Shown: piece after piece, positions 1 to 64,000 of the stretch
Layout of the letters: each line of letters begins with the position of its first letter
Position numbering within the stretch: the stretch's first letter is position 1
The notes under the pieces: generated by a model
Database searches by the model: none
What the model was told of the DNA's origin: nothing
The model's input: the letters and a program-made list of their open reading frames with translations, nothing else
Program-made: the position numbers and the translations under genes
Source: Betaproteobacteria bacterium
GTDB taxonomy: Bacteria; Pseudomonadota; Gammaproteobacteria; Burkholderiales; SG8-39
Length of the DNA stretch: 64,000 bases
Reading direction: 5' to 3'
Assembly: GCA_031391405.1 (NCBI GenBank)
Contig: JANMUI010000779.1
Coordinates: 2,127-66,126 of the forward strand

Positions 1-2211
1 TTTCAACCGCTAACCGCGCCCGGGTGGTGGGGGATGTTGACCGACGAGCGAACCTTGCTCGTCCTCTTCATGGCCGCCGGGAGTTTTCTGTTCTTCTATC
101 TGTATCTGGGCAAAGCCCTGCGTGACTTGGATCCGTCCCGCGCCGTTCCCGAGCGGGTTCGTTCGGCACTCGACACGCTGGCCGAAGGCCTACTGGTGAT
201 CGATCTCAACGGTCACATCGTTCTCGCCAACCAGTCATTTGCGGCCCTCGTCGGGCGCGCCGCCGACGCATTGCTGGGCCGTTCGGTAACGGACCTTGCG
301 TGGTCGCATCCCGACGGCACTGCGCTGCAGCCGGAAAGTCTTCCATGGGTATTGGCACTTGCGACCGGGGTTCCCCAGCGCAATTCGATGATCAAGCTGC
401 GCGACGGCGAGGACAAGCAGCGCTCGTTCCTCGTGAACTGCTCGCCTGTCCTGGGCAGCGGTGGCCGTCACGGCGGAGTCCTGATCAGCTTTGACGATGT
501 GACCCAGCTCGAACAGCAGGAAGTCGAACTGCGCGAGTCCAAGCGCGCCGCCGATGCCGCGAACCAGGCGAAGAGTGAGTTTCTCGCGAACATGAGCCAT
601 GAGATTCGCACCCCGATGAACGCGATCCTCGGGTTCACCGAATTGCTCCGTCGTGGTCACCATAAAAATGAGCAGGAGCTCCAGAAATACGTCAACACGA
701 TCCATTCAAGCGGAAAGCACCTGCTCGAGCTGATCAACGATGTTCTGGACCTGTCCAAAGTGGAATCCGGACGTTTGGAATTCGAGCGCATCCGGTGTGC
801 ACCCCAACAGATCGTGAGCGAGGTCGTCGAGGCGCTCAGCGCCAAGGCGATGGAGAAGGGAATTGCGCTCGCCTTCGTATGCGAGGGCTTGATCCCGCGA
901 ACCATTGAGACTGATCCGTCACGCCTGCGGCAGATCCTGACCAACCTGGTCGGCAACGCAATCAAGTTCACCGAGGCGGGCGGTGTCAAGATCGTCGCAC
1001 GGATGCTCCCGGGCGGCGACGAAACGTCTGCAGACCATGGGACCGAACGCGCACGTTTCGCCATCGACGTCGTCGACAACGGCATCGGGATTCCTGAGGA
1101 CAAATTCGCGTCTATTTTCGCGCCGTTCGTGCAAGCAGAGAACTCGATTACGCGCAGGTTCGGGGGGACCGGCCTGGGACTTACCATCAGCCGCCGTCTC
1201 GCGCGGGCGCTGGGGGGCGACATTGCCGTGCGTAGCCGGGTGGGCGAGGGAAGCACATTCACCTTGACTGTTGCGACCGGCCCATTGGAGGGCGTTGACC
1301 TGGTTCGCCCCGAGGAGATCACGAGGATCAACGATTCGACATCGGCGACGATCGCCAATCGCTGGCGCTTTCAACCAGCCTGCGTTCTCGTCGTCGACGA
1401 CGGAAACGAGAATCGCGAGCTCGTGCGGGTCGTCCTCGAAGACGCTGGTCTCTCAATCGAGGGCGCGGAGAACGGTCAGGTCGCCGTGGAAAAGGTCCTC
1501 ACCGGATCGTTCGACCTGGTCTTGATGGACGTTCAAATGCCGATCATGGATGGACTCACGGCGACACGCCTGCTGCGCGCGCGAGGACTGCAGATCCCGA
1601 TCATCGCGCTCACCGCAAATGCGATGAAGGGCTTTGAGCAGGAGTTGGCCGATGCCGGGTTCACCGCCTACCTCGCCAAGCCAATCGACTTAGACCTCCT
1701 GGTGCGGACGCTGACCAATTACCTTGGCGCAGAGGAGCTTCCGATCGATCAATCCGACTTCGCCTTCGTTGCCGAGTTCCCGCAGGCGATCAACGGCTCC
1801 AAGACGAGCGCGCCGGTTTCACGGGGCGAGCCCGTGCGGTCACGTTTGGCCGGGAACAGGCGCCTCAGGCCCGTGATAGTGCGATTCATCGACCGACTCG
1901 AAGAGCGCATGCGCGCCATCGAGGATGCGTGGAGCCGGAAGGACGTCCGGCAGGTGGGTGAAATTGCGCACTGGCTCAAGGGCGCAGCAGGTTCAGTGGG
2001 GTTCGATGCATTTACCGAGCCGGCGCAGCAGTTGATGGAACACGCGCGAAGTGGAAAAAGCGACGCCATTGAAGCGGCCCTATCGGTTCTCCAGTCGCTA
2101 GCGGCGCGAGTGGTCGGGCCAGACGACGTTCCACCAATCGCCGCAATTGAGGCCCTTGATGGTCGAGTGGCTGCGCGACATGCCCCTAGCCTTACAGACT
2201 CCTCGTATTAA
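1..2211 (+). CDS. Hybrid sensor histidine kinase (TM-PAS-HisKA-HATPase-REC-Hpt), probably 5'-truncated by the window edge
   Basis: The frame is open from base 1 with no upstream stop, and the first ATG is at 34. Translated bases 1-33 (FQPLTAPGWWG) still align with the paralogous module of the 6368..7933 protein. H-box SHEIRTPMN; HATPase boxes DNGIGI and GGTGLGL; REC (VLVVDD, DLVLMDVQMP, AKP); Hpt HWLKGAAGSVGF. Confidence 0.9.
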   Translation, partial: FQPLTAPGWWGMLTDERTLLVLFMAAGSFLFFYLYLGKALRDLDPSRAVPERVRSALDTLAEGLLVIDLNGHIVLANQSFAALVGRAADALLGRSVTDLAWSHPDGTALQPESLPWVLALATGVPQRNSMIKLRDGEDKQRSFLVNCSPVLGSGGRHGGVLISFDDVTQLEQQEVELRESKRAADAANQAKSEFLANMSHEIRTPMNAILGFTELLRRGHHKNEQELQKYVNTIHSSGKHLLELINDVLDLSKVESGRLEFERIRCAPQQIVSEVVEALSAKAMEKGIALAFVCEGLIPRTIETDPSRLRQILTNLVGNAIKFTEAGGVKIVARMLPGGDETSADHGTERARFAIDVVDNGIGIPEDKFASIFAPFVQAENSITRRFGGTGLGLTISRRLARALGGDIAVRSRVGEGSTFTLTVATGPLEGVDLVRPEEITRINDSTSATIANRWRFQPACVLVVDDGNENRELVRVVLEDAGLSIEGAENGQVAVEKVLTGSFDLVLMDVQMPIMDGLTATRLLRARGLQIPIIALTANAMKGFEQELADAGFTAYLAKPIDLDLLVRTLTNYLGAEELPIDQSDFAFVAEFPQAINGSKTSAPVSRGEPVRSRLAGNRRLRPVIVRFIDRLEERMRAIEDAWSRKDVRQVGEIAHWLKGAAGSVGFDAFTEPAQQLMEHARSGKSDAIEAALSVLQSLAARVVGPDDVPPIAAIEALDGRVAARHAPSLTDSSY

Positions 2212-2221
2212 AAGCCATTCT

Positions 2222-4039
2222 ATGACTGAGAGCACTACCATGAAGATGACACCTACGGTATCCACCGGAGCGGCGGCAGATGGGCAGCTTGTTGACCGGG
2301 AGGACTTGGTAACTCTCGCGAAGGCTACGGTCATGATGGTCGACGACGATCCGATCATGATCGATGCCGTGGAGGCCTTCCTCGGTGAGGCCGGATTTGA
2401 CGCGTTCATTTCCACGACCGATCCGGAGCAAGCGCTGGCAATGATTCGATCGAACAAGCCGGATGTGGTCTTGCTCGATCTGATGATGCCTATACTCTCC
2501 GGATTCGATATTTTGGAGCGCATGCGCGCGGACGCCGAGTTTCGGTACGTGCCGGTCATCGTATTGACATCGTCGAGCTTCTCGGAGACGAAGACGCGGG
2601 CGCTCGAATTGGGTGCGACGGATTATCTCGCGAAGCCCGTGGACCCAAGCGAGCTGATTCTGCGCCTACGCAATACACTCGCATTCAAGGCCTATCAGGA
2701 CCAGCTCGCCTACTACGATACGCTGACGGGATTGCCCAATCGGAAAATGTTTCTCGAGCGTCTAGATTCTGCGCTCAAGCGGGTCCATGGTTCAGGACGG
2801 TCGTGCGCATTGCTGAACTTCAATATCGACCGGTTTCGGCAGATCAACGATACCCTTGGCCATCGCACCGGCGACGAGCTGCTTCGCGCCGTGGCCCACC
2901 GACTCGAGGAGAGCTTGCGCGCTGGAGATGCCGTGGGCCGTCTTATCGAAGGCGAGTCCCGCGTAAGCATGTCGCGGGTCGGCGGAGACGAATTCTCCTG
3001 CCTGGTCGTTGAATTGAACCAAGCGCCGAACGCTGCAGCCATCGCCCGTCGAACGCTTGCCTTATTCACCGAGCCGTTCCTGATCAACGGTCACGAGCTG
3101 TTCGTGACGGGGAGCATCGGCATTGCGGTCTATCCCAACGACGGGGCAGCGAGCGATCTGTTGATGAAGAACGCCAACGCGGCGATGTCCAACGCGAAGC
3201 GGCAAGGTGGCAACCGATTTGTCTTCTACTCGAATGAAATGAATGCCCGTTCTCTGGAGCGGTTGACGCTCGAGAACCGGCTGCGCAATGCGCTCAGCCG
3301 TGGCGAGCTGATCCTCCACTACCAACCAAAGGTCGACGTCACGAGCGGGCGGATCGTTGGTGCAGAAGCACTCCTGCGTTGGCAGAGCCCGGAGCTTGGC
3401 ATGGTGTCGCCTGGAGTGTTCATTCCGCTCGCGGAAGAGACAGGCCTGATTCTGGCGATCGGGGAATGGGTTCTCTTTTCCGCTTGCCGGCAGAGCAAAG
3501 CACTTCAAGAAGCTGGACACGGGATTGTGCCGATTGCCGTCAATGTATCCAGCGTCCAGTTGCGCGGGAAAGAGTTGTTGGCTTCGATATCGACCGCTCT
3601 CGAGGAAACCCGCCTGGATCCCCGATCCCTGATCCTCGAGCTCACCGAGAGCATGTTGATGGACAACGCGAAAGGAGCAGTCGATGTCATGCGTGCGATC
3701 AAGGCGCTTGGCGTGCAGATCGCGCTCGATGATTTCGGCACAGGCTACTCGTCGCTCGCTTACCTGAAGCAGCTTCCGTTGGACGAGTTGAAGATCGATA
3801 AGTCCTTTATCGATACCGTGACGACCGATTCGCGCGACGCTGCCATCGTGTCGACAGTAGTCGCCTTGGCGCACGGCCTCGGTTTGAAAGCGACAGCGGA
3901 GGGCGTCGAAACCAAGGCTCAGCTTGCGATGCTCGGTCGCCTCAAATGTGACCAATACCAAGGATTCTTGTACAGCAAGGCAGTTCCGGCGGAACGCTTT
4001 GCCGAGATCGCCGCGCAGCAGCTCTGCACGACAGACTAG
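2222..4039 (+). CDS. Response regulator with GGDEF and EAL domains (REC-GGDEF-EAL)
   Basis: ATG at 2222, whereas the ORF opening at 2147 overlaps the upstream gene. REC (VMMVDDD, DVVLLDLMMP, AKP); GGDEF (RVGGDEFSCL); EAL-domain motifs EALLRW, ELTES, DDFGTGYSSL, KIDKSF, EGVET. Confidence 0.92.
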   Translation: MTESTTMKMTPTVSTGAAADGQLVDREDLVTLAKATVMMVDDDPIMIDAVEAFLGEAGFDAFISTTDPEQALAMIRSNKPDVVLLDLMMPILSGFDILERMRADAEFRYVPVIVLTSSSFSETKTRALELGATDYLAKPVDPSELILRLRNTLAFKAYQDQLAYYDTLTGLPNRKMFLERLDSALKRVHGSGRSCALLNFNIDRFRQINDTLGHRTGDELLRAVAHRLEESLRAGDAVGRLIEGESRVSMSRVGGDEFSCLVVELNQAPNAAAIARRTLALFTEPFLINGHELFVTGSIGIAVYPNDGAASDLLMKNANAAMSNAKRQGGNRFVFYSNEMNARSLERLTLENRLRNALSRGELILHYQPKVDVTSGRIVGAEALLRWQSPELGMVSPGVFIPLAEETGLILAIGEWVLFSACRQSKALQEAGHGIVPIAVNVSSVQLRGKELLASISTALEETRLDPRSLILELTESMLMDNAKGAVDVMRAIKALGVQIALDDFGTGYSSLAYLKQLPLDELKIDKSFIDTVTTDSRDAAIVSTVVALAHGLGLKATAEGVETKAQLAMLGRLKCDQYQGFLYSKAVPAERFAEIAAQQLCTTD

Positions 4040-4176
4040 CCTTGGAACCCGTTTCAAGATGTGGCTGTTTCGGTCACTCTGAAACGGCCCCTTCACGCTC
4101 AGCCGGCCCGTTTATCGACCCTAGAACCATGTTATCGACCAGCGGTGAGCTGACGGTGTTGCAGGCGAATCGGTAG

Positions 4177-6363
4177 CTATTTGGAAGTCACTTTGGGTCG
4201 AGGCGTCGTCGGCACGTCGCGCGACGACCACTTCTCCAATATCGTGGCCAAGGCTTTCTTGGTCATCGGTTTGCTCAGGAAATCATCCATGCCGGCACTG
4301 GTGCAGGCGTTTTGGTAGTCGGTGAATGCGTGTGCCGTCAAAGCGATGATTATCTGGCGATACCCGCTGCCTGCCTCATGCTTGCGTATCTCGCGCGTGG
4401 CCTCGAGCCCGTCCATCACCGGCATCTGACCATCCATGAGCACGAGGGCGAAGCGCCGCTGCCGGCATAGGGCAACCGCTTCTTCCCCGTTGCCGACTAC
4501 TGTGACACGCGCACCGAGCGATTCGAGCATCCCCGTGACGACCCGCGCATTCACGGTATTGTCCTCGGCGACCAACACGTCGATCGCGCCCTCTGCGCCC
4601 ACTGCGTCTTCCTGCCCGTCGACCGTAGCGGGAGCGGTGGGTCGCCTATCCGCAGTTGCATCGCTCTTAACCGCACCGCCTGACGTGGATTTCGCAGGCG
4701 CGGCGGTCGAACTGAGAACGCGCTGCGTCGAGACTATCGGGCGCTTGAGGGCATCTTTTCCAACCGGCGCTGCGTTGAACGATGCCTTCGTCCCGATCGG
4801 GAGCCGGACGGCAAACCAGAACGTCGAACCGCGGCCGAGTGCACTTTCCACGGCGAGCTCACCGTCGAAGAGGCTGACGATCCGGCTCGAGATGGCAAGC
4901 CCCAATCCCGTCCCGCTGTATGCACGGGTCATGCTGCCATCGGCTTGAGAGAACGCCTGAAAAATCTCGCGCTGCTTGTCCGCTGGGATGCCGATACCGG
5001 TATCGCGCACCGCGAACCGCAGCGCCGTCATCGAATCACTGCCGCCGGTGCGCGTGACCGAGATCGTAATCGAGCCGTGCTCGGTGAACTTAAGCGCGTT
5101 GCCGACAAGATTGATCAGCACCTGCCTGAGCCTGAGCGGATCATCTTTGACTACCGCGGGTACCTCGGGTCCCACTTGGGCGTTGAGCGCCAGACCGATC
5201 GCACGTGCGCCCTCGGTGAACATGTCGGTGATGCTATGAATAAGGTCTCGGACTGCGAACTCGACCGAGGCGAGCTCGATCCGGCCCGCTTCGATCTTCG
5301 AGAAATCCAGGATGTCATTGATGGCACCAAGCAGGGTCACGCCCGAGGAGTGGATCGTCTCGGCCAACTTGCGCTGGCGCTCCTCGAGGTCGGAGTCGAG
5401 CAGTAGCTCGGCCATGCCGAGCACGCCATTCATCGGGGTGCGGATCTCATGACTCATATTCGCCAGGAACTGCGACTTGAGCTTGTTCGCCGCTTCGGCT
5501 GTTTCCTTCGCGAGCTTGAGCTCCTGCGTGCGCTTCTCGACTTTGGTCTCGAGGTTCGATTGATAGGCAAGCACTTCGGTGCGCGATTCGCGCAGCCGCA
5601 CCGCCATTTGATTGAATGCCGCGGAGAGATCCTGCAACTCGTCGCGCGTCTTCAAGGTTACGATTGCGTCAAGATTGCCTTGGGCGATCGCGCGCGTCGC
5701 CTTGGCGAGCTGATCGATCGGCGCGACCAGCCGTCGCGTGAACCAGACGACGATCACGCTGCCGAGCAAGATCACGAGAAGCGCGCTGACCCCTACGACC
5801 GCGAGGAAGTTCAGGAACTGGTCGCGGATTCGCACCTCGCTTACCGCTACACGCACGTAGCCATCGATCACCAGGGGTGCTGCCATCGCCTCCCGCGCGG
5901 TGGGCGCAGCGTCGTTGGGGGCGCCCGCCTTGGGGCTTCTGACCGGCACGATAATTTCGTGATAGCGCACGCCGCTGGCAGTCACGCCGGCCATGGTCTG
6001 GTGCGAAACTGCACCGGTTGGCCAAGACTTTGGCGCTTGTTGGGACGAAAATCCCTCGCGGGGGCCCGACGCTGTTACTACTTGACCTACTGCGTTGTAA
6101 AGCGCTACGTAGATCACATCGGATTGCTGTGCCGCCGAGCGGACTATGAGGAGTGGCTCCGAGCGCGCCTCGCCCGACAGGTGCGGTCCGCTCAGTTGCG
6201 CCACCATGCGTGCGAGCTTGGTGGCCTGACCGATAAGTTGTGCTCGTCCTTCTTGGAGCTCCGTGTACACCGAGACGGTCCCAACGCCTAGTGCCGCCAG
6301 CAGCGACAGGGCGGCGAACAACAGTCGCAGCTTCAACTCTATGCGCATTGTGCGATTGGCCAT
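4177..6363 (-). CDS. HAMP-containing hybrid sensor histidine kinase with C-terminal REC
   Basis: ATG at 6363 ([11 protein letters not shown]) lies 4 nt after the stop of the upstream gene; extending to 6555 would overlap that gene. Architecture is TM, periplasmic region, TM, then HAMP ([18 protein letters not shown]). H-box [10 protein letters not shown]; HATPase DTGIGI and GTGLGL; REC ([19 protein letters not shown]). Confidence 0.9.
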
Positions 6364-6367
6364 GGCG

Positions 6368-7933
6368 TTACCCCGCACTCGATTCTGCGGCCGCGGTATC
6401 CGCGGCGGTCGCGTGCGTTTCTTGGTCCTGCTCGACCGATTCGCCAGCCCGGCAGACGCGATTGCGCCCCCCACGTTTGGCGCGGTACAGCGCCTGGTCA
6501 GCCGCCTCGATGGCCTGAACAACGCCGGTCGTGTCATCAAGCGTTGCCACACCAAGGCTGGCCGTAACGTGGAATCCAGGTATTTCCCGAATGGCGGGCC
6601 CGCACTGCTCGTCGATCGCTCGCCTTATCCGCTCGGCGACGATGGCTGCCTGCGCGAGGTCGGCGTTCGGCAAGCCGACGCAGAACTCTTCACCCCCATA
6701 GCGGCAGATCACGTCTTTGGTGCGCGATGCCGTCACGAGCTTCTTCGCGACTTCCTGAATTACACGATCACCTGTCGCGTGCCCGTACGTGTCATTGACC
6801 GATTTGAAGCGGTCGATGTCGAGGATCAAGAAGCTGAGCGGCGTCCCGCCTCGCCTCGACTCCACCAGCGCCGCCTCCATCTGCTCGAAGAATGCGCGCC
6901 GGTTGAGACATCCGGTGAGAGAGTCGCGGGTCGCCAGGCGCTCAAGCGCCTCGTTCTTCTGTGCGATCTCGTCGCGCGAAATGGCAAGCTCGACCAGCGT
7001 TTCGCGCAGCCGCTCGTTCGAGCGGTGCAGCTCGGTGACATCGTTCATGGTCACCATGCAACCTCGCACGGAGCCGCCGGGATCTCCAATCGGCGCGCAA
7101 TTGATGATGAGTTTCCTGCTGATACCGGAATCCGTTGCGATCTCGATCTCGTGCCCCATCGTCGGCACTTGTTCGATCATCGTTTGTACCCAAGGATGGC
7201 GGTGTGAATCGTCGGGCAGGTATTCGGCCAACCAGTGGAGCGTCGAGAGGCGCTTGCCGGTCAGATCGAGGCCGTCATTACCGTGCAAGGCGCGAAACGC
7301 ATTGTTCGCAAGTAGGATGCGCCCCCGCGAGTCGAGCAGTACCACCGCCTCGGCCATGACGTCGTAGGCAAGGCGCACGCGCTCCGGAATGACTGCGGAA
7401 GGATCCAGTCGAAGCAACGCGCGCCGCATGTAGAGCCAATAGACGAGTATGCCTCCCAGCGAAACGAACAAGATCGTGATCCAGAGCGGCTCGGTCAGCG
7501 CGCGGCGGAACGCGTTCCGCGGGTCCGGAACGTAGGTCATCTCGAACGTGCCCCAGCGATCCGTTCCGAACGTAAGGGGCACGACCACGTGGGTCAAGGT
7601 GGAGCGGTCATTGCGCGTTTCTGACCAGGCATCCTCATGGTCTCCAGCCTGGGCCACCAACGTCTGATCGGCGCGACGCACCGCAATGGAGCGCACTTCG
7701 TTGCTGCGCTGCCGCAGCGCCTCCAGGGATTGCTCCAGTGCGAGACGGTCGCCGAATTGCATCAGCGTGGCCACTTGCACGGCCATGCCCTCGCTCACCG
7801 ACTTCCGCACCTTCATCATCTGCGATGTGCGGTCGGGCAATACATTGAAGACGGTATCGGCGATGACGATCAGGAAGTTGGTCAGGAAGACCAATCCCAA
7901 GGTGATCTGCAGGGTGGGGCCGATGCGTCTCAC
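6368..7933 (-). CDS. Membrane-bound PAS-GGDEF diguanylate cyclase
   Basis: GTG start at 7933 overlaps the stop of the upstream small ORF (GTGA). Two TM segments flank a ~120-aa periplasmic region, followed by a PAS-like segment. GGEEF is at 6683..6697, with an RxxD I-site (RTKD) five residues upstream. Confidence 0.9.
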
Positions 7934-8301
7934 GCTCGACTCACGGGCCTGTGAATGTCCGCAGCGCGTTCATCGAGCACCATGGCGGCGGCCTGCTCCT
8001 CCAACTCGGCCTGATCGCCGTGCGAGGCATTCGGGATGCGCGCTGGGGGTGGCTCGTCCTCCTCTTCGCGCTCCACGATCGCCAGCAAGTCCACATGCCG
8101 CCAGATCGGCAGGCCCATCACCAGCAGCGAGGTCCAGCCGCTCGAGCGCACCAACCACAACAGCGCACCTGCGACCAGCACTGAGCTGGCCAACCATAGC
8201 GGGTCATTTGTCAATCCTTCGCGCTCGCTCGAATGATTGTGTCGCCAATGGACTCCGACGGTTTGCGCCACCAGGGGCCGCGGCCAGCGGATCGTTGCCA
8301 T
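7930..8301 (-). CDS. Small membrane protein with acidic C-terminal tail (hypothetical)
   Basis: ATG at 8301 overlaps the 3' end of the giant gene by 98 nt; an in-frame TTG at 8214 is an alternative start. Hydrophobic stretch LWLASSVLVAGALLWLV...WTSLLVMGLPIW is followed by EREEEDEPPP...AELEEQ. The stop overlaps the GTG start of the cyclase gene. I see no recognisable family. Confidence 0.5.
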   Translation of the reverse strand: MATIRWPRPLVAQTVGVHWRHNHSSEREGLTNDPLWLASSVLVAGALLWLVRSSGWTSLLVMGLPIWRHVDLLAIVEREEEDEPPPARIPNASHGDQAELEEQAAAMVLDERAADIHRPVSRA

Positions 8302-11251
8302 CTGTTGGGACCGGCGCGCCGATCAACGCGTCACCCGAGTCTCCGCTCGACGCACTGCTCACTGTCGGACCAACCGTTGTGGTTGGGCCGACTACGGCGG
8401 CCAAGGCCGTACTGCTCAGGCTCTCGGCAGTGCCCTGCGCATCGGTGTAACCCACGATCACCCGTATCTGATCGCCCACGTCGGTGGCGGTGAGCAAATA
8501 GATTGACGCAGTGGCCCCGCTCAGGTTGATCCAAGTCACGCCATCGGCGGAGCGCTGCCATTGGAAGCTGACGGCGCTCAGACCGTCAGCGTCGCCAATG
8601 GTGGAAGTGTCCGCGCTGAGCGATTGCGCTTCGGTGGCTGTGCCAATGAGGGCAACCGCACCGGTGGGCGCATCGTTGACGTTGGCGACCGCTGCGGTTT
8701 GGGCACTGGTGAGCGGGCCTTCGGGCGTACCCTGTCCATCGGTGTAGCGCACCTGTACCGAAATCTGCGTGCCGACATCGGCGTCTCCTAACGTGAAGGT
8801 GTTAGCCGTCGCACCCCCAATCGCGATCCCGTTCCTCAACCACTGGTAGCTGAAGACGCCTACGCCATCGACATCCGCGATGCCCGCGGAGGTAGCCGTC
8901 AAGATCTGGTCTTCGCTCACGGTTCCAGTAATCGTTGGCATCCCGGCAGGCGCATCATTGACCGCTGTCACATTGACGGTGAGCGTGTTGGGCGCGGCGT
9001 CGAACGCATTCGACTGATCGCGCACGCTGAAGGTGAAGCTCGCGTAGCCCGCGCCGGTGGCATTCGCGGCCGGCGTGAACACCAGATTGCCCGCGGCGAG
9101 CTGAGCAGTGGTGATCACGTCGCCCGCGTTCACTGCAACGCCTGACAACGTGAGTGAACCCGCGACCGGAACCGAATCGATACGCACCGCTAAGATGCTG
9201 TCGCCCGCGTCCACGTCGGTGAAGCCGAAGGTGGCCGAGGCGAAGGTGTAGGCGGTGTCTTCGTTCGTCGTGACGGTGGCGTTGGTGCCCGCGGGCGCAT
9301 CGTTCACCGCGGTCACATCCACCGTCAACGTGTTCGGCGCGGCGTCATACACACTCGACTGATCGCGCACGCTGAAGGTGAAGCTCGCGTAGCCCGCGCC
9401 GTTGGCATTGGCCGCGGGCGTGAAGACGAGGTTGCCGGCGGCGAGCTGCGCGGCCGTGACCACCTGCCCGGCCGAGACCGCCGCACCGGAGAGCGTGAGC
9501 GAACCCGCGCCCGGAACCGAGTCGATGCGCACCGCCGAGAGGCTGTCACCCGCATCCACGTCGGTGAAGCCGAAGGTGGCGGCAGAGAAGGTGTAGGCGG
9601 TGTCTTCGTTGGTCGTGACGGTGGCGTTGGTGCCGGCGGGCGCGTCGTTCACGGCGGTGCCAGTCATCGCCTTGCTGCCGGTCACGGCCGCCGCGACGCT
9701 GACGCTGGTGGCGATGGTGAAGTTGCCGTTGAAATTGGACGCTGGGTTGAACGTCACGCCGGCCAGCAGGGTGTTGACGTTGGCCAGGGCGCCGCTGGCG
9801 GTCCACACGCCGGTGCCGGCGACATATGTGGAGGTCACCGCACCGGAGGTGGCGGTACTCAGGCTGCCGGCGGCGGTGTTGGACAGGGTCAAGGTCGCCG
9901 TGACGCTGGCGCTGTCGACGTCGCTGATCACGATGTCGGTCAGGTTCAGCGCGGTGTCTTCGGTATAGGTTTGGGCCGCACTCAGATTGGTGGCGCTGGG
10001 CGCGGCGTTGGTAGACTCGATCAGGCGAAACGCCATGTCCTTCGAGCCATCGTCCGTGCCATCGCCGGGGTTGATCTTGGCGCCGGTCGTGTAGGTGCCC
10101 GAATCGTGTACGCCGACATACACCTTGCCACCGTCCGTGCTGCTTTCGATGCGAATGAAATAGTTCTGGTTGTCATTCAGCGTCGCGGTGCTGCTCAGGC
10201 TGATCGTTACCCACGCCTCGGTGGTTCCCAGACTCGAGCTCGCGATCGTTCCGCTGGCGATGATCGCGCCGTTGTAGGTCGAGCGCAACGACACGGTGAT
10301 GTTCTGCGCCGAGGTATCGCTGGCACCGTAGAGCACCAGGCCGATCTTGTCGACGGTGTAAGTCGCCGTCGGGCTGTCGTACCGAACCTTCATGATCTGC
10401 GGCTGACTCGACTTGACCTCGTACGCTTGGTCGCCCATGTTGCCAAACGTGGGCTCGTACGAGTGGATCGTGGTGTCGGCCAACAGGCCAAGCCACTCGT
10501 GTTGTGCCTCAGCGCTCACGGCCACGCCCGTCTCGATGCTTCCCTGCGAAATCTCCAGCTGCCAGTCACCGCCCAGCGACTCGTGCCCGGTCGCATCGAC
10601 ACTTGCCGCGACGTCCGCACCCGTCAGGCGCGCGAGGTGTTCCACGAATGCTTGCCCGGCCGTGCCCTGCGCCACGTCGCAACCATAGATCAGCAGGTCG
10701 GCATCGGCGCTCAGCGCCTCGCGCCAGCTCTGCAGCTCGGTGGCGCGGGCCTCCAGCGCACTCGAGTCGAGCGTCGTGTTTCCGAGTTGCAGCAGCCCGG
10801 GTCGGCCGTGCGAGACGATGTGGATCGCGGCAACATCCTTCTGGTCAGCGAGCGCTTCGTTGATCTGCGCGATCCCATCGCGACTCGCGTCGATGAGAAT
10901 GATCTCTATGGTGCGTTCGCTGCGGGCATTGGCGGTGATATCCGCGACGAGCTGTTCGGCGTTCGGTATGCGTGCATCGACGAACACGATCTCGCGGGAG
11001 CGCTCTTCCTGCAATGAGAAGACTGCGAGCGAGGCGTGCTGAGCATTGACGGTGCTCTCATCGATTTGACGCACCTCACCTTGGAGGGCAGCTTCCGGGG
11101 CAGGCGCGGCGACCGGATTGAGATCTCCCGAATACAGAATGCGCGGCTCGAGCTCCTCGATGGTGGCCGAGGGCGCCTCCTCAGCGTTGGGGCGCCCCAG
11201 GTTCTTCAGCCAGCGGAAAATGCCCATACCATTCTCTCCGCGTCGTGTCAT
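8204..11251 (-). CDS. Giant DUF4347-type N-domain / cadherin-like repeat surface protein (putative adhesin)
   Basis: ATG at 11251 overlaps the stop of the upstream adaptor (ATGA). An alternative ATG at 11227 has GGAGAG upstream. N-terminal LEPRILYSG motif at 11126..11152. DUF4347-like block (EIVFVDARIPN...IHIVSHGRPG...LLIYGCDVAQG...GGDWQLE). A beta-rich middle domain follows, then repeated VNDAP...FTDVD...GYASFTFSVRD modules and two FQW/YQW...GAT...DVG...YTD.QGT modules. No Sec-type signal peptide and no GGxGxD RTX repeats are evident. Confidence 0.85.
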   Translation of the reverse strand: MTRRGENGMGIFRWLKNLGRPNAEEAPSATIEELEPRILYSGDLNPVAAPAPEAALQGEVRQIDESTVNAQHASLAVFSLQEERSREIVFVDARIPNAEQLVADITANARSERTIEIILIDASRDGIAQINEALADQKDVAAIHIVSHGRPGLLQLGNTTLDSSALEARATELQSWREALSADADLLIYGCDVAQGTAGQAFVEHLARLTGADVAASVDATGHESLGGDWQLEISQGSIETGVAVSAEAQHEWLGLLADTTIHSYEPTFGNMGDQAYEVKSSQPQIMKVRYDSPTATYTVDKIGLVLYGASDTSAQNITVSLRSTYNGAIIASGTIASSSLGTTEAWVTISLSSTATLNDNQNYFIRIESSTDGGKVYVGVHDSGTYTTGAKINPGDGTDDGSKDMAFRLIESTNAAPSATNLSAAQTYTEDTALNLTDIVISDVDSASVTATLTLSNTAAGSLSTATSGAVTSTYVAGTGVWTASGALANVNTLLAGVTFNPASNFNGNFTIATSVSVAAAVTGSKAMTGTAVNDAPAGTNATVTTNEDTAYTFSAATFGFTDVDAGDSLSAVRIDSVPGAGSLTLSGAAVSAGQVVTAAQLAAGNLVFTPAANANGAGYASFTFSVRDQSSVYDAAPNTLTVDVTAVNDAPAGTNATVTTNEDTAYTFASATFGFTDVDAGDSILAVRIDSVPVAGSLTLSGVAVNAGDVITTAQLAAGNLVFTPAANATGAGYASFTFSVRDQSNAFDAAPNTLTVNVTAVNDAPAGMPTITGTVSEDQILTATSAGIADVDGVGVFSYQWLRNGIAIGGATANTFTLGDADVGTQISVQVRYTDGQGTPEGPLTSAQTAAVANVNDAPTGAVALIGTATEAQSLSADTSTIGDADGLSAVSFQWQRSADGVTWINLSGATASIYLLTATDVGDQIRVIVGYTDAQGTAESLSSTALAAVVGPTTTVGPTVSSASSGDSGDALIGAPVPTDGNDPLAAAPGGANRRSPLATQSFERARRIDK
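8969..9658 (-). repeat. Two near-identical tandem 345-bp (115-codon) coding repeats inside the giant gene
   Basis: TAVNDAPAGTNATVTTNEDTAYTF... recurs at protein residues 570, 685 and 800. The DNA of 8969..9313 and 9314..9658 aligns with only scattered substitutions. Confidence 0.85.
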
Positions 11252-12309
11252 TTCGCGGCGACGGGTCGCAGCGACGAATGCGCAGGGAGGGCGCCCGACG
11301 TGGCGCGAGCGCCTGATGTTGGGGCGGCTGTCTCGGGCAATTTCAGTCCCAGGTCGACCTTGCATCGCAGCCCGGCGGGCAAGGCGGCGTCGGGATTGGG
11401 CAGCTCGAGACGTACGCGAAACGTACTGCTCGCCGCATCGATGACGCGATCGACGGTCTTGACCGTGGCGGTGCGTTCTTGCCGGTCCAGCAACTCGGGG
11501 ACGACAGTCGCCTTCTGGCCCGCCTTCACCTGCCCGAACGCGGTCGCCGGCACGAGCACGTCGACGCGCAGCGGATTGATGCTGGCGATGCGCATCACCG
11601 GTTTGTCGTCGACGCGCTCTCCCACCGATGCGAAGCGATCCACCACCACACCGGAAATCGGCGCGCGGATGGTGCGCATGTTCAACTGCGCGACCGCGAG
11701 GTCGACTTCCTTTGTCGCCGCCGTCCGCTTCTCCCGGACCTGGTCCGTGCGCCCTTCCGCAACCTGCACCTCGGTGCGCTGTTTGTCCAGATAGGTCTGC
11801 GAGACGAAGCTCTTCTCGTACAACTCGTTGGCACGGCCGAGCTCGCGGTGCGCAAACGCCCGCGAGCTTTGCGCGGCAGCAAGCTCACCGGCCTGCGCGG
11901 CACGCTCACGGGCAAGGGCAAGCGATGCGCGTTCGACGTCGGCATGCAATTGCGCGACGACTTGGCCCTGCTTCACGATGTCCCCGCGTTCGGCCCAAAG
12001 CCGCTCGATCACCCCGACGAGCGCGAGCGCCACGCCCAATAAGGAGGGCGTCAATCCGCGACTGCGTAACATCCGCTGCACTCGCGCTACCGAATCCGAC
12101 CAAGACCGCGCGGACCCCTGGCTGAAACGGGTCCGCGCGTTCGCGAGCGATCGCGACACGGGCCGCGGCAACCGACGGGATTCAGCAGCCGAACAGGCGT
12201 CACCCATTAACCGCGCCAAACCGTGAAGCCGGCCGTGCGAGTCGTCGACTTCCCGCTCGGGATATGCGCTCCAGACGAGTCCGGGAGAAGGGAGTGTCCG
12301 TGCGCTCAT
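11248..12309 (-). CDS. HlyD-family periplasmic adaptor (membrane fusion protein-like)
   Basis: ATG at 12309 overlaps the stop of the upstream gene (ATGA). Arg-rich cytoplasmic N-terminus, one TM (LTPSLLGVALALVGVI), then GDIVKQGQVVAQL, a coiled coil, RTIRAPISGVVVDRFASVGERV and a beta-barrel segment. Confidence 0.8.
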   Translation of the reverse strand: MSARTLPSPGLVWSAYPEREVDDSHGRLHGLARLMGDACSAAESRRLPRPVSRSLANARTRFSQGSARSWSDSVARVQRMLRSRGLTPSLLGVALALVGVIERLWAERGDIVKQGQVVAQLHADVERASLALARERAAQAGELAAAQSSRAFAHRELGRANELYEKSFVSQTYLDKQRTEVQVAEGRTDQVREKRTAATKEVDLAVAQLNMRTIRAPISGVVVDRFASVGERVDDKPVMRIASINPLRVDVLVPATAFGQVKAGQKATVVPELLDRQERTATVKTVDRVIDAASSTFRVRLELPNPDAALPAGLRCKVDLGLKLPETAAPTSGARATSGALPAHSSLRPVAAK

Positions 12310-14468
12310 CGCTCGAAATGCCGCAAGAAGGTGCGTCGCGTGAGCAGCTGCAGCTGTTGGGCAAGCGTTGCTTCACCGTGACGAAAAGTTACGAGCACGC
12401 GCACGCCAATGGGCGCCGCCATGGCATGGGCCAACCGCAGATCGAATTGGAACCAGGCCTCGAGCGCGGTCTTCCCGCTCTGATCGCTGGAATCGGTGGC
12501 GATGCTGCCGCCGCCCGGCTCACCCATCGCCTCGCTCGGGAGCTCACGTGCCGCCTGTGGAATCTCTCGCTCGATGCGAGCGCTATGTGCGGCCCCGATC
12601 TCGTTTGCGAGACGGACATGGATCTCACCAGGCCGCTCGCGCACCAGCGCCACATCTTCGTTGCGCACAAGCACGCGCACGAGCGGGGCGTCCTGGACGA
12701 GGACGTGACCGAACACCTCACCTTGTTCGACGAATCGGCCGGGGGCATCCTGGGCGCGGTCCAGCGCAGCCGCCCCGCTGCGTTCCGCCCGCACGCTCAG
12801 CGCCTCGTTCTTTTGCTGGAGTCGCCGCTGCTCAGAACGCAACTGGTCGATCTTGTCAGGGAGCACTGCGACGCGCATCGGTTCTGTTTCGTATCGCACC
12901 GCGCGCTCGACGGCGTGCTGCTTGAGCGAGGCGCTGACGCGCTCGAGGTCGACCGGAAGCTGATCGTTCGCAAGTTGTGCAATCACCGCGCCCCCGGAAA
13001 CGGGTTCGCCATCGCGCGCCTCAAGTTTTTCGATGAACCCTTCCACGCCCGCGCGTACCGTTGCATCGTCGGGGAGCCAGACGATTCCCGGCGCGTAAGT
13101 CACTTGCGGCAGCGGTACGGCGAAGACCGCGCCGACGACGGCCGTCAAGAGGGCGAGACCGAGGGCGACGGCGCGCCCACGCTGACCGACCAGCTCGCGC
13201 GAATCGACCATATAGACGAGCGCCCGCAATACCGGCCATACGATCAGCAGAACGGCACCAATCGCTGCGACAGAGAGCGCTGTGGCGGCATTGAACTGCG
13301 CGATCACCAGCACGAAGAACGCGAACAGCAGGCACCGATAAACCCACGCGAGCGGCGCATACAGGATGAGCCAAGGGCGCTCGCCGTACTCGAGCGCCGG
13401 TGCGCCGATGCGTCGCACGCCGATGAGGTGCCGCTTCGCCAGATGACGCCAATAGGTGGTGCTGCGTGCCGCGAGATTGGGCAACTCGAAGAGGTCGCAC
13501 AGCACGAAGTAGCCATCGAATCGGAGCAAGGGATTGCCGTTGACCAGCAATGTGGAGACACCCGCTGTGAGCGCCACTGCGAAAGCGAGATCACGAAGCC
13601 ATCCGCCGTCGGCCGCGAGCCACACGACGAGCGCCACAGCGGCGATCACCAGCTCGACCATGATGCCGGCTGCGGCGACTGCCGCGCGCTCCCACTTTTC
13701 GGGGAATGCCGTGGACGCCGAAGCGTCCACATACGGCACCGGCGTCAGGAAGAGCAAGGTCACGCCCATTTCGCGTACATCCCCACCGAACGCTTTGACT
13801 GCGAACGCGTGGCCGAGCTCATGGAGGACCTTGATACAGGGATAGGCGATCCATAACGCGAGGAGCATGCCGGTCGTTGGCAGCTGAGCGGCCGCGAAAG
13901 CGGAGAGCTCGCGTGCGTTGATCATCCAGAGCAGGAGGCCAAGCAGCGCCGTGAGCGTGAACACCACGGCAGCGCCTCGGCTATACATCCAGCGTACATA
14001 GCCCACGGTGTGCGAAATGAACGTGTCCGGATCCCACAGCGGGACACGAAACGCGAGCGGATTGAGGGCGCTCTCCCCACGGCGGCGGCGGGACCGATCG
14101 CCGCGTTTGACGATCGCCGCGGCGTCCGGTGTAACGTCGGCCACGATGAGATTCGCCTCGAACGCCTGGCTGAGGATGCGAATGGCCTCACCTTGCGAAA
14201 TTGCGTGTTCGCCATCGATCTTGACGCGCGCGTTCCATACCTCGTCGACCGTCCGCTGCCCGTCGCAGGAGGCGACCAGACGGTATGCCAGCTGGTTGAA
14301 TCGATGGTGGCGTCCGGAAGCGGGATCGGAGAAGACGTACCACCGTGCGCCGCGAACGATCTGTCGGCTGACCTTGACGCCCGGGCGGACACGCGGACGT
14401 AACTGGGCGACCCGGTACCAGTCCGGAGAGTGGAGGGATGCACGCCTGTTCACGCGAGCGCTCTCCAC
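12306..14468 (-). CDS. Fusion protein: PqqD-like N-domain + M50 (site-2-type) zinc metalloprotease + C-terminal HlyD-like adaptor region
   Basis: GTG at 14468, or GTG at 14453 forming GTGA with the upstream stop. N-terminal segment is RWYVFSDPASGRHHRFNQLAYRLVASCDGQRTVDEVW. HELGH at 13809..13823, plus a second M50 motif GNPLLRFDGY, with multiple TM helices. The C-terminal 260 aa carry a lipoyl-like hairpin, a coiled coil and a barrel. Confidence 0.85.
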   Translation of the reverse strand: MESARVNRRASLHSPDWYRVAQLRPRVRPGVKVSRQIVRGARWYVFSDPASGRHHRFNQLAYRLVASCDGQRTVDEVWNARVKIDGEHAISQGEAIRILSQAFEANLIVADVTPDAAAIVKRGDRSRRRRGESALNPLAFRVPLWDPDTFISHTVGYVRWMYSRGAAVVFTLTALLGLLLWMINARELSAFAAAQLPTTGMLLALWIAYPCIKVLHELGHAFAVKAFGGDVREMGVTLLFLTPVPYVDASASTAFPEKWERAAVAAAGIMVELVIAAVALVVWLAADGGWLRDLAFAVALTAGVSTLLVNGNPLLRFDGYFVLCDLFELPNLAARSTTYWRHLAKRHLIGVRRIGAPALEYGERPWLILYAPLAWVYRCLLFAFFVLVIAQFNAATALSVAAIGAVLLIVWPVLRALVYMVDSRELVGQRGRAVALGLALLTAVVGAVFAVPLPQVTYAPGIVWLPDDATVRAGVEGFIEKLEARDGEPVSGGAVIAQLANDQLPVDLERVSASLKQHAVERAVRYETEPMRVAVLPDKIDQLRSEQRRLQQKNEALSVRAERSGAAALDRAQDAPGRFVEQGEVFGHVLVQDAPLVRVLVRNEDVALVRERPGEIHVRLANEIGAAHSARIEREIPQAARELPSEAMGEPGGGSIATDSSDQSGKTALEAWFQFDLRLAHAMAAPIGVRVLVTFRHGEATLAQQLQLLTRRTFLRHFER

Positions 14469-15949
14469 AGCATGCGGCGCAGCCAGTTGGCGGCACGATG
14501 TGTCCAGATCCCGATGAGCCGCCGCTCCTCGATATCGATCTTCGCCACGCCCTGCAAGCCCGGTCGCAATCCACCAACCTGATCTGCCTCATTGGGTGCG
14601 ACGTGTGCCTCCGCTTCGAAGAAATTCCAGCCGTCGCGCGCCATTGCGATGGGGGCGACGCGGGTGAGTTGCAGGTCGAATGGCCTGGTCGTTTCGGCGG
14701 CGAACAGCACGCGCGCGCGCTGGCCGACGCGAACGGCGCCGACATCCTGCTCATCGACCTCGAGGATCACGCGATATTCATTCGCCGGGGCGACCACCAT
14801 CAGGATTTGCCCGCGCTTGACGGGCGCCCCGATCGATTGGAGCAGATCGCCCTTGATCACGACGCCATCGATGGGCGCCTGGAGGCGAGTGCGTGCGAGG
14901 CGTTGCAGGACCAACCCGAGCTCCGTGCGTGCCTGATCGTGCTTCGCCTTGGCGATCACGATGCTGGCGGCATCGTCCTTGCTCAGCGCTTCGCGATATT
15001 GCTTGTCCAGCTGTGCCATCTCCGCTTCCCACTTGTCCCGCTCGAGCGCAAGGTCACGGTCCTCGAGTGCGGCCAATGCCTGACCGATTTTTACGGCCTG
15101 CCCCGGCCGTACGTGTACGTCGCGGAGGAATCCGTCCACGGGCGCCGCGACGACACGCTCGATTGCACCCTCGATGTGCGCCGGTGCGGTGATGCGAAAG
15201 GTGACCGGCCACATTGCCGCGCCAATCGCCAATGCCAGCATCGCGAGAAAAATAAACTTGCCGGGCGATGATGCGACCCCGTGCAGCCGCTGACCGCGCT
15301 TAGCTAGCAGATCCTCCCAGCGGCGCGCCAACGAATCATCGACCCGATGCTTCAGTGCGAGGACCGGTCCGACGAACAGTGCGACGTCCTGTGCCAGTCG
15401 AACCGCTTCGGCGTTGAATCCCTTTTGACCCTCGAGCAGCACCGCGCCCAGCAGTCGATCGCGATCCGCGATCGGCACGGTGCAGATCGCTGCGCGCGCG
15501 CTGCTCTCCGAGAGGCGCGCATGAGCGAGGGTTACCTTTGGCGAGGACCCCTGCGGCGTTGGATGGACGATGGTCGTCCGCTGATCGAGTGACTCCTCCA
15601 TCGCCGCACCGATGATGCGAACAAGGCTCTGCCGCTCGCGGAAATCCCCGGTATTGGAGATTGCCGCGATCGCGATTCGACCCTTGCGAATAAAGCCAAT
15701 GCTGACGCGATCGCATCCGAGCATCGAGCACAACTCGGTCGTGACGGCGCTTGCCGCCACTTGGAATCGGGCGTGCGAGAGGGCTCGCGCCTGAAGCGCG
15801 AGGACCGTGCCAATCCGCGCCATGCGCTGCTGCGTGCGCGCGGCGGGCGGTGGCTCCCCGGGTGGGCCGGACGCGTGCGGCCGCGGTGAAACGGGCGGCG
15901 CGACGCGCTTGGTCTGGTCGTCGGTGGACGTACTCTCTAGGGCGAGCAA
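14450..15949 (-). CDS. GAF-domain protein fused to HlyD-family adaptor
   Basis: The ORF opens with TTG at 15949; ATG at 15823 (MARIGTVLAL) is an alternative start. GAF-like N-domain (LGCDRVSIGFIRKGR...LLGAVLLEG). TM (FIFLAMLALAIGAAMW), then PVDGFLRDVHVRPGQAVKIGQALAAL, a coiled coil and RLQAPIDGVVIKGDL. Confidence 0.8.
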   Translation of the reverse strand: MLALESTSTDDQTKRVAPPVSPRPHASGPPGEPPPAARTQQRMARIGTVLALQARALSHARFQVAASAVTTELCSMLGCDRVSIGFIRKGRIAIAAISNTGDFRERQSLVRIIGAAMEESLDQRTTIVHPTPQGSSPKVTLAHARLSESSARAAICTVPIADRDRLLGAVLLEGQKGFNAEAVRLAQDVALFVGPVLALKHRVDDSLARRWEDLLAKRGQRLHGVASSPGKFIFLAMLALAIGAAMWPVTFRITAPAHIEGAIERVVAAPVDGFLRDVHVRPGQAVKIGQALAALEDRDLALERDKWEAEMAQLDKQYREALSKDDAASIVIAKAKHDQARTELGLVLQRLARTRLQAPIDGVVIKGDLLQSIGAPVKRGQILMVVAPANEYRVILEVDEQDVGAVRVGQRARVLFAAETTRPFDLQLTRVAPIAMARDGWNFFEAEAHVAPNEADQVGGLRPGLQGVAKIDIEERRLIGIWTHRAANWLRRMLWRALA

Positions 15950-16117
15950 TTTGGGCGTGCGATCTTCCCCGCGATGGCGGGACTCGCCCGTTGGCCTCCC
16001 TATTCGACCCGGGCCGTTGGGCAGGCGGTGTCGCGACTAAGGGTAATCGGGGTGCCCAATTCGGAGCGCGCGCGGTCGATCGCATCCGTCCGTGATCGAA
16101 CTCACGCTCGCACGGCG

Positions 16118-16190
16118 GGCTTCGACAAGCCTGTCCGGAGCCCTTCGACAGGCTCAGGACACGCTTGTCGAAAGGCTCAGCCCGAACGGA
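16118..16190. repeat. REP-like intergenic palindromic element
   Basis: The element reads cttcgacaagcctgtccggagcccttcgacaggctcaggacacgcttgtcgaaaggctcagcccgaacgg. It contains the inverted repeat agcctgtc/gacaggct and repeated ttcgaca(a/g)gc units. It lies in the 349-bp gap upstream of the GAF-HlyD gene. Confidence 0.5.
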
Positions 16191-16298
16191 CTCTCACGGT
16201 CCGATGGGTTGGCTGAGGCAGGTTACTGATCTGGAAGTCGCTGGCCCGCCTCGATTCGTGTCCGATCATCCGGCTGCTGGCGCGGCGCTAGGTCCGGG

Positions 16299-17018
16299 CT
16301 ATGCGAGCCTTCCACTGTCGGGGAGATTGATCTCGTCGAGCCATGCGATGACTTCATCGAGGCTCTTCACGATGTGATCCGGCCGTGCCGATCCGGTCCA
16401 TTCGGCGCCGGAACGATTGACCCAGATTGCTTTGAGTCCGGCGGCTAGCGCACCCTCGACATCGAGCTCGGCATCGTCGCCGATATGCAGAACCTCACCC
16501 GGTTCGCAGCCGAGTCGTTCGCATGCCGCGTGAAACATCCGGATATCGGGTTTGCCGAAACCGAGCTCTGCCGCGGACAACGCGCCGACGAAATGCCGGC
16601 CAAGACCCGTGCGATGAATATCCGCGGTCCCGTTCGATAGCGCGAAGATCGGATACCGCGCACCGAGTGCAAGGAGAGCGGGCATCGCATCGTCGAACAA
16701 CTCGACCTCTTGTCGCGCGGCATCGAACACTGCATACGCTTGATGCGCTTTGGCCGGGTCATCGCCCACCGAAGTCAGTGCATGGGCAATGGCGGTGCGT
16801 CGAACATGCCCGATGTCGCTGCGACGATGGGGTGCCACTTGCGCGATGATCTGGTCGCGCAGGATTCGCATCGTAGCCGGTGGAAAACGCTCGGCAACCG
16901 CCGGTGCATGCGCGAGCATCCACGCCGTTAGTGCGGCTTCGGCTTTCGCGATGACCGGGCCGACCGGCCACAGCGTTTCGTCGAGATCAATGGTGATGGC
17001 GCGAAGGGTGGCGGTCAT
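16299..17018 (-). CDS. HAD-superfamily hydrolase
   Basis: ATG at 17018 overlaps the upstream stop (ATGA). Motif I is ITIDLDETLW; the later motif is HIGDDAELDVEGA. Confidence 0.8.
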   Translation of the reverse strand: MTATLRAITIDLDETLWPVGPVIAKAEAALTAWMLAHAPAVAERFPPATMRILRDQIIAQVAPHRRSDIGHVRRTAIAHALTSVGDDPAKAHQAYAVFDAARQEVELFDDAMPALLALGARYPIFALSNGTADIHRTGLGRHFVGALSAAELGFGKPDIRMFHAACERLGCEPGEVLHIGDDAELDVEGALAAGLKAIWVNRSGAEWTGSARPDHIVKSLDEVIAWLDEINLPDSGRLA

Positions 17019-17845
17019 GAACGTATTGTCGCAGGGTTGGACGGAACGGTAGCGATCCATCCCTCGATCGGATCGACATCCGGCGGGAAGCCGAAATGGT
17101 CGTGCCTGCGTGCGAGCGACCAGGCGGCCTGCAATGCCGCAAGCACGGCATCGAGGCGATCACCGCTCGGGTCGTGGATGAGCGTGGCGAGCAGGTTGCA
17201 GTCGGCCGCCATCCGAATGCCGAATGGTCCACCGTTATTGACCAGTTCCGAAACCATGCTCGCGCGCGCTTGGCGACGGGCAGGGGTCTGCCTGGCCCGC
17301 TCGTCCGACTTGTACGACTCGCGCGTCATGGCGCGCGCCGAAAATCCCGGATAGGCTTCGATCACGATTCGGTCGGGGTCGCCGTCGTGCACGCCGGGAA
17401 TCGAGACGCCGGCCGCGAGCAATCGAGGCGCCGCCTCCAGAAACATGAGCCCGACGGGCGGATTGACCAGCTTGAGCGGGCTATGCGAGCCGGCGGGATG
17501 ATCGGTTGCACGGTGCGCATAGCGCCGGCCGATCGGGCGACTTTCGCGATACCGGTCGAGCGCCGCGCGAAAGCCGGACCGGCCAAGCGATGCGCAGTGA
17601 CGCACCAGCGCCGGCCACTCGCCTGGCCAATCGAGATCGCGCACCGCTTCGCGCGGTAAGCCGAACGGTGCGTCGATGCCCGCAATCCACGGACCCGGCC
17701 GCGCGAGAATCTGTTCGAATGCCGCGAAGTCATCGGCGAGCTCGATCACATCGAGGGCGAATGAGTTGCCTTGCAGGTGACCCACGGCAATCGTGATGGG
17801 CTTAGTGCGCCGGGGCGCGGAGGTGAAATCCACGCCGAGCACCAT
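17015..17845 (-). CDS. DUF429-like protein (predicted RNase H-fold)
   Basis: ATG at 17845 (MVLGVDFTSAP); the ORF opens at a TTG at 17863. The family assignment is from overall pattern recall and has not been searched. Confidence 0.6.
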   Translation of the reverse strand: MVLGVDFTSAPRRTKPITIAVGHLQGNSFALDVIELADDFAAFEQILARPGPWIAGIDAPFGLPREAVRDLDWPGEWPALVRHCASLGRSGFRAALDRYRESRPIGRRYAHRATDHPAGSHSPLKLVNPPVGLMFLEAAPRLLAAGVSIPGVHDGDPDRIVIEAYPGFSARAMTRESYKSDERARQTPARRQARASMVSELVNNGGPFGIRMAADCNLLATLIHDPSGDRLDAVLAALQAAWSLARRHDHFGFPPDVDPIEGWIATVPSNPATIRS

Positions 17846-17905
17846 GAATGGCTGGTGCGGCAATGCCGGATACCGATCGAGGGCGAACCGAATCGGTTGC
17901 GCGAA

Positions 17906-18877
17906 TCAATCGATTTGGGCGCCGGACTCTTTAACGATCTTCGCCCATTTCGGCAATTCGTCTTTGACGAGCGCGGCGAACGCCTCTGGTGTATTGCTCA
18001 GCACTTCGGCGCCTTGCTGCGCGAGTTTGTCTTGGAGGTCACTCGCATTGAGCGCTTTGATCGTCTCGGCGTGAATGCGGGTGATGAGCGCCTTGGGTGT
18101 TCCGGCGGGAGCGAAGATGCCGTACCACGGCGTCGTCCCGAAGCCCGGTAGCGTCTCGCTCATCGCCGGTGCATCGGGCAGGAATCGGGTGCGCTTTTCA
18201 TTGGCCACGCCGATCAAGACAAGCTTGCCTGCCTTCACGAAAGAGATCACCGACGGCATACTTTGAAACGCGATCGGCACGCGGCCTGCCATCACGTCAG
18301 TGGCCGAGGCGGAGGCGCCCTTGTAAGGAATGTGCAGGAGATTGATGCCCGCCTGCGTCTTCAACATTTCCCCGAGCAGATGGTTCGGCGTGCCGTTGCC
18401 GGCAGACGCATAGGCAATCTCGCCCGGTTTGGCTTTCGCGAGTGCGATCAGCTCCTTCAATGTCTTGGCAGGAAACGACGGGTTGGCCACCAGTAAATAC
18501 GCGGACGTGGCGACCGGCGTGATGGCCTCGAAGTCCTTCACCGGATCGAAGCCCGGATTCTTGTAGAGCGCCGGGTTCACGGTGTGCGCACTGTTCACGG
18601 TGAGGAGCAGCGTGTAACCATCACGCGGCGCCCGCGCGACCAGCGCCGTACCGATATTGCCGCCCGCGCCGGGTCGATTCTCGATGACGAATTGCTGGCC
18701 GAGATTCTCGGTGAGCTTCTGCGCGATGATTCGCGCGATCGCATCATTGGCGCCACCCGGTGCCTGCGGAACAACGACGGTGACTGGTTTGATCGGGTAC
18801 TTGTCATCGGCGAGGGAGGGTGCGGCGAGCGACCCGAGCAGTGATGCACACAGAACGATTCGAAGCGAAATTCGCAT
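17906..18877 (-). CDS. Bug-family (TctC-like) tripartite tricarboxylate transporter substrate-binding protein
   Basis: ATG at 18877 gives the signal peptide MRISLRIVLCASLLGSLAAPSLA. Hallmark sequence VVPQAPGGANDAIARIIAQKLTENLGQQFVIENRPGAGGNIG. Confidence 0.9.
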   Translation of the reverse strand: MRISLRIVLCASLLGSLAAPSLADDKYPIKPVTVVVPQAPGGANDAIARIIAQKLTENLGQQFVIENRPGAGGNIGTALVARAPRDGYTLLLTVNSAHTVNPALYKNPGFDPVKDFEAITPVATSAYLLVANPSFPAKTLKELIALAKAKPGEIAYASAGNGTPNHLLGEMLKTQAGINLLHIPYKGASASATDVMAGRVPIAFQSMPSVISFVKAGKLVLIGVANEKRTRFLPDAPAMSETLPGFGTTPWYGIFAPAGTPKALITRIHAETIKALNASDLQDKLAQQGAEVLSNTPEAFAALVKDELPKWAKIVKESGAQID

Positions 18878-18920
18878 GCTGGTTATTTCCAAAAATTGTG
18901 AAGAGTAGAGATGGAACCAC

Positions 18921-19090
18921 AGAGGACGCAGTGGACGCAGGGGAAAAACGGGGAAAACGGTGAAGGGTGAAGGGTGAAGGGTGGAGGGAATTGGCGTTTC
19001 CCGTTTCTCCTTTCCCGTTTCCCTGCTTTCCGCTTCCGGTTTCTCGTTTCCCTGCTTTCCGCTTTCCGTTTCCCGTTCCGCCTTTCCTCT
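18921..19090. repeat. Strand-asymmetric low-complexity repeat block (purine-rich arm then pyrimidine-rich arm)
   Basis: ggacgcag occurs twice. gggaaaa(a)cg occurs twice. ggtgaag occurs three times plus ggtggag (18959..18986). The 19-nt cgtttccctgctttccgct occurs twice (19016..19034 and 19045..19063). The block is intergenic between the UbiD-family gene and the Bug-family gene. Confidence 0.75.
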
Positions 19091-19116
19091 ATGTCCCCTG
19101 CTTCCTCCGTGGCTCA

Positions 19117-20562
19117 TCAACCGGATTTCAGCCACGACATGCCATCGATCGGTTCGCTCGACAACGCGGCGCGATCCAACGTCACGGGATTGAATTGTGC
19201 CCTGGCGAAGCGACTTCCCTCCCCATACGGCACGGTCGCATCGATGCCGAGTTTTGCCCGAATGCCGTTGTTGCCGATCCGCACATACTCGTGACCACGC
19301 GCGCCCGGAACGAGCACCAGATCGCGCGATGCCTCCATGCGCGTGGCAAGTGCGTATTCAACGTCGAGCGGATTGCGAATATCGATATCGTCGTCGACCA
19401 CGGTCACCAGATCGAGATCCTTCAAGGTGGCGAACGCGACCATCATGGCGTTGCGCTGAAAGCCTTCATGCTGCGGGCTCGTTTTGCGGATGCTGATTAC
19501 GGCATGGAAGCGATGCAAGCCGCCGGCCGTCATTTCCACATCAAGCACGATCGGTACGGCAGCGTGAAGCGCCTTCAACAGACTTGCCTCCATGACGTAT
19601 TTGCGCAGCATCACCGTTTCGCGCCCGGTGCCGTTGATCGCGTGATAGATCGGCTGATTGCGATGGGTGAGGGCGGTGATGTCGAACACCGGCGCATCGC
19701 CCGCAGGCGATAGATAACCGATGAACTCGGCGAATGGGCCTTCCCGCACCTGGATGTCGGTGCGGATCACCCCTTCCAGCACGATTTCGGTGTCGGCGGG
19801 GACGAAGAGATCCTGGGTCAACGCCTTCACCACCGGGAGAGGGCGACCCGCCAGGGCACCGGCCACGGCAAGCTCGTCCGCACTTTCGGGCATCTGTGCG
19901 CCCATCGTTCCTGCTGTGTAGTGCAAGCCGATATCGGTGCCGATACATACGACGATCGGCAGCGGTTGGGCCTTCTTGGCGGCGCGTTCGTAGGCGATCC
20001 GCAGATGCCGCCCATAGTCGAGCTTGATCGCCGTGCGACGCGGGCCGATGAGCTGCAGGCGGTGATAGGAGGCGTTGTAGACGCCGGTTTCGGGGTCGCG
20101 CACGATCACGATGCCGGCGGTGATGAATCGCCCGCTATCGGCTTCGGTGTGACGCATCACCGGCAGCACGCGGCCGATATCGAAATCGTCGCGATGAACA
20201 TTCTCCTGCGCCGGCCCGTCGGCAACCAGCACCGGTGGCAGCGGCGTGTCGAGCGCGCGTGAAAACAGTTGGCGGATGCCGCGATAGTCGATGCCGAACG
20301 CAGCCTCGCAGTTCGCCTGGCTCGCAAGGAAATTTCCGAAGACGGGCATCGAAAATCCGTCGACATCGGGGAACAGGAGTGCGGGTCCGCCATCCAGTCT
20401 GGACATCAACGAGGCAATCTCGAATTCTGTGTTGACGCGCCGCCGGTACGCCTGGATCCGGCCGGCCGCCTGCATGCGCTTCAGCGCGGAACGGAATCGT
20501 GTATCAATGATCGGCGTGCCGTCCGGCCGCGCCGTCATTAGGCTTTCGTCGACGACTCGCAT
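19117..20562 (-). CDS. UbiD-family (prFMN-dependent) decarboxylase
   Basis: ATG at 20562 (MRVVDESL). Family-typical blocks include PALLFPDVDGF, RFITAGIVIVRDPETGVYNASYHRLQ, EGPFAEFIGY and VVDDDIDIRNPLDVEYALATR. Confidence 0.85.
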   Translation of the reverse strand: MRVVDESLMTARPDGTPIIDTRFRSALKRMQAAGRIQAYRRRVNTEFEIASLMSRLDGGPALLFPDVDGFSMPVFGNFLASQANCEAAFGIDYRGIRQLFSRALDTPLPPVLVADGPAQENVHRDDFDIGRVLPVMRHTEADSGRFITAGIVIVRDPETGVYNASYHRLQLIGPRRTAIKLDYGRHLRIAYERAAKKAQPLPIVVCIGTDIGLHYTAGTMGAQMPESADELAVAGALAGRPLPVVKALTQDLFVPADTEIVLEGVIRTDIQVREGPFAEFIGYLSPAGDAPVFDITALTHRNQPIYHAINGTGRETVMLRKYVMEASLLKALHAAVPIVLDVEMTAGGLHRFHAVISIRKTSPQHEGFQRNAMMVAFATLKDLDLVTVVDDDIDIRNPLDVEYALATRMEASRDLVLVPGARGHEYVRIGNNGIRAKLGIDATVPYGEGSRFARAQFNPVTLDRAALSSEPIDGMSWLKSG

Positions 20563-20773
20563 AAACTCTCCACTGTAGGAACCTGCGCGGCGGACCGCAC
20601 AGGTTCCTGACGGCTGGCGCTGCATGGCGCAATTAGCGTGAACACCGCAGACTATGATGCCAAGATGATGCCAAGGCAACTTGCCTCGGCAAGCAATGGT
20701 TCAACCAAATAAAATCGCGTCAGCTTATAGGATTCTGCGCGGTCCGCCGCGCAGAATCCTCGGAGTTTCCATC

Positions 20774-22237
20774 ATGCTCAGGTCAGGTGCTGAACATCTC
20801 GAGCGGCTGCGGGATGGCCGCATCGTATACATCGGTGCAGAACGCGTTACGGACGTGACCACGCATCCGGCCTTTCGCAATGCCGCGCGCTCGATTGCCG
20901 ACATCTACGACATGAAGGCGGATCCGGCCAATCGCGATGTCATGACCTTCACCGAAGGCGACAAGCGCTACAGCGGATACTTCCTCCGCGCCCGCACGAA
21001 AGACGATCTTGCAAGGCGAACTGCGATCCATCGACGCATTGCCGATCTGAGTTACGGCATGTTCGGGCGCTCGCCGGACCATGTCGCGAGCTTCGTGACC
21101 GGCATGTCGACCAACGCCGACGTGTTTGGCCGGTACGCCGGCAACCTGTTGAAGTATTACAAATACATGCGCGAGAACGATACCTACGCGTGTTATGCAG
21201 TGATCCCGCCGCAGGCCGCGCGCAATCCGGAGTTCTATCAACGCCAGAACATCCCGATTCCGACTCTGCGCGTGGTGCGGGAGGACGATGACGGCATCGT
21301 GGTCTCGGGCATGAAGATGCTGGCGACCGGTGCGGTGTTGGCCGATGAAATATGGGTGGGCAACCTGATTCCGCTCGCACCGACCCAGCTCGCCGAATCG
21401 GTCACCTGCGCGGTGCCGTGCAACGCCAAGGGCCTCACCCTGTGGTCGAGGAAGCCGCTCGAACGATCGGCCGAGAGCGAGTTCGAGAGTCCGCTCACCT
21501 ATCGTTTCGATGAAACCGATTCGATGGTGATGTGCGACAACGTCAAGGTCCCGTGGGAGCGGGTGTTCGTGCATAACGATGCGGTGCTCGCGCGCGATAT
21601 CTATATCAAGACCCCCGCGCACTGCTATGGCAACCATCAATCGAACGTGCGTTTCCATTCGAAGATGCAACTGATCGTTGGCCTGGCGAGCAAGGTGACG
21701 CAGGCGTCGGGCGCCGATCAGGTACCCGCAGTGCGCGAGACGCTCGGTCGGCTCGCAGCGCTCGAGGCGATGCTCGGATCGTGCATAGCCGGCCAGATTC
21801 AGGACGCGGAAGCGTGGCCCGACGGATTCAAGACTTTCAATCGACGCTACATGTACGCGGGGCTCAATTTTTGCACCGAAGGTCATTCGGCGCTGATCGA
21901 TTGTTTGCGGGAGCTCTGCGGCGGAGGCGTATTTCAGATGCCGGCGGACATCACCGTCATGCACGATGAAGCGCTGCGTGCCGACTTCGAAAAATTCTGG
22001 CAGACCCCGCAGATGGGCGCGGTCGATCGCATGAAGCTTTTCAAGCTGGCATGGGACCTCGTCGGGTCGGAGTTCGCGGGCCGCCATCAGCAATACGAGA
22101 AGTTCTACGCGGGGGCCTCGTTCATCATCCGCAATCACAGCTTTCGCGAGGCGCCGTGGGAGCACTACCACAAGGTCGTCGACGATCTGCTCGCAAGCTA
22201 CGATGTGCCCGCGCCGGACGAAGTGCGGCGGCGCTAG
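20774..22237 (+). CDS. HpaB-family flavin-dependent aromatic monooxygenase (4-hydroxyphenylacetate 3-hydroxylase family oxygenase component)
   Basis: ATG at 20774. N-terminus is GAEHLERLRDGRIVYIGAERVTDVTTHPAFRN, and length and overall pattern fit the family. Confidence 0.85.
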   Translation: MLRSGAEHLERLRDGRIVYIGAERVTDVTTHPAFRNAARSIADIYDMKADPANRDVMTFTEGDKRYSGYFLRARTKDDLARRTAIHRRIADLSYGMFGRSPDHVASFVTGMSTNADVFGRYAGNLLKYYKYMRENDTYACYAVIPPQAARNPEFYQRQNIPIPTLRVVREDDDGIVVSGMKMLATGAVLADEIWVGNLIPLAPTQLAESVTCAVPCNAKGLTLWSRKPLERSAESEFESPLTYRFDETDSMVMCDNVKVPWERVFVHNDAVLARDIYIKTPAHCYGNHQSNVRFHSKMQLIVGLASKVTQASGADQVPAVRETLGRLAALEAMLGSCIAGQIQDAEAWPDGFKTFNRRYMYAGLNFCTEGHSALIDCLRELCGGGVFQMPADITVMHDEALRADFEKFWQTPQMGAVDRMKLFKLAWDLVGSEFAGRHQQYEKFYAGASFIIRNHSFREAPWEHYHKVVDDLLASYDVPAPDEVRRR

Positions 22238-22248
22238 GCATTGAATCC

Positions 22249-23022
22249 ATGCTGAGCAAGCTCGCGGCAATGATCGTCGCAATGTCGATCGCGCTGTGTT
22301 GGTGGGCCGCCTCCCCGGTGCAGGCGCAGCAGACCAAGCCCGATCCGTCCGCGGCGAATCTGCCGGCTGGAGTGTTCCCGAACGAACGCATCGTGGTCGG
22401 CGGCCTTGCGCGGCTGTTCCGGCTTGTCGTGCCGAGTGCGGTCAACGGGGGCAAGGCAGTTCCCCTGGTCTTCGCCTTTCACGGACTCGGTGATACCAAG
22501 GATCGCTTCGCCCAGTATTCGCGATTGGACGAGCTCGCCCAGAAACAAGGCTTCGTGCTCGCGTATCCGAACGCCCGCGCGCTGTTCTGGCCGCTCACCG
22601 GCGAGTGGGCGCGCGACGATCTTGCCTTCTTCGATGCGCTTTATGCGCAGCTCACGCTTGGCTACAACATCGATCCGAATCGGGTATTTCTGATCGGCAA
22701 TTCCAACGGTGCCTACTTCAGCCACTTGTTAGCCATGCAACGGGCGGATCGGATCGCCGCCATCGCGGTGCATTCGGGCGGGCTAGGCGTGGTTGTCCCG
22801 GGATCGGGTCAGGCGGCGCATCGGTACGCGGTCTTCGCGGTGCATGGTGCCGTCGATCCGGTTGTGCCGGTGAGCGAGAGTCGCAGGGTGCGCGATGCGT
22901 ATCAAAGCGCCGGGCATGTCGTGGAATATCTCGAGATCGCCGGACACGATCACCGCTGGGCCGGCCACATGGACGTTAATACGCGAATGTGGACGTTTCT
23001 ATCGGCGCATCCTCGACCTTGA
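22249..23022 (+). CDS. Secreted alpha/beta-hydrolase esterase (PHB-depolymerase/LpqC-like family)
   Basis: ATG at 22249 gives the signal peptide MLSKLAAMIVAMSIALCWWAASPVQA. PLVFAFHGLGD is present, as is the nucleophile elbow GNSNG. Confidence 0.75.
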   Translation: MLSKLAAMIVAMSIALCWWAASPVQAQQTKPDPSAANLPAGVFPNERIVVGGLARLFRLVVPSAVNGGKAVPLVFAFHGLGDTKDRFAQYSRLDELAQKQGFVLAYPNARALFWPLTGEWARDDLAFFDALYAQLTLGYNIDPNRVFLIGNSNGAYFSHLLAMQRADRIAAIAVHSGGLGVVVPGSGQAAHRYAVFAVHGAVDPVVPVSESRRVRDAYQSAGHVVEYLEIAGHDHRWAGHMDVNTRMWTFLSAHPRP

Positions 23023-23593
23023 GCGCTTCGCCCGAGACCATCGATTCCTTGAACCAGCGCTCGAATTCCCGCAGCCGCGCGGTAGGACGCAGCGCGAGGC
23101 GTTGGTAGTTGTCGCATGCGCGGACCAGCATCCAGAGGCCTGCGTCGTCGAGGTCCGCGGTCAGCATCGCGGGTGATTGGCCGATGCTGTCCTGGGATTG
23201 CAGATGCGATCTGTTCTTTTCGCTGATGAACGCATGCCATGCGGACCCATTCCGAGCGATGAAGTCCTGCACGATTGCGACGGTGCAATGATCGTCGTCG
23301 ATGCTGGCCGTGTCGCCACGCGCGACGAGGACCTTGGCGAGCATCTCCTCGGCAGCGCGAGCCAGTATGAGGACAGCGGTTGCGCTTCGTCCGGCCAAAA
23401 ACAGCTCGACTGCGACATCGAGCTGTTCGCAGGCGAGGTGGAGCCTCTGATGAGTCTGCTGGGGCACGAGCCTGTCTCCCTTGGAAGTGAGCGCGTCGCC
23501 GTGGCAGACGACGCATGGGAGCAATAGTGCGATCGGCGGGTCTTCGGCGAGACGATCGCCTCGGATGCTAGGACCGGCGCAGATCCATTGCAA
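22976..23593 (-). CDS. Hypothetical all-alpha protein
   Basis: This frame has consistently G/C-rich third codon positions, for example across LARAAEEMLAKVLVARGDTASIDDD. Competing frames are Arg-rich artefacts. The start is uncertain because the ORF opens at TTG 23593. The 3' end overlaps the convergent esterase gene by 47 nt. Confidence 0.5.
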   Translation of the reverse strand: MQWICAGPSIRGDRLAEDPPIALLLPCVVCHGDALTSKGDRLVPQQTHQRLHLACEQLDVAVELFLAGRSATAVLILARAAEEMLAKVLVARGDTASIDDDHCTVAIVQDFIARNGSAWHAFISEKNRSHLQSQDSIGQSPAMLTADLDDAGLWMLVRACDNYQRLALRPTARLREFERWFKESMVSGEALKVEDAPIETSTFAY

Positions 23594-23675
23594 TCAGCTT
23601 CCTGTAACAAACCGATCGGCGGTAGCCGTGAGCCCGACCAATGGTAACCAATGGTGGACCAGCGGCGCCGCTGGA

Positions 23676-25502
23676 CTACGCCTCGGTTTCCACCGTTCGG
23701 GCGGCGCGTTTGCGCTCATGCGCCAGCAGATGGCGTTTGCGCATGCGAATCGACTTTGGTGTCACTTCGACCAGTTCGTCGTCCTGGATGAACTCCACCG
23801 CGTATTCGAGCGTGATCTGCACCGGCGGGATGAGGACGATGTGCTCGTCTTTGCCCGAGGCGCGCACGTTGGTGAGCTTTTTCTCTTTGATCGGATTGAC
23901 GACGAGATCGCTGTCACGGCTATGGATGCCGACGAGCATCCCTTCATAGAGTCGCTCGCCGGGTGCTACGAACAGGCGACCACGATCCTGCAGGAACCAG
24001 AGCGCATAAGCGACCGCGTCGCCTTGAATCGCCGAGACCAGCACGCCGTTCGTGCGGCCCGGGATGTCGCCCTTCCACTGGCCGTAATCCTCGAACAGAT
24101 GGCTCATGACGCCGGTGCCGCGGGTGGCGTTGAGGAATTCGTTCTGAAAGCCGATCAGGCCGCGAGCAGGGATGCGATAGTCGAGGCGCACGCGCCCTTT
24201 GCCGTCCGGGACCATGTCGACCAGATCACCACGCCGCCAGCCAAGCGATTCCATGACCGCCCCCTGATGCGGCTGCTCGACATCGAGCGTGAGCAATTCG
24301 TAGGGCTCGCACAACACGCCGTTGATGGTGCGGGTGATGACGCGCGGGCGACCCACCGCGAGCTCATAGCCTTCGCGGCGCATGCTCTCGATGAGGATCG
24401 TGAGATGGAGCTCGCCGCGTCCTGAGACCATGAAGACGTCGGCATCCGCGGTTTCTTCGACGCGAAGCGCCACATTCGTGTGCAGCTCGCGGTTAAGACG
24501 TTCGCGAATCTGCCGGCTGGTGACGAACTTGCCTTCGCTGCCCGCATAGGGCGAGCTGTTGACCTGAAAACTCATCGTCAAGGTCGGCTCGTCGACCGCG
24601 AGCGGTGGCAGGCCCTCCTGGGCGTCGACGGCGCAAATCGTGTTGCCGATTTCGATGCCTTCGATTCCGGTGACCAGCACGATGTCGCCGGCCGCGGCCT
24701 CGTCGATGGTCGCGCGCTCCAGGCCTTTCATCGCATACACGAGGCCGATCCGCGCTTTGCTGAGAAGTTTTTCGCCCTGCATGACCGCGACATCGGACCC
24801 GGGACGGATGCGCCCGCGACGAATGCGGCCCACCGCGATACGTCCGACATAGCTCGAATAATTCAACGCGCTCACCTGCAATTGCAGGGGTCCATCGATG
24901 CCTTCATCGGTGGGTGCGGGAACGCGCGCAAGGATCGTGTCGAGCAGCGCCTTCATGTCCGGTTCGCGGGTATCGGGCCTGTTGGAAGCCCAGCCTTCGA
25001 GGGCGGAGGCGTACACCACCGGAAAATCGAGCTGATGCTCAGTCGCGCCAAGGTTGTCGAACAGATCGAAGGTCTTGTTGATCACCCAGTCGGATCGGGC
25101 GTTGAGGCGATCGACCTTGTTGATGACGACGATCGGCGCGAGGCCCTGCGCCAGGGCTTTCTTGGTCACGAAGCGTGTCTGCGGCATCGGACCTTCGACC
25201 GCATCGACCAGCAGCAACACGCCATCGACCATGCCGAGCACGCGCTCGACTTCGCCACCGAAATCGCGATGGCCTGGTGTGTCGACGATGTTGATGCGAA
25301 CGCCGGCATGGTCGATCGCGCAGTTCTTCGCGAGAATGGTGATGCCGCGTTCGCGTTCCAGATCGTTCGAATCCATCACGCGTTCGACGACGCGTTCATG
25401 GGCGGCAAAGGTGCCGGTCTGTTGCAGGAGCTTGTCGACCAGTGTGGTCTTGCCATGATCAACATGCGCGATGATGGCGATATTACGGATGAGGCGAGGC
25501 AT
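23676..25502 (-). CDS. typA: Translational GTPase TypA/BipA
   Basis: ATG at 25502. N-terminus is [22 protein letters not shown], with [14 protein letters not shown] and NKVD; the protein is ~608 aa. Confidence 0.95.
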
Positions 25503-25698
25503 ACGAGACCCGGAAGGCGATGGAATCCAAAGGACCTCGATGGAATGCGGCAGGCATACTGCGAGGGAGGCCGGCATTATACGGACGGGAGCCCCGGAAT
25601 AGCACCGAAAAAAGGAATCCGGACGAAAATACTTCCGATTCGGCGGGTTCGTCCCAATATCGCAGCTTTCCCTCCCGTTTTTCTTCTTCGAGTACGCC

Positions 25699-26529
25699 AT
25701 GCAATCAATGCCGAGCCTTTTCCTTTCCCACGGCGCGCCGACGACGGCGATCGATCCGGGTCCCACCGGTGCGATGTTCGCGCGCTTAGGTGAGCGCCTG
25801 CGAAGACCGCAAGCGATTGTCATCGTGTCGGCGCACCACATGACCGCGGTGCCGGAAGTGGGAACGGCTCCAACGCCTGACACCATCTACGACTTTTCGG
25901 GGTTTCCACCGGCGCTCTATCAGATCAAGTATCCGGCGGTGGGTGCCGCGGATCTGGGTGAGCGCGTCGCAGGCCTGCTCCGTGACGCCGACATCGATGT
26001 ACGGATCAATTCGAAGCGGGGGCTCGATCACGGCGCCTGGGTGCCGCTCCTTCATATGTTTCCCGACGCGGATATTCCGGTTGTGCCGCTATCGATCCAG
26101 CCGCAGATGGATGCGCGTCACCACTTCGCGGTCGGCCGTGCGATCGCATCGCTGCGGGACGAAGGTGTCCTCGTGGTCGGCTCCGGAAATCTCACCCACA
26201 ACTTGCGCGACATTCAACGCTGGGAGCGCGATGCGGGGACTACCCCTTACGTTACCGCGTTCCAGACCTGGTTCGCTGACCACTTGGCCGCGCGTGATAT
26301 CGATGCCTTGCTCGAGTGGCAGGTTCATGCACCGCATGCGGCGCGAGCGCACCCGACCGACGATCACCTTTTGCCGATCTTCGTTGCGCTTGGCGCGGCA
26401 GGCGCCTCGACTGCAACGCTACGCTTGCACGACGATGTGACCTACGGCGTGCTCGCGATGGATGCGTTTGCGTTTGGCGATGCGGGGGCAAACTTCGAAG
26501 GGCTAGCGATCTCCGCGGCGGACGGCTAA
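25699..26529 (+). CDS. Class III extradiol dioxygenase (YgiD / 4,5-DOPA dioxygenase-like)
   Basis: N-terminus is MPSLFLSHGAPT, followed by IVSAHH, LDHGAWVPL and GSGNLTHNL. Confidence 0.85.
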   Translation: MQSMPSLFLSHGAPTTAIDPGPTGAMFARLGERLRRPQAIVIVSAHHMTAVPEVGTAPTPDTIYDFSGFPPALYQIKYPAVGAADLGERVAGLLRDADIDVRINSKRGLDHGAWVPLLHMFPDADIPVVPLSIQPQMDARHHFAVGRAIASLRDEGVLVVGSGNLTHNLRDIQRWERDAGTTPYVTAFQTWFADHLAARDIDALLEWQVHAPHAARAHPTDDHLLPIFVALGAAGASTATLRLHDDVTYGVLAMDAFAFGDAGANFEGLAISAADG

Positions 26530-27692
26530 TCCGATCGCGTATTGAGTGCTTTACCCACGGCTTCGAGCAGTTTTGCGAAGGCATCTTCGAATTGGAGGAC
26601 ACCGTCTTTCAAAAGCGTCGCGGTGACCGCATCCAGCGAAATGCCGAGTGCGCCGAGCTCCGCCATCGCTTGCTTCGCTTCCGCCAGTTTCTCTGAAAGG
26701 CTCGCACGCACCAGACCGTGGTCGCGAAACGCCTTGAAGGTCGCGGGCGGCAAGGTGTTGACCGTGTTTGCCCCGATCAGCTCTTCTACATAGATGACAT
26801 CGCGATACGCGGGATTCTTCGTTCCGGTGCTCGCCCAGAGTAATCGCTGCGGACGGGCGCTTGCGCGCGCCAGCGCCTGCCACCGCGAGCCGGCAACGAG
26901 ATTCTGATAGTGCTCGTAGGCAAGCTTCGCATTGGCGATCGCGATCCGGCCGAGGAGCGCGGACGCACGTGCGGCGGCCGCATCACCCGATTTGACCAAC
27001 GCGTCCAGTTTCGCGTCGATCGCGGCATCGATGCGGCTCACAAAAAAACTTGCGACGCTCGCTATGCCGCTGACAGGTTGCCCCTTTTTCGCGCGCTCTT
27101 CGAGGCCGCCTAGATAGGCTTCGGCCGCTTTCTCGTACGCCGATCGCGCGAAGAGGAGGGTGACATTGACATTGAGGCCTTCGGCAATCAACGCGCGGAT
27201 CGCGGGAATGCCTTCAGGCGTCCCTGGCACCTTGATCATGAGGTTCGCCTTACCGACCTGCCGCCAGAGGCGCAGCGCCTCATCGATCGTGCCCGCGGTG
27301 TCGGATGCGAGATTGGGCGAGACCTCGAGACTGACATAGCCATCCAATCCATTCGTGCGCGCGTACACCGGGTGAAGCGCGTCCGCCGCTTCGCGAATAT
27401 CCCGGATCGCGAGCTGCTCATAGGCGGTTTTGGTATCGCGCCGGTCACCCGAGAAGTTGCGGAGGAATCCCTGATACGCCGGATCGGTTGCGACCGCGCG
27501 CTCGAAGATGGCGGGATTGGACGTCAAGCCTGCGAGGCCGTCCTTCGCGATCATCTTCGCGAGATCTCCGGATTCGATCAGGTCGCGCCGGATGTAATCG
27601 AGCCAGATCGATTGACCGGCTGCTCCAAGCATAACGAGAGGATTGTCGGCATTGCGCTGCGTCGTCGCGACGCCGTTTTGCGTGGTGCTCAT
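26526..27692 (-). CDS. tal: Transaldolase
   Basis: ATG at 27692. Blocks GQSIWLDYIRRDL, GLTSNPAIFE, YVSLEVSP and MIKVPGT. Confidence 0.9.
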   Translation of the reverse strand: MSTTQNGVATTQRNADNPLVMLGAAGQSIWLDYIRRDLIESGDLAKMIAKDGLAGLTSNPAIFERAVATDPAYQGFLRNFSGDRRDTKTAYEQLAIRDIREAADALHPVYARTNGLDGYVSLEVSPNLASDTAGTIDEALRLWRQVGKANLMIKVPGTPEGIPAIRALIAEGLNVNVTLLFARSAYEKAAEAYLGGLEERAKKGQPVSGIASVASFFVSRIDAAIDAKLDALVKSGDAAAARASALLGRIAIANAKLAYEHYQNLVAGSRWQALARASARPQRLLWASTGTKNPAYRDVIYVEELIGANTVNTLPPATFKAFRDHGLVRASLSEKLAEAKQAMAELGALGISLDAVTATLLKDGVLQFEDAFAKLLEAVGKALNTRSD

Positions 27693-27824
27693 TGTTCGAG
27701 CCTCCAGGGCGAGGGGAAAGGAATCCGCGCATAGTACGCCCGCGCTCATGACACGACGATGCGCGTTCCGACCGGGTCGTAACCAAGTTGTCACTAGATT
27801 GCCATTGCGCGGCATAATTTAGGC

Positions 27825-28352
27825 ATGACCAGCGAATCCAGGCATTTCGACGCCGTTCTGCCGGCGCCATTCGGTGCGGTCGGCATTCGAACGTCGGCCG
27901 GAACGGTAAGCGAGATTACATATCTGCCGAAGTCGGCTCGTACTGTCGCGCCCAAGAACGGCTTGTCGGAGCGCGTTGCACGGCAAATCGAGCGTTATCT
28001 GGTCGATCCAAAGTATCGATTCGATCTCCCACTTATGATCGGGGGAACGCCATTCCAACGGCGGGTATGGGATGCGCTCAAGGCGATTCCGGTCGGCGAG
28101 CTGATGACCTACGGAAGCGTTGCCCGCCAATTGCGTTCGAGTCCGCGCGCGGTGGGGCAAGCGTGCGGCGCGAACCGATTGCCGATCGTCATCCCATGCC
28201 ATCGCGTCGTGGGTGCGAGCGATGTGGGTGGATTCGCACATCATAGTGATGGATATCTGATTACGACCAAGAAATGGCTACTCGCGCACGAAGCGCCGGC
28301 GTGCAAGGGCGATCTCGTCAGTCCGAGGCGGGCACCGACCGCGCCGGCTTGA
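27825..28352 (+). CDS. ogt: Methylated-DNA--protein-cysteine methyltransferase
   Basis: Active-site IPCHRVV is present, with YGSVARQL upstream of it. Confidence 0.9.
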   Translation: MTSESRHFDAVLPAPFGAVGIRTSAGTVSEITYLPKSARTVAPKNGLSERVARQIERYLVDPKYRFDLPLMIGGTPFQRRVWDALKAIPVGELMTYGSVARQLRSSPRAVGQACGANRLPIVIPCHRVVGASDVGGFAHHSDGYLITTKKWLLAHEAPACKGDLVSPRRAPTAPA

Positions 28353-29251
28353 CGCCGGCAGACGCCCATCTGGTCGACGCGTTCAGCGACACGCTCTGGC
28401 TGGAAGATGGCCTGTCACGAAATACCCTTGAAGCCTATCGGCGTGATCTCGAGATGACGGGGGTCTGGCTGGCATCGCGGCGCTCCTCGATCACCAATGC
28501 AACAGAGGCCGATCTGTTGGGCTATCTCGCCTATCGCTACGCGCAGGCGGCGCGACCGCAGGCAAGCACGCATGCGCGCCTGATATCGAGTCTGAAGCGT
28601 TTCTATGCGTACGCAATACGCGAACGAAAGATCGCGGTGGATCCGACGATCAAACTCGATCCGCCGAAGCGCACGCCCCGGTTTCCGAAAACATTGTCGG
28701 AAGCGGATGTCGAGGCGCTGCTCGCCGCACCGGACTTGGCATCGTCGCTCGGCGTCCGCGACCGGGCCATGCTCGAGCTCCTCTATGCCACCGGGTTGCG
28801 CGTCTCGGAGTTGGTGACGATCAAATCCGTGCAGGTCGCCCTCGATATGGGCGTGGTACGGATCATCGGCAAGGGATCAAAGGAACGCCTCGTGCCGATG
28901 GGTGAAATCGCCTCGGACTGGGTCGATCGTTATGCGAAGACGGCGCGCGCGGCGCAACTGCGCGGCGCCGCATCCGAGTATCTGTTCGTAACGGCGCGGC
29001 GGGCGCCGATGACCCGTCAGGCCTTCTGGCATCTCATCAAGCGATACGGTGCCGCGGCGATTCCCGAAAAGCGTCTTTCACCGCACACGTTGCGCCACGC
29101 GTTCGCGACCCATCTCATCAACCATGGGGCCGATTTGCGGGTGGTGCAGATGCTCCTCGGTCATGCGGATATTTCCACGACGCAGATCTACACGCATGTC
29201 GCGCGCGAACGGCTCAAGCAGTTGCACGCAAAGCACCATCCGCGGGGATAG
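28274..29251 (+). CDS. xerD: Site-specific tyrosine recombinase XerD
   Basis: N-terminal block is FSDTLWLEDGLSRNTLEAYRRDLE. Catalytic region contains ATGLRVSELV, HTLRHAFATHL, LLGHADISTTQIYTHV. An in-frame TTG at 28349 forms TTGA with the ogt stop and is an alternative start. Confidence 0.9.
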   Translation: MATRARSAGVQGRSRQSEAGTDRAGLTPADAHLVDAFSDTLWLEDGLSRNTLEAYRRDLEMTGVWLASRRSSITNATEADLLGYLAYRYAQAARPQASTHARLISSLKRFYAYAIRERKIAVDPTIKLDPPKRTPRFPKTLSEADVEALLAAPDLASSLGVRDRAMLELLYATGLRVSELVTIKSVQVALDMGVVRIIGKGSKERLVPMGEIASDWVDRYAKTARAAQLRGAASEYLFVTARRAPMTRQAFWHLIKRYGAAAIPEKRLSPHTLRHAFATHLINHGADLRVVQMLLGHADISTTQIYTHVARERLKQLHAKHHPRG

Positions 29252-29275
29252 CGACACACGCACGCATCGCGACAT

Positions 29276-29689
29276 TCAACGCTTGAACAGCACCGCGTCG
29301 AGCGAAATGCTGCCGGGACCGGCTAGCAGAATCGCGAGCGGAATCACAAGGTAGAGAACGCCCGAGTCCCAGGTGTGGACGCCGGGTCGTGCAAAGGGCT
29401 CTTTCTTGCGGAAGATAAGCTCTTGCGTCGCGACCACATAGAAAATCACGAGGCCCAGCGCGGCCGGAAAGGTCGCGAAGCCGAGCACGAGGCAAACACC
29501 CCCGGCGATTTGCACCACCATCGCGATCCATGCAAGCCACTGTGGCAGACCATGGTCGCCGGCGAAAAGATGCACCTTGCCGACCTTATTGATCCCGTGC
29601 ACGAATGAACCGATTCCCACTGCGAGGCGTAGCACGAGCAATCCAGCATCGACATGCGCGGCGTTCCACGCGAGCAACTGTCCCATCAT
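29276..29689 (-). CDS. DoxX-family membrane protein
   Basis: ATG at 29689 (MMGQLLAW). Four hydrophobic helices are present. The longer ORF to 30079 is an Arg/Ser-rich artefact. Confidence 0.75.
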   Translation of the reverse strand: MMGQLLAWNAAHVDAGLLVLRLAVGIGSFVHGINKVGKVHLFAGDHGLPQWLAWIAMVVQIAGGVCLVLGFATFPAALGLVIFYVVATQELIFRKKEPFARPGVHTWDSGVLYLVIPLAILLAGPGSISLDAVLFKR

Positions 29690-29855
29690 GACTCCCCGCT
29701 TCGGTCGGCCCTTGCGTATTCTGGATTGGTCGCGCCGGGCTCGGGCCGAATGTAGCATGGCGGGCGATCGCCTCTGACGCGCGCGCGCCAATCTCGCGAT
29801 CCAATAGAATCGGCGCGACTCGGCACTTGAACTGCAACTCGGACTGATTCGAAAC

Positions 29856-31076
29856 ATGCTCAACGATGCATTGCAAGGGACGCGCGTCCTCGACTTCGCG
29901 CAGGTCGGCGCGGGCCCCTGCGCTGCCATGCTGCTTGGCGATATGGGTGCCGAGGTCATCAAGATCGAACCGTTTGATGGCGATATCGGCCGCAAGCTCG
30001 GGCCGCCGTTCCAGAATGGCGAGAGTACGACTTCGATGGCGCTCAATCGGAACAAACGATCGATTGCGGTCGATCTCAAACATCCGGAAGGCGTCGCGTT
30101 GATCCACCGGATGGCTGCGACGGCCGATGTGGTTGTGGAAAGCTTCCGGCCCGGTGTGATGGACAGACTAGGCGTCGGATACGAAGCGCTTGCACGAATT
30201 CAGAAGAGAATCGTCTACTGCTCGGTCTCAGCGTATGGACAGAGCGGTCCATGGCGCGACAAGCCGGGTGTCGATGGCGTTCTGCAGGCAGTATCGGGAC
30301 TCATGAGCATCATCGGGCAGGACGGCCAGGCGCCGTGCAAGGTGCAGATCCCGGCGGTCGATATGACCACCGGGTTTCTCGGGGCGCTGGCGATCGTGAG
30401 CGCCTTGCACACGCGCAATCGCGAAGGGAAGGGCGGGCAGCTCGATGTGAACATGTACAACTGCGCGCTGATGTTCCAATCGACCGGCATTGCGAGCTAT
30501 TTGTCGAGCGGCGAATTTCCCGCCAAGACAGGCAGTGCCGCGCCGTATTCGGCGCCGAATGAAGCCATTCCGACCAAGGATGGATGGATCATGATCGCCG
30601 CTTATCATGCGGATCGGTGGAAGGCGCTCTGCCTGTTGATGGGGCAGCCAGAGCTAATCGACCATCCGGAATTCGCCGACAGTCCGCGGCGCGTTGCCAA
30701 CCGGGCGAAGATGGTGGCGCATCTTGCGAAAACCTTTTGCACCAAGACCACCGCCGAATGGCAAGGGCTGCTCGAAGCATGCGACATCATTGCCGCGCCG
30801 ATTGCCGATTATGATGCGGTGACGACCTCACCGCAGGTCGCGCACAATAATGCGATCGTCACGATGAAGCATCCGGTTGCCGGCGAGGTGCGGATGCCCG
30901 GTTTTCTGCTCGGGGATCGCGATTCAGCGGTGCGCGTTCATACGCCGCCGCCGGTGATCGGCGAGCACACGCGGGAGATTCTTGCATCATTCGGTTACGC
31001 GGGCGGGCAGATCGATGCGCTCCTCGCCTCAGGCGCCGTCAAACAATGGAATGGCGCGTACGCGCCTGTTAAATAA
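29856..31076 (+). CDS. Family III (CaiB/BaiF-type) CoA-transferase
   Basis: N-terminus is LQGTRVLDFAQVGAGPCAAMLLGDMGAEVIKIEP, followed by NRNKRSIAVDLK. Confidence 0.9.
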   Translation: MLNDALQGTRVLDFAQVGAGPCAAMLLGDMGAEVIKIEPFDGDIGRKLGPPFQNGESTTSMALNRNKRSIAVDLKHPEGVALIHRMAATADVVVESFRPGVMDRLGVGYEALARIQKRIVYCSVSAYGQSGPWRDKPGVDGVLQAVSGLMSIIGQDGQAPCKVQIPAVDMTTGFLGALAIVSALHTRNREGKGGQLDVNMYNCALMFQSTGIASYLSSGEFPAKTGSAAPYSAPNEAIPTKDGWIMIAAYHADRWKALCLLMGQPELIDHPEFADSPRRVANRAKMVAHLAKTFCTKTTAEWQGLLEACDIIAAPIADYDAVTTSPQVAHNNAIVTMKHPVAGEVRMPGFLLGDRDSAVRVHTPPPVIGEHTREILASFGYAGGQIDALLASGAVKQWNGAYAPVK

Positions 31077-31086
31077 AGGACCGATC

Positions 31087-32073
31087 ATGCCCAAGTTCAA
31101 CGCAGTGCGGCTGTTCAACGAAAACGGACGACGCCAAAGTCGCGAGGTCATGCTCGACATCGACGATCTCGATCCGGGCGACGTGGTCATCAAGACGCGC
31201 TTTGCCGCTGTGAACTTCAAGGACGCGCGTGCGGTCAGCGGCGAGGGCAATGTCATCAAGCGTTTTCCGTGTATCCCCGGCATCGAAATGTCGGGTGTCG
31301 TCGCATCGTCCGCGGATTCGCGCTTGCGCGAGGGCGATCGGGTGACGGTCCAGGGCGGTGCCGAATTCGGTATTCGCCACGACGGTGCCTACGCGGAGTA
31401 CGTGCGGGTCCCCGCTGCATGGGTGCATCCGGTCACGGCGGAATTCGATGCGTTCACGACGATGGCGCTCGGTATCGGCGCGTACACGTCATCCTTTGCG
31501 ATCGAACGCATGCTGGCGCTCGGGGTCACACCAAAACACGGGCCTGTTGCGGTGACCGGCGCGACAGGCGGATGCGGAAGCTTCGCGGTCGATATTCTCG
31601 CGGGGCTTGGATTCGAGGTGGTTGCAATCACCGGCAAGGCAAGCGAAGCGGACTATCTGCGATCAATCGGTGCCGCACGGGTCATTGGCCGGGACGAAGT
31701 GGCGGGCGGCCCGAAACCGCTGGAGGAGCAGCGCTGGGCCGGCTGTATCGACACGGTGGGCGGGGCGCCGCTGGATGCGATCCTGCGCTCGCTGAAAAAA
31801 GGCGGCGTAGTGTGCGCATTCGGAAACGCGGCGGGCGAAACGTTCACCACGTCGATCTATCCATTTATCTTGCGCAGTGCCATGTTGGTGGGCATCAACG
31901 CGAACCATCCGGTGAATGAGCGCGGGACCGCGTGGTCGCGTCTGGCTACCGACATGAAGCCGCGGCACTTGGACAGGATCATTCAGACAATTCCGTTCGC
32001 GCAATTGAAGCCGTATTGCGATCAGTTGATCGGCGGGGGCGCGCGCGGCCGAACGGTGGTGCAATTCGATTAG
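31087..32073 (+). CDS. YhdH/AcuI-family NADPH:quinone / acrylyl-CoA reductase
   Basis: ATG at 31087. Blocks VVIKTRFAAVNFKDARA, IPGIEMSGVV and VTGATGGCGSFAV. Confidence 0.85.
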   Translation: MPKFNAVRLFNENGRRQSREVMLDIDDLDPGDVVIKTRFAAVNFKDARAVSGEGNVIKRFPCIPGIEMSGVVASSADSRLREGDRVTVQGGAEFGIRHDGAYAEYVRVPAAWVHPVTAEFDAFTTMALGIGAYTSSFAIERMLALGVTPKHGPVAVTGATGGCGSFAVDILAGLGFEVVAITGKASEADYLRSIGAARVIGRDEVAGGPKPLEEQRWAGCIDTVGGAPLDAILRSLKKGGVVCAFGNAAGETFTTSIYPFILRSAMLVGINANHPVNERGTAWSRLATDMKPRHLDRIIQTIPFAQLKPYCDQLIGGGARGRTVVQFD

Positions 32074-32130
32074 TACCGGCGTCTCGCGCAGCGCCGGTTA
32101 CAGATGGAAGCCCGACTGGTGGCGATCAAT

Positions 32131-33915
32131 TCAACGTGCGCCTGCCGAGGCGAACATGCGCGATCGTTGCGTGTCCGCGCTCTCCGCAACGACGTCGGCG
32201 CTGCGATCGACTTCCGCGATGGCGGCTAGATGGCGGGCCGCGAGATACGCGAATGTCATCGCCGGCCCTAACGTGGTGCCCGGCCCCGGATAGGCGCCCT
32301 TCATGACCGAAGACATGTCCGCGCCGCAAGCGTAGAGACCGGGGATGGGCGCACCTTCGTCGTTCAGGACCCGCGCATGCTCATCGGCCCGCAGACCGAC
32401 ACTGGTCGATAGATCGGACGGATACACCGTCACCGAGTAATAGGGTCCTTTGCCGATTGCACGCACACAGGGATTCGGTTGAACTGCCGGATCGCCATTG
32501 TGTCGATTGAGCTCGGTTGAGCCCTTGCCGAATTCCGGATCCTCGCCATGGATTGCATGTAGGTTGTAGCGCGACACGGTGGTTGCAAGCGAGGCAGCGT
32601 CGACACCGATCGCGCGCGCAAGCTCTTCGAGCGTCTTGCCGTGCTTGAGATAACCCATTGCGACATAGCCGCCGAGATTTCGCGTCTTCGGATAGATGAG
32701 CCCAAGGCCGTAGTCCCGAATGAACCGGGCGTCGCACACGAGATGTGCCGGGATGGTCTTGGTGCGCCGATGGTTCGCATACATTGCGAGCACGAAATCA
32801 TGATATGAGTCGGCTTCGTTGGTGAAGCGCCTGCCGCTCGCATCAACTGCGATCAGGCCGGGTTTGGCACGATCGAGAATGATATGCGGGTAGCGTGCGG
32901 TCGTGCCGTCGGATCGCTTCATCACCGATACCGGCACCCAGAATGTCGGGGTAACGTGATTGGTATCGATCGCGGCCCCCTCGCTCACGGCGACCCGTAT
33001 TGCCTCAGCAGTGTTGCCGTCGAATCCCGCCGTTGCATCTGCAAGCGGTTGCGGAAAATACTTGGCGCGCAACTCCGCAGATCCGCCGAAGCCGCCGGTG
33101 GCGAGCACCACACCTTTGCGAGCGCGGATGTGGCGTCTGCCGTCGAGGTGTTTCACGGTCGCGCCGATGACGCGGCCCCGATCCATCACCAGCGCATCGA
33201 GCGACGTCTCATAGAGAATGGGAACGTTGCGTTGCCTGAGGCAGTAGAACAGTCGCGCAACCAGCGCGTTGCCCATGACAAGGCGCGTACCGCGCCGGAA
33301 TTTCATGCGATCGGAGAGGTAACGGCGTAACAGACCACAAGCATGTTTGAATGCGCCGATCGAAGCGAACGGATGCAGGAGCGGCGCGATGTCGTCCTTG
33401 CCGACCATCATTCCGCCAAGCGGCATGAATTCGCGGATCGGGGCGCGCACCCGATCGAAATCGCTGCCGAGCAGCGTCCCATCAAAGACGGGCGGAGTAA
33501 GCGCGCGACCGGCGATCACCGCGCCCGGCACGTCAAATCGGTAGTCGGGATGACGCGCGACCAGGATGAATCGTAGCGCCTCGGTGTGTTGGGCGAAGAA
33601 CTCGAGCATCTTTGGGCCGGCGTCGAGAAAGGCTCTCAGCGGCGCGGATTTGACCGCTTCGGGAATCAGTCCCGCAAGATAGCGATCGACGTTTTCCCGC
33701 GAGTCGGAAGGTTGGCCGGTCAACGCGCTTGGCGTGAGCGGAATCCAGATCGTGCCGGCAGAGGTGGAGGTGGTGCCGCCGACTTGATCGGTCTTCTCAC
33801 AGAGCAACACCGACATGCCAAGAATGGAGCAGGCGAGGGCGGTCGACATGCCGCCGCATCCGCCACCGAACACGACCACATCGACTTCTTCGTCCCAATG
33901 CCGTTTGAGGGTCAC
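32131..33915 (-). CDS. FAD-dependent oxidoreductase (KstD / fumarate-reductase flavoprotein-like)
   Basis: Dinucleotide fold is VDVVVFGGGCGGMSTA...EKTDQVGGTTSTSAG. I place the start at GTG 33915. The ORF opens at GTG 33996, but that would overlap the divergent ybaK start. Confidence 0.8.
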   Translation of the reverse strand: MTLKRHWDEEVDVVVFGGGCGGMSTALACSILGMSVLLCEKTDQVGGTTSTSAGTIWIPLTPSALTGQPSDSRENVDRYLAGLIPEAVKSAPLRAFLDAGPKMLEFFAQHTEALRFILVARHPDYRFDVPGAVIAGRALTPPVFDGTLLGSDFDRVRAPIREFMPLGGMMVGKDDIAPLLHPFASIGAFKHACGLLRRYLSDRMKFRRGTRLVMGNALVARLFYCLRQRNVPILYETSLDALVMDRGRVIGATVKHLDGRRHIRARKGVVLATGGFGGSAELRAKYFPQPLADATAGFDGNTAEAIRVAVSEGAAIDTNHVTPTFWVPVSVMKRSDGTTARYPHIILDRAKPGLIAVDASGRRFTNEADSYHDFVLAMYANHRRTKTIPAHLVCDARFIRDYGLGLIYPKTRNLGGYVAMGYLKHGKTLEELARAIGVDAASLATTVSRYNLHAIHGEDPEFGKGSTELNRHNGDPAVQPNPCVRAIGKGPYYSVTVYPSDLSTSVGLRADEHARVLNDEGAPIPGLYACGADMSSVMKGAYPGPGTTLGPAMTFAYLAARHLAAIAEVDRSADVVAESADTQRSRMFASAGAR

Positions 33916-33983
33916 GATGATTGGCCTTTCATGATTCCGGCATGATACGCGGGTCGTCAATGATCTCGAATCGGCGCATCCGT

Positions 33984-34475
33984 ATGGGCCGTCCACCGCG
34001 TGTCTCCGAAACCCCTGCGACCCAGTTCCTGCGCAAGCTGGGAATCTCTTTCACCGAGCACGTGTTCGAGTACGTCGAGCACGGCGGCACCCGCGTCGGC
34101 GCCGAGGCACTTGGCGTCGATGAGCATCTGTTGGTGAAGACACTGATCATGGAAGACGAAAGAAAGCAGCCGCTCGTTGTGCTGATGCATGGCGATCGAA
34201 CCGTGTCGACGAAAAACCTCGCGCGACAGGCCGGCCGCAAGGCGATCGAGCCGTGCAGACCCGATGTCGCAGAGCGGCATACGGGTTACCAGATCGGCGG
34301 AACGTCGCCGTTTGGGACGCGTAAGCGCCTTCCTGTGTTCGTGGAACGATCGATCCTCGATTGCGGGAAGATCTACATCAATGGCGGGCGGCGCGGCTAC
34401 CTGCTGGGTATCGATCCAAGAGTGCTCGAACGCGTCCTCGCATCGACACCGGTTGATGTGGCGCTGGCCGACTAA
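33984..34475 (+). CDS. ybaK: Cys-tRNA(Pro)/Cys-tRNA(Cys) deacylase YbaK
   Basis: ATG at 33984. Blocks TPATQFLRKLGISFTEHVFEY, KTLIME and GYQIGGTSPFG. Confidence 0.8.
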   Translation: MGRPPRVSETPATQFLRKLGISFTEHVFEYVEHGGTRVGAEALGVDEHLLVKTLIMEDERKQPLVVLMHGDRTVSTKNLARQAGRKAIEPCRPDVAERHTGYQIGGTSPFGTRKRLPVFVERSILDCGKIYINGGRRGYLLGIDPRVLERVLASTPVDVALAD

Positions 34476-34483
34476 GCCGACCG

Positions 34484-34924
34484 CTACGGTGAAGTGTCGG
34501 AATCGGCGAATGGATTCGATCCGCTCGGCCATTCGTTCGACTGCCACTGTCGAGCGGGCGTCGCGGGCGCCGTCACCGCCGATCGCTCGATCGATATCCC
34601 GACCCGCGAGGCGTTGCGGAGGATGCCGAGTTTCGCGATCGTGATCCGGACATGCGGGGATGCGAAGTCCTTGAGGAGGAGGTTCGCAATCGCTTCTGCC
34701 ATTTCCTCGACGAGTCCGAAGCGCGTTTGCGCGAGCACGTCAGCAATTCGGTCCGCGACTACCGCATAATCGATCGTGTCGCTCACCCTTCCCGAAGTGA
34801 AGACCCGATTGGTCGGCAACGCCATTTCGAGATCGATCTCAACCGGCTGTGTCGTCGTACGTTCACGTCGGTAGATCCCGATTTGCGCATCGACGCGCAA
34901 ACCGCGGATGAAGACAATGTCCAT
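34484..34924 (-). CDS. folB: Dihydroneopterin aldolase
   Basis: ATG at 34924. N-terminus is [22 protein letters not shown], with DTIDYAVV further on. There is a ~30-aa C-terminal tail beyond the usual domain. Confidence 0.85.
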
Positions 34925-35048
34925 GATTGACGTAGGGGCGACAAATGTGTGGAGGAATTCCGCAGTTGACACAACGGAGCGCAGTGCTAATTCCGACGAA
35001 TGGTCGATTAGAGCCGACGAGACGTACAATCAAGGCCCCCCTTGGAGG

Positions 35049-35711
35049 ATGTTGATGGGTAACGCCGTCCTTGTCATTGTCGCTTATTTGGTCGGGTCGC
35101 TTTCGTTCGCGGTGATCGTCAGCAAAGCGTTCCGGCTACCCGATCCGCACTCGTATGGATCCGGAAACCCGGGCGCAACCAACGTCTTACGGACTGGAAA
35201 TCGAGCCGCGGCACTCCTGACGCTGTTTGGCGATGCCCTCAAAGGATTCGTCGCGGTGATCGGGACGGCCTTGCTTGCCCCACATTTCAATCTCCCCGAG
35301 GAAACCATCGCGCTCTCTGCCCTTGCCGTTTTCCTAGGCCACCTGTTCCCTATATTTTTCCGGTTCAAGGGGGGGAAAGGTGTGGCGACGGCCGCAGGGA
35401 TTCTTTTTGCCATTCATCAGTGGCTCGGCCTGCTGACCTTGGCCACCTGGCTGGTGATTGCAGTGTTCTTCCGCTATTCATCACTTGCAGCGCTGATCGC
35501 CGCGATCTTTGCACCGTTCTTCACGTTTTTCCTGATCAAGTCGAGCGCAATGCTGGTCGCGGTGAGCGCCATATCACTGCTGCTTATCTGGCGCCATCGG
35601 GCGAACATCCGAAAGCTGTTGGCAGGCGAGGAAATCCGGATCGGCGAGAAAAAGTCCGAGGACGGCGAATCGAATCGGGGTGAGCCGAGCGCAGGCGGAA
35701 AGTCGGCCTGA
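35049..35711 (+). CDS. plsY: Glycerol-3-phosphate acyltransferase PlsY
   Basis: ATG at 35049 or 35055. Blocks [28 protein letters not shown] and [10 protein letters not shown]. Confidence 0.9.
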
Positions 35712-35764
35712 AAGAGTGGGCTCGCGCATCACGCCGGAGTTCTGGCGGGACGCAGGTCGCTCCT

Positions 35765-36820
35765 TTACGCGGTAACGGATCCGAGATCCCAGCGCGGTCG
35801 AACCTCGAAGACCGCGGAATTCGCAGCGGTCCAACCCAATGCAAGTCGCCGCGCTCCGGCGTAGGCAATCATCGCGCCGTTGTCGGTGCAAAGTTCAATC
35901 TCGGGGTAATGTGCCTGGAAGCGATGATGGGCGCCTGCGCGATCCAGCGCTTCTCGAAGTTGTCGATTCGCGCCGACGCCGCCGGCAACCACCAGATCCC
36001 GGATACCGGTCTGCAAGAGCGCCGCGCGCGACTTTGCGACGAGGATATCCACGACCGCCTGCTGAAATTCTGCGGCCATATCGGCCTTTTGGTCGGATCC
36101 GAGGCTTTGGCCTTTGATGCGGGTGAGCACGGCTGTTTTGAGTCCTGCAAAGCTGAAGTCGAGGTCGCCGCTTTTCAGCATTGGTCGTGGCAGCTGATAC
36201 CGTCCCGGGGTTCCATTGCGAGCGAGGGCCGAGAGCGCGGGCCCCCCCGGATAACCGAGTCCGAGCATTTGAGCAGTCTTGTCGAAGGCCTCGCCGGCGG
36301 CGTCGTCCAGCGTTTCTCCCAGCAACTCATAGGTGCCAACTTCCGTTACGCGCATCAACTGCGTGTGCCCGCCCGAGACCAGCAGCGCGACGAACGGGAA
36401 GGTTGGCGGCCGCGAAGAGAGTAGCGGGGACAGCAAATGTCCCTCGAGATGGTGGATCGGGATAGCGGGAATGCCAAGCCCCATGGCGAGCGAGGCCGCG
36501 ACGCTTGCGCCAACGAGCAAGGCGCCGGCAAGGCCCGGTCCGGCGGTGTACGCGACGGCGGACAGGCTTTGTAAGTCAGTGTTTGCTTCCGACAGAACGT
36601 GGCGCACTAGCGGAACGATCCGCCGAATGTGGTCACGCGACGCCATTTCCGGTACCACTCCGCCATAGACAGCGTGCATCTCGACTTGCGAGTGGATCGC
36701 CTGCGCCATGATCCCGCGGTGCGTGTCGAAGATTGCAATGCCCGTCTCGTCGCACGAGGTCTCGATGCCAAGGACAGTGAGCGGCGGCGAAGCCTCGTTT
36801 CGAGAAGGCGAATGGAGCAT
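35765..36820 (-). CDS. tsaD: tRNA N6-adenosine threonylcarbamoyltransferase TsaD
   Basis: ATG at 36820. Blocks [24 protein letters not shown] and VSGGHTQL. Confidence 0.93.
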
Positions 36821-36940
36821 GGTGATCTCGAGGATGGCGGCGGGCAAGGCGTGGATCGTATTATTGAAAGGCAACGGTTGCCCAGTATCCAGCATACTAG
36901 TTATACTCACCGGCTTTCCTCATCACTCCCTCGAGGCTCC

Positions 36941-37153
36941 ATGCCGACTGTACGCGTCAAGGAAAACGAGCCGTTCGAAGCGGCCCTGCGTCGATTCAAA
37001 CGCACCGTAGAGAAGACCGGCTTGCTCACTGAATTGCGCGCGCGCGAGTACTATGAAAAGCCCACGACCGAACGCAAGCGCAAGCTCGCTGCCGCGGTCA
37101 AGCGCCACTACAAACGCATTCGCAGCCAGCAACTGCCGCCGCGGATGTATTAG
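36941..37153 (+). CDS. rpsU: 30S ribosomal protein S21
   Basis: ATG at 36941. The product is [48 protein letters not shown], 70 aa in total. Confidence 0.97.
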
Positions 37154-37373
37154 TAGCAGGGGTGTAAAGCGATCCCGCCGCCCTGGCCCGGCGGGTGTGC
37201 ACAGCAGGACCAAGCAGTCCAAAACGCAGTGGTCGATGATGTCGTCCGCTGCGCTTTTTCGTTTACGCCTTTCCGGACCGACTTGATTCGTTCGTGCCAT
37301 AACGGCGGCGAGGCCGCGGACAAGCCGCAGACGAAGATCCGACTGTCAAACTGCCTCAATGGAGATTGCTGCG

Positions 37374-37820
37374 ATGTCCCTTAAAGCCCGCATGACCGAC
37401 GACATGAAGTCCGCCATGAAGGCGAAGGATGCGCCGCGGCTATCCGCCATCCGTCTCCTTCTTGCAGCGCTCAAACAAAAAGAGGTGGATGAGCGCGTCG
37501 AGCTCACCGACGCCGATGTCCTCGGGATCATCGATAAAATGCTCAAGCAGCGCCGCGATTCGATCGCTCAATACCAGGCGGCAGGGCGCCAGGATCTTGC
37601 AGATGTCGAGGCATTCGAGATCGAGGTTCTGACTACATATATGCCCCAGCAACTTTCCGACGCTGAGGTTGCGCAGTCTATCGCCGACGCAATCGCTGAA
37701 ACCGGCGCTCAGGGCGCGAAAGACATCGGCAAGGTCATGACATTGCTCAAGCCCCGGCTCGCCGGCAAGGCTGATCTGGCGAAGGTATCCGGGCTCGTCA
37801 GGGCGAAGCTCGCGGGCTGA
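37374..37820 (+). CDS. GatB/YqeY domain protein
   Basis: ATG at 37374. N-terminus is MSLKARMTDDMKSAMKAKD, with LRLLLAALKQKEVD following. It sits in the conserved position between rpsU and dnaG. Confidence 0.85.
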   Translation: MSLKARMTDDMKSAMKAKDAPRLSAIRLLLAALKQKEVDERVELTDADVLGIIDKMLKQRRDSIAQYQAAGRQDLADVEAFEIEVLTTYMPQQLSDAEVAQSIADAIAETGAQGAKDIGKVMTLLKPRLAGKADLAKVSGLVRAKLAG

Positions 37821-37927
37821 ATCATGTTCCCCACAAGGAACTCCAAACCGAGTTCCTTGTGCGGCCACCGGCTTGCTAGACTCGTCGTTGTCACCGCGCA
37901 TCGCAGCCGACCGCGGCGGCCCGTAGG

Positions 37928-39796
37928 GTGTCTCAATCCCAAGATCAAACGTGTGGATGGATCCGATTGATCACGGAGTCGTTCAAGCAGGAACTCCTCG
38001 CGCGCGTCGACATCGTCGATGTGATCGATGCGCGCGTGCCGCTGAAAAAAGCGGGCGCTAACTACTCGGCACGTTGCCCATTCCACACGGAGAAGAGTCC
38101 GTCATTCTCGGTCAGTCCGACCAAGCAGTTCTATCACTGCTTCGGCTGCGGCGTGCACGGCAATGTCATCGGCTTTCTGATGGAATATGCGGGACTCGGT
38201 TATGTTGAGGCGGTGAGAGAGCTCGCCGAGGGTGTCGGAATGAAGATGCCCGCCTTCGAGCCGAGGCCCGATTCACCGAAGACCGACGCGCCGGTGGCCG
38301 CTGACCTCTTCGAATTGATGGCCAAAGCGACACAGTTCTATCGAGACCAACTCAAGGTGAACAGCACCGCCATCGATTATTTGAAAGGCCGTGGGCTGAG
38401 CGGACCGATCGCGGCCCGCTTCGGGATCGGCTACGCGCCTGGGGGATCGCAGGCGCTGCGCACGGCCTTCCCCGAGTACGAAGCTAAGGGTCTCGTCGAG
38501 TGTGGCTTGGTCATCGAGGGGGAAGGCGGGCGGCGGTACGATCGATTTCGCGATCGCATCATGTTTCCGATCATCAATCAGCGCGGCCAGGTCGTCGGAT
38601 TCGGTGGCCGGGTCATTGGAGCGGGCGAGCCGAAGTACCTCAACTCTCCGGAAACCCCACTATTCGAAAAGCGGCGAGAACTGTACGGACTGCGCGAAGC
38701 CCGGGATGCGATCCGCAAGGAGGGCCGGGTCGTTGTGGTCGAAGGGTACATGGACGTGGTTGCCCTCGCGCAGCATGGCATCGGCAATGTCGTGGCCACC
38801 CTTGGGACCGCAACCACCCCGAATCATCTGCTCAAGTTGCTCCGACAAGCGGATGAAATAGTGTTTTGCTTCGACGGCGACGCGGCCGGCCGCAAGGCCG
38901 CGTGGCATGCGCTCGACGTGAGCCTCGGCTGTATCCCGGATGGAAAGACCATGCGCTTCCTGATGCTCTCAGCCGAGCACGATCCAGACAGTTTTGTGCG
39001 CGCCGAGGGCGCCGATGCCTTCCGCGCCATGACCGCCGCGGCCGCGCCTCTGTCGGAGTTTCTGACGAGCGAATTGGCCCGTCGGAGCCCGAATTCCACC
39101 GCGGAGGGGCGCTCGCGATTCGTAAATGAAGTCAAGCCGCTACTGCAAAAGATGGTCGCGCCTGTGCTTCAACTGCAACTCGTCCGGGAAGTTTCTCGTA
39201 TCGCCGAGATCTCGGAGCAGGACCTCGGCCGATTATTGGGAATGCAGACCGCCGCCGCACGGAACGGTCCGACCTTGCGGTCTGATGGTCCGCGTTGGCG
39301 ATCAGGGAACGACTCCAACCCGAACGAGCGCCCACGTGCCACGCTGATTCCTTTACGGCGGTTGGAACGCACCATATTGCAATGTGTCATGGCGCGTCCT
39401 GAACTTGCGGCGAGGGAAGTGTTCGAATATGAATCGAGCGACTACCCGGAGGGGCATGCCTTGGCGGCAGTGCTTGCATCATTGCGTGAGGATCCGGTAT
39501 CGACACAAGGTCTGATCGAGCGATTTCGGGACACGGAACATGCGCCCATCCTGGACGCGGTATGCGCGGACCTGCTGACCTTGAACCTTCCGGAAGACGA
39601 GATCGAGGCCCATCTCAAACACGCGCAAATGAAAGTCCAGCTCGAGCGGATCCAGGCCCGCCTGGTGGCCCTTACGGCGCCGGCGCAGACATCGACCGCC
39701 GCCGAACGATCTTCGCAAGGGGAACAAGTGCTTGATCTGCTGCAGCGGAAAGACGAGCTTCAGCGCGCCTTGAGAGGGAGTGATGGCATGATATAA
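37928..39796 (+). CDS. dnaG: DNA primase
   Basis: Zinc ribbon is CPFHTEKSPSFSVSPTKQFYHCFGCGVHGN; TOPRIM is VVVEGYMDVV. The ORF opens at GTG 37928. TTG at 37967 (xITESFKQELLARVDIVDVI) matches typical primase N-termini better. Confidence 0.93.
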   Translation: MSQSQDQTCGWIRLITESFKQELLARVDIVDVIDARVPLKKAGANYSARCPFHTEKSPSFSVSPTKQFYHCFGCGVHGNVIGFLMEYAGLGYVEAVRELAEGVGMKMPAFEPRPDSPKTDAPVAADLFELMAKATQFYRDQLKVNSTAIDYLKGRGLSGPIAARFGIGYAPGGSQALRTAFPEYEAKGLVECGLVIEGEGGRRYDRFRDRIMFPIINQRGQVVGFGGRVIGAGEPKYLNSPETPLFEKRRELYGLREARDAIRKEGRVVVVEGYMDVVALAQHGIGNVVATLGTATTPNHLLKLLRQADEIVFCFDGDAAGRKAAWHALDVSLGCIPDGKTMRFLMLSAEHDPDSFVRAEGADAFRAMTAAAAPLSEFLTSELARRSPNSTAEGRSRFVNEVKPLLQKMVAPVLQLQLVREVSRIAEISEQDLGRLLGMQTAAARNGPTLRSDGPRWRSGNDSNPNERPRATLIPLRRLERTILQCVMARPELAAREVFEYESSDYPEGHALAAVLASLREDPVSTQGLIERFRDTEHAPILDAVCADLLTLNLPEDEIEAHLKHAQMKVQLERIQARLVALTAPAQTSTAAERSSQGEQVLDLLQRKDELQRALRGSDGMI

Positions 39797-39856
39797 TTTG
39801 GGGTTATTTTCAGCGTTTCCCGTTTAACCGCGGTACGTCTCACTTCAGGAACGACG

Positions 39857-42214
39857 ATGGTCAAACCCAAGGCGAAATTGAAAGCGAAATCCGCCGCCGC
39901 CAAGAGGCCGGCACACACGCAGGCGAAGAAGACCAAACCCGCGCCCAAGCCGGTGAAGCGTGCCCAATCCAAGCCCGCCGCGAAGTCTCGCCCGCTAACG
40001 AAGGCGAAGGCGCCGAAGAAACCCGAGCTGTCGCGCGTCGCGAAAAAGCCCAAGGAACATCCGAAGCTTGCTGGCGTGAAGGTCAAAGCGCCGACCCAGC
40101 AAAAAATCAACAAGAAAGAAAAGACCAAGACTTCAGCCCATGAAGTGAAGGTTGAGAAATCCGTTTCCCAGGTCAAAGGCGCGCCGCAGGGCCGTGGCGA
40201 AAAGGCCCTTGCCCCTGTCAAGGCAACCGACAAGTCGGCCAAACCGGCGGTGGTTGTCATGAAGGATCGCGTGCGGGCGATCGCCGAGGAATTGGCGCGG
40301 GAAAAGGAAAAGAAGCGCAAGAGCAAAGGCGAGGATCGTCTCACTGCAGCGGAATTGAAACCCGAAGATACCGAGGCCCGCCGGACCCGCCTCAAGAACC
40401 TGATCAAGCTGGGCAAGGAGCGCGGGTTTCTGACCTACGCCGAGATCAACGATCATTTGCCCGATGACATGGTCGACGCCGAGCAGATCGAGTCGATCAT
40501 CACCACGTTCAACGACATGGGAATCCAGGTCTACGACGTCGCGCCCGATGCCGAGCAGCTGATCATCAATGAGAACGCCCCCGCCCCGGTATCCGACGAG
40601 GACGTCGAGGAGGAAGCCGAAGCCGCGCTGTCGACCGTCGATCCGGAATTCGGCCGCACCACGGATCCGGTGCGCATGTACATGCGCGAAATGGGCTCGG
40701 TCGAGCTGCTGACGCGTGAAGGCGAGATCGAAATCGCGAAACGGATCGAAGAAGGCCTGAAGCACATGATCCAGGCCATCTCGGCATGTCCCACCACGAT
40801 CACCGAGATCATCGAGCTCTGGGCCAAGGTCGATCGGGGTGACATGCGGATCGATGAGCTGGTCGACGGCCTGCACGATCCGAATGCCAAGGACGAAGCG
40901 GCTGCTGCGCTGGCCGAGGAAGAGGCCGACGCGGACGCCGATGACGCAGAAGAGGAAGAAGATGTCGATGATGGCGGCGCTGCGCTCGCCGCGAGCATGC
41001 TGCAGCTCAAGCAGGATTCCGCGCCGCATTTCGAGCGCATCGTCCGCCTGTCCGCAAAGCTCAAATCCGCGCTGACTACATACGGTCACAAGAGCAAGGA
41101 GTACGTCAAGGTCCGCGATCAGATCGGCCAGGAATTGATGGAAATTCGCTTCACCGCGCGGATCATCGAGCGGCTGTGCGATACCGTCCGTGGCATGGTC
41201 GATCAGGTACGTCGGCACGAGCGCTCGATCCTCGATTTCTGCGTCGAGAAAGCCCGCATGCCGCGGCCCCATTTCATCAAGGTGTTTCCGGGCAACGAGA
41301 CCAATCAGCGCTGGGTCCGCAACGAGATCGCCTCAGAGGCTCCCTATAGTACGGCGCTCATTCGGCTGGAGCCCAATATCCTCGAGCAGCAGCAAAAGCT
41401 AATGGACATCCAGCGCCACATCTCCATTCCGCTGCGCGAATTGAAGGACATCAACAAACAGATGTCCACCGGCGAGGCGAAGGCCCGGCGCGCCAAGCGC
41501 GAGATGACGGAGGCGAATCTGCGGCTGGTTATCTCGATCGCAAAGAAATACACCAATCGTGGACTGCAGTTCCTGGATCTCATCCAGGAGGGCAACATCG
41601 GATTGATGAAGGCGGTCGATAAGTTCGAGTACCGGCGTGGCTACAAATTCTCGACGTATGCGACCTGGTGGATTCGCCAGGCGATTACACGATCGATCGC
41701 GGATCAGGCACGCACCATCCGTATTCCGGTGCACATGATCGAGACCATCAACAAGATGAATCGCATTTCGCGGCAGATCCTCCAGGAAACCGGCCAGGAG
41801 CCCGATCCGGCGACCCTTGCCGTCAAGATGGAGATGCCCGAGGACAAGATCCGCAAGATCTTGAAGATCTCGAAGGAACCGATCTCGATGGAGACACCGA
41901 TCGGCGATGATGACGATTCACATCTTGGTGATTTTATCGAGGACACCTCCACCGTCGCGCCGAACGATGCGGCGATGTACTCATCGCTGCGCGACGTGAC
42001 GAAGGATGTGCTCGATTCGTTGACGCCACGTGAAGCGAAGGTGCTCAGAATGCGCTTCGGCATCGAGATGAATACCGATCACACGCTGGAAGAGGTGGGC
42101 AAGCAGTTTGATGTCACCCGCGAACGCATTCGTCAGATCGAGGCGAAGGCACTGCGCAAGTTGCGCCACCCTTCGCGTTCCGAGCGGCTCAAGAGCTTTC
42201 TAGATCAGAATTGA
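39857..42214 (+). CDS. rpoD: RNA polymerase sigma-70 factor RpoD with long Lys/Ala/Pro-rich N-terminal extension
   Basis: Region 2 contains [50 protein letters not shown]. Region 4 contains [34 protein letters not shown] lies upstream of the ATG. Confidence 0.97.
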
Positions 42215-42240
42215 GCCGGTAAGGATGGTGGAATGATGAG

Positions 42241-42270
42241 ACGCCCCGACGCTGGGGCGTTTCGTTTTTC
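42241..42270 (+). terminator. Rho-independent terminator after rpoD
   Basis: The stem is acgcccc / ggggcgt with loop gacgct, followed by ttcgtttttc. Confidence 0.7.
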
Positions 42271-42377
42271 TGCGCTGGACGACGTACGAAAAATGCAGCA
42301 GACGATCCGATGCCTCCCCGGCACTGCGACGCGATCGTGCAGGACCATCTCCGATTGGTGAAAGGACAGACCACGAC

Positions 42378-43751
42378 ATGACGAGCTTCGACTTCGATCT
42401 ATTTGTGATTGGAGCGGGATCAGGCGGCGTACGTGCCGCGCGCGTGGCGGCCGGGTTCGGCGCCCGCGTCGGCATCGCCGAGGACTATCGCGTCGGCGGG
42501 ACCTGTGTGATCCGCGGCTGTATTCCGAAGAAATTGCTCGTCTACGCGTCCCATTTCCATAAGGATTTCGAAGACGCGCGCGAGTATGGTTGGACCGTTG
42601 GTGCGCCCACCTTCTCATGGCCTCGGCTCATCGCCAACAAGAACAAGGAGATCGCGCGCCTCGAAGGCATTTACGGGCGGCTGCTCGATGGCTCGAAGGT
42701 CAAGCTTTACAAGGCGCGCGCGCGATGCATAGACGCGCATACGCTCACTGTCGGTGCCGAGCGCATCACCGCCAAGACGATACTGGTCGCAACGGGCGGG
42801 TGGCCTGTGATGCCCCGGCTGCCCGGCATCGAGCACTGCATCAGCTCCAACGAGGCGTTCGACCTTCCCGAGCTGCCGCGGCGCGTATTGATCGCGGGTG
42901 GTGGATACATCGCTGTCGAATTCGCGGGCATCTTTCGCGGGTTGGGTGCGGAGGTGACCTTGTCGTATCGCGGTGAGCAGGTCTTGCGCGGCTTCGACCA
43001 TGATGTGCGAACGACGCTGCAAGCCGAGCTGCGCAAGAAGGGGATGCATCTCGAAATGCCGACCGTCGTCTCGACGGTTGAGAAAAGCGCGAACGGATCG
43101 CTGATTGCGACATTGCGCAACGCGAACGACACGAAGCGGCTCGAATGTGATGCAGTGATGTTTGCCACGGGGCGCGCACCGAATACCGCGAATCTCGGTC
43201 TGCGCGAGCTCGGCGTCGTGCTCGACGACGAAGGCGGGATTCGCGTGGACGAGTTCTCCCGCACGAATATCGACAACATCTTCGCGGTTGGTGATGTCAC
43301 CCACCGATACGCATTGACGCCGGTCGCGATTCGCGAGGGCCAGGCCTTCGCGTTGACGGTGTTCGGAAACACGCCAACGCCGATCGATCACGAAACGATC
43401 CCGACTGCGGTATTCAGCCAACCCCCGGTTGGGACGGTTGGGCTCACCGAAGAAGCCGCGCTAAAGCGGCATGGCAGCGTGGACATCTACAAGACGGATT
43501 TCAAGGCGCTCAAACACACCTTGTCGGGCCGTGACGAACGAACGCTGATGAAGCTCATCGTCGAACCGAAAACCGGGCGTGTTCTCGGCGCGCATATGGT
43601 CGGAGCAGATGCGCCGGAGATCATTCAAGGCGTGGCAATCGCCGTCAAGGCGGGACTCACCAAGGCGCAGTTCGATGCGACTTGTGCGATCCATCCCTCC
43701 GCGGCGGAGGAATTCGTGACACTGAAGGAACAGCGAACGGTCACCGCTTGA
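42378..43751 (+). CDS. gor: Glutathione-disulfide reductase
   Basis: N-terminus is FDLFVIGAGSGGVRAAR; the redox-active site is GGTCVIRGCIPKK. Length is ~457 aa and the C-terminus carries HPSAAEEF. Confidence 0.88.
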   Translation: MTSFDFDLFVIGAGSGGVRAARVAAGFGARVGIAEDYRVGGTCVIRGCIPKKLLVYASHFHKDFEDAREYGWTVGAPTFSWPRLIANKNKEIARLEGIYGRLLDGSKVKLYKARARCIDAHTLTVGAERITAKTILVATGGWPVMPRLPGIEHCISSNEAFDLPELPRRVLIAGGGYIAVEFAGIFRGLGAEVTLSYRGEQVLRGFDHDVRTTLQAELRKKGMHLEMPTVVSTVEKSANGSLIATLRNANDTKRLECDAVMFATGRAPNTANLGLRELGVVLDDEGGIRVDEFSRTNIDNIFAVGDVTHRYALTPVAIREGQAFALTVFGNTPTPIDHETIPTAVFSQPPVGTVGLTEEAALKRHGSVDIYKTDFKALKHTLSGRDERTLMKLIVEPKTGRVLGAHMVGADAPEIIQGVAIAVKAGLTKAQFDATCAIHPSAAEEFVTLKEQRTVTA

Positions 43752-43798
43752 GCGTTGGGTATTCGCGGCGACCCCATGGCGGGGGCTTGGGAGGATCG

Positions 43799-44208
43799 AT
43801 GATGTGGTGTGCGACTAACCGTCATGGCGGTCCCAAGCGGGCTCAACTTGCGTCCAAGTTGATCGCGCTGTGCTTGGCTGCCGTCGCTCAAGCGTCCTGG
43901 TGCCAGGAATCGCAGTATCCAAACAAATCGATTCGTCTAGTCGTGGCGTTCGCGCCCGGTGGTATCGCCGACACGATAGCACGCGTGGTCGGCCAAAAAT
44001 TGAGTGACCGATTCGGGCATCCGATGATCGTCGAAAACCGCGCCGGCGCGGCGAGGCGCTCCGACTATCCGACGTCAAGGAGCGCCTCACCGCGACGGGA
44101 TTCGACCCTCATGCAACCAACGCGACCGATTTCGCCGCCTACGTGGCGAAAGAGGTCGATAAATGGGCACGCGTAATCAAAGCGACCGGATTCAAGCCGC
44201 AGCTTTGA
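43799..44208 (+). pseudogene. Bug-family (TctC-like) binding-protein remnant with large internal deletion and frameshift
   Basis: One frame encodes the N-terminus: signal peptide plus IRLVVAFAPGGIADTIARVVGQKLSDRFGHPMIVENRAGAA. From about 44050 another frame encodes only the extreme C-terminus, LSDVKERLTATGFDPHATNATDFAAYVAKEVDKWARVIKATGFKPQL, followed by a stop. About 200 central codons are missing. Confidence 0.7.
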
Positions 44209-44210
44209 GC

Positions 44211-45083
44211 TCAGGCGGCTATCGCGGCTTCCGACGGATTGACCATCGTTGCTACATTTTCGAGGCCGGCCTCATTGAGTCCAAGCTCCGCGCTGACCAG
44301 GGCTTTCCCGGCTTCCCACTCGCGGTGGGGCTCCCCGGTACTGTGAAGCGACTGAATCTGATCGGCAAGGATGCCGATGGCAATGAGGCGTGCGGAGGCT
44401 TGGGGCGGCTTCAAGAGACCCGATGCAATACTCGCCACGTCATGGTGATAGAGAATTGCTTGGCAGATCACGTCCGACAAATGCCAGCTTTGCGCCAGGA
44501 CCGCGCCGATCTTCGCGTGGTTGACGGGATAGCGAACGTCCTCTTCATCGGCGATCGTGGCTTCCGGTCGCACGCTCTCTCCGGTGAAGAGACCTGAGTA
44601 GTCGGAGTAATTGACGAGCATGACGGCCTGCCCGCAATCGCGAAACAGTCCAAACGTATTGGCGACGTGTCGATCGATCTGGATGAATGTCGGCGCGAGT
44701 GCAGCGCTGTATGTTGCCGCCCCGGCCGAGTTGCGCCAGAACGCTTCAATCAATTTGGATGAACTGACCGGAAAAGAGCGCTTGAGCAGCAAGCTCGAGA
44801 CGAGCATGGCGGTCGCTCGCATGCCTAACACTGAGAAGGCGTTCTGCACAGTACCCACTTTCGATTTCAATCCGAACATCGAAGAATTGGCGGTCTTCAG
44901 GACCGCACCGGCCAAGCCGGGATCAGACCCGATCAGATCCGAGAGCCGGCGCATGTCCGCATCGTCCTTCCTCATCTCCTGCATGAACTCGAGAACGATC
45001 TTGGGGCACGGCGGAATACCAATTTCCCGGACGATCTTCTCGGTTTCTGGGTCGATGCTGATCGGGGTAGTTTGCGTGGTCAT
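44211..45083 (-). CDS. HDOD-domain signalling protein
   Basis: ATG at 45083 has GGAG upstream. Characteristic block is LSDLIGSDPGLAGAVLKTANSSMFGLKSKVGTVQNAFSVLG, followed by a later HH-containing helix region. Confidence 0.85.
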   Translation of the reverse strand: MTTQTTPISIDPETEKIVREIGIPPCPKIVLEFMQEMRKDDADMRRLSDLIGSDPGLAGAVLKTANSSMFGLKSKVGTVQNAFSVLGMRATAMLVSSLLLKRSFPVSSSKLIEAFWRNSAGAATYSAALAPTFIQIDRHVANTFGLFRDCGQAVMLVNYSDYSGLFTGESVRPEATIADEEDVRYPVNHAKIGAVLAQSWHLSDVICQAILYHHDVASIASGLLKPPQASARLIAIGILADQIQSLHSTGEPHREWEAGKALVSAELGLNEAGLENVATMVNPSEAAIAA

Positions 45084-45520
45084 CGGTATCTCCAGGAGGC
45101 GGGTGAGATTCGGTTGGTCGAGAGCTCACCCACCGGTACCATCGGTCAGGAGACCGATCCGCTGAGATTCCCAGGATCGATCGGCGCCGAAGAATTAACG
45201 ATCGCGACCAATCAGAATCGCCACCGCATCCTGAGTCGGATCAGATCCCCGGGCGAATGGCCCAGACGCTTGATCGAGTCCTTGCATCTACCAGATTGAT
45301 TCGCCAAGGTCGGTCGAGTCATGAGACTACGAGTACGATTCCGTGTATAGTGCCGCCCCTGGACTATCAGTCGCGGCATCCGGTTAGCGCACCAAGTCCC
45401 ATCGCGGTTGTTCTCGCATCATTCTCGAACTCCCCCGAATAATCCACTCAGCAGTTTCGTCTGCCTGAACCGGTTCTGATGGCACCTTGTGCCATCGCAG
45501 GCTGATTTCAGGAGATCTTT

Positions 45521-46834
45521 TTGACTATTGCATTTGCAGACCTCGGTCTGTCGACCGAGCTTATGCGCGCCGTTTCCGAACAAGGTTACGCGCAACCCAC
45601 TCCCGTTCAAGCCAAAACTATTCCGATCGTTCTCGAAGGCCGTGATCTGCTCGCGGCCGCACAGACCGGTACGGGCAAGACCGCAGGATTCGCGCTACCG
45701 ATCCTGCACCGCCTCGCTGCAAATCCGATCCCGCGCACACCGAAGCGCATCCGAGCGCTCGTCCTGACGCCTACGCGCGAGCTCGCAGCCCAAGTCGAAT
45801 CCGCGTTCCGAGCCTACGGCAAGCACTCGCGTTTGCAATCCACCGCTGTGTTCGGCGGCGTGAGCATCGGCGGACAAATCCAGGCGCTGCGACGCGGTGT
45901 GGAAATCCTTGTTGCGACACCTGGACGACTGCTCGACCATGTCCAACAGCGGACGGTCGACTTGAGCAAGGTCGAGATCGTGGTGCTGGATGAAGCCGAT
46001 CGCATGCTCGACATGGGGTTCATCCACGACATGCGCCGAATCCTCAGCCTGTTGCCCAAAGAACGGCAATCGCTGCTTTTCTCGGCCACATTCACGTCGG
46101 AGATCCGTACGCTCGCCGGCTCGCTTCTCGCCAACCCTTCGGTAATCGAGATCGAGCGACGCCGTGATACGTCCGATTTGATCAAGCAGCGCGTTCATCC
46201 GGTTGCGGTCGGTCGCAAACGCGAGTTGCTCGCGCACCTTGTGACCGCAGGCGATTGGCGGCAGGTCCTTGTCTTCACCAAAACCAAGCACGGTGCAAAC
46301 CGCCTCGCGGAACAACTCGAGAAGCAAGGCATCGACGCTACTGCCATTCACGCCAACAAGAGCCAGTCGCAACGCACCAGGGCGCTCGATGAATTCAAGC
46401 GTGGGGACGTTCGTGTCCTTGTTGCAACCGATATCGCGGCGCGCGGACTGGATATCGAAGCCTTGCCCCATGTGGTCAATTTTGATCTGCCGAATGCACC
46501 CGAGGATTACGTTCACCGGATCGGGCGGACGGGACGCGCGGGCCTGTCAGGTGAGGCGATATCGTTCGTCGCGCCCGAAGAGCGCCGATTGCTTTCCGGG
46601 ATCGAAAGGTTGATGTCGCGGCGCATCGATAGCGAGATTATTCCCGGGTTCGAGGTGACTCACGAGGCGAGCACCGACCGCCGGCCGCAGATTCCGGCCA
46701 ATCGCCCGAATCAATCACGCAAGACGAGTCGTGGCGCCGATACCCGTACGCATCGCGGCCCAACGAACATAATTCGCGCTACCAAAGCAAAGGGAGTTAC
46801 TCATGGAAATCTTCGTCGGCAACCTCGCCCCTGA
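45521..46834 (+). CDS. rhlE: DEAD-box ATP-dependent RNA helicase (RhlE-like)
   Basis: TTG start at 45521 has AGGAG upstream. Q-motif region is FADLGLS...GYAQPTPVQ. Further motifs are [21 protein letters not shown] and [10 protein letters not shown]. Confidence 0.9.
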
Positions 46835-47072
46835 AGTCACCGAAGCCGAGTTGCTCGAGCTGTTCAAGGCGTTCGGACAGGTGAAATCCACCGAGATCAA
46901 GCGGGAAATGTTCACCGGCACGTCCAAGGGTTTCGGTTTCGTCGAGATGCCGGGCAAGTACCACTCGATCGCGGCGATCAACGCATTGAACGGCAAGGAT
47001 CTGCACGGGAAACCCTTGCGCGTGAACGAGGCACAGTCGCGAACCGGCGGGCGTCCACGCGGGAGGCGCTGA
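46803..47072 (+). CDS. RRM-type RNA-binding protein with RG-rich tail
   Basis: RNP-2 is IFVGNL and RNP-1 is KGFGFVEM. The tail is [16 protein letters not shown] lies upstream. The gene overlaps the rhlE 3' end by 32 nt. Confidence 0.85.
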
Positions 47073-47116
47073 GCGATCGAATAGCGGCGGCTCGACCGAG
47101 ACCGCCCGCCCCAGAC

Positions 47117-49201
47117 TCAGAGCGCGATCACTATATTGCCGCCAGTGTCGAGCCTGGCGCGGGCCTCCGGAGGAATCACGCAGGTCGCATCGTATTCCTC
47201 GACAATCACCGGACCAGAGCGGCCTGTTGCGAGATCCGAGCGGCGCAGTATCGGAGTTTCGATCCAACCGTGCCGGGCACCGAAATAAGCCCGCCTTGGC
47301 GCTGGTGGAACCGGTTCCTCCCGCGTTGACGTTACCTTCTCGGGAACGCTGGCACCCGGCCGCAGCCCCTGACCGACAACCTGAATGGCCACCAGCTCGA
47401 CAGGTTCGTCCGGGCCGGCGCGATGCCCGTATGTCTTCTCATGTTCCTTGCCGAACGCCTCTTCCAGATACGCAACCATCGTATCGTCGATACGTCCCGC
47501 CGGTACCGAGACACTCAATTCAAAGCTCTGTCCGGCATAGTGAAGCGACGCGGTGCGGTGAATGCGTACGCTCTCGCCGTTGAACCCCTCGGTCGCGAGT
47601 TGGCTTGCTGCCTGATCCGCCAACCCATTCCAGGCGAGGTCGATCTCGCGCAGGTCTGCATTGCGAAGCAGGCGTCTGAATGTTCGCGCGTAATGGTGCT
47701 CGACATCGGCGTAGAGCAGCCCGAAGGACGAGAACAGGCCTGCGGACGGCGGCACGACCACACTCGACATACCAAGCGAACTAGCCATCCCACACGCGAA
47801 AAGCGGCCCATTGCCGCCGAACGCAAACAGCGCGAACTCCCGCGGATCGCGCCCGCGTTCGGTGGACACCGACTTGATTGCGCGGATCATGTTCGATGCC
47901 GCGATCTGATGCGCTCCATAGGCGGCCTGTTCGCTCGACATGCCAAGCGGCCGGGCGATCGTTTCCTGAAAAGCATCGCGTGCCTTGGCTGCGTGGAGCT
48001 TCAATGCGCCGCCGACGAGGTGATGCGGATTGATGTAGCCCAGCACGACATTGGCATCCGTGATGGTCGGGACTGTTCCGCCGGCGTTGTAGCAGACCGG
48101 ACCGGGGTGCGCCCCGGCACTCTCCGGGCCGATTTGCAAGGAGCCGCCCGCGTCGATCCAAACCAGGGATCCACCGCCTGCGCCCACTTCCGCAAGATCG
48201 ATGGCAGGCACCTTCAACGTATAGCCCGCACCCGTCAGGAGACGCGAGCCGATCATGATGCCGGCCCCAACCGAATACTCGCTTGCGCGGGTCACGACGC
48301 CGTCTTCGACCATCGATGCCTTCGCGGTGGTGCCGCCCATGTCGAAGGTGATGATCTTCGGCAGGCCCTTTGCGCGCGCAAGGGCCTGCGCGCCGACCAC
48401 GCCGCCGGCCGGCCCGGACTCGATGATGTTCATCGGACGCTCAGCCGCGGCAATATCGGTGGTGAGGCCGCCGTTCGATTGCATAAGCAGGAGCCGCGCC
48501 GGAATCCCCGCTTCGTCCAACCCACGTCGAAGGGCTCGCAGATAACGTGACGCTGTCGGCATCACGTAGGCGTTCACGACTGTGGTCGAGGTGCGCTCGT
48601 ATTCCTTGATCTCCGGAAGCACTTCGCACGAGACACTCAGCAGCAGATCGGGGGCCTTGCGCCGAACGATCTCCTTGATCACCAGCTCATGCGACGGGTT
48701 GGTGAACGAGTTGAGCAGGCAGATCGCGATCGCTTCCACCTTCTCCGACAGCAGCGCATCGACCTGTTGTTCGGCGTCTGCTGCATCGAGCGCGCGCTCG
48801 ACCTTGCCGCGAAAATCGATGCGCTCGTCCACAACGCGACGAAGATAGCGCTCGACGAGTGCGACCGGTTTGGTCCAGCCGATATCGTAGAGACGCGGCA
48901 TACGCAAGGTGCGGATCTCGAGTACGTCGCGAAAGCCTTTGGTGGTGATCAGACCGACGCGCGCCCCTTTGTGTTCGAGAATCGCGTTCGAGGCGACGGT
49001 GGTCCCATGGCGAATCTCTTCAATCGCCTTGCCACCTAGCGATTGTTCGCGAAAAACCTCGGTCAGCCCCTCGACAATCGCCCGCGCATAGTTATCGACA
49101 CTCGATGAAATTTTCTTGGTGTGAACGCTGCCATCGGATCCGAGCAAAACGATGTCGGTGAACGTTCCACCAATATCGACGCCAACGCGATAGGTGATCA
49201 T
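47117..49201 (-). CDS. hyuA: Hydantoinase/oxoprolinase family protein, A (beta) subunit
   Basis: N-terminus is YRVGVDIGGTFTDIVL, with later blocks TFDMGGTTAK and AFGGNGPL. Length is ~694 aa. Confidence 0.9.
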   Translation of the reverse strand: MITYRVGVDIGGTFTDIVLLGSDGSVHTKKISSSVDNYARAIVEGLTEVFREQSLGGKAIEEIRHGTTVASNAILEHKGARVGLITTKGFRDVLEIRTLRMPRLYDIGWTKPVALVERYLRRVVDERIDFRGKVERALDAADAEQQVDALLSEKVEAIAICLLNSFTNPSHELVIKEIVRRKAPDLLLSVSCEVLPEIKEYERTSTTVVNAYVMPTASRYLRALRRGLDEAGIPARLLLMQSNGGLTTDIAAAERPMNIIESGPAGGVVGAQALARAKGLPKIITFDMGGTTAKASMVEDGVVTRASEYSVGAGIMIGSRLLTGAGYTLKVPAIDLAEVGAGGGSLVWIDAGGSLQIGPESAGAHPGPVCYNAGGTVPTITDANVVLGYINPHHLVGGALKLHAAKARDAFQETIARPLGMSSEQAAYGAHQIAASNMIRAIKSVSTERGRDPREFALFAFGGNGPLFACGMASSLGMSSVVVPPSAGLFSSFGLLYADVEHHYARTFRRLLRNADLREIDLAWNGLADQAASQLATEGFNGESVRIHRTASLHYAGQSFELSVSVPAGRIDDTMVAYLEEAFGKEHEKTYGHRAGPDEPVELVAIQVVGQGLRPGASVPEKVTSTREEPVPPAPRRAYFGARHGWIETPILRRSDLATGRSGPVIVEEYDATCVIPPEARARLDTGGNIVIAL

Positions 49202-49213
49202 GTTGAGGTCCCT

Positions 49214-51001
49214 TCAGCGCGAATGCCGGATGGGATCGTCCCGTTGCACTTTCGGGACTTCCTGCCAGTCGCGTGCCGCGCGGATCGCGGCGCGCGCCGA
49301 TCGTGTGGCCACCTCGTCAACCGACCATCGTCCGGTGTCGACAACCACGCCGTAATCGTTTTTCGCTTTGGCGACTGAAAGCAATTCGTTGCGCACATCC
49401 TTCAACACGCTGGCCGGCTCGCGCAGGAGCGGATCGCCCCAACCACCGGCGCCCGCCAGCACATGGCGCAGGATATCGCCGCGCTTGACGTTCATCGTGA
49501 ATTTGCTTGGCAGCACGCGGTTCTCGTCATCGGGATTGAGATAGTTCTCCGAGGGTCTGCCGGGATTCCCGCCGTACAAGCCGAACGGGCGATGGTCGCG
49601 TCGATCGGAGCGGACCTGCAGCACGCCTTCGACTTCATTGAATCGGTAATCGCGTTTGAACGGTACCCCGCCTCGATACTGACCGGCACCGGCTTTGTCC
49701 GGAACGAACTCGTACGCGAGGAGTGAGATCGGGTGCTCCGCTTCGGTGACTTCAATCGAGTGCGACGCCATATTCGCGAACATGTGGGAATTGCCGTCGA
49801 GCCCATCGGCCCATGGACGTGCGCCCCAGGCGCCGCAGGTGAAATCGACATAGACAAAGGGTTTGCGATTCGCGTAGTAGCCGCCGATCGAGACCCCGGT
49901 ATTGCCACCGTCACCCGCCGCCTTCACTTTGTCGGGAAGCATCATCGCGAGCACGCCGAACATGCAATCGACCATTCGGAATCCGGTCAGTCCGCGTGCG
50001 GCGCATGCGGCCGGCAATACGCCGTTCCCGACGGTGCCGGGTGGACAGATCACGTCGATTGCCCGAAACACACCTTCGTTATTGGGGATGCCTTGAGGCA
50101 GCACCGATCGCACGCCCGTGTACGAGGCGGCTTTGGTGAAGGAAAGCGTATTGTTGATGGCGCCCTTGACCTGCGGATGGGTCCCAGTCCAATCGACAAC
50201 AACCTGCGTACCGCGCTTGCGAAGCGTGACGAACAATCGAATCGGCTTGCCATAGTCGATGCCGTCATCGTCGATCCAGTCCTCGAATGTCCACTCGCCA
50301 TCCGGGAGCTTTGCGATCGCTGCGCGCGTGAGGCGCTCGGCATAGTCGATGGTCTCCTGCATATACGATTTCGTCGCCGCGACGCCGTACTTCGCCACGA
50401 GGTTGGCGAACTGCGTTTCGGCGATATGGCACGCGGCCAATTGCGCGCGCAAATCACCGGCGACCTGTATCGGCAAACGCACGTTCTTCTCGATGAACGT
50501 CATGATCGTCTTGTTCAGCTTGCCCGCCTCATACAATTTAAGCGGCGCAATGCGAAGGCCTTCTGCGTAGATCTCAGTGGAGTCGGAGGCGTTCGAGCCC
50601 GCAACCCGACCGCCGACGTCGCTGTGATGGCAAACGGTGCATGCGAACGCCAACCGCTCTCCGTCGTGGTAAAGAGGCTTGAATATGAAAATATCGGGCA
50701 GATGCATACCGCCATCGAACGGATCGTTCATGATGAATACGTCGCCTTGCGCCATGTCATCGGCGTAGTGGCGCATGATGGATTCCATCGCGGTTGGGAC
50801 CGATCCAAGGTGTCCCGGCAAAGTGAGCCCCTGCGCGACCAGCTTGCCGTTCGCGTCGGCGAATCCCGTCGAGTAATCCATGTTGTCTTTCAACACACCG
50901 GAATAGGTGGTTCGATAGACGGTCAGCGCCATCTCATCGGCAATCGAGAAGATCGCGTTCTTGAAGAGCTCGAACGTAATCGGATCGCGAACGTCGGACA
51001 T
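49214..51001 (-). CDS. hyuB: Hydantoinase B/oxoprolinase family protein
   Basis: ATG at 51001 has AAGGA upstream; the ORF opens at GTG 51028. Blocks DPITFELFKNAIFSIADEM, LPDIFIFKP and GGGWGDP. Confidence 0.9.
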   Translation of the reverse strand: MSDVRDPITFELFKNAIFSIADEMALTVYRTTYSGVLKDNMDYSTGFADANGKLVAQGLTLPGHLGSVPTAMESIMRHYADDMAQGDVFIMNDPFDGGMHLPDIFIFKPLYHDGERLAFACTVCHHSDVGGRVAGSNASDSTEIYAEGLRIAPLKLYEAGKLNKTIMTFIEKNVRLPIQVAGDLRAQLAACHIAETQFANLVAKYGVAATKSYMQETIDYAERLTRAAIAKLPDGEWTFEDWIDDDGIDYGKPIRLFVTLRKRGTQVVVDWTGTHPQVKGAINNTLSFTKAASYTGVRSVLPQGIPNNEGVFRAIDVICPPGTVGNGVLPAACAARGLTGFRMVDCMFGVLAMMLPDKVKAAGDGGNTGVSIGGYYANRKPFVYVDFTCGAWGARPWADGLDGNSHMFANMASHSIEVTEAEHPISLLAYEFVPDKAGAGQYRGGVPFKRDYRFNEVEGVLQVRSDRRDHRPFGLYGGNPGRPSENYLNPDDENRVLPSKFTMNVKRGDILRHVLAGAGGWGDPLLREPASVLKDVRNELLSVAKAKNDYGVVVDTGRWSVDEVATRSARAAIRAARDWQEVPKVQRDDPIRHSR

Positions 51002-51368
51002 CGGATTATCCTTTGCGAGGGGTGTCACTTACGGCCAAAGTATAAGGCGTGGTGATCGGGAACGGAAACACGCACCGGCGCGCATACTCCGGCAGGGCCT
51101 GTCCGTCGCCGCCCGCGGCGGGGCGCTTCGCAATCGATTCGGCACCGACCCGATGTTCGGACACTCCGGGCGTACCGGACGTTCCGGATGTTCAACAGTC
51201 CGATGCGTGACAACATCACGGCGCGACGGCATACTGGTTAGATGAATAGCCGCGGCCTGAGAGGGACCGGCAACGCATCGCGCCGTGTGTCCGACCAAGG
51301 TGAGAACGGTTTGATGGTACTGGTGTGCGCGATCGACTACCCAACAAGCTCAAACGAAGGAACATTCG

Positions 51369-51914
51369 ATGGCAACCCTTAAGAATCTGCCCAGACGGAA
51401 AGTGCGGGTCCGGGGATTTGGAACCTTCATGGTTCCGCGGCATATTCAAAGGATCGATATACACGAAGAGGACAAGGCCGGCACGCACGGCTGGCAGGTG
51501 CGATGGGACGGGACGAAGTTCTTCAGCGATGCGTCCAATGGCAAGCGTGACCCGACGGGATCCCTTGCGCGCTCCGAGCGATACCTGCGCACGATCTATA
51601 CCGGGCCCCGTCCTCGGTTACGCGAGACGGAACACAAAGACAAGAAACATCGAACCGGCATTGCAGGCGTTCAGTTGGCTTATCGGCGCCGCAAGGACAG
51701 GCAGATTGCGGAGGTGTATCTGCGGGTCAATCCTCCCCGGCAAGGTGGCGCCCCGCGCAGCATCTATGTCGGCACCGAGAACACCATCACACAGCTCCGC
51801 ATGCGCCTCGCGCTCAAGAAGGCGCGCGCGATGCGCGATTCGATGCGAGTCGAGTACCTCGCACATTTGGCACGTGGCGGCGCAGTAGGACCGGTCGCGA
51901 CAAGAGGAAAATAG
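51369..51914 (+). CDS. Hypothetical basic protein, possibly two AP2-like DNA-binding repeats
   Basis: ATG at 51369. GTHGWQVRWDGTKFF and TGIAGVQLAYRRRKDRQIAEVYLRV...SIYVG...ALKKARAMR loosely resemble AP2/integrase-type DNA-binding modules. I see no firm family. Confidence 0.45.
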   Translation: MATLKNLPRRKVRVRGFGTFMVPRHIQRIDIHEEDKAGTHGWQVRWDGTKFFSDASNGKRDPTGSLARSERYLRTIYTGPRPRLRETEHKDKKHRTGIAGVQLAYRRRKDRQIAEVYLRVNPPRQGGAPRSIYVGTENTITQLRMRLALKKARAMRDSMRVEYLAHLARGGAVGPVATRGK

Positions 51915-51949
51915 CGGTTCGCTTGATGCGCCATTTCGGCATCGCAGTC

Positions 51950-52178
51950 AGCGCTTTGCTCCCATACGATCACCCAGGTCGCCAAACTGCCGCGATTGCA
52001 CAAGCTATCGCCAAAGCTATTGCCAATAGAGTTGGCGCACGCGCATCTACGCCGCATCGAGGAGATCAACCCTCAAATCGATGCATTCATCGCGGTGACC
52101 ACTTCGCTTGCACACGATCAGTCGAAGGCGGCTGAACGCGAGATCGCGACGGAACGCCACCGCGGCATGATCCGCTGA
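51950..52178 (+). pseudogene. N-terminal fragment of an amidase-signature (GatA-like) enzyme gene
   Basis: TAAIAQAIAKAIANR is in one frame and ELAHAHLRRIEEINPQIDAFIAVTTSLAHDQSKAAEREIA in the next. A stop occurs at the point where the catalytic core should begin. Confidence 0.55.
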
Positions 52179-52601
52179 TCCGGCGTTCTCGCGAATCGAG
52201 GTACTCGCAGCGAATCCGCATTACACGGACGATTCCCTTGCGAGTCGTTGCTGTGATGTCCCGTTCGCATACTGCGAGGGCACGGCATGGGCGTTCGGGA
52301 ATGATCCCGCCTGAAGTCGAATTCGTCGCCGCACTTCCTCTGCCAATTCGGTCACCCTCCTTGAGGGGCCTGCGCGCGGTCGCGTCGCTTGATTGGTCCA
52401 AATGCGCGGTCGCATCGCCGCACGAACGTGATGTGCAACCAAATTGTTCGTGACTTATGCGATGAGACGCGTCCGATCGACAGCCCGAAAGTGGCGTGCG
52501 TCACGCTGACTGCGGCTTCGATTGTCGTTCGCATGGCGGGCCGTCAAGGAAAGGAGGGGCACGCCGATATTAAATTTACACCCCGATGAGAATCACCGAC
52601 C

Positions 52602-52940
52602 GTGGAACAGAAAGCAGACAACAACGGCAATGACGTGAAGAACGTCCCGCGTGACGCCAGATTCGCATTCGTATCGGCGTTCGGGATCAAGCCGCAGAAC
52701 CTGCGCGAATTGCACGTCTACAGCTGCGTCGGAAAGCTGGAGGAATTTCCCAAGAAGGTTGGGGAGCTGTTGCGCAAGCTCTACATCAACGGCTCAGCCG
52801 TCGGGGAAGGAATTATGGCACTCGTCAACCGTGGACGATTGCTCAACGAAGGCGAGGCGATTTACGTCGCCGTGGAGCGGGACGAAGTAACCAACAGGAA
52901 CCGGACCATCGCGTTTCTGGATCGTCACCGCCCCTGCTAG
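52602..52940 (+). CDS. Hypothetical small protein
   Basis: GTG start. Third codon positions are G/C-rich throughout. A strong terminator follows directly. I see no recognisable family. Confidence 0.55.
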   Translation: MEQKADNNGNDVKNVPRDARFAFVSAFGIKPQNLRELHVYSCVGKLEEFPKKVGELLRKLYINGSAVGEGIMALVNRGRLLNEGEAIYVAVERDEVTNRNRTIAFLDRHRPC

Positions 52941-52969
52941 AAGGGCTCACAGGGAGGGGAGCGTTTTCG

Positions 52970-52996
52970 GGGCGGCTTCGGCCGCCCTATTTTTTT
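52970..52996 (+). terminator. Rho-independent terminator
   Basis: The stem is gggcggc / gccgccc with loop ttcg, followed by tattttttt. Confidence 0.8.
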
Positions 52997-53011
52997 CCTT
53001 GTCCGCGCCGA

Positions 53012-53842
53012 TCAACCTGCTTCCAGACTATCGATGAGGCGCGTCTTACCGAGGCGCGCAGCGCTCAGAATCACCATCGATTGATCGGCTATCGAAGGTA
53101 CTTTGAGGTCCGCACACCTTCGTACCGTGATGTAATCGACTTGCCATCCGCGCCCTTGCAGCAGTGCCGCAGCCTTTCCTTCAAGCATTGAAAGGTCACG
53201 CTCGCCTGCGCCGACTGCCGTGTTGATCTGACGCATCACCCGCTGCAGATGCGGCGCTTCATCGCGCTCGGTCGCCGTGAGGTAATTGTTTCGCGACGAG
53301 AGTGCGAGGCCATCTTCGGCTCTCACCGTCGCGACAGGAACGATGTCGATCGGCATGTTCATTTGGCCAACCATCCGTTCGATCACGCGCAACTGCTGAT
53401 AGTCCTTCATGCCGAATATCGCTTGCTCGGGCTGTACGATATTGAAGAGCTTCGAGACGACGGTAGCCACCCCCCGAAAGAATCCGGGGCGAAGCTCTCC
53501 CTCGAGGATGTCCGCCAGCTCGACGCTTGGCATGACGAAGTAGTCCTGCGGGACGGGGTAGAGTTCCTTTTCGTCGGGTGCAAAGACGTAGTCGACGCCT
53601 TCGCGCGCAAGGGCCGCGCAATCGACCGCGAAGGTGCGCGGATAGCGGTCAAAATCTTCTCTCGGACCGAATTGCAGGCGATTGACGAAGATGGACGCAA
53701 CGACGATGCGGCCGCGCCGGCGGGCTTCGCGAACGAGTGCGACATGGCCTTCGTGCAGATTGCCCATGGTCGGCACGAAGGCAACGCCGTTACGCCGTGC
53801 CAGCAGCCCGCGCATGGCGGAAACCGAATCAACGACCTGCAT
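53012..53842 (-). CDS. panC: Pantoate--beta-alanine ligase
   Basis: ATG at 53842 has GGAGGA upstream. Blocks VPTMGNLHEGHVALV, SIFVNRLQF and RPGFFRGV. Confidence 0.95.
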   Translation of the reverse strand: MQVVDSVSAMRGLLARRNGVAFVPTMGNLHEGHVALVREARRRGRIVVASIFVNRLQFGPREDFDRYPRTFAVDCAALAREGVDYVFAPDEKELYPVPQDYFVMPSVELADILEGELRPGFFRGVATVVSKLFNIVQPEQAIFGMKDYQQLRVIERMVGQMNMPIDIVPVATVRAEDGLALSSRNNYLTATERDEAPHLQRVMRQINTAVGAGERDLSMLEGKAAALLQGRGWQVDYITVRRCADLKVPSIADQSMVILSAARLGKTRLIDSLEAG

Positions 53843-53857
53843 CGTGTCCTCCGGTGG

Positions 53858-54382
53858 CTACTTACTTCGCTCCACGCGCGCGACGCGCTGCGCGATACAA
53901 CGCGCGACGAGCGCCGATGCGGCACCTTGCCCTGGAATGACAATGCCGGGGCAGAGCTCGATAAGCGGGATCAAAACGAATGCGCGCTCATGCATCCGCG
54001 GATGGGGAAGCGTCAACGTCGGCGACGATAGTAAGGCATTTCCGTACAGCAGGAGGTCCAGGTCGAGCGCCCGTGGTGCGTTGCGAAACGATCGAATCCG
54101 GCCGAAATGCGTCTCGAGCGACAAGAGCCTTTCGAGCAAGGTCTTTGGTTCGAGACTTGTTTCGATCGCTGCCACGGCGTTGATGAAGGGCGGCTGATCG
54201 AGGTAGCCCACCGGGTCCGACGAGTAGAGTGATGATCGCGCGATCAGACGTGTGTTCTCGAGGTGCGGTAGCGCATCCAGTGCCCGATCGATCGTATTCT
54301 GCGCGTCGCCGAGATTCGCACCGAGACCAATATAAGCGGTGGCCGAACCGTGCTTCAAGCTAGGTCGATGCGTCCGAACCAT
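53858..54382 (-). CDS. folK: 2-amino-4-hydroxy-6-hydroxymethyldihydropteridine diphosphokinase
   Basis: Blocks AYIGLGANLG, FINAVAAIET, RALDLDLLLYG and LPHPRMHERAFVLIPL. The start is either ATG 54382, which overlaps the pcnB end, or TTG 54358 just after the pcnB stop. Confidence 0.85.
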   Translation of the reverse strand: MVRTHRPSLKHGSATAYIGLGANLGDAQNTIDRALDALPHLENTRLIARSSLYSSDPVGYLDQPPFINAVAAIETSLEPKTLLERLLSLETHFGRIRSFRNAPRALDLDLLLYGNALLSSPTLTLPHPRMHERAFVLIPLIELCPGIVIPGQGAASALVARCIAQRVARVERSK

Positions 54383-55727
54383 CGCCCGGTGCGGCGGCCG
54401 GTGGCTCTCCGGCCCCTTGCGTGGATTCGCGGACGGGCTTGCGCCGGCGCCGCCTGCGTGGCTTGTCGGCAAGCGAGCGTGACGGCGAGAGCATCGCGCT
54501 CCGCTCCCCATCGCTTGCGTCCTGGAATCTGGTCCACCAATCGACCAACTCTTGTTGCGCCTCACCGCTCGCCGCTCTGAGGGCAAGGAAATCGTAGCCT
54601 GCCCGGAATCGTGGATGCTCGAGCACGAGCATCGCGCGCTTTCCGGTGCGATTCTCGAGCCGCGGCTGCAGCACCCAGATCTCTCGCATCGTTGCGGTAA
54701 ATCGCCGTGGAATCGCGAGCTTCTCGGTCTGCATCTCGAGGATTTCGTCCATCGCCGCCATCAGCGATGGAATCGTGCGCTCGCCATCTTCCTCGTTGGC
54801 TTTCCACGCGGCCAGGACTTCGTGCCATAGCAGCGCCGCGAGGAGGAACGCGGGTGAGACACCTTTATCGGCGCGTATCCGGTCGTCGGTTTGTTGCAGC
54901 GAGAGATTCACGAATTTCTCGCCGAGGGGCTGCTCGAGTATCACATCGAGCAACGGCAACATGCCGCGATGCAGACCCTCCTGCCTGAGACGGTGAACGC
55001 ATGCATAGGCGTGTCCGGACAAGAGGAGCTTTTGCATTTCATCAAAGAGGCGCGCCGCCGGGACGTTTTCGACCAGCGGCCCGAGGCGATCGATCGGCTC
55101 ACGGGTCTTCGGATCGATCTGGAAGCCTAGCTTTGCGGCGAATCGCACCGCGCGCAACATTCTGACCGGATCCTCCCGATACCGCGCCTCGGGATCGCCG
55201 ATCATGCGGACGATCTTGCGGCGCAAGTCAGCCGCGCCGCGGTGATAGTCGAGCACGGCCTCCTTGGTCGGGTCGAAGTAGAGCGCATTGATGGTGAAGT
55301 CGCGGCGTGCGGCATCCTGGGCGCGTGTCCCGAAGACGTTGTCGCGCAAGACGCGCCCGTGCTCATCGGTTTCCGACGGCGTTTCGGCCCGAAAGGTCGA
55401 TACCTCGACCGTTTCATCCCCGAACATCGCATGCACGATCTTGAAGCGGCGTCCGATCAGTCGCGAGCGGCGAATATGGCGATGGACCTGATCGGGCGTC
55501 GCATTGGTGGCGACGTCATAGTCCTTTGGATGCACGCCCAGCATCAGATCGCGCACTGCGCCCCCGACCACGTACGCCTCGAAGCCGGCATCGGTCAGCG
55601 TCTCGCATACCTTGCGCGCACCATTACTGATCGCATCGCGGCGAATGCCGTGCTTCTCGAATGGCAAAACGTCCGGCTCCGTACCGTCCTGGAGTCGAAA
55701 AACCTTGCGTATCAGCCTTTTGATCAA
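54360..55727 (-). CDS. pcnB: Poly(A) polymerase I
   Basis: TTG start at 55727 overlaps the stop of the upstream ABC ATPase gene. Blocks YVVGGAVRDLMLG, DYDVATNA, RDFTINALY and the leg domain. Confidence 0.92.
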   Translation of the reverse strand: MIKRLIRKVFRLQDGTEPDVLPFEKHGIRRDAISNGARKVCETLTDAGFEAYVVGGAVRDLMLGVHPKDYDVATNATPDQVHRHIRRSRLIGRRFKIVHAMFGDETVEVSTFRAETPSETDEHGRVLRDNVFGTRAQDAARRDFTINALYFDPTKEAVLDYHRGAADLRRKIVRMIGDPEARYREDPVRMLRAVRFAAKLGFQIDPKTREPIDRLGPLVENVPAARLFDEMQKLLLSGHAYACVHRLRQEGLHRGMLPLLDVILEQPLGEKFVNLSLQQTDDRIRADKGVSPAFLLAALLWHEVLAAWKANEEDGERTIPSLMAAMDEILEMQTEKLAIPRRFTATMREIWVLQPRLENRTGKRAMLVLEHPRFRAGYDFLALRAASGEAQQELVDWWTRFQDASDGERSAMLSPSRSLADKPRRRRRRKPVRESTQGAGEPPAAAPGDGSDAST

Positions 55728-56485
55728 CGGGGGAAAGGTCCGAAGTCGGGGCCCGAAGTGGGCCAGTCCAGCCGGCAGCCGTAGAGTTGCTCGACCGCCG
55801 ATCGAGTAACGACCTTTGAAACGGGCCCCAGTTCGAGGCGGCCCGCATCATACATCAAGAGGGCGTGGCTACAGTGCCGGAGAGCGTATGTGGGATCGTG
55901 AAGCGTGCAGACTACAGTACCACCATCCATTGCGTGCGCGGAAAAGAGTGTCATCACAAGAATCTGCTGCGCCAGATCGAGATGATTGAGCGGCTCATCC
56001 AGCAGCAGCAGATCGGGCGCCTGCGCGATGAGTTGGGCAATCCTTGCGCGCTGTCGCTCGCCGCCCGAAAGGGTTCGAAATCGCCTTGATTGGAGGCCGG
56101 TCAGCCGCAGTGCGTCGATCGCCTCCGCGATGCGCAGTTCATCATCCGATGTGCGCTTTGCAAGCCAGCCCCGGTGTGGCATGCGCCCAAGCTCGACATA
56201 GTCCCGCACCGATCCCCAGTAATCCGCTGATTCGTCCTGGAGCAGCACGCCGATGCGAAGCGCCAAATCCCGGCGCACCCAGTCGTGCACCGGCTTGTCA
56301 TCCAGCAGCACACTGCCGAGGCGAGGTACCTCGAGCGCGGCGAGGGTGTGCAACAGGAGAGATTTTCCGGCGCCGTTGGGGCCGAGAACCGCCCAGCACT
56401 CGCCGGGACCAATCGTCCAGGACGTCGACTGTACCAACACCCGATCGCCGATCTGGATGGTGAGATCCTTGATTCTGAGCGTCAT
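55724..56485 (-). CDS. ABC transporter ATP-binding protein (iron-chelate/cobalamin importer type)
   Basis: ATG at 56485 overlaps the permease stop (ATGA). Walker A is GPNGAGKS, the signature is LSGGERQR and Walker B is LLLLDEP. Confidence 0.88.
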   Translation of the reverse strand: MTLRIKDLTIQIGDRVLVQSTSWTIGPGECWAVLGPNGAGKSLLLHTLAALEVPRLGSVLLDDKPVHDWVRRDLALRIGVLLQDESADYWGSVRDYVELGRMPHRGWLAKRTSDDELRIAEAIDALRLTGLQSRRFRTLSGGERQRARIAQLIAQAPDLLLLDEPLNHLDLAQQILVMTLFSAHAMDGGTVVCTLHDPTYALRHCSHALLMYDAGRLELGPVSKVVTRSAVEQLYGCRLDWPTSGPDFGPFPR

Positions 56486-57495
56486 CGCGATCGACCGATG
56501 AGCCACAACAGGACCGGGACGCCGATCGCGGCGGTCGCCACGCCGACTGGAATTTCAATCGGCGCGGCGACCGTGCGCGCAATCGTGTCGGCGATCGCAA
56601 GGAGGATGCCACCCCCGAGGACCGAGAGCGGAATGAGCGCGCCGTGGTCATGCAGGCCGAGGAGGCGAAACACGTGCGGAACGGCGATGCCGACGAATCC
56701 GATCGCACCCGCCTCGAGAACCGCCGTCACCGTTGCGATCGAGGCGCAAAGAAACGCGATCGACTGGGTCCAGCCGACGGATACACCTAGCAGCCGTGCT
56801 TTCGTGGCGCCGAGCGCCAAGGCATCGAGGCCCGCTCGCAGTGCGATGCAGGTGGTCGTCAGCACTATCAGTATGACGGCCGACTGCCGTGCGTCACTCG
56901 AAGCCGATAAATCGCCCATCAGCCAAAACAGCATCCCTTGCACCTGTCCTGCGGGAGAAATCGTCAGGATGAGGGCGACGAAGGCCCCGCACGCCGAGGC
57001 CAGACCAACACCGGCCAGCAGCACACGATAGAGGTCCCAACCCGATGTTCTTGCCGCAAAGGCGATGAGAATCGCCGACACGATGCAGGCGCCGAGCAGA
57101 CCGAACGCCCCAATGAAGTAAGGACCCAGTCCGAGGAGCATTGCAAGCAGTCCGCCCACGGAGACGCCACCCGATACGCCCAACACATACGGATCGGCAA
57201 GTGGATTGCCAAGCAGCGTCTGGAGCAGCACGCCGGCCAGGGCGAGCAGCCCGCCCGTGACGAAGGCAGCGCACACGCGGGGCATGCGATGACCCCAGAG
57301 AATTTCCCGATCGATGACTGCACCATCGCCCCGGAGCGCCGCAAACCATTCGGCGGCTCCAAGCTCCACGCTGCCGAACAGGGTGGCGAACACGATCACC
57401 ACCGGCGCCGCGCAAAGCAATGCGAGGATCACCGCACGGCGAGACACGGCAGGCACGCTCAGGGGTGCGCCTGGTGAAGTGAAATGATGGGCCAT
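56482..57495 (-). CDS. FecCD/BtuC-family ABC importer permease
   Basis: The protein is multi-pass and hydrophobic. Family-typical blocks are LLGNPLADPYVLGVSGG and GAIGFVGIAVPH. The start at ATG 57495 is tentative because it overlaps the upstream gene by 37 nt. Confidence 0.85.
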   Translation of the reverse strand: MAHHFTSPGAPLSVPAVSRRAVILALLCAAPVVIVFATLFGSVELGAAEWFAALRGDGAVIDREILWGHRMPRVCAAFVTGGLLALAGVLLQTLLGNPLADPYVLGVSGGVSVGGLLAMLLGLGPYFIGAFGLLGACIVSAILIAFAARTSGWDLYRVLLAGVGLASACGAFVALILTISPAGQVQGMLFWLMGDLSASSDARQSAVILIVLTTTCIALRAGLDALALGATKARLLGVSVGWTQSIAFLCASIATVTAVLEAGAIGFVGIAVPHVFRLLGLHDHGALIPLSVLGGGILLAIADTIARTVAAPIEIPVGVATAAIGVPVLLWLIGRSR

Positions 57496-58133
57496 CCGCG
57501 CGCCGATGCCATGGCCGCGAGACGCTCGTCCGGGTCCACGGCGACCGGATGGCTCACGCGCTCGAGCAAGGGCAAGTCGTTGGCCGAGTCGCTGTAGAAC
57601 CAGACGGCGCGAAAACTGGCGAATGTTCGCCCGAGACTTTGCAGCCATTGCTCGACGCGTACGATCTTTCCTTCCCGGAATGACGGCGTTCCGGTCGGCC
57701 TTCCGGTGAACCGACCATCGATCTCTTCGATTTCGGTGCCGACCAGATTCGGAATGGCCAGGCGTTCCGCGATTGGGCGGGTGATAAACGTGTTGGTGGC
57801 CGTCACGATCGCGAGCGTGCGGTCCTTGGTTCGATGCGCCTCGATCAACGCGAGCGCTCTGGCGGCGATCATCGGCTCAACGGTGCGCTCCATGAACTCG
57901 CGATGCCATGCGTCCAACTGGGCGCGGGGGTGCAAGGCGAGTGGTGCCAACTGGAAATCGAGGAACTCCAGAATGTCGAGAGTCCCGGCCTTGTAACGCT
58001 CATAGAACTCGAGATTGCGCGCTTCGTAGGTCTCGCGTTCGATTACACCTTTGTCGATCAGAAATTGCGCCCAGGCATAGTCGCTATCGCCGTTGAGGAG
58101 GGTGTTATCCAGGTCGAACAGGGTCAGTTCCAT
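57459..58133 (-). CDS. HAD-IB family hydrolase (SerB-like fold)
   Basis: ATG at 58133. Motif I is LTLFDLDNTLL, followed by IVTATN and YSDSANDLPLL. Confidence 0.8.
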   Translation of the reverse strand: MELTLFDLDNTLLNGDSDYAWAQFLIDKGVIERETYEARNLEFYERYKAGTLDILEFLDFQLAPLALHPRAQLDAWHREFMERTVEPMIAARALALIEAHRTKDRTLAIVTATNTFITRPIAERLAIPNLVGTEIEEIDGRFTGRPTGTPSFREGKIVRVEQWLQSLGRTFASFRAVWFYSDSANDLPLLERVSHPVAVDPDERLAAMASARGWPIISLHQAHP

Positions 58134-58815
58134 CGGCGGTTTTGGCTGGTGAGGGTCGGAGAATCTGTCGTACGAGCGCCAAGGTCGGCGGGCGCTTGGT
58201 CGATAGCGAGTAACGATCCAGTGCATCGATGACCGCGATCAGCATGCCCATATCGCGATCCGTGCGAGCGAGAAGGTATTGAATGACCTCGTCAAGGTCG
58301 GGCAGACCGCGTGCAATGGCGTGCGCGCGCAACGCGGCGTGTTTTTCAGCGTCGGAAAGCGGGACGACCTCGAACACGATCCCCGAACCGAAGCGGGTGC
58401 GGACATCTTCCCGCGCATTGAGTGATCCGGGTGGACGATCGGCGGCAAGGAGAATCGCATCGCCGCTTCGTCGTGTGAACCACTCGAACATCGCTTGCTC
58501 GCCTGCGGGGCTCAAGCCGTCGATATTGTCGATCGCGAGAAGGTCCAGTGGTGCGTCCAACAGTGATTCGACATGCAGTGTTCGTGCATCAAAATATGCG
58601 GCCGGGCGCCCTGCGGCTGCTACCGCATCGACGACTGACCTCAGCAGGTGCGTGCGGCCGACGCCCATCGGGCCCCAAAGATAAAGCACGCGGTGCGGAA
58701 GGCGACCGTCGACGAGCATTCGGAGCGCCTGCAGCGCCGACGCGTTGCCGCCCGCGACGAAGCTCGCGAGGGTCGGCGCCGGTGGTGCGGCCAACTCCAG
58801 AATGAACTGTTCCAT
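58105..58815 (-). CDS. hda: DnaA regulatory inactivator Hda
   Basis: P-loop-like block is LYLWGPMGVGRTHLL, followed by DLLAIDNIDGL and an arginine-finger region. The start is ATG 58815 or 58839. Confidence 0.85.
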   Translation of the reverse strand: MEQFILELAAPPAPTLASFVAGGNASALQALRMLVDGRLPHRVLYLWGPMGVGRTHLLRSVVDAVAAAGRPAAYFDARTLHVESLLDAPLDLLAIDNIDGLSPAGEQAMFEWFTRRSGDAILLAADRPPGSLNAREDVRTRFGSGIVFEVVPLSDAEKHAALRAHAIARGLPDLDEVIQYLLARTDRDMGMLIAVIDALDRYSLSTKRPPTLALVRQILRPSPAKTADGTDPVRPG

Positions 58816-58898
58816 CTTTCCAGTAGAATCCTTCGGCATTGCGGATGGCACTCTAGCAGGCTGCAACTATCGCGGGCATCTTACGAGCGGAACACGCA

Positions 58899-59954
58899 TT
58901 GACCACCTCCAATTCTGGCTCGCGGGCGAGCGGCCTGTCGTATCGAGACGCCGGTGTCGACATCGACGCGGGCGATGCATTGATCGAACGTATCAAACCC
59001 CTCGCGAAGCGTACGATGCGCCCGGAGGTGCTGGCCGGCATCGGCGGGTTCGGTGCGCTTTGTGCGATTCCGAAGAAGTATCGTGAACCGATCCTCGTAT
59101 CGGGCACCGACGGCGTCGGCACCAAACTGAAGCTCGCATTCGCCCTTGCCAAACACGATACCGTCGGCATCGACCTCGTGGCGATGAGTGTCAACGACGT
59201 GCTCGTGCAAGGGGCTGAGCCGCTCTTTTTCCTGGACTATTTCGCCTGCGGGAAACTCGATGTCAATGTCGCCGCTGATGTGGTCGGTGGCATCGCGCGC
59301 GGTTGCGAAATGGCCGGATGCGCCTTGATCGGCGGGGAAACCGCTGAAATGCCAGGCATGTATCCGGAGGGCGAATACGATCTCGCTGGCTTCGCCGTCG
59401 GTGTGGTCGAGCGCAGCGTCATTCTCGATGGGCGTGACATCGGCGCGGGCGATGCCATCATCGGTCTCGCATCGAGCGGTCCGCATTCGAACGGTTATTC
59501 GATGGTGCGTCGAATCCTTCAGGACACGCGATCCGACCTTGCGCAGCCATTCGAGGGCCGAACGCTCGGTCAATGCCTGTTGGAACCGACACTGATCTAT
59601 GTGAAGTCGATCCTCTCGCTCCGTGAGGCCATGCCGGTGAAGGGCCTTGCGCATATTACCGGTGGCGGGCTGCTGGAGAATATTCCTCGTATTCTTCCCG
59701 CGGGCACCATGGCCGCGCTGAAGCGTGCGTCGTGGCCTTCGCTCCCCATCTTCGCGTGGTTGCAAGAGGCGGGAAATGTTGCCGACAGCGAAATGCATCG
59801 CGTCTTCAATTGCGGAATCGGCATGGTCGTTGTCGTGGCCGGCGGTGAGGTTCAGAATGCGCTCGATTCGCTCCGTTCGAACGGTGAGACCGCGTATCGG
59901 ATCGGCACGATTCAAGCGAATCATTCCGGATCGGCGCCAGTCACGATCGATTGA
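58899..59954 (+). CDS. purM: Phosphoribosylformylglycinamidine cyclo-ligase
   Basis: TTG start. Blocks [28 protein letters not shown] and DYFACGKL. Confidence 0.95.
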
Positions 59955-60112
59955 GCGCTGATGCCCTGCGCGCAGCGTTTATCGCGATCACTCGGGCGAT
60001 GAGTTAATCCGCGGGCGTTATAGGTTCGAGTGGTAGAATTTTCGACGCCTGATCCCGACATTTCAGACCAGGATTCTTCGCCAACTCCTTCGGACGGTGC
60101 ATTGCGTTTCCC

Positions 60113-63100
60113 ATGGCCGAGCCGCGCTTCATACATCTTCGCCTGCACACCGAGTTTTCCGTCACCGACAGTGTCGTACGGATAGACGACGTCGTCGCAC
60201 GCGCCGCCCAGGATGGCATGGGGGCGTTGGCCATTACCGACTTGTCCAACATGTTCGGGATGACCAAGTTCTACAAGGCCGGCCGGGCAGCGGGCGTGAA
60301 GCCGATTCTCGGCGCAGACGTCTGGGTCACCAATGATATTGACCGCGACAAGCCGTCCCGCATGCTCCTCCTGTGCCGGTCGAAGGCGGGCTATCTCAAT
60401 CTGTCGAAACTGTTGTCGGATGCATGGATCTCGAATCGGCATCGTGGGCGCGCTGAGCTCAGGCGCGACTGGATAGCGGGACGCGCTGATGGATTGATCG
60501 CCCTTTCCGGCGGGGCGAATGGAGACGTCGGTGCCGCCTTGGCGGCGGGCAATGACGTTACCGCCGTGAAGCTTGCAAAGAGTTGGGCGCAGATTTTCGC
60601 CGACAGCTACTACCTGGAGCTTCAGCGCGCCGGTGCGCCCGGTACCGAGGAGTACATCGAAGGTGCGCTTGCGGTCGCCGGCCGCCTGGGCATTCCGGTG
60701 GTTGCGACGCATCCGGTGCAGTTTCTCGATCCGGGTGAGTTCAAGGCGCATGAAGCGCGCGTTTGCATCGCCGAAGGCTATGTGCTGTCCGATCAGCGCA
60801 GGCCCCGTCTGGTTACGCCCGACAGTTATTTCAAGTCGCAGCAGGAAATGGTCGATCTGTTCGCCGACATTCCGGAAGCATTGGCGAATGCCGTGGAAAT
60901 CGGTCGGCGTTGCAATCTTGTGCTGGAGCTTGGCAAACCGAAGCTCCCCCTCTTTCCGACGCCGGCCGGTATCACCCTCGATGATCATCTGGTGCGTGAG
61001 GCAGAGGCAGGTCTCGTCAAGCGCCTGGAGCAGCTCTATCCCGATCCCGAGCAACGTTCCGCACAAACATCGCGTTACGCCGATCGCCTCGCGTTCGAAT
61101 GCAAGACCATCATCCAGATGGGCTTCCCGGGATACTTCCTGATCGTGGCCGACTTCATCAATTGGGCCAAGTCGAACGGCGTGCCGGTTGGGCCGGGGCG
61201 AGGCTCGGGTGCCGGATCGCTCGTCGCCTACTCACTTGGTATTACCGATCTCGACCCGCTGCGTTACGACCTGCTTTTCGAGCGGTTCCTGAATCCCGAG
61301 CGTGTGTCGATGCCGGACTTCGATATCGATTTCTGCCAGGATGGCCGCGATCGCGTCATCGAGTATGTGCGCGGAAAGTACGGCAAGGAGTCCGTCTCGC
61401 AGATCGCGACCTTCGGCACCATGGCGGCCAAGGCGGTCGTGCGCGACGTCGGCCGGGTCATGGACTGGGGCTATGGCCGCACTGACGAGCTCGCGAAGCT
61501 CATCCCGTTTCAGCCGGGCAAGCTGATTACCCTCAAGATGGCCCGCGAGATGGAGCCGCGCCTGGCCGAACGCGAACGGGACGAAGAGGACACGCGCGAG
61601 CTCCTCGCCTTGGCCGAACAACTGGAAGGCCTCACCCGCAATGTCGGGATGCACGCAGGCGGCGTGCTCATCGCACCGGGCAAATTGACCGACTTCTGTC
61701 CGCTCTATGCAGCAGAAGGATCGAACAGCGTCGTCTCCCAGTTGGACAAGGATGACGTCGAAGCGATCGGGCTGGTCAAGTTCGACTTTCTCGGCCTGAC
61801 CACGCTCACGATCCTCGATTGGACGCTTCGTTTCATCAAGCGGCTCGATCCGATGAGCACGGTCGCACTCGATGCGTTGCCGCTCGACGATCCGGCGTCG
61901 TACAAGGTGTTTCAGAACGCCAATACCAGTGCGATCTTCCAGTTTGAATCACGCGGCATGCGCGATCTGTTGAAGCGCGCACGGCCCGATCGATTCGAAG
62001 ACATCATCGCGTTGGTGGCCCTCTTCCGGCCTGGTCCGATGGATCTCATCCCGGACTACATCAAACGCAAGCATGGCCTCGAATCGGTGATCTACCCGGA
62101 CGCGCGTCTCGAACCGATCCTCGGATCGACCTATGGGATCATGGTCTACCAGGAACAGGTCATGCAGATCGCGCAATCGATCGGCGGCTACTCGCTCGGC
62201 AGCGCCGATCTTCTGCGGCGCGCCATGGGCAAGAAGAAGCCCGAGGAGATGGCCGAGCATCGCGGCCAGTTCGTCGACGGCGCGGCGAAGAACGATGTGT
62301 CCGCGCCGAAGGCGAACGAGCTCTTCGATCTGATGGAGAAGTTCGCGGGCTACGGTTTCAACAAGTCCCACGCGGCTGCGTATGCCTTGGTCGCCTATCA
62401 GACCGCGTATTTCAAGGCGCACTATCCCGCGGCGTTCATGGCGGCGAACCTGTGCGCGGTGATGGACGACACCGATAAGGTCCGCCAGTTCTACGACGAC
62501 GCGCGCGAGAACGGTCTGGTCGTCCTGCCGCCCGATATCAACGCAAGCGAGTACCGGTTCATGCCGGTGGACGCGAAGACGATTCGCTACGGGATGGGCG
62601 CCGTCAAGGGATCGGGCGAGTCCGCGATCGGCGCGATCGTGAAGGCGCGTGAAGCCGGGCCGTTCGTTGATCTGTTCGATGTATGCGGGCGGGTCGATAA
62701 GCGGATGGTCAATCGCCGGACGCTCGAGTCACTGATTCGTGCCGGCGCGTTCGACTCGCTCGACACCCATCGTGCGCGGTTGATCGCATCGGTCGGAATC
62801 GCGATGGAGGCCGCCGAGCAGGCGGTGGCCGGCGCCATGCAGGTGAGCCTGTTTGGCGATGATCCGGGTGCGGCGCAGGCGATCCCGCTCGTCGATGCTC
62901 CGCCCTGGGGCGAGCGCCAGCGGTTGCAGGAGGAAAAGACCGCGCTCGGCTTCTACCTGAGCGGACATCCGTTCAACTTCTATCGCAAGGAAATCGGCGG
63001 GATCGTTCGTACGCGTTTGGCGGACCTCGCGCCGCGCAACGAGCCGGTACTCCTTGGCGGAATGGTGGTCTCGGCGCGCACGCAAATGACCCGTCGGGGA

Positions 63101-63538
63101 CGCATGTCGATCGTTCTCATCGACGATGGCACCGCCCAGCTCGAAGTGTCAGTATTCAACGAGCTCTTCGAGCAGTGCCGCGACACGATTCGCGAGGATC
63201 ACCCGATCGTGGTGCAAGGCAAGGTTCAAAAGGACGATTTTTCGGGCGGGATCCGGGTGACGGCGGAGTCCATCTACGACCTGGCGACCTTACGCGGGCG
63301 TTTCGGCCGGGAGCTCAAGCTGTCGATGAACGGAGAGGCCGATGCGCAAAAACTCGCCCGCCTGCTCGGACCCTATCGCAATGGCCTGCTGCCGGTGCAG
63401 GTGCGCTACCAGCGCGGTGATGCAATCTGCGAGGCGCGTCTGGGTGATGCATGGAAAGTCTCGCCGGACGAAACGCTGATCAGTGCATTGACCGATTGGC
63501 TGACGCCGGAAAACGTTGAAATCGTGTACGCGAGCTAG
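60113..63538 (+). CDS. dnaE: DNA polymerase III alpha subunit
   Basis: The PHP domain begins FIHLRLHTEFS. The polymerase core contains GPGRGSGAGSLVAYSLGITDLDP and MPDFDIDF. An OB-fold C-terminus is present, and the protein is 1141 aa. Confidence 0.98.
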   Translation: MAEPRFIHLRLHTEFSVTDSVVRIDDVVARAAQDGMGALAITDLSNMFGMTKFYKAGRAAGVKPILGADVWVTNDIDRDKPSRMLLLCRSKAGYLNLSKLLSDAWISNRHRGRAELRRDWIAGRADGLIALSGGANGDVGAALAAGNDVTAVKLAKSWAQIFADSYYLELQRAGAPGTEEYIEGALAVAGRLGIPVVATHPVQFLDPGEFKAHEARVCIAEGYVLSDQRRPRLVTPDSYFKSQQEMVDLFADIPEALANAVEIGRRCNLVLELGKPKLPLFPTPAGITLDDHLVREAEAGLVKRLEQLYPDPEQRSAQTSRYADRLAFECKTIIQMGFPGYFLIVADFINWAKSNGVPVGPGRGSGAGSLVAYSLGITDLDPLRYDLLFERFLNPERVSMPDFDIDFCQDGRDRVIEYVRGKYGKESVSQIATFGTMAAKAVVRDVGRVMDWGYGRTDELAKLIPFQPGKLITLKMAREMEPRLAERERDEEDTRELLALAEQLEGLTRNVGMHAGGVLIAPGKLTDFCPLYAAEGSNSVVSQLDKDDVEAIGLVKFDFLGLTTLTILDWTLRFIKRLDPMSTVALDALPLDDPASYKVFQNANTSAIFQFESRGMRDLLKRARPDRFEDIIALVALFRPGPMDLIPDYIKRKHGLESVIYPDARLEPILGSTYGIMVYQEQVMQIAQSIGGYSLGSADLLRRAMGKKKPEEMAEHRGQFVDGAAKNDVSAPKANELFDLMEKFAGYGFNKSHAAAYALVAYQTAYFKAHYPAAFMAANLCAVMDDTDKVRQFYDDARENGLVVLPPDINASEYRFMPVDAKTIRYGMGAVKGSGESAIGAIVKAREAGPFVDLFDVCGRVDKRMVNRRTLESLIRAGAFDSLDTHRARLIASVGIAMEAAEQAVAGAMQVSLFGDDPGAAQAIPLVDAPPWGERQRLQEEKTALGFYLSGHPFNFYRKEIGGIVRTRLADLAPRNEPVLLGGMVVSARTQMTRRGRMSIVLIDDGTAQLEVSVFNELFEQCRDTIREDHPIVVQGKVQKDDFSGGIRVTAESIYDLATLRGRFGRELKLSMNGEADAQKLARLLGPYRNGLLPVQVRYQRGDAICEARLGDAWKVSPDETLISALTDWLTPENVEIVYAS

Positions 63539-63828
63539 ACCGTCGGCCGCAATCCAAAACGGCCGATTTCGATGCCGGGGGATGTGAGCTCACTCACCGC
63601 CACCTGGTCAACACGGGCCCCGCGCGGGCCGCGCCGCGCCCATACCAGCATCGCCTGGAGATGCTCCTCGTTACCGGCGACGACTGCCTCGACACTGCCG
63701 TCGCTACGGTTACGGACCCAGCCGCGGGCGCCCACGCGATTGGCTTCGACGACCATCGCATCGCGAAATCCGACGCCCTGCACCAAGCCGGTAATGCGCA
63801 GATTTTTGACGAGCTGGATTGTGATCAT
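63535..63828 (-). CDS. acyP: Acylphosphatase
   Basis: The motif VQGVGFR is present, followed by GWVRNRSDGSVEAVV. The start is ATG 63828 or GTG 63834. The stop overlaps the dnaE stop region. Confidence 0.85.
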   Translation of the reverse strand: MITIQLVKNLRITGLVQGVGFRDAMVVEANRVGARGWVRNRSDGSVEAVVAGNEEHLQAMLVWARRGPRGARVDQVAVSELTSPGIEIGRFGLRPTV

Positions 63829-64000
63829 GATCACTTAATTTGCCGTCTCGAAAGGATTGTGTCAATGACGCCACCGTCACGGAAACGCGCTGAATTGCCG
63901 CTCGGTAGCAGTCTTTGACATTCAGGGCTGCCGACCTACCGGGTGAACCAGGCCGTCGCGGCCTCGCCGTGGAGCTCGACTATCGCGCCGATGCTGGCGA

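Follow-up and report, generated by a model that had tools for sequence, protein, structure and literature searches.

Two sensors in one window

The window analysed here (64,000 nt, positions 2,127 to 66,126 of contig JANMUI010000779.1 from a Betaproteobacteria bacterium) begins inside a histidine kinase gene and carries, on the opposite strand, the gene of a diguanylate cyclase with a similar N-terminal part. Do the two proteins read one signal, or do they belong to separate systems? The initial annotation favoured the former: one sensing module would feed a phosphorelay and a direct cyclase in parallel, forming a push-pull circuit around an adhesin locus.

The gene of the kinase-type sensor (P0005, 870 aa; plus strand, 1..2211) starts at contig position 1725, 401 bases ahead of the window. 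The protein has, in order, TM1, periplasmic domain, TM2 (49-114), LDPS..PERVR linker, PAS (151-513), HisKA (568-771), HATPase (913-1272), REC (1384-1710) and Hpt (1882-2109). The cyclase-type sensor (P0004, 521 aa; minus strand, 6368..7933) has TM1, a periplasmic domain (7502-7834), TM2 (7424-7501), PAS (7022-7384) and GGDEF (6458-6934). Both PAS domains lie where the initial annotation had placed them, and the collinear module it had noticed is real and wider than described. The kinase fragment inside the window is 34% identical to the cyclase over 182 aa (BLASTP, E 2e-29), and the full-length kinase from the contig aligns with it collinearly, from TM1 through PAS, at 32% identity over 307 aa (E 2e-47). 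The ∼310 N-terminal residues in common run from TM1 through a periplasmic domain of ∼110 aa and TM2 to an LDPxxxxPERV linker and PAS; the kinase's copies of TM1 and the periplasmic domain precede the window start.

The LDPS-x3-PERVR motif has the same placement in both proteins, as had been stated (residues 177-188 of the kinase, 176-187 of the cyclase), and is at least 97% conserved in both the kinase-type and the cyclase-type families. Conservation reaches 80% or more in both families at about 40 positions, and ten of these are periplasmic (R43, S82, R86, H99, W103, W127, G128 and E131, in cyclase numbering, are among those conserved). The similarity extends beyond generic PAS residues: besides these positions, either module used as a tblastn query against the whole 8.1-Mb genome matches only the other one (E<1e-3), and the search for further paralogues that had been suggested thus ended with this pair. 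On the module tree, the kinase module groups with that of locus L006 (support 100) and the cyclase module with that of locus L038 (support 98), in separate, supported clades, and the output has switched between kinase and cyclase at least three times. By these comparisons the two modules are truly homologous, each from an old clade of its own, and are not a recent duplicate pair; the idea of the same sensing module on two outputs is supported over the full length of the module.

An undescribed family of membrane sensors

The sensor family is undescribed: no Pfam model covers it, and no published description of the family or the system was found in the literature. It has ∼1,900 protein clusters, the module is N-terminal in every member, and all outputs found act on c-di-GMP, as enzymes or as a relay to one. 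Related loci were collected with a 4-sequence alignment as the query. The module is carried by at least seven of 41 relatives and at least four of 393 good genomes of a phylum sample (lower bounds, as the larger run scored no more than five candidates in each genome), and by none of three genomes of the same genus.

Membership of known domain families could be assigned for the cytoplasmic PAS of both sensors: PAS_4 scores 53 bits in the kinase (gathering cut-off 23.1) and 39.7 bits in the cyclase, which also matches PAS_9 (39.2 bits vs 27). Two candidate identities for the periplasmic domain were rejected. CHASE8 (PF17152) scores 17.1-19 bits in the cyclase (cut-off 27), has no match in the kinase and is found in three of 54 family members, always below threshold; sCache_4 (PF09984) scores 16.3 bits in the cyclase (cut-off 22.1) and appears in six of 54 members at E 3e-4 or weaker. 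Sequence searches against solved structures returned generic PAS matches only and none for the first 155 residues. The AlphaFold models are confident (mean pLDDT 90.8 for the cyclase-type sensor P0004, and 91.9), and the periplasmic domain is modelled as a PAS/Cache-like fold, its nearest folds being the extracellular domain of WalK and the periplasmic domain of CdgS9, a LapD orthologue (weak matches, E 1.6e-4 and 1.6e-2, TM 0.4-0.56). Both of these domains work via protein partners. A membrane sensor of this family is built of two TM helices around a small PAS/Cache-like periplasmic domain, with the LDPxxxxPERV linker leading from TM2 to a cytoplasmic PAS.

Outputs of the two sensors

The kinase had been described as a HisKA-REC-Hpt protein, and we confirm it as HisKA-HATPase-REC-Hpt, with the phosphorelay residues H334 (in HEIRTP), D644 (in DVQMP) and H791 (in HWLKG) on one chain. 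It is not an orthologue of BarA (383 bits against the model, vs 890) or of TorS (350 vs 676). Downstream lies the gene for a REC-GGDEF-EAL response regulator (605 aa from the ATG at 2222; plus strand, 2222..4039), with GGDEF and EAL intact, as claimed, and without an RxxD I-site. It has the motif set expected of an active EAL phosphodiesterase (EALLR 407, ELTE 498, DDFGTG 528, KID 549 and EGVE 585). In the alignment of this protein with 17 relatives, the EAL motifs are kept in all 18 sequences (a truncated copy from locus L058 lacks the EGVE region) and GGDEF is degenerate in 14 and intact in four. The window protein is one that keeps GGDEF, and it may be capable of net synthesis. The pairing with the kinase is conserved, a REC-(GGDEF)-EAL orthologue being found 3' of the sensor gene in 18 out of 23 kinase-type loci; the response regulator is probably the phosphorelay target of P0005.

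For the cyclase, the GGEEF site with an intact I-site stands as annotated: residues 404-417 read RTKD-x4-GGEEF, the RxxD lying five residues upstream of GGEEF, and across 92 cyclase-type relatives each of these positions is either invariant or conserved to 90% or more. P0004 is accordingly predicted, by its motifs, to be an active diguanylate cyclase. The third kinase noted as closing the operon is a HAMP hybrid histidine kinase (728 aa from the ATG at 6363; minus strand, 4177..6363) with two TM helices, HAMP, HisKA, HATPase and REC but no Hpt, and its gene ends the cyclase-type cassette. In locus L003, too, a gene of this type comes after the cyclase-type sensor; most other loci do not have it there. 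In the convergent gap between the two cassettes (4039-4177) no promoter-like or terminator-like sites were found.

Since the EAL motifs of the kinase's partner are kept in every aligned sequence and GGDEF is intact in so few, the two arms probably act in opposite directions on c-di-GMP, and this part of the push-pull proposal is plausible. A purpose-built convergent pair is not borne out: of the two cassettes that lie tail to tail in the window, one is kinase-type and the other cyclase-type, and in none of ∼58 related loci does a kinase-type sensor lie beside a cyclase-type sensor.

Sensor genes follow the anchors of giant adhesins

The link to an adhesin locus turned out to be far stronger than had been supposed. 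In 46 out of 54 related loci the sensor gene lies directly 3' of the anchor of a giant DUF4347/cadherin protein, often with overlapping stop and start codons. An anchor-bearing ORF ends less than 250 bp upstream of the sensor in 23 of the 23 kinase-type loci and 23 of the 31 cyclase-type loci, often with an ATGA overlap; about a quarter of the cyclase-type sensors have no anchor detected directly upstream. The C-terminus of these giant proteins is a conserved membrane hairpin with an acidic tail, and the anchor motif, W..R.G.L...L...PAWR..DPLP.L plus the tail, is conserved across phyla. Counting from the anchors in five genomes, six out of nine have an adjacent sensor and three do not, and six out of seven sensors have an adjacent anchor.

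Both sensors in the window fit this arrangement. The ATG of P0005 overlaps the stop of the upstream giant-protein gene (ATGA); the N-terminus of that giant is off the contig and its C-terminal anchor is seen. On the cyclase side, ORF P0247 (123 codons; minus strand, 7930..8301) encodes an anchor hairpin (LWLVRSS..LPIWRHVD) and an acidic tail, is homologous to the C-terminus of the giant upstream of the kinase (E 1e-6), and overlaps the cyclase start with its stop (GTGA). It shares 98 nt with the adhesin ORF but is read in another frame. That ORF (minus strand, 8204..11251) encodes a LEPR-XLL/DUF4347/cadherin-like (tandem-95 repeat) protein of ∼1,015 aa, a member of the family by its scores (LEPR-8K, 22.7 bits vs 17; DUF4347, 197.6 bits vs 24.6), short for it (2,000-8,000 aa elsewhere) and with no in-frame anchor. 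At L038, the closest relative of the cyclase module, a small anchor-only protein without a giant ectodomain precedes the sensor.

The anchor types track the sensor clades. In a Rubrivivax genome, three unlinked giants have cyclase-type anchors, and the unlinked sensor is cyclase-type as well. The sensor family is encoded right after a giant LEPR-XLL/DUF4347/cadherin anchor, usually translationally coupled, in a SecA-like/M50/HlyD export locus. Adjacency and matching trees are equally expected from plain co-inheritance of neighbouring genes.

A 1,385-aa protein of Aquabacterium parvum B6, in which a DUF4347 head and repeats are joined directly to TM2-PAS-GGDEF, was considered as a ‘Rosetta stone’ fusion and set aside as a strain-specific deletion, being the only such protein among 5.8 billion searched.

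Export genes of the cyclase-type cassette

The cyclase-type cassette includes three adaptor and protease genes on the minus strand (11248..15949): GAF-HlyD (14450-15949), an M50 protease with an HlyD tail (12306-14468) and HlyD (11248-12309). These are three of the four genes of the secondary SecA_DEAD/M50/HlyD/GAF locus. The fourth, a SecA-like ATPase gene, is found in at least 14 related loci; none lies between M50 and HlyD in the window, and the only SecA-like match in the genome (37% identity, contig C811) is possibly the housekeeping SecA. The M50 protein encoded on contig C602 is 46-49% identical to those of kinase-type loci and the window's M50 is closest to that of cyclase-type locus L010, which points to separate export gene sets for the two sensors. 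With its SecA-like gene missing, its adhesin short and its anchor out of frame, the window's cyclase-type cassette seems partly decayed, and the cyclase arm may have lost its input.

One circuit or two systems

We consider it reasonably probable that the window carries two paralogous giant-adhesin cassettes whose sensors each report the state of their own giant protein, anchor or export machinery. Reporting would most likely proceed by protein–protein contact through the periplasmic and transmembrane part of the sensor. In the kinase type, phosphate would pass from His to Asp to Hpt and on to REC in the REC-GGDEF-EAL protein; breakdown of c-di-GMP would be the activity conserved there. The cyclase type would make c-di-GMP directly, under I-site feedback. 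The two arms would push c-di-GMP oppositely as outputs of two separate systems, not of a one-signal circuit. What the initial annotation had right is the same module on two outputs; the parallel reading of one signal fits poorly with two anciently separated clades that have their own anchor types and export sets, and each sensor more likely responds to an adhesin or export system of its own. We therefore regard a single external signal, read by both sensors in a convergent circuit built to control the adhesin locus, as quite improbable, even though the conserved periplasmic positions would let both bind ligands or partners of one kind, opposite outputs are plausible and both sensor types co-occur in Rubrivivax G439. 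There the two types are on different replicons. Identity between the modules in the window is no more than 32%, and the kinase cassette's nearest relative (87% identity) has an unrelated gene set, an ABC transporter, after the REC-GGDEF-EAL gene.

A more general rival is that the module senses an envelope or chemical cue, through a ligand in the Cache-like domain or a cofactor or metabolite in the PAS, and that adjacency reflects co-expression of a c-di-GMP output with the adhesin, without contact between anchor and sensor. Many PAS/Cache-like periplasmic domains bind small molecules, the cytoplasmic PAS resembles cofactor-binding PAS domains (with low scores), and the sensors without an adjacent anchor, like the anchors without a sensor, would be expected. 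However, the PAS conserves none of the known cofactor motifs (the cysteine of NC[SA]P is not universal), and co-expression accounts less well for the unbroken adjacency with overlapping codons in the kinase clade, for the match between anchor and sensor types, which in one genome extends to unlinked genes, and for the anchor-only small protein kept at L038; we hold this rival to be somewhat unlikely. Less likely again is that the cyclase-type arm is an evolutionary remnant here, its cyclase unregulated or silent, with only the kinase-type cassette working. The signs of decay listed above speak for it, but the genes of the cyclase, HAMP kinase and three adaptors, like the anchor ORF, are intact and stop/start coupled, the frameshift is possibly an assembly error, and the separate small anchor protein of L038 suggests that a split anchor may work.

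Within the two-cassette explanation, we put forward more tentatively, as a possibility we rate below even chances, that the module reports adhesin state from the outside in. The conserved part in periplasm and membrane would bind the C-terminal PAWR..DPLP hairpin of the giant protein, and insertion, mechanical load or M50-dependent processing or release of the anchor would switch the sensor. If so, cellular c-di-GMP would be set directly by whether a giant surface protein is engaged, through a breakdown (kinase) or a synthesis (cyclase) arm, reversing the inside-out logic of LapD.

Relation to known systems

To our knowledge, little is understood of how bacteria sense the export, anchoring or engagement of giant adhesins; in Lap, the case studied best, the signal passes from c-di-GMP to the adhesin. 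The Lap systems (LapA/LapD/LapG of Pseudomonas fluorescens and P. putida; CdgS9 of Legionella) likewise tie a giant repeat adhesin to c-di-GMP via an inner-membrane protein with TM, a small periplasmic domain, TM and cytoplasmic signalling domains, and the CdgS9 output domain (4u64) is among the nearest folds of the module's periplasmic domain. The inferred flow is reversed, however: LapD binds c-di-GMP, whereas here the membrane protein would make or control it. The window sensors have neither HAMP nor a degenerate GGDEF-EAL receptor (54 and 135 bits against the LapD model, vs 1020), and the locus has no ABC-type T1SS. The window adhesin has an N-terminal LEPR-XLL/DUF4347 head and its family a C-terminal membrane hairpin, with no RTX C-terminus. 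A search of the genome for a LapG-type protease (Peptidase_C93) gave no match, although control genomes responded. With LapD scores below cut-off, no Peptidase_C93 and no ABC transporter at the locus, the window was not assigned to the Lap systems.

The set of GAF-HlyD, M50, SecA-like ATPase and HlyD genes that flanks the sensors resembles the secondary SecA_DEAD/Peptidase_M50/HlyD/GAF locus (Kamneva, Poudel & Ward 2015, PMC4452313), except that the window copy has no SecA-like gene. GGDEF, histidine kinases, cadherin and DUF4347 are all absent from the text of that paper, so the sensor, the anchor and the link to c-di-GMP are not described there. Through gene order, the present family links a sensor both with a conserved adhesin anchor and with this little-studied export system, and it is a concrete, testable candidate for signalling from adhesin to c-di-GMP.

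Two further systems resemble the module in part. WalK of Firmicutes also has a small extracytoplasmic PAS/Cache-like domain with TM helices and is controlled by the membrane-anchored partners YycH and YycI from the same operon. It is the best fold match, a weak one (9a5d_A, E 1.6e-4; also 7dud and 4ywz), but there is no sequence relationship beyond generic PAS, and partners, outputs and phyla differ. YfiN/DgcN (CHASE8-HAMP-GGDEF) is a membrane cyclase whose periplasmic domain is regulated by its partner YfiR. The window cyclase shares the sub-threshold CHASE8 similarity with it, but has no HAMP and a PAS after TM2, and matches the DgcN model through GGDEF only (150 bits vs 325).

One input module fused to alternative outputs is also seen in CHASE, Cache and MASE domains, which are reused by kinases, cyclases and chemoreceptors. 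The outputs of the present family, in contrast, are limited to c-di-GMP enzymes or a relay to one, and it has one specific gene neighbour; its kinase-output and cyclase-output members are natural versions of the same input that can be compared.

A sensing module shared by two converging genes

The window opens inside a plus-strand gene for a hybrid histidine kinase (HisKA-HATPase-REC-Hpt), which starts 401 bases before the window on the same contig and encodes 870 aa. It is directly followed by a REC-GGDEF-EAL gene (2222-4039, plus strand) with all catalytic motifs present. Converging on this pair, the minus strand carries, in order, genes for a GAF-HlyD protein, an M50 protease with an HlyD tail, an HlyD protein, a LEPR-XLL/DUF4347/cadherin protein, a 123-codon ORF (7930-8301), a cyclase with RTKD-x4-GGEEF (6368-7933) and, last, a HAMP hybrid kinase without Hpt (4177-6363). 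The domains assigned in the initial annotation (HisKA-REC-Hpt kinase, REC-GGDEF-EAL protein with intact motifs, RxxD and GGEEF cyclase, HAMP hybrid kinase) were all recovered.

Kinase and cyclase had been said to share a collinear module, and they do: the in-window fragment of the kinase matches the cyclase at 34% identity over 182 residues (BLASTP, E 2e-29), and the full kinase is collinear with it over 307 residues, from TM1 to the end of PAS (32% identity, E 2e-47). As the full-length alignment starts at TM1, the module (TM1, a periplasmic stretch of about 110 residues, TM2, an LDPS-x3-PERVR linker and PAS) extends beyond the part visible in the initial annotation. With either module as query, tblastn against the whole 8.1-Mb assembly returned only the other below E 1e-3; there is thus no further paralogue at this threshold, and the similarity is not confined to generic PAS residues.

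Confident AlphaFold models on family alignments (pLDDT 90.8 for the whole cyclase, 91.9 for residues 1-180) show the periplasmic part as two helices and, after them, a sheet of four strands. Its nearest folds, all weak Foldseek matches, are the extracellular domain of WalK (9a5d_A, E 1.6e-4; 7dud, 4ywz), the periplasmic output domain of CdgS9, a LapD orthologue (4u64, E 1.6e-2, TM 0.56), and further small sensor domains of the PAS/Cache-like kind. This part has no above-threshold match in Pfam (sub-threshold matches: sCache_4 in six of 54 members, CHASE8 in three of 54), and matches of the whole-module profile to solved structures are confined to the cytoplasmic PAS.

Sensor family and c-di-GMP outputs

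Module-only database searches gave at least 154 cyclase-type clusters and over 1,120 kinase-type ones. Over the full module, proteins share about 46-55% identity with the query within a type and about 30-33% between types; about 40 positions, ten of them periplasmic, show conservation of 80% or more in both. A profile built on the first 178 positions matched 1,863 of 1.84 billion representative clusters, 846 of them with E below 1e-30, and in nearly all of the best 150 of these 1,863 the match lies at the extreme N-terminus. Four architectures were found: module-GGDEF (about 510 aa), module-HisKA-HATPase-REC-Hpt (about 840-980 aa), the common module-GGDEF-GGDEF-EAL (about 1,000 aa) and, in a few members, one with HD-GYP (proteins listed for the last two: P0260 and about 100 others, P0125, P0350). 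The third looks like a fusion of a cyclase-type sensor with the downstream GGDEF-EAL gene seen in two related loci (L005 and L030). Judging by their domains, all outputs act on c-di-GMP or relay to an enzyme that does so.

In a tree of 63 modules, three groups are supported: a proteobacterial cyclase clade, which includes the window's cyclase, a kinase clade, which includes its kinase, and a third clade that mixes Planctomycetota and Desulfobacterota. On this tree the output must have changed between kinase and cyclase at least three times. Since the window's two copies fall in separate supported clades, they are old paralogues and not a local duplication. The module was found in at least seven of 41 relatives and in none of three same-genus genomes; this patchiness suggests that the cassettes move horizontally. 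Candidate culturable carriers are Uliginosibacterium aquaticum IMCC34675 and U. flavum KACC 17644 (cyclase type) and Sessilibacter corallicola C21 (kinase type). The window's assembly is metagenome-derived and fragmented (1,045 contigs), with an estimated contamination of 8.96%; both cassettes of the window lie on a single contig.

In 18 of 23 loci the gene after the kinase-type sensor encodes a REC-(GGDEF)-EAL protein. When the window's copy was aligned with 17 relatives, the EAL, ExTE, DDFGTG, KxD and EGVE motifs were conserved in all 18 (sole gap: the truncated copy of L058, which lacks the EGVE region), and the GGDEF motif was degenerate in 14 (AGDEF, GSDEF, EHDTF and others), the window's being intact. 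The conserved activity of the kinase arm is thus predicted to be c-di-GMP breakdown. In the cyclase arm, RxxD and GGEEF are conserved in 92 relatives. With breakdown motifs kept in one arm and synthesis motifs in the other, it is plausible that the two drive c-di-GMP in opposite directions.

A membrane anchor encoded next to the sensor

We sampled 61 related loci from named genomes and five from assemblies, placed domains by tblastn, and counted an ORF as directly upstream if it ended less than 250 bp before the sensor (often with a 4-base overlap). This upstream ORF ends in a conserved element, here called the anchor: a hydrophobic hairpin that bears the motif W..R.G.L...L...PAWR..DPLP.L, then an acidic tail. 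The anchor terminates a giant DUF4347/cadherin protein in all 23 kinase-type and in 23 of 31 cyclase-type loci, which bears out the proposed link to the adhesin locus; in five others, an HlyD gene belonging to the same locus is upstream. The reverse search from the anchor in five genomes found an adjacent sensor at six of nine anchors and an adjacent anchor at six of seven full sensors. A complete kinase-type locus (Thiobacillus) reads GAF-HlyD, M50, SecA-like ATPase, giant with anchor, sensor kinase, REC-GGDEF-EAL, HlyD and a second giant.

On the kinase side, our contig starts within the plus-strand gene of a giant cadherin-like protein and encodes its last 573 residues; its anchor is in frame, and its stop overlaps the kinase start (ATGA). 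The cyclase-side anchor is the 123-codon ORF at 7930-8301 (minus strand; E 1e-6 against the kinase-side anchor), which is in another frame than the adhesin ORF, with a 98-nt overlap between the two (8204-8301). A frameshift, a misassembly or a genuinely split gene could account for this. The closest relative (L038) has an anchor-only small protein directly before its cyclase-type sensor: in the product of 4731-5654, an N-terminus of signal/lipobox-like character is followed by about 100 residues and then by the anchor hairpin, and no giant gene is detectable upstream of it. In that locus the anchor-sensor pair has outlasted the ectodomain.

Two cassettes and what they may sense

Anchor sequences group by the clade of the neighbouring sensor. 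A Rubrivivax MAG (G439) carries both sensor types and four anchor-bearing giants of 2,627-8,034 aa (C2:1233265, 1247028, 3916842; C1:539194) versus only two sensors. Its kinase-type sensor adjoins a kinase-type anchor; the three giants without an adjacent sensor all have cyclase-type anchors, matching the type of the unlinked cyclase-type sensor beside export genes. The window's own genome has another GAF-HlyD/M50 pair, which shares 40% identity with that of the window and is cut off by the end of a 5-kb contig (C602:1408-5089). Its M50 is nearest to kinase-type loci (46-49%), so this contig probably represents the front end of the kinase cassette, left unjoined in the assembly, the giant gene of that cassette beginning off our contig; the window's M50 is nearest to a cyclase-type locus (42%). 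No related locus has the two sensor types side by side, and in the nearest relative of the kinase cassette (87% identity) an ABC transporter occupies the place that the converging cyclase cassette takes in the window. That the two cassettes lie tail to tail is thus a local feature, and probably an incidental one.

We favour, as reasonably probable on genomic evidence, a reading in which each sensor monitors a protein partner: its periplasmic and membrane part would read the giant's anchor or the export machinery, and PAS would pass the signal to a relay whose last member is a phosphodiesterase (kinase type) or to a cyclase. Indirect support comes from the order of the genes, their translational coupling, the match of anchor to sensor type and the action of the nearest folds through protein partners, with direct anchor-sensor contact being possible but doubtful. 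Matching anchor and sensor trees would also be expected from co-inheritance alone, and a small-molecule or envelope cue, with the adhesin adjacent for co-expression only, is an unlikely though serious alternative. It is rather unlikely that the cyclase cassette has decayed in this genome, as its short adhesin, split anchor and missing SecA-like gene might indicate: unlike related loci, the window has no SecA-like ATPase gene between M50 and HlyD (11248-14468), and the only such match in the assembly is on another contig (C811, 37% identity). The initial annotation had both sensors reading one signal in a push-pull circuit. The opposite outputs of that proposal are plausible; a purpose-built single circuit is not upheld, as anchors are type-matched, export genes separate and the pairing found in no other related locus, and we consider a common external signal improbable.

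Partner sensing would resemble the Lap system of adhesin and c-di-GMP, but with information inferred to flow the other way; the LapD model scores far under cut-off, no LapG-type protease was found in the genome, and there is no ABC-type T1SS. The complete kinase-type locus is the "secondary SecA_DEAD" locus of Kamneva et al. (2015, PMC4452313), whose text mentions no kinases, GGDEF or cadherin proteins; the window shares its export genes except the SecA-like one. In the literature searched, neither the sensor nor the anchor nor a link between them is described.

In L064, the region downstream of a kinase-type sensor encodes a second giant (6238-11607; LEPR motif, DUF4347, cyclase-type anchor), after which comes a PIN/VapC-like ORF in place of a sensor. 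In Aquabacterium parvum B6 (L050:6923-11080), one 1,385-aa ORF runs from a LEPR-like leader, DUF4347 and cadherin and beta-helix repeats into TM2-PAS-GGDEF, lacking anchor, TM1 and periplasmic domain. A search of 5.8 billion proteins gave this fusion as that one protein only, so it is probably a strain-specific in-frame deletion, and we do not count it as evidence.

Follow-up and report, generated by a model that had tools for sequence, protein, structure and literature searches.

A module of co-directional genes encoding a GAF-HlyD protein, an M50-HlyD protein, a secondary SecA_DEAD ATPase and an HlyD protein has been described computationally in Proteobacteria and other phyla, and its role was called "completely unknown" (Kamneva, Poudel & Ward 2015, PLoS One; PMC4452313). 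OEP genes were present in some module loci, an internal terminator was inferred after the GAF gene in M. extorquens, and no cargo, RRE-like domain or c-di-GMP genes were named for the module (PMC4452313). This comparative-genomics paper was the only account of the module in the searched literature. The window analyzed here (the whole stretch of 64,000 nucleotides from a betaproteobacterial contig) contains a string of tightly packed ORFs, g1 to g7, on the minus strand at 4177..15949. Its proteins, gene order and common direction match those of the described module (GAF+HlyD; Peptidase_M50-like+HlyD; SecA_DEAD; HlyD/biotin-lipoyl): g1 is a GAF protein with HlyD/biotin-lipoyl domains, and g2 is a membrane protein with a weak Peptidase_M50 match and an HlyD domain. 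However, only ~99 codons of the SecA_DEAD gene are left in the window, so that the cluster encodes no secondary SecA_DEAD ATPase, and the terminator-like site after the GAF gene in M. extorquens is absent. With SecA_DEAD lost, the window locus therefore descends from this family as an incomplete member. In the reference contig (L091+L087, one JGI contig), the intact order is GAF-HlyD, RRE-M50-HlyD, SecA-like ATPase and a very large adhesin, followed by a third HlyD, a sensor-PAS-GGDEF cyclase, a GGDEF-EAL phosphodiesterase and a HAMP hybrid kinase. With a probability of about 0.75, we interpret the string as a decaying copy of this conserved eight-gene adhesin-secretion locus, with the motor lost and the cargo broken.

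The junction coordinates reported in the first-pass annotation were checked against the sequence, and every one was correct on the minus strand. The g1 stop is TGA 14452..14450, and the g2 frame contains both GTG 14468 and GTG 14453; GTG 14453 (GTGA overlap) is favored as the g2 start because most of the homologues listed are 712-718 aa long (modal length 714-715). The stops of g2 (12306) and g3 (11248) overlap ATG 12309 and ATG 11251, respectively, as ATGA, and the g5 stop (7930) overlaps GTG 7933 as GTGA. The g4 stop (8204) is set against ATG 8301, and a 4-nt gap separates the g6 stop (6368) from the g7 ATG (6363). Junctions across the string are overlaps or gaps of ≤21 nt, and this spacing is kept in relatives. 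By their recurrence in orthologous loci with 40-85% identity (L001, L002, L003, L087/L091, L089 and L090), the tight junctions are more than a chance arrangement. The claim that no terminator-like hairpin interrupts the string was borne out: a search of 3900..16500 gave four matches, all on the plus strand, and none on the minus strand (shuffled sequences predicted 7.9). No promoter-like consensus site was found on the minus strand of the string. From its spacing, the string is predicted to be a single operon.

The region 15950..16298 (minus strand), upstream of the string, is the sole long non-coding stretch, as had been noted, and is presumably the promoter/5′ region. Sequence comparison (blastn and alignment) showed conservation between the window and relative L001 over ~15950 to 16084, and inverted-repeat and folding analysis revealed a strong hairpin at 16121-16172 (z = -4.67). 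The region gave no Rfam or riboswitch match, and no sigma-70 consensus site was found on its minus strand. g1 (14450..15949, minus strand) encodes a GAF domain and an HlyD-type periplasmic adaptor (Pfam: GAF 1e-8, HlyD_3 2.6e-16, Biotin_lipoyl_2 3e-7, and HlyD_D23), with 89% identity to its L001 orthologue. Comparison of the start region with L001 left two g1 starts, TTG 15949 and ATG 15823.

g3 (11248..12309, minus strand) proved to be an in-frame SecA′-′HlyD chimera when compared by blastn and blastp with L001, a relative that is 84% identical to the window and has the ATPase gene at this site. The first ~99 codons (12019..12309) are a SecA-like ATPase gene remnant, which blastp aligned with residues 2-98 of the 656-aa SecA-like L001 protein at 70% identity. 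This L001 protein matches SecA families and structures; the remnant ends before the ATPase motor domains. The 3′ part (11248..12009) encodes the third HlyD-type adaptor, HlyD3 (Pfam: HlyD_D23 7e-18, and HlyD_3), with 86% identity to residues 43-295 of L001 HlyD3 (blastp). The SecA-like N-terminus stands in place of the first ~42 residues of HlyD3, signal peptide included. The junction (12010..12018) is a 9-bp microhomology, GTCGGGGTG, that is present at both breakpoints in intact L001, and blastn aligned L001 8352-12444 with window 16084-12010 and L001 14297-15706 with window 12019-10610. These alignments define a ~1.85-kb deletion between the microhomologies, by which the SecA-like motor and the HlyD3 signal peptide are gone. 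Of the 65 survey loci that had enough sequence beyond the M50 gene to judge, 64 have a SecA-like gene after it (exception, L077), and the full module neighborhood was seen in L001-L003 and L091. No further SecA-like copy was found within the 64-kb window. The function of the lost paralogue might be taken over by housekeeping SecA.

g4 (8204..11251, minus strand) encodes the body of the cargo adhesin. ATG 11227 is the likelier cargo start, judging from a GGAGAG Shine-Dalgarno sequence at 11234-11239 and an N-terminus that matches those of homologues. A basic leader with the LEPR-XLL motif IEELEPRILYSGD (~11099-11161, minus strand) was recognized by the NCBIfam model LEPR-8K/LEPR-XLL (NF012209) at g4 residues 31-51 (22.9 bits; cut-off 17). 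g4 thus belongs to the LEPR-XLL proteins; the motif is kept in relatives, and the leader is conserved in cargo N-termini of about 30 loci. The leader is followed by a caspase-like DUF4347 domain (PF14252; ~10481-10990, minus strand), in which g4 residues 88-257 cover positions 1-164 of the 164-position model (1.4e-58; 197.7 bits; cut-off 24.6), and by cadherin-like/Ig repeats (Pfam: Cadherin_4/5 and Big_9). The predicted fold of DUF4347 resembles those of the clan CD peptidases legumain and caspases and of the DUF4347-containing T6SS effector in PDB 9qpe (Hcp3-Tce1) (AF2 and Foldseek, E = 2e-5 to 1e-3). H148 (SHG) and G190-C191 (YGC) are invariant at the expected positions, and G149 is ≥90% conserved. 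However, sequence identity to these structures is only 9-19% and TM-scores are just 0.3-0.4, and DUF4347 here follows a secretion leader within a giant adhesin. The models suggest that DUF4347 has a probable protease fold.

The 98-nt overlap between 8204 and 8301, described in the first-pass annotation as a gene junction, turned out to be a frame-shifting indel inside a single cargo gene, mapped to 8245-8365. g5 (7930..8214, minus strand) is a 94-aa ORF from TTG 8214, with its frame open to 8301, and contains LWLASSVLVAGALLWLVRSSG...LPIWRHVDLL and an acidic tail. An exhaustive HMMER search found this domain to be C-terminal in nearly all of 160 homologues; WRHxDLL was present in 132 of the best 150 of these 160 matches, with a median distance of 48 residues to the C-terminus. 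The matches include giants of 2,386-5,045 aa with LEPR-XLL/DUF4347 N-termini. The g5 domain is in frame with the cargo in L029, L086, L087, L089 and L090, including relatives whose adjoining cyclase is 85% and 68% identical to that of the window, and L029, L089 and L090 have an unbroken cargo ORF. tblastn with the L089 cargo placed residues 1-73 in the g4 frame to 8366 and residues 217-314 in the g5 frame from 8244; the zone of the indel(s), 8245..8365 on the minus strand, has 121 nt in the window vs. a 429-nt in-frame linker in L089. This comparison of frames indicates that g4 and g5 are one cargo gene, in which an out-of-frame net length change in the linker split the body from the membrane anchor. 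The "small membrane protein" of the earlier description is hence no independent component; g5 is the hydrophobic-hairpin anchor domain at the cargo C-terminus. The "giant" surface protein is, in the window, a cargo of ~1,000 aa vs. 1,400-6,300 aa in relatives. Stand-alone g5-like small ORFs exist (92 aa in L088; 28 of the best 150 matches are <140 aa), and a two-piece cargo might therefore still work.

Assembly errors or minority variants could account for the deletion and the frameshift, with an intact eight-gene locus in the dominant genome. The source is evidently a metagenome-type assembly, repetitive adhesin genes are easily mis-assembled, and the sole matching public contigs, L004 and L085, are both from run SRR20217208. 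However, apart from the 9-bp microhomology the SecA junction is in unique sequence and not in a repeat, and the fusion is in frame with collinear flanks. Logan contig L004, a sister haplotype separated from the window by 9 SNPs and a 2-nt indel at other positions (an extra 2-nt deletion in its g1), has an identical junction, which was thus seen in two haplotypes. Logan contig L085 matches the window exactly across the cargo region, the indel zone included. We consider an artefact or minority variant unlikely. Both lesions were seen solely in assemblies possibly from one sample (SRR20217208), and population heterogeneity is therefore possible.

The first-pass annotation had viewed the string as seven intact genes in one working operon, with a local cyclase in control of the adaptor/protease machine and the giant surface protein as the substrate of that machine. 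This view has in its favor the correct junctions with no internal terminator-like site, the openness of all seven ORFs, the intact GGEEF and RxxD motifs of g6, and the co-occurrence of the module and signaling genes in relatives. It is very improbable, however, in that g3 is a chimera with neither ATPase nor adaptor signal peptide, a frameshift breaks one gene into g4 and g5, a SecA-like gene is the rule after the M50 gene in related loci (64/65), and a cargo of ~1,000 aa is not giant. The count of seven was wrong because two of the "genes" are products of lesions: ATG 12309 starts the SecA-like remnant, and the overlap at 8204/8301 is a frameshift scar. Reading frames intact in the window are those of g1, g2, cyclase g6 and kinase g7.

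g2 (12306..14453, minus strand; 715 aa) was analyzed with Pfam, NCBIfam, AF2 and Foldseek. Its domain order is a probable cytoplasmic PqqD/RRE-like domain, an intramembrane M50 (site-2-protease-like) core and a C-terminal HlyD-type adaptor domain. Pfam matched Peptidase_M50 (3.5e-8) together with HlyD_3 and HlyD_D23, and >3,800 M50-HlyD homologues were scored; the module is widespread. The motifs HExxH (H211, E212, H215) and NxxPxxxxDG (N305-G314) are invariant columns among homologues. The AF2 model had a pLDDT of 85, and its C-terminal domain superposed on MexA, MacA and AcrA (Foldseek). PqqD was matched in 3 of 17 g2 homologues (Pfam), and a profile comparison with 3g2b gave E = 0.08. These weak scores (E = 0.08 to 1e-4), taken with the predicted topology, suggest that g2 probably carries a PqqD/RRE-like domain.

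g6 (6368..7933, minus strand) encodes a membrane sensor-PAS-GGDEF diguanylate cyclase (Pfam: GGDEF 1.4e-46, and PAS). Its motifs, GGEEF at the active site and RxxD at the inhibitory site five residues before it, predict an active cyclase. g7 (4177..6363, minus strand) encodes a HAMP-HisKA-HATPase-receiver hybrid histidine kinase, with no Hpt domain found by Pfam. In 11 of the 11 other loci examined, g6 orthologues with the same N-terminal sensor domain adjoin the module or the cargo (L029, L030, L039, L044, L064 and L086-L090). A full-length g7 orthologue (40% identity over 705 aa) is present in L087, a single distant full locus. In two close relatives, L089 and L090, an HK-like ORF occupies the position of g7 after the cyclase. 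The contig L091+L087 holds the whole set, including the g7 orthologue. The proposed grouping of adhesin, machine and c-di-GMP genes thus recurs in relatives, but the machine is not intact in the window.

GGDEF and kinase genes are numerous in Betaproteobacteria, and the cyclase and kinase could be ordinary neighbors with no functional tie to the module, their tight spacing reflecting genome compaction only. This abundance fits such a reading, as does the finding that most loci in a ±10-kb survey had no GGDEF or kinase gene; no c-di-GMP-binding domain was recognized in the module proteins by Pfam or NCBIfam. However, the survey undercounts cyclases: with a cargo gene of 6-19 kb in between, the cyclase falls outside the 10-kb flank, as exemplified by L032 and L086 on one contig. 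Association of the specific sensor domain with the module or cargo in every other locus examined also argues against mere proximity; five such loci and the window occupy at least four separate positions in the M50 tree, and both a GGDEF-EAL gene and the g7 orthologue lie downstream of the cyclase in L087. We regard chance neighborhood as highly improbable. The conserved gene neighborhood supports the c-di-GMP link; local c-di-GMP control of the machine stays an inference because no c-di-GMP receptor was found in the cluster.

For the intact eight-gene system we propose that the PqqD-like domain of the M50 protein would bind the basic leader and EExEPRILYSAD motif of the cargo in the cytoplasm, the SecA paralogue would power export, and the three adaptor-type proteins would connect to an outer-membrane channel whose gene lies elsewhere. 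Cleavage by the M50 protease would be at either the leader or the C-terminal transmembrane hairpin of the cargo. The cyclase, phosphodiesterase and kinase would set the c-di-GMP level at which the adhesin is exported, retained or released. The processing machine presumed in the first-pass annotation is not intact in the window: the SecA-like ATPase is deleted, HlyD3 has no signal peptide, and the body and anchor of the cargo are on separate ORFs. To judge from these lesions, the machine is most likely non-functional, and probably only the signaling pair is still active.

The new elements for the module are its cargo type (LEPR-XLL/DUF4347 giant adhesins with a conserved C-terminal WRHxDLL anchor), a probable recognition mechanism (a PqqD-like domain fused to the protease), the model-based probable protease fold of DUF4347, and a recurrent dedicated c-di-GMP module whose g6 orthologues stand beside it in several lineages. 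We tentatively suggest, as a possibility and not as the expected outcome, that the intact members of the family form a separate pathway for giant-adhesin display under c-di-GMP control: SecA-powered, with leader recognition and cleavage by PqqD-M50, three adaptors, DUF4347 self-processing, and retention or release through the signaling set. If so, it would be a new adhesin-display route and a second c-di-GMP-controlled giant adhesin beside Lap, mechanistically unrelated to it, and the window would be a natural knockout of the pathway. Annotation pipelines would give wrong names to the chimera and the split gene, because two inactivating lesions are concealed by neat overlaps.

The known systems closest to parts of this locus differ from it in defined ways. 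RRE HExxH leader peptidases of RiPPs (daptide, NF041824; YydH/LiaK, NF058609) have in common with g2 a membrane HExxH core and, probably, an N-terminal PqqD-like domain. g2 residues 25-410 align to the daptide_HExxH protease model (NCBIfam, E = 3e-45), a span that suggests leader-peptide recognition followed by cleavage. g2 was rejected as a member of either family since its scores are far below the cut-offs (154.9 vs. 300 bits for NF041824; 36.6 vs. 225 bits for NF058609), and the resemblance is one of architecture only. In contrast to these peptidases, g2 has an extra HlyD adaptor domain and a SecA paralogue as partner, and its substrate, at 1,000-6,000 residues, would be a full protein in place of a short peptide.

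Classical T1SS (HlyB/HlyD/TolC) for RTX proteins and large adhesins likewise use HlyD-type periplasmic adaptors and export large, repetitive, cadherin-like or Ig-like surface proteins. However, the window-type locus has a SecA paralogue as its ATPase, an M50-type protease as the membrane component and three different adaptor-type proteins. No ABC domain was found in the seven ORFs (Pfam, NCBIfam) or in the clusters of intact relatives, and there is no outer-membrane channel gene within the cluster. The cargo has an N-terminal LEPR-XLL leader and a C-terminus formed by the hydrophobic hairpin, WRHxDLL and the acidic tail, with no HemolysinCabind (RTX) match (Pfam) and no C-terminal RTX-type signal. 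The locus was therefore excluded from classical T1SS on both the ABC transporter and the RTX/C-terminal signal.

The Lap system of Pseudomonas consists of the LapA adhesin, the LapBCE T1SS, the LapG protease and the LapD c-di-GMP receptor. The cluster is not of the Lap type: it has no LapD-type receptor, LapG (C93) protease or ABC exporter, and g6 matched the NCBIfam LapD model at only 54 bits (cut-off 1020) through generic GGDEF-domain similarity. The window-type protease is, in contrast to LapG, an intramembrane metalloprotease. In both systems a giant adhesin, an export machine, a dedicated protease and c-di-GMP signaling are genetically linked, and by this analogy control over retention vs. 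release of the adhesin, following a Lap-like logic, is plausible.

The minus strand, read directly and through an ORF listing, carries the seven co-directional ORFs g1 to g7. These are g1 (14450..15949; GAF and HlyD-type adaptor), g2 (12306..14468 or 14453; Peptidase_M50-like membrane core with a C-terminal HlyD-type domain), g3 (11248..12309; HlyD-type adaptor domains), g4 (8204..11251; N-terminal LEPR-XLL motif matching NF012209 over cut-off, DUF4347, and cadherin-like/Ig repeats), g5 (7930..8301; no family match), g6 (6368..7933; sensor-PAS-GGDEF with GGEEF and an RxxD site), and g7 (4177..6363; HAMP hybrid kinase with a receiver and no Hpt domain). The stop/start relations reported in the first-pass annotation were all correct (GTGA at 14453 and 7933, ATGA at 12309 and 11251), as were the coordinates of its 4-nt gap (6368/6363) and 98-nt ORF overlap (8204/8301). 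Its claim that the string lacks internal terminator-like hairpins agreed with a consensus scan of 3900..16500, which gave none on the minus strand; the same scan gave no sigma-70-like site on that strand. The 3′ end past g7 folded no better than shuffled sequence (z = 0.33). For g2, GTG 14453 is favoured as the start because most of the homologues listed are 712-718 aa long (modal length 714-715). The gene model built on these junctions did not survive, since g3 is a chimera and g4 and g5 are pieces of one split cargo gene.

The closest relative with genomic context was L001, a MAG from Burkholderiales; its g2 orthologue shares 84% identity, and its upstream neighbours (DUF429, HAD hydrolase) are the same as those of the window. 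In L001, as in the related loci L002 and L003, a SecA-like ATPase gene (656 aa in L001) separates the M50 gene from the third adaptor. The L001 protein matched the SecA and SecA2 families and SecA structures, and no specific NCBIfam family. blastn aligned L001 8352-12444 with window 16084-12010, and L001 14297-15706 with window 12019-10610. The window therefore lacks ~1.85 kb; the breakpoints share the sequence GTCGG(G/A)GTG. By sequence comparison g3 is a chimera fused in frame: over residues 4-100 it shares 70% identity with the SecA-like N-terminus, and over residues 98-350 it shares 86% identity with third-adaptor residues 43-295. What begins at the ATGA (12309) is accordingly a SecA remnant, and both the ATPase motor and the signal peptide of the third adaptor are lost. 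No second SecA-like copy was present in the 64-kb window. The identical deletion junction was found in Logan contig L004 (run SRR20217208), which is 99.86% identical to the window over 7.8 kb and differs by 9 SNPs and a 2-nt deletion in g1 (14719-14720) that causes a frameshift. The deletion was thus seen in two haplotypes, one of them more decayed, and the additional g1 lesion fits with decay that is still under way. The window keeps g1, g2, g6, and g7 as open frames. At the N-terminus of g1, a 42-codon extension (15823-15949) is open in both the window and L001 (8523-8650), with several synonymous differences; an 18-nt indel takes out the ATG of L001, leaving the window with TTG 15949 as the only candidate start of the extension.

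The second lesion lies in the cargo gene. In ~30 betaproteobacterial loci, the gene that follows the third adaptor encodes, in order, a basic leader (~30 residues), the conserved motif VVEE[CLIV]EPRILYSADLNP, a linker, and DUF4347. LEPR-like motifs without DUF4347 were found near the module in five loci (L038, L042, L043, L060, and L067). In the window, ATG 11227 is the more likely cargo start from sequence features: a GGAGAG Shine-Dalgarno box lies 6 nt upstream, and the resulting N-terminus, MGIFRWLKNLGR..., resembles those of homologues. Searched exhaustively with HMMER, g5 returned 160 matches. Among the 150 best, 132 contained WRHxDLL, with a median distance of 48 residues to the C-terminus, and nine matches (2,386-5,045 aa) also had an N-terminal LEPR-XLL leader and DUF4347. 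The location of WRHxDLL near the C-terminus of these giants identifies g5, which consists of a hydrophobic hairpin, WRHxDLL, and an acidic tail, as the cargo C-terminal domain. This domain is in frame in L029, L086, L087, and the two closest relatives, L089 and L090, in which the cyclase beside the cargo is 85% and 68% identical to g6, respectively. Aligned with L089, the window follows the g4 frame until 8366, and the match resumes in the g5 frame at 8244. The break zone measures 121 nt in the window vs. 429 nt in L089, and the net difference is not divisible by three. The 98-nt overlap, previously taken as a gene junction, is this frameshift scar within the cargo gene. A stand-alone 92-aa g5-like ORF directly before the cyclase in locus L088 indicates that the two-piece arrangement is not unique to the window. 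In L086 (1-9983; long-read MAG), gene calling split the cargo into five successive cadherin-like ORFs (1970+, 222, 277, 232, and 506 aa), an outcome that repeated frameshifts or indels from sequencing could explain. In this family, cargo genes seem prone to assembly fragmentation.

A scan of species-representative genomes yielded 80 loci, of which 65 had enough sequence past the M50 gene for judgement. tblastn mapping placed GAF-HlyD, M50-HlyD, and SecA-like genes in this order in 64 of the 65, and the third adaptor comes next in most. The sole exception, L077 (1928-5023), was considered as a natural SecA-less variant: it has adaptor-like sequence directly after the M50 gene and no SecA-like gene. 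That adaptor-like stretch, however, looks degenerate and contains no long ORF, and L077 may instead represent a second decayed copy or a flawed assembly.

Orthologues of g6 that include its own N-terminal sensor domain were found directly after the third adaptor in L029, L030, L039, L044, and L064. The next gene after the cyclase encodes GGDEF-EAL(-DUF427) in L029 and L030, and a second GGDEF-like match occupies that position in L039 and L064. In a neighbour-joining M50 tree, these five loci and the window fell at four or more separate positions. The module-linked GGDEF-EAL proteins (L029 14147-16204; L030 16642-18636) carry a C-terminal DUF427 (NTP_transf_9), an unusual fusion. The link between cyclase and module was tested in reverse, starting from g6 homologues. 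L086 sits directly downstream of L032 on the same contig, where the genes run in the order module, DUF4347 cargo, cyclase, two small ORFs, and GGDEF-EAL. L087 and L091 proved to be one contig encoding GAF-HlyD, M50-HlyD, SecA-like protein, a 6,313-aa cargo, third adaptor, cyclase, GGDEF-EAL, and a HAMP hybrid kinase that is a full-length g7 orthologue (40% identity over 705 aa). In L089 and L090, cargo, cyclase, and the next gene follow one another with the same spacing as in the window. The survey, which covered ±10 kb, undercounts the cyclase association because cargo genes of 6-19 kb displace the cyclase beyond that range. On the strength of these conserved neighbourhoods, we regard the signalling genes as recurrent accessories of the module. 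No c-di-GMP receptor was identified.

Rfam gave no RNA elements across the whole window at gathering thresholds, and within 15700-16400 it gave neither a c-di-GMP riboswitch nor any other element at E ≤ 1. A strong hairpin with a 22-bp stem (16121-16172, minus strand; -59.5 kcal/mol over 116 nt, z = -4.67) occupies part of the spacer that separates g1 from the HAD-hydrolase gene. It has no U-tract on its 3′ side, is missing from L001, and occurs once in the window; it could be the terminator of the upstream gene or a small inserted element. Directly beyond g7, two convergent plus-strand genes encode a PAS-HisKA-HATPase-receiver-Hpt hybrid kinase (34-2211) and a receiver-GGDEF-EAL protein (2147-4039). 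Because g7 has no Hpt domain, these genes could supply the remaining steps of a phosphorelay that leads to a c-di-GMP phosphodiesterase. The receiver-GGDEF-EAL protein was rejected as an orthologue of the module-linked GGDEF-EAL, since the similarity covers the catalytic domains only and the N-termini differ. Housekeeping genes typA/bipA (23676-25886), rpoD (39857-42214), and dnaE (60113-63538) are in the same window, and the locus is therefore chromosomal. GC content was 58-67% over the profiled 22 kb (1..22000), with no sharp change at the cluster borders, and there was no sign of a mobile element around the locus in the window.

Structure models were used to examine the machine and its cargo. 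The best NCBIfam match of g2 was a daptide RiPP HExxH intramembrane protease (155 bits vs. a cut-off of 300). The AF2 model of g2 (mean pLDDT 85) has three parts: a cytoplasmic N-terminal beta-beta-beta-alpha-alpha-alpha unit (residues 27-99; window ~14160-14375), a helical membrane core (residues 142-444) in which HExxH and NxxPxxxxDG are invariant, and a C-terminal domain that Foldseek superposed on MexA, MacA, and AcrA. Whole-protein Foldseek of g2 was dominated by adaptor matches, with none for the RRE or M50 parts. We take the topology of the N-terminal unit to be PqqD/RRE-like. Similarity in sequence is weak: Pfam PqqD matched 3 of 17 g2 homologues (best E = 1e-4), and the domain profile aligned with PqqD structure 3g2b over nearly its full length (E = 0.08); the unit is probably a PqqD/RRE-like domain. 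For the GAF domain of g1, a search for a solved relative as a ligand hint returned adaptor-domain matches only. The AF2 model of the cargo N-terminus had a pLDDT of 79, rising above 90 in the DUF4347 core. Top matches of the DUF4347 model (g4, 10481-10990) were the P. aeruginosa T6SS Hcp3-Tce1 effector complex 9qpe (best PDB match), legumain, and caspases. Across 71 sequences His148 and Gly190-Cys191 never vary, and conservation of Gly149 reaches at least 90%, which points to a caspase-like His/Cys catalytic pair. The predicted fold of DUF4347 is caspase/legumain-like, which suggests that the domain is a clan-CD-like protease module common to adhesins and T6SS effectors.

We took gene content, the two lesions, conserved neighbourhoods, and conserved motifs as established, and propose the following mechanism for intact loci. 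The RRE-like domain would bind the cargo leader, and the SecA paralogue would drive export, with the adaptor-type domains reaching an outer-membrane channel encoded elsewhere. The M50 protease would cut the leader or the C-terminal hairpin, and cyclase, phosphodiesterase, and kinase would set c-di-GMP levels that tune export or retention. A working machine is unlikely in the window because the ATPase, the adaptor export signal, and the cargo anchor are all lost; we put the probability that this copy is non-functional at about 0.8. g6 and g7 may still signal, perhaps jointly with their convergent neighbours (34-2211 and 2147-4039). Comparative genomics supports the earlier idea of a functional tie between local c-di-GMP and the surface-protein machine for the family, but not for the window copy.

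The conserved locus was set out by Kamneva, Poudel and Ward 2015 (PMC4452313), who proposed a type-I-like system with the SecA_DEAD protein as ATPase and the M50 protein as membrane component, stated the role of the module as unknown, and did not mention cargo, DUF4347, or GGDEF. Our literature search found no later work on this module, only incidental mentions of LEPR-XLL or DUF4347 together with it, and no earlier description of the variant with cargo and dedicated c-di-GMP genes. The window locus is a degraded member of this known, uncharacterised module.

Follow-up and report, generated by a model that had tools for sequence, protein, structure and literature searches.

An adhesin-type LEPR-XLL protein with a candidate non-Sec export leader beside a probably crippled M50/SecA-like/HlyD module

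Introduction

How a large adhesin-like protein with neither a Sec signal peptide nor RTX repeats could be exported is the question raised by a locus from a Betaproteobacteria bacterium, analysed here within a window of 64,000 nucleotides. The earlier note on this DNA, made from its letters alone, proposed that the polar, LEPR-bearing N-terminus of this protein (the cargo) is a leader recognised by the PqqD-like domain of a neighbouring M50 protease fusion, one of a trio of adaptor genes, by a logic resembling that of LapG and LapA.

The neighbouring gene families are known from a genomics-only study of 2015, which described a 'secondary SecA_DEAD' locus of GAF-HlyD, Peptidase_M50-HlyD, SecA_DEAD and HlyD genes, sometimes with OEP/TolC, and which neither named a substrate nor noted an RRE domain (Kamneva, Poudel & Ward, PLoS One, PMC4452313). 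The LEPR-XLL family (NF012209) comprises very large repetitive proteins, including the 36,806- and 20,647-amino acid symbiosis proteins of Chlorobium chlorochromatii (bioRxiv 10.64898/2026.03.19.712371). The literature open to search yielded no link between LEPR-XLL and the M50/SecA-like module; here the SecA_DEAD-type module is tied to LEPR-XLL proteins.

On balance we favour, with some reserve, the view that the cargo is an adhesin-type LEPR-XLL protein that is secreted and has a dedicated non-Sec N-terminal export leader of ~45 residues, the machine for which is crippled in this window. The features on which this proposal is built are collected in Table 1.

Table 1. Features of the cargo locus, in window coordinates.
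Feature	Position	Strand	Basis
HAMP hybrid histidine kinase	4177-6555	-	Pfam/NCBIfam
PAS-GGDEF diguanylate cyclase, directly downstream of cargo	6368-7933	-	Pfam/NCBIfam
Cargo: LEPR-XLL / DUF4347 / cadherin-like repeat protein, 1015 aa	8204..11251	-	ORF, Pfam and NCBIfam matches
Passenger: four cadherin/Ig-like repeats each opening with VNDAP, residues ~534-935	8447..9652	-	Pfam/NCBIfam and VNDAP positions
DUF4347 domain, residues 88-257, predicted clan-CD (caspase/CPD-like) cysteine protease fold	10481..10990	-	Pfam, E = 1.4e-58
Candidate N-terminal leader, residues 1-43, basic non-hydrophobic stretch then IEELEPRILYSGD	11123..11251	-	NF012209 and motif HMM
Chimeric ORF: first ~99 codons of SecA-like ATPase in frame with third adaptor from residue ~44	11248..12309	-	tblastn, blastp, Pfam
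Deletion junction, 1852 bp absent	12010..12019	-	blastn colinearity with L082 and junction sequences
RRE(PqqD-like)-M50 metalloprotease-HlyD fusion, 720 aa	12306..14468	-	Pfam Peptidase_M50 and HlyD
GAF-domain membrane-fusion protein (GAF-HlyD)	14450..15949	-	Pfam GAF, Biotin_lipoyl_2, HlyD_D23, HlyD_3

The Cargo Protein and its Candidate Leader

The open frame around the cargo gene spans 8204-11365 on the minus strand, and the product read from the ATG at 11251 begins exactly as had been quoted. The overlap of this ATG with the stop of the upstream ORF (ATGA) is also as described; however, while frame and overlap stand, translation probably starts at Met9 (ATG 11227), because a GGAGAG Shine-Dalgarno sequence lies 8 nt 5' of this codon and an orthologue at 84% identity begins at the same position. 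The reported lack of a hydrophobic signal peptide was borne out, in that the highest 15-residue Kyte-Doolittle mean over residues 1-80 is 0.73 and therefore no signal-peptide-like hydrophobic core is present, and a search of the entire protein for GGxGxD found none and no RTX repeats, again as claimed. The succession of LEPRILYSG (11126-11152), DUF4347 and VNDAP repeats was likewise recovered. For a member of this family the cargo is short: adjacent relatives are mostly >2000 amino acids and one of them reaches 12,737.

The LEPR motif is more than a chance resemblance, as the NF012209 profile matches cargo residues 31-51 with 22.9 bits (cut-off 17) and a motif HMM built from homologues gives the cargo ORF 35.0 bits, with the runner-up among 922 window ORFs at 2.4. 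The consensus drawn from 88 homologues reads RRPxxEELEPRILYSAD; the median position of the core Glu is residue 19, and the segment before the core is net positive in 96%. Judged from these sequences, the leader pattern is a basic stretch and then (I/V)EELEPR(I/L)L(Y/F)SAD. The AlphaFold model of the leader has a pLDDT of about 50, that is, disordered. Thus the cargo shares with the NF012209 family a ~24-residue motif at the extreme N-terminus behind a basic stretch, although it has just 1015 residues compared to the giants of that family. The motif is present in 100 of 120 database homologues, opens nearly all DUF4347 ORFs of metagenomic loci (there sometimes in a divergent form), and is also found on adjacent giant proteins that have no DUF4347.

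Behind the leader, the DUF4347 domain contains a His148 (10808-10810) and a Cys191 (10679-10681) that are invariant in 27 homologues, the latter being the sole cysteine of the cargo (Cys content 0.1%). Its AlphaFold model (pLDDT above 90) returns in Foldseek, as top match, 9qpe_G (Tce1, a DUF4347 protein), followed by caspases, legumain and MALT1, and the predicted fold is thus that of a caspase/CPD-like cysteine protease. Tce1 (PA0256) has been described as a putative cysteine protease, and the cargo domain shares the predicted fold and keeps the His/Cys pair of Tce1 and of the MARTX/TcdB cysteine protease domains (PMC13323088). Unlike in those proteins, the domain sits behind a candidate export leader, at the N-terminal end of a large adhesin-like protein.

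The passenger carries VNDAP at residues 534, 649, 764 and 858, with Pfam Cadherin_4, Cadherin_5 and Big_9 matching across about 534-760 and Ig_SibA and tandem-95 also matching, and ends in a Ser/Gly/Pro-rich tail. When the cargo is compared with a relative at 84% identity, the passengers are unrelated beyond residue ~217. Between close relatives, passengers differ completely while leader and DUF4347 are conserved, a pattern that marks the N-terminus as the likely functional export handle.

The Neighbouring Module

A survey of loci with the M50 fusion found 80 that are species-representative, 68 of them informative for cargo. The conserved gene order is GAF-HlyD, RRE-M50-HlyD, a truncated SecA-like ATPase and a third HlyD adaptor; the GAF-HlyD gene is upstream of the M50 fusion in 77/80 loci and the SecA-like gene (~665 amino acids; SecA_DEAD/SecA_PP_bind/P-loop_SecA) follows it in 75/80, so that the 'trio' of adaptors is in its conserved form a set with a fourth gene. 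The families and their order are those of the 2015 locus, of which the GAF-HlyD and M50-HlyD of the window are clear members. Alignment of the SecA-like protein to SecA is confined to SecA residues ~45-607, which leaves NBD1-PPXD-NBD2; the scaffold, wing and two-helix finger are missing. In intact modules the third adaptor bears a signal peptide. The module is often joined by a TolC-type outer-membrane protein, whose gene closes it in Methylosinus and Thalassospira plasmids, and sometimes by a small DUF3467 protein. Natural variants without the SecA-like gene also occur (Thalassospira pCSC3H3, L033, L147, L152 and L154).

By domain matches and hydropathy, GAF-HlyD comprises a cytoplasmic GAF domain, a single hydrophobic segment (~224-253) and a periplasmic HlyD-type adaptor, and the M50 fusion has its hydrophobic segments within residues ~162 to ~458, with the periplasmic adaptor domain behind them. 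The HExxH of the M50 fusion (H216-H220, 13809-13823) and the Asp of its NPLLRFDG motif (D318) are invariant among homologues. Its N-terminal RRE (residues ~11-110, 14139-14438) is supported by a Pfam PqqD match in 7 of 20 homologues, while the window's own protein has no such match at E <= 0.1, and PGAP names the homologues 'PqqD family peptide modification chaperone'. The AlphaFold model of residues 11-110 (pLDDT above 90) finds as best PDB matches TbiB1 and a lasso B1 protein, each leader-bound, with TM about 0.62-0.66 on target but weak Foldseek E-values of about 0.04. This domain thus models as a RiPP leader-recognition fold, and the PqqD-like domain that the earlier note gave to the fusion is supported, alongside an intact HExxH...D metalloprotease site.

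If the leader belongs to the module, the two should be found together, and this comparison, named in advance, was positive in both directions. Large adjacent ORFs with the LEPR motif at the N-terminus were found in 30 of the 68 informative module loci (called at >= 8.5 bits, where the best of 13,251 reversed decoys scored 7.5), 27 of them directly behind the module and on its strand; in a further 19 the adjacent ORF exceeds 1800 amino acids and has its N-terminus outside the fetched stretch, and 18 have no adjacent cargo. Four plasmid loci have the layout of those 19, with the giant upstream, and all four giants are motif-tipped (ETFEPRVLLSAD, DTLEPRVLLNAD, EPIEPRILLSAD and EQLEPRLLLAAD), one being named 'LEPR-XLL domain-containing protein' by PGAP. 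Conversely, module genes lie near 34 of 49 metagenomic DUF4347 loci, each counted with at least 3 kb upstream, and about 30% have no adjacent module. The pairing spans Alpha-, Beta-, Gamma- and Deltaproteobacteria and Nitrospira-type loci, and by these counts the two-way co-occurrence of motif and module is far beyond chance. Association thus supports the leader idea: the LEPR N-terminus behaves like a dedicated targeting leader tied to the M50/HlyD genes, a link drawn entirely from gene neighbourhood. Given the unpaired modules and DUF4347 loci, the pairing may often act in trans or be non-obligatory.

A Deletion in this Copy

The ORF upstream of the cargo (11248-12309), previously taken for the third adaptor gene, is a signal-less deletion chimera in which an ATPase stub (about 12013-12309) is joined to the adaptor (11248 to about 12018). 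Matches of SecA-like proteins by tblastn are confined to 12001-12318 in the window. Blastp of the fusion finds SecA-like residues 2-98 and MFP residues 43-295 of L082, a syntenic relative at 84% identity with all four genes intact, and Pfam HlyD_D23/HlyD_3 and TIGR01730 cover chimera residues 95-323. Compared to the 2015 locus, then, L082 is complete and the window copy keeps a 99-codon SecA_DEAD stub. The missing 1852 bp correspond to L082 12445-14296, the breakpoint lies inside a 9-bp near-repeat, GTCGG(G/A)GTG, and the deleted N-terminal part of the MFP, a signal peptide, reads MKRTVSMLIGFVACSHAWSA. Read from this alignment, the event is a microhomology deletion by which the module lost its ATPase and the third adaptor its signal peptide, and the same junction is present in an independent contig (L081, 99.86% identity).

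Because both parts were removed, the cargo gene has most likely been left next to an exporter in decay, unless another copy of the module elsewhere in the genome serves it. The existence of SecA-less variants means that loss of the ATPase alone is no proof of lost function, but the sequence of this copy suggests that the neighbouring machine is probably non-functional. Between the window and L081 there are 5 nonsynonymous and 1 synonymous changes in the two intact module genes, and the GAF-HlyD gene of L081 carries a 2-bp frameshift; decay of the module is thus possible, on a signal of 10 differences between two assemblies, some of which could be assembly errors.

Proposed Mechanism and Alternatives

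We propose that the cytoplasmic RRE of the M50 fusion would capture the LEPR leader, and that the SecA-like motor would feed the unfolded chain, N-terminus first, into an inner-membrane conduit built of M50 and adaptor transmembrane segments, from which it would enter a tunnel of three kinds of adaptor docked on TolC. The M50 site may remove or trim the leader, as its RiPP-peptidase relatives do, and the caspase/CPD-like DUF4347 domain behind the leader may act in cis to process the passenger or set it free. The RRE is the predicted reader of the leader in this scheme, though the SecA-like preprotein-binding domain or another component could take that part, and leader cleavage by M50 is inferred from homology.

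The RRE is the sole domain of the module known elsewhere to bind leader peptides, but the SecA-like ATPase could read the leader instead, through its preprotein-binding domain or a family-specific N-terminal extension, leaving RRE-M50 to quality control, clearing of jammed substrates or separate small-peptide maturation. This we regard as unlikely, although the protein is present in 75/80 loci, still contains the preprotein cross-linking domain (Pfam SecA_PP_bind, with E as low as 7e-28) and has a parallel in truncated SecA domains independently tied to giant proteins in Omnitrophota (bioRxiv 10.1101/2023.11.21.568195). SecA-less modules still adjoin LEPR proteins, e.g., in Thalassospira and L152/L154, and so something else must read the leader there; nor was a conserved neighbouring gene for a small precursor peptide seen. 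It seems more doubtful still that the cargo leaves by conventional type I export (ABC transporter, HlyD and TolC) with an unrecognised C-terminal signal, the neighbours being an unrelated efflux or peptide-maturation system and LEPR a structural or anchoring element. Type I substrates without RTX repeats exist, cadherin-like repeats with an acidic, Thr/Ser/Ala-rich composition are the build of type I adhesins, and such a system may lie elsewhere in the genome, beyond these 64 kb. However, GGxGxD repeats are absent, a Pfam scan of the ten large ORFs of the window and the tblastn searches turned up neither an ABC transporter nor TolC, and the two-way co-occurrence and the conserved N-termini of otherwise completely varying proteins both argue against it.

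A quite conceivable, though not our preferred, alternative is that nothing is exported in this genome and that the locus, cargo included, is a decaying remnant with surviving ORFs. The deletion of ATPase and adaptor signal peptide, the frameshift in the sister assembly, the excess of nonsynonymous changes and a cargo much shorter than most relatives all agree with this, whereas the cargo, M50 fusion and GAF-HlyD ORFs are intact in the window, as are the catalytic and motif residues of cargo and M50 fusion, SecA-less modules occur naturally and the differences counted are very few. Decay and the export explanation do not compete, as decay would describe only how this one copy stands today. We give almost no credence to the cargo being an Hcp-loaded type VI effector like Tce1/PA0256 of Pseudomonas aeruginosa, even though among solved structures the DUF4347 model comes nearest to Tce1 in an Hcp3 ring (9qpe_G; PMC13323088). 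Tce1, at 310 amino acids, fits the Hcp ring, whereas the cargo has 1015 and its relatives thousands; furthermore, a LEPR leader is not reported on Tce1-type proteins, the conserved neighbours are M50/SecA-like/HlyD genes, and no type VI genes were present among the window ORFs scanned.

Comparison with Known Systems

The export system proposed here has partial counterparts. Colicin V export by CvaA/CvaB/TolC and the peptidase-containing ABC transporters are leader-dependent type I systems for bacteriocins, and share with the module an N-terminal leader, a protease within the inner-membrane component and a route through HlyD adaptor and TolC. They differ in that the leader here is LEPR-XLL and not double-glycine, the protease an M50 metalloprotease with RRE and not a C39 cysteine peptidase, the motor SecA-like and not ABC, the adaptors of three kinds and not one, and the substrates thousands of residues long and not peptides. 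To the RiPP leader peptidases the M50 fusion is similar over RRE and M50 (residues 25-410, covered by NCBIfam daptide_HExxH at E = 3e-45), but it scores below the cut-offs of both families (daptide NF041824, 154.9 against 300; YydH/LiaK NF058609, 36.6 against 225). It also has a C-terminal periplasmic HlyD domain and, presumably, a large protein as substrate, and no small precursor peptide or modifying enzymes were found near it.

The accessory Sec system (SecA2/SecY2) of Gram-positive bacteria exports giant serine-rich adhesins and likewise sets a dedicated SecA paralogue beside very large adhesins with an unusual N-terminal targeting region. Here, by contrast, there are no SecY2/Asp proteins, the envelope is diderm, with HlyD adaptors and TolC as partners, and the SecA-like protein, which has no C-terminal third, falls below all SecA2 cut-offs. 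LapA of Pseudomonas fluorescens is exported by an ABC-type type I system via a C-terminal signal, with LapG as a separate periplasmic cysteine protease and LapD as a specific receptor. A repeat-rich adhesin, an N-terminal control point, an implicated protease and c-di-GMP enzymes next door are common to both, but here the M50 fusion and the DUF4347 within the cargo are the candidate proteases, and the LapG fold differs. The LapG/LapA analogy of the earlier note gained no direct support, as profile matches and the ORF scan revealed no LapA-type export, LapG or LapD in the window; the closest LapG-like element is the DUF4347 of the cargo itself. As for the enzymes next door, GGDEF or HK genes are found in only about 10-15% of related loci and the linkage is not conserved; a regulatory role of the downstream cyclase and kinase (4177..7933) is possible.

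Gene layout and the four-gene module

Four tightly packed minus-strand open reading frames (ORFs) span 15949 to 8204 of the window, which is chromosomal (it carries dnaG, rpoD, dnaE and bipA), and the last of them encodes the LEPR-XLL protein that we refer to as the cargo (see table). A promoter and terminator scan of 7800-16400 gave nothing exceeding shuffled expectation.

Coordinates of the genes around the cargo in the window and of DUF3467 genes in related loci
Feature	Locus	Position	Strand	Description
GAF-HlyD gene	window	14450-15949	-	GAF domain, one hydrophobic segment, HlyD-type adaptor
M50 fusion	window	12306-14468	-	720 aa: small N-terminal domain, Peptidase_M50 membrane domain, HlyD-type adaptor
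Third-adaptor ORF	window	11248-12309	-	residues 95-323 are an RND/HlyD adaptor; TIGR01730, 134 bits
Cargo	window	8204-11251	-	LEPR-XLL / DUF4347 / cadherin-like protein
PAS hybrid kinase with Hpt domain	window	34-2211	+	
REC-GGDEF-EAL protein	window	2147-4039	+	
HAMP hybrid kinase	window	4177-6555	-	
PAS-GGDEF cyclase	window	6368-7933	-	
DUF3467 gene	L083	17726-18067		
DUF3467 gene	L084	17738-18058		
DUF3467 gene	L168	17681-17977		

The three genes ahead of the cargo had been read in the earlier note as a trio; in relatives they belong to a module of four genes, and the window copy is one gene short. Homologues of the M50 fusion number in the thousands, and scanning a single genome for each species gave more than 585 module loci, 80 of which were kept (L001-L080). 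The adjacency of the GAF-HlyD and M50-HlyD genes, which is found in the window, is kept in the same order in 77 of the 80 loci, and in 75 the M50 fusion is separated from the third adaptor by a gene of ~665 aa; the five loci without it are four cut contigs and L033, which is truly SecA-less. The ~665-aa gene has SecA_DEAD, SecA_PP_bind and P-loop_SecA domains. In relatives the encoded SecA-like proteins reach 369-563, where the cut-offs are 725-1100, and fall under every SecA/SecA2 cut-off; they align to residues ~45-607 only of solved SecA structures, so that both nucleotide-binding domains are present along with the preprotein-binding domain, and the scaffold, wing and C-terminal parts are absent. 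TolC genes close some of the modules. This GAF-HlyD / M50-HlyD / SecA_DEAD / HlyD module was first described from genomes in 2015 by authors who proposed a type-I-like secretion machine and left its substrate unnamed (Kamneva et al., 2015; PMC4452313).

Co-occurrence of the LEPR-XLL motif and the module

For the motif we used a 20-column HMM built from the N-termini of homologues, with a threshold of at least 8.5 bits (the best reversed-sequence decoy reached 7.5). The cargo ORF scores 35.0 bits, and the runner-up among the 922 ORFs of the window 2.4. Across the 80 module loci, 30 of 13,251 six-frame ORFs reach the threshold, all of them large; 27 lie on the module strand just after the module and three are upstream, two of these being divergent.

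The idea that motif and module co-occur, which the earlier note had raised, is borne out in both directions. Starting from the module, and excluding 12 loci whose flanks were too short, the motif is present in 30 of the 68 informative loci; in a further 19 an adjacent ORF of more than 1800 aa runs off the fetched stretch, its N-terminus lying outside, while one has a giant ORF without the motif and 18 have nothing adjacent. Starting from DUF4347, through which 80 metagenomic loci were found, module genes occur in 34 of the 49 whose upstream sequence extends for 3 kb or more, usually in the order GAF-HlyD, M50, SecA-like, adaptor, cargo. If a genome holds about one module, chance would place it no more than 10 kb from any particular gene in well under 1% of cases. 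Nearly all of the DUF4347 ORFs have the motif or a variant of it (LEDRILFS, LEERRLFSGG, LESRWMMSAD), the few sampled ORFs without it being mostly truncated gene calls, and 100 of 120 database homologues carry the motif. The pairing is not absolute, with ~30% of loci unpaired in each direction; such loci could act in trans.

The N-termini of the giants were read in four annotated plasmids whose giant gene precedes the module. Motifs are present in the 12,737-aa protein of a Pseudosulfitobacter plasmid (ETFEPRVLLSAD), the 8,847-aa protein of a Methylosinus plasmid (DTLEPRVLLNAD) and the 4,033-aa protein of the Thalassospira plasmid (EPIEPRILLSAD), which PGAP names 'LEPR-XLL domain-containing protein'; for the ~8,100-aa giant of the Alisedimentitalea plasmid, EQLEPRLLLAAD is encoded in frame, shortly before a start that was mis-called. 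Because at least three of these four giants have no DUF4347 next to the motif, it is the motif, not DUF4347, that travels with the module. At this Alisedimentitalea scapharcae locus (L169 726-860; NZ_CP123586.1 near 183224) the LEPR-type motif, VVEQLEPRLLLAAD, follows a basic stretch upstream of the annotated Met, and the start of the giant, annotated as a 'calcium-binding protein', appears to have been called too far downstream.

The cargo protein

The earlier description of the cargo stands: the protein begins MTRRGENGMGIFRWLKNLGRPNAEEAPSATIEELEPRILYSGD, LEPRILYSG is coded at 11126-11152, the ATG overlaps the stop of the upstream gene as ATGA, no hydrophobic stretch is found in the first 80 residues, the 1015 aa contain no GGxGxD and hence no RTX repeats, and VNDAP repeats lie at residues 534, 649, 764 and 858. 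Judged from the sequence around the start, Met9 (11227) is more likely to be the true start, because a ribosome-binding site, GGAGAG, precedes it and the closest orthologue starts at this Met. The NCBIfam model NF012209 matches residues 31-51 with 22.9 bits (curated cut-off 17). Among 88 database homologues starting with Met the leader consensus is RRPxxEELEPRILYSAD; the Glu and Arg of the core are invariant, the core lies at a median residue of 19, and the segment before it is net positive in 96%.

Pfam finds DUF4347 (PF14252) at residues 88-257 (E = 1.4e-58; 197.7 bits vs a gathering score of 24.6, with the profile covered in full, 1-164), plus cadherin/Ig-like repeats; residues ~258-533 (window 9700-10480), previously called a beta-rich domain, have no Pfam or NCBIfam match. 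Within DUF4347, all of 27 sequences compared retain H148 (HIVSHG) and C191 (LLIYGC), each of which follows a hydrophobic strand, an arrangement that is the signature of clan-CD peptidases; Cys191 is the sole cysteine of the cargo. The AlphaFold model of the domain has pLDDT >90 over ~90-250, and with Foldseek the first-ranking structure is 9qpe_G (Tce1/PA0256 of Pseudomonas aeruginosa, a DUF4347 protein), followed by caspase-3, caspase-8, legumain, CED-3 and MALT1; probabilities, Tce1 included, are ~1.0 and E = 1e-5 to 1e-3. A sequence search of PDB chains with DUF4347 returned 9qpe_G alone, as a marginal match (E = 1.7). Tce1 has been described as a putative cysteine protease resembling the protease domains of TcdB and MARTX, and the toxicity of Tce2 needs its Cys (2026; PMC13323088). 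With its Pfam match and the caspase-type fold of the model, DUF4347 is a putative clan-CD-like cysteine protease.

The cargo, with four cadherin-like repeats, is small beside its module-adjacent relatives, which are mostly >2000 aa and reach 12,737 aa. Compared with its counterpart in L082, the intact syntenic relative (GCA_046154555.1), it has residues 1-217 in common at 75% identity and none beyond (window 8204-10600 vs L082 15740-18400). Unrelated passengers behind a conserved head indicate cassette-like passenger replacement, and the leader and DUF4347 together appear to behave as a conserved cassette ahead of interchangeable passengers.

The M50 fusion and its RRE domain

The metalloprotease site of the M50 fusion is intact, since H216, E217, H220 and Asp318 (NPLLRFDG) do not vary across 20 homologues (47-84% identity). 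Residues 25-410 match the daptide leader-peptidase model (NF041824) over its whole length (E = 3e-45), with a score of 154.9 vs a cut-off of 300, and the YydH/LiaK epipeptide peptidase model (NF058609) more weakly, with 36.6 vs 225. By sequence, the M50 fusion is homologous to the RiPP leader peptidases and not a member of the family.

Homologues of the fusion are named 'PqqD family peptide modification chaperone' by PGAP, and Pfam PqqD is found in 7 of the 20; the window protein has no Pfam PqqD match at E <= 0.1. The AlphaFold model of residues 1-140 has pLDDT >90 for 11-110 and consists of a three-stranded sheet (strands 32-38, 41-47 and 54-57) and three helices. Its best Foldseek matches are the lasso-peptide B1 proteins TbiB1 (5v1v_A, 5v1u) and 6jx3_B, all of them leader-bound structures, with TM 0.62-0.66 on the target and E ~0.04, and the RRE-containing enzymes TglI and ThcOx come next. 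On this predicted structure we regard an RRE fold in the M50 fusion as established.

A deletion in the window copy of the module

The supposed third adaptor gene of the window is an in-frame chimera, in which SecA-like residues 2-98 are joined to adaptor residues 43-295. When the SecA-like proteins of close relatives were used in tblastn, the window matched at 12001-12318 only, which corresponds to the first ~100 codons of the third-adaptor ORF. L082, whose M50 fusion is 84% identical to that of the window and which has the flanking genes UbiD, TctC, DUF429 and HAD in common with it, contains a full SecA-like gene. The DNA of the two is colinear to window position 12010 and again from 12019, skipping 1852 bp of L082 (12445-14296), and the junction lies within a 9-bp near-repeat, GTCGGGGTG/GTCGGAGTG. 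The first ~43 residues of the adaptor, including its N-terminus MKRTVSMLIGFVACSHAWSA, a signal peptide, are lost while the adaptor domains remain. The window therefore contains neither a SecA_DEAD ATPase gene nor a third adaptor with its own signal peptide. At the junction, a moderately hydrophobic stretch, LTPSLLGVALALVGVI, is formed at chimera residues ~86-101 (window 11986-12040); it is too short for a membrane anchor and is the sole feature that could bring the orphaned adaptor to the membrane.

The deletion is probably real and no assembly artefact, because its junction recurs in L081 (SRR20217208), a contig assembled independently from a different data set and 99.86% identical along 7.8 kb, unless both assemblies share one sample. 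Ten positions distinguish L081 from the window. Around 3020-3030 of L081 (window ~14720) 2 bp (GC) are missing from the GAF-HlyD gene, a frameshift that cuts the called product to 377 aa and reflects either an error of assembly or continuing decay of the disabled module. Between window and L081, five of the six changes in the two intact module genes are nonsynonymous and one is synonymous; the numbers are small and point towards relaxed constraint on the module genes.

With the motor gone and the third adaptor deprived of its signal peptide, we lean towards the view that the exporter beside the cargo is inactive; we do not hold it more firmly because SecA-less modules elsewhere adjoin LEPR proteins and because the view is taken from the 64-kb window. 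SecA-less modules occur naturally at L168 (Thalassospira marina pCSC3H3, 5522-24487), L033, L147, L152 and L154; they still adjoin LEPR proteins, and in Thalassospira TolC as well, so that their motor is either given in trans or dispensable in some lineages. The window locus is best taken as a recently disabled copy, and should not serve as a model of the intact system.

Proposed export pathway

We propose that LEPR-XLL is the export signal of a distinct and as yet unnamed diderm pathway for very large surface proteins, composed of an RRE, a SecA-like motor, an M50-HlyD gate, three adaptors and TolC, a proposal for and against which we would weigh the chances equally. The cytoplasmic RRE of the M50 fusion would capture the LEPR leader, and the SecA-like ATPase would then drive the unfolded chain, N-terminus first, across the inner membrane, through a passage made by the transmembrane segments of the M50 and adaptor proteins, from which the three adaptors would form a periplasmic tunnel to TolC. 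The M50 protease may trim the leader, as its RiPP relatives do, and DUF4347 may cut in cis so that the passenger is released or matured. If this is true, the pathway would combine the logic of Sec, of type I secretion and of RiPP maturation, and the window would be a natural motor-less knockout.

The nearest working analogy is with bacteriocin exporters that depend on a leader, colicin V CvaAB-TolC among them, which likewise combine an N-terminal leader, a built-in protease, an HlyD adaptor and TolC; the proposed system differs from them in leader, protease, motor, number of adaptors and substrate size. The dedicated SecA paralogue also recalls the accessory Sec system of Gram-positive bacteria, which serves giant adhesins; no SecY-like neighbour was found in the annotated plasmid loci. 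Similarly truncated SecA domains have been reported inside giant Omnitrophota proteins, with a suggested role in self-export (bioRxiv 10.1101/2023.11.21.568195).

Other routes for the cargo were considered. That it is an RTX or classical type I substrate is unlikely, given the missing GGxGxD nonapeptides and the content of the 64-kb window, where there is no ABC exporter among the ten large ORFs scanned and no tblastn match to TolC. For control of the LapA type, to which the earlier note had likened the system, no LapG-like ORF was found and the LapD model gives 54 bits vs a cut-off of 1020; the genes downstream of the cargo are a PAS-GGDEF gene and a hybrid kinase. DUF4347, present in Tce1, might also be taken as a marker of type VI secretion, a reading rejected on cargo size and gene context. 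Among exporters, then, our preferred reading is of an N-terminal-leader, adaptor/TolC-type system, and whether it deserves the name of a separate secretion pathway we put at an even chance.

Four pieces of this picture were already known one by one: NCBIfam lists the motif, the module was described in 2015, SecA-like domains within giant proteins followed in 2023, and a protease fold for DUF4347 in 2026. We found no text linking LEPR-XLL to the module in the searchable literature, which leaves most subscription journals outside, and earlier work is possible. Some of the largest predicted bacterial proteins have the LEPR-XLL motif, among them symbiosis proteins of 20,000-37,000 aa in Chlorobium chlorochromatii, and LEPRxLL giants have been stated to lack a known transport signal (bioRxiv 10.64898/2026.03.19.712371). 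The SecA-like/M50/HlyD module, for its part, has had no substrate assigned to it since its description in 2015. The pairing gives motif and module each a testable partner, and yields a candidate receptor domain, motor and processing protease to go with the leader consensus. Cultivable strains with intact plasmid-borne loci exist, among them Pseudosulfitobacter sp. DSM 107133 (pDSM107133_a) and Methylosinus sp. C49 (pMSC49a). If the pathway is confirmed, it would represent an export route made from parts of three known systems, and its leader could be transferred to other very large proteins to have them secreted.

Neighbouring genes

Directly downstream of the cargo the window has a dense c-di-GMP/two-component cluster (34-7933), which may regulate the cargo adhesin. 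A link between the module and c-di-GMP genes is not conserved, since no more than ~10-15% of related loci have GGDEF or kinase genes.

Between the giant LEPR gene and GAF-HlyD, many loci of alpha- and deltaproteobacteria have a conserved gene for a small protein of ~100-115 aa with DUF3467; the gene is present in 21 of the 80 loci L001-L080 and absent from the window, and the protein could be a dedicated chaperone. Of the same 80 loci, 12 have a SapC-family gene beside either the module or the giant gene, and one is also found at 1058-1855 of the Alisedimentitalea plasmid locus L169. In Chlorobium chlorochromatii, sapC and tolC flank the LEPRxLL giants (bioRxiv 10.64898/2026.03.19.712371).
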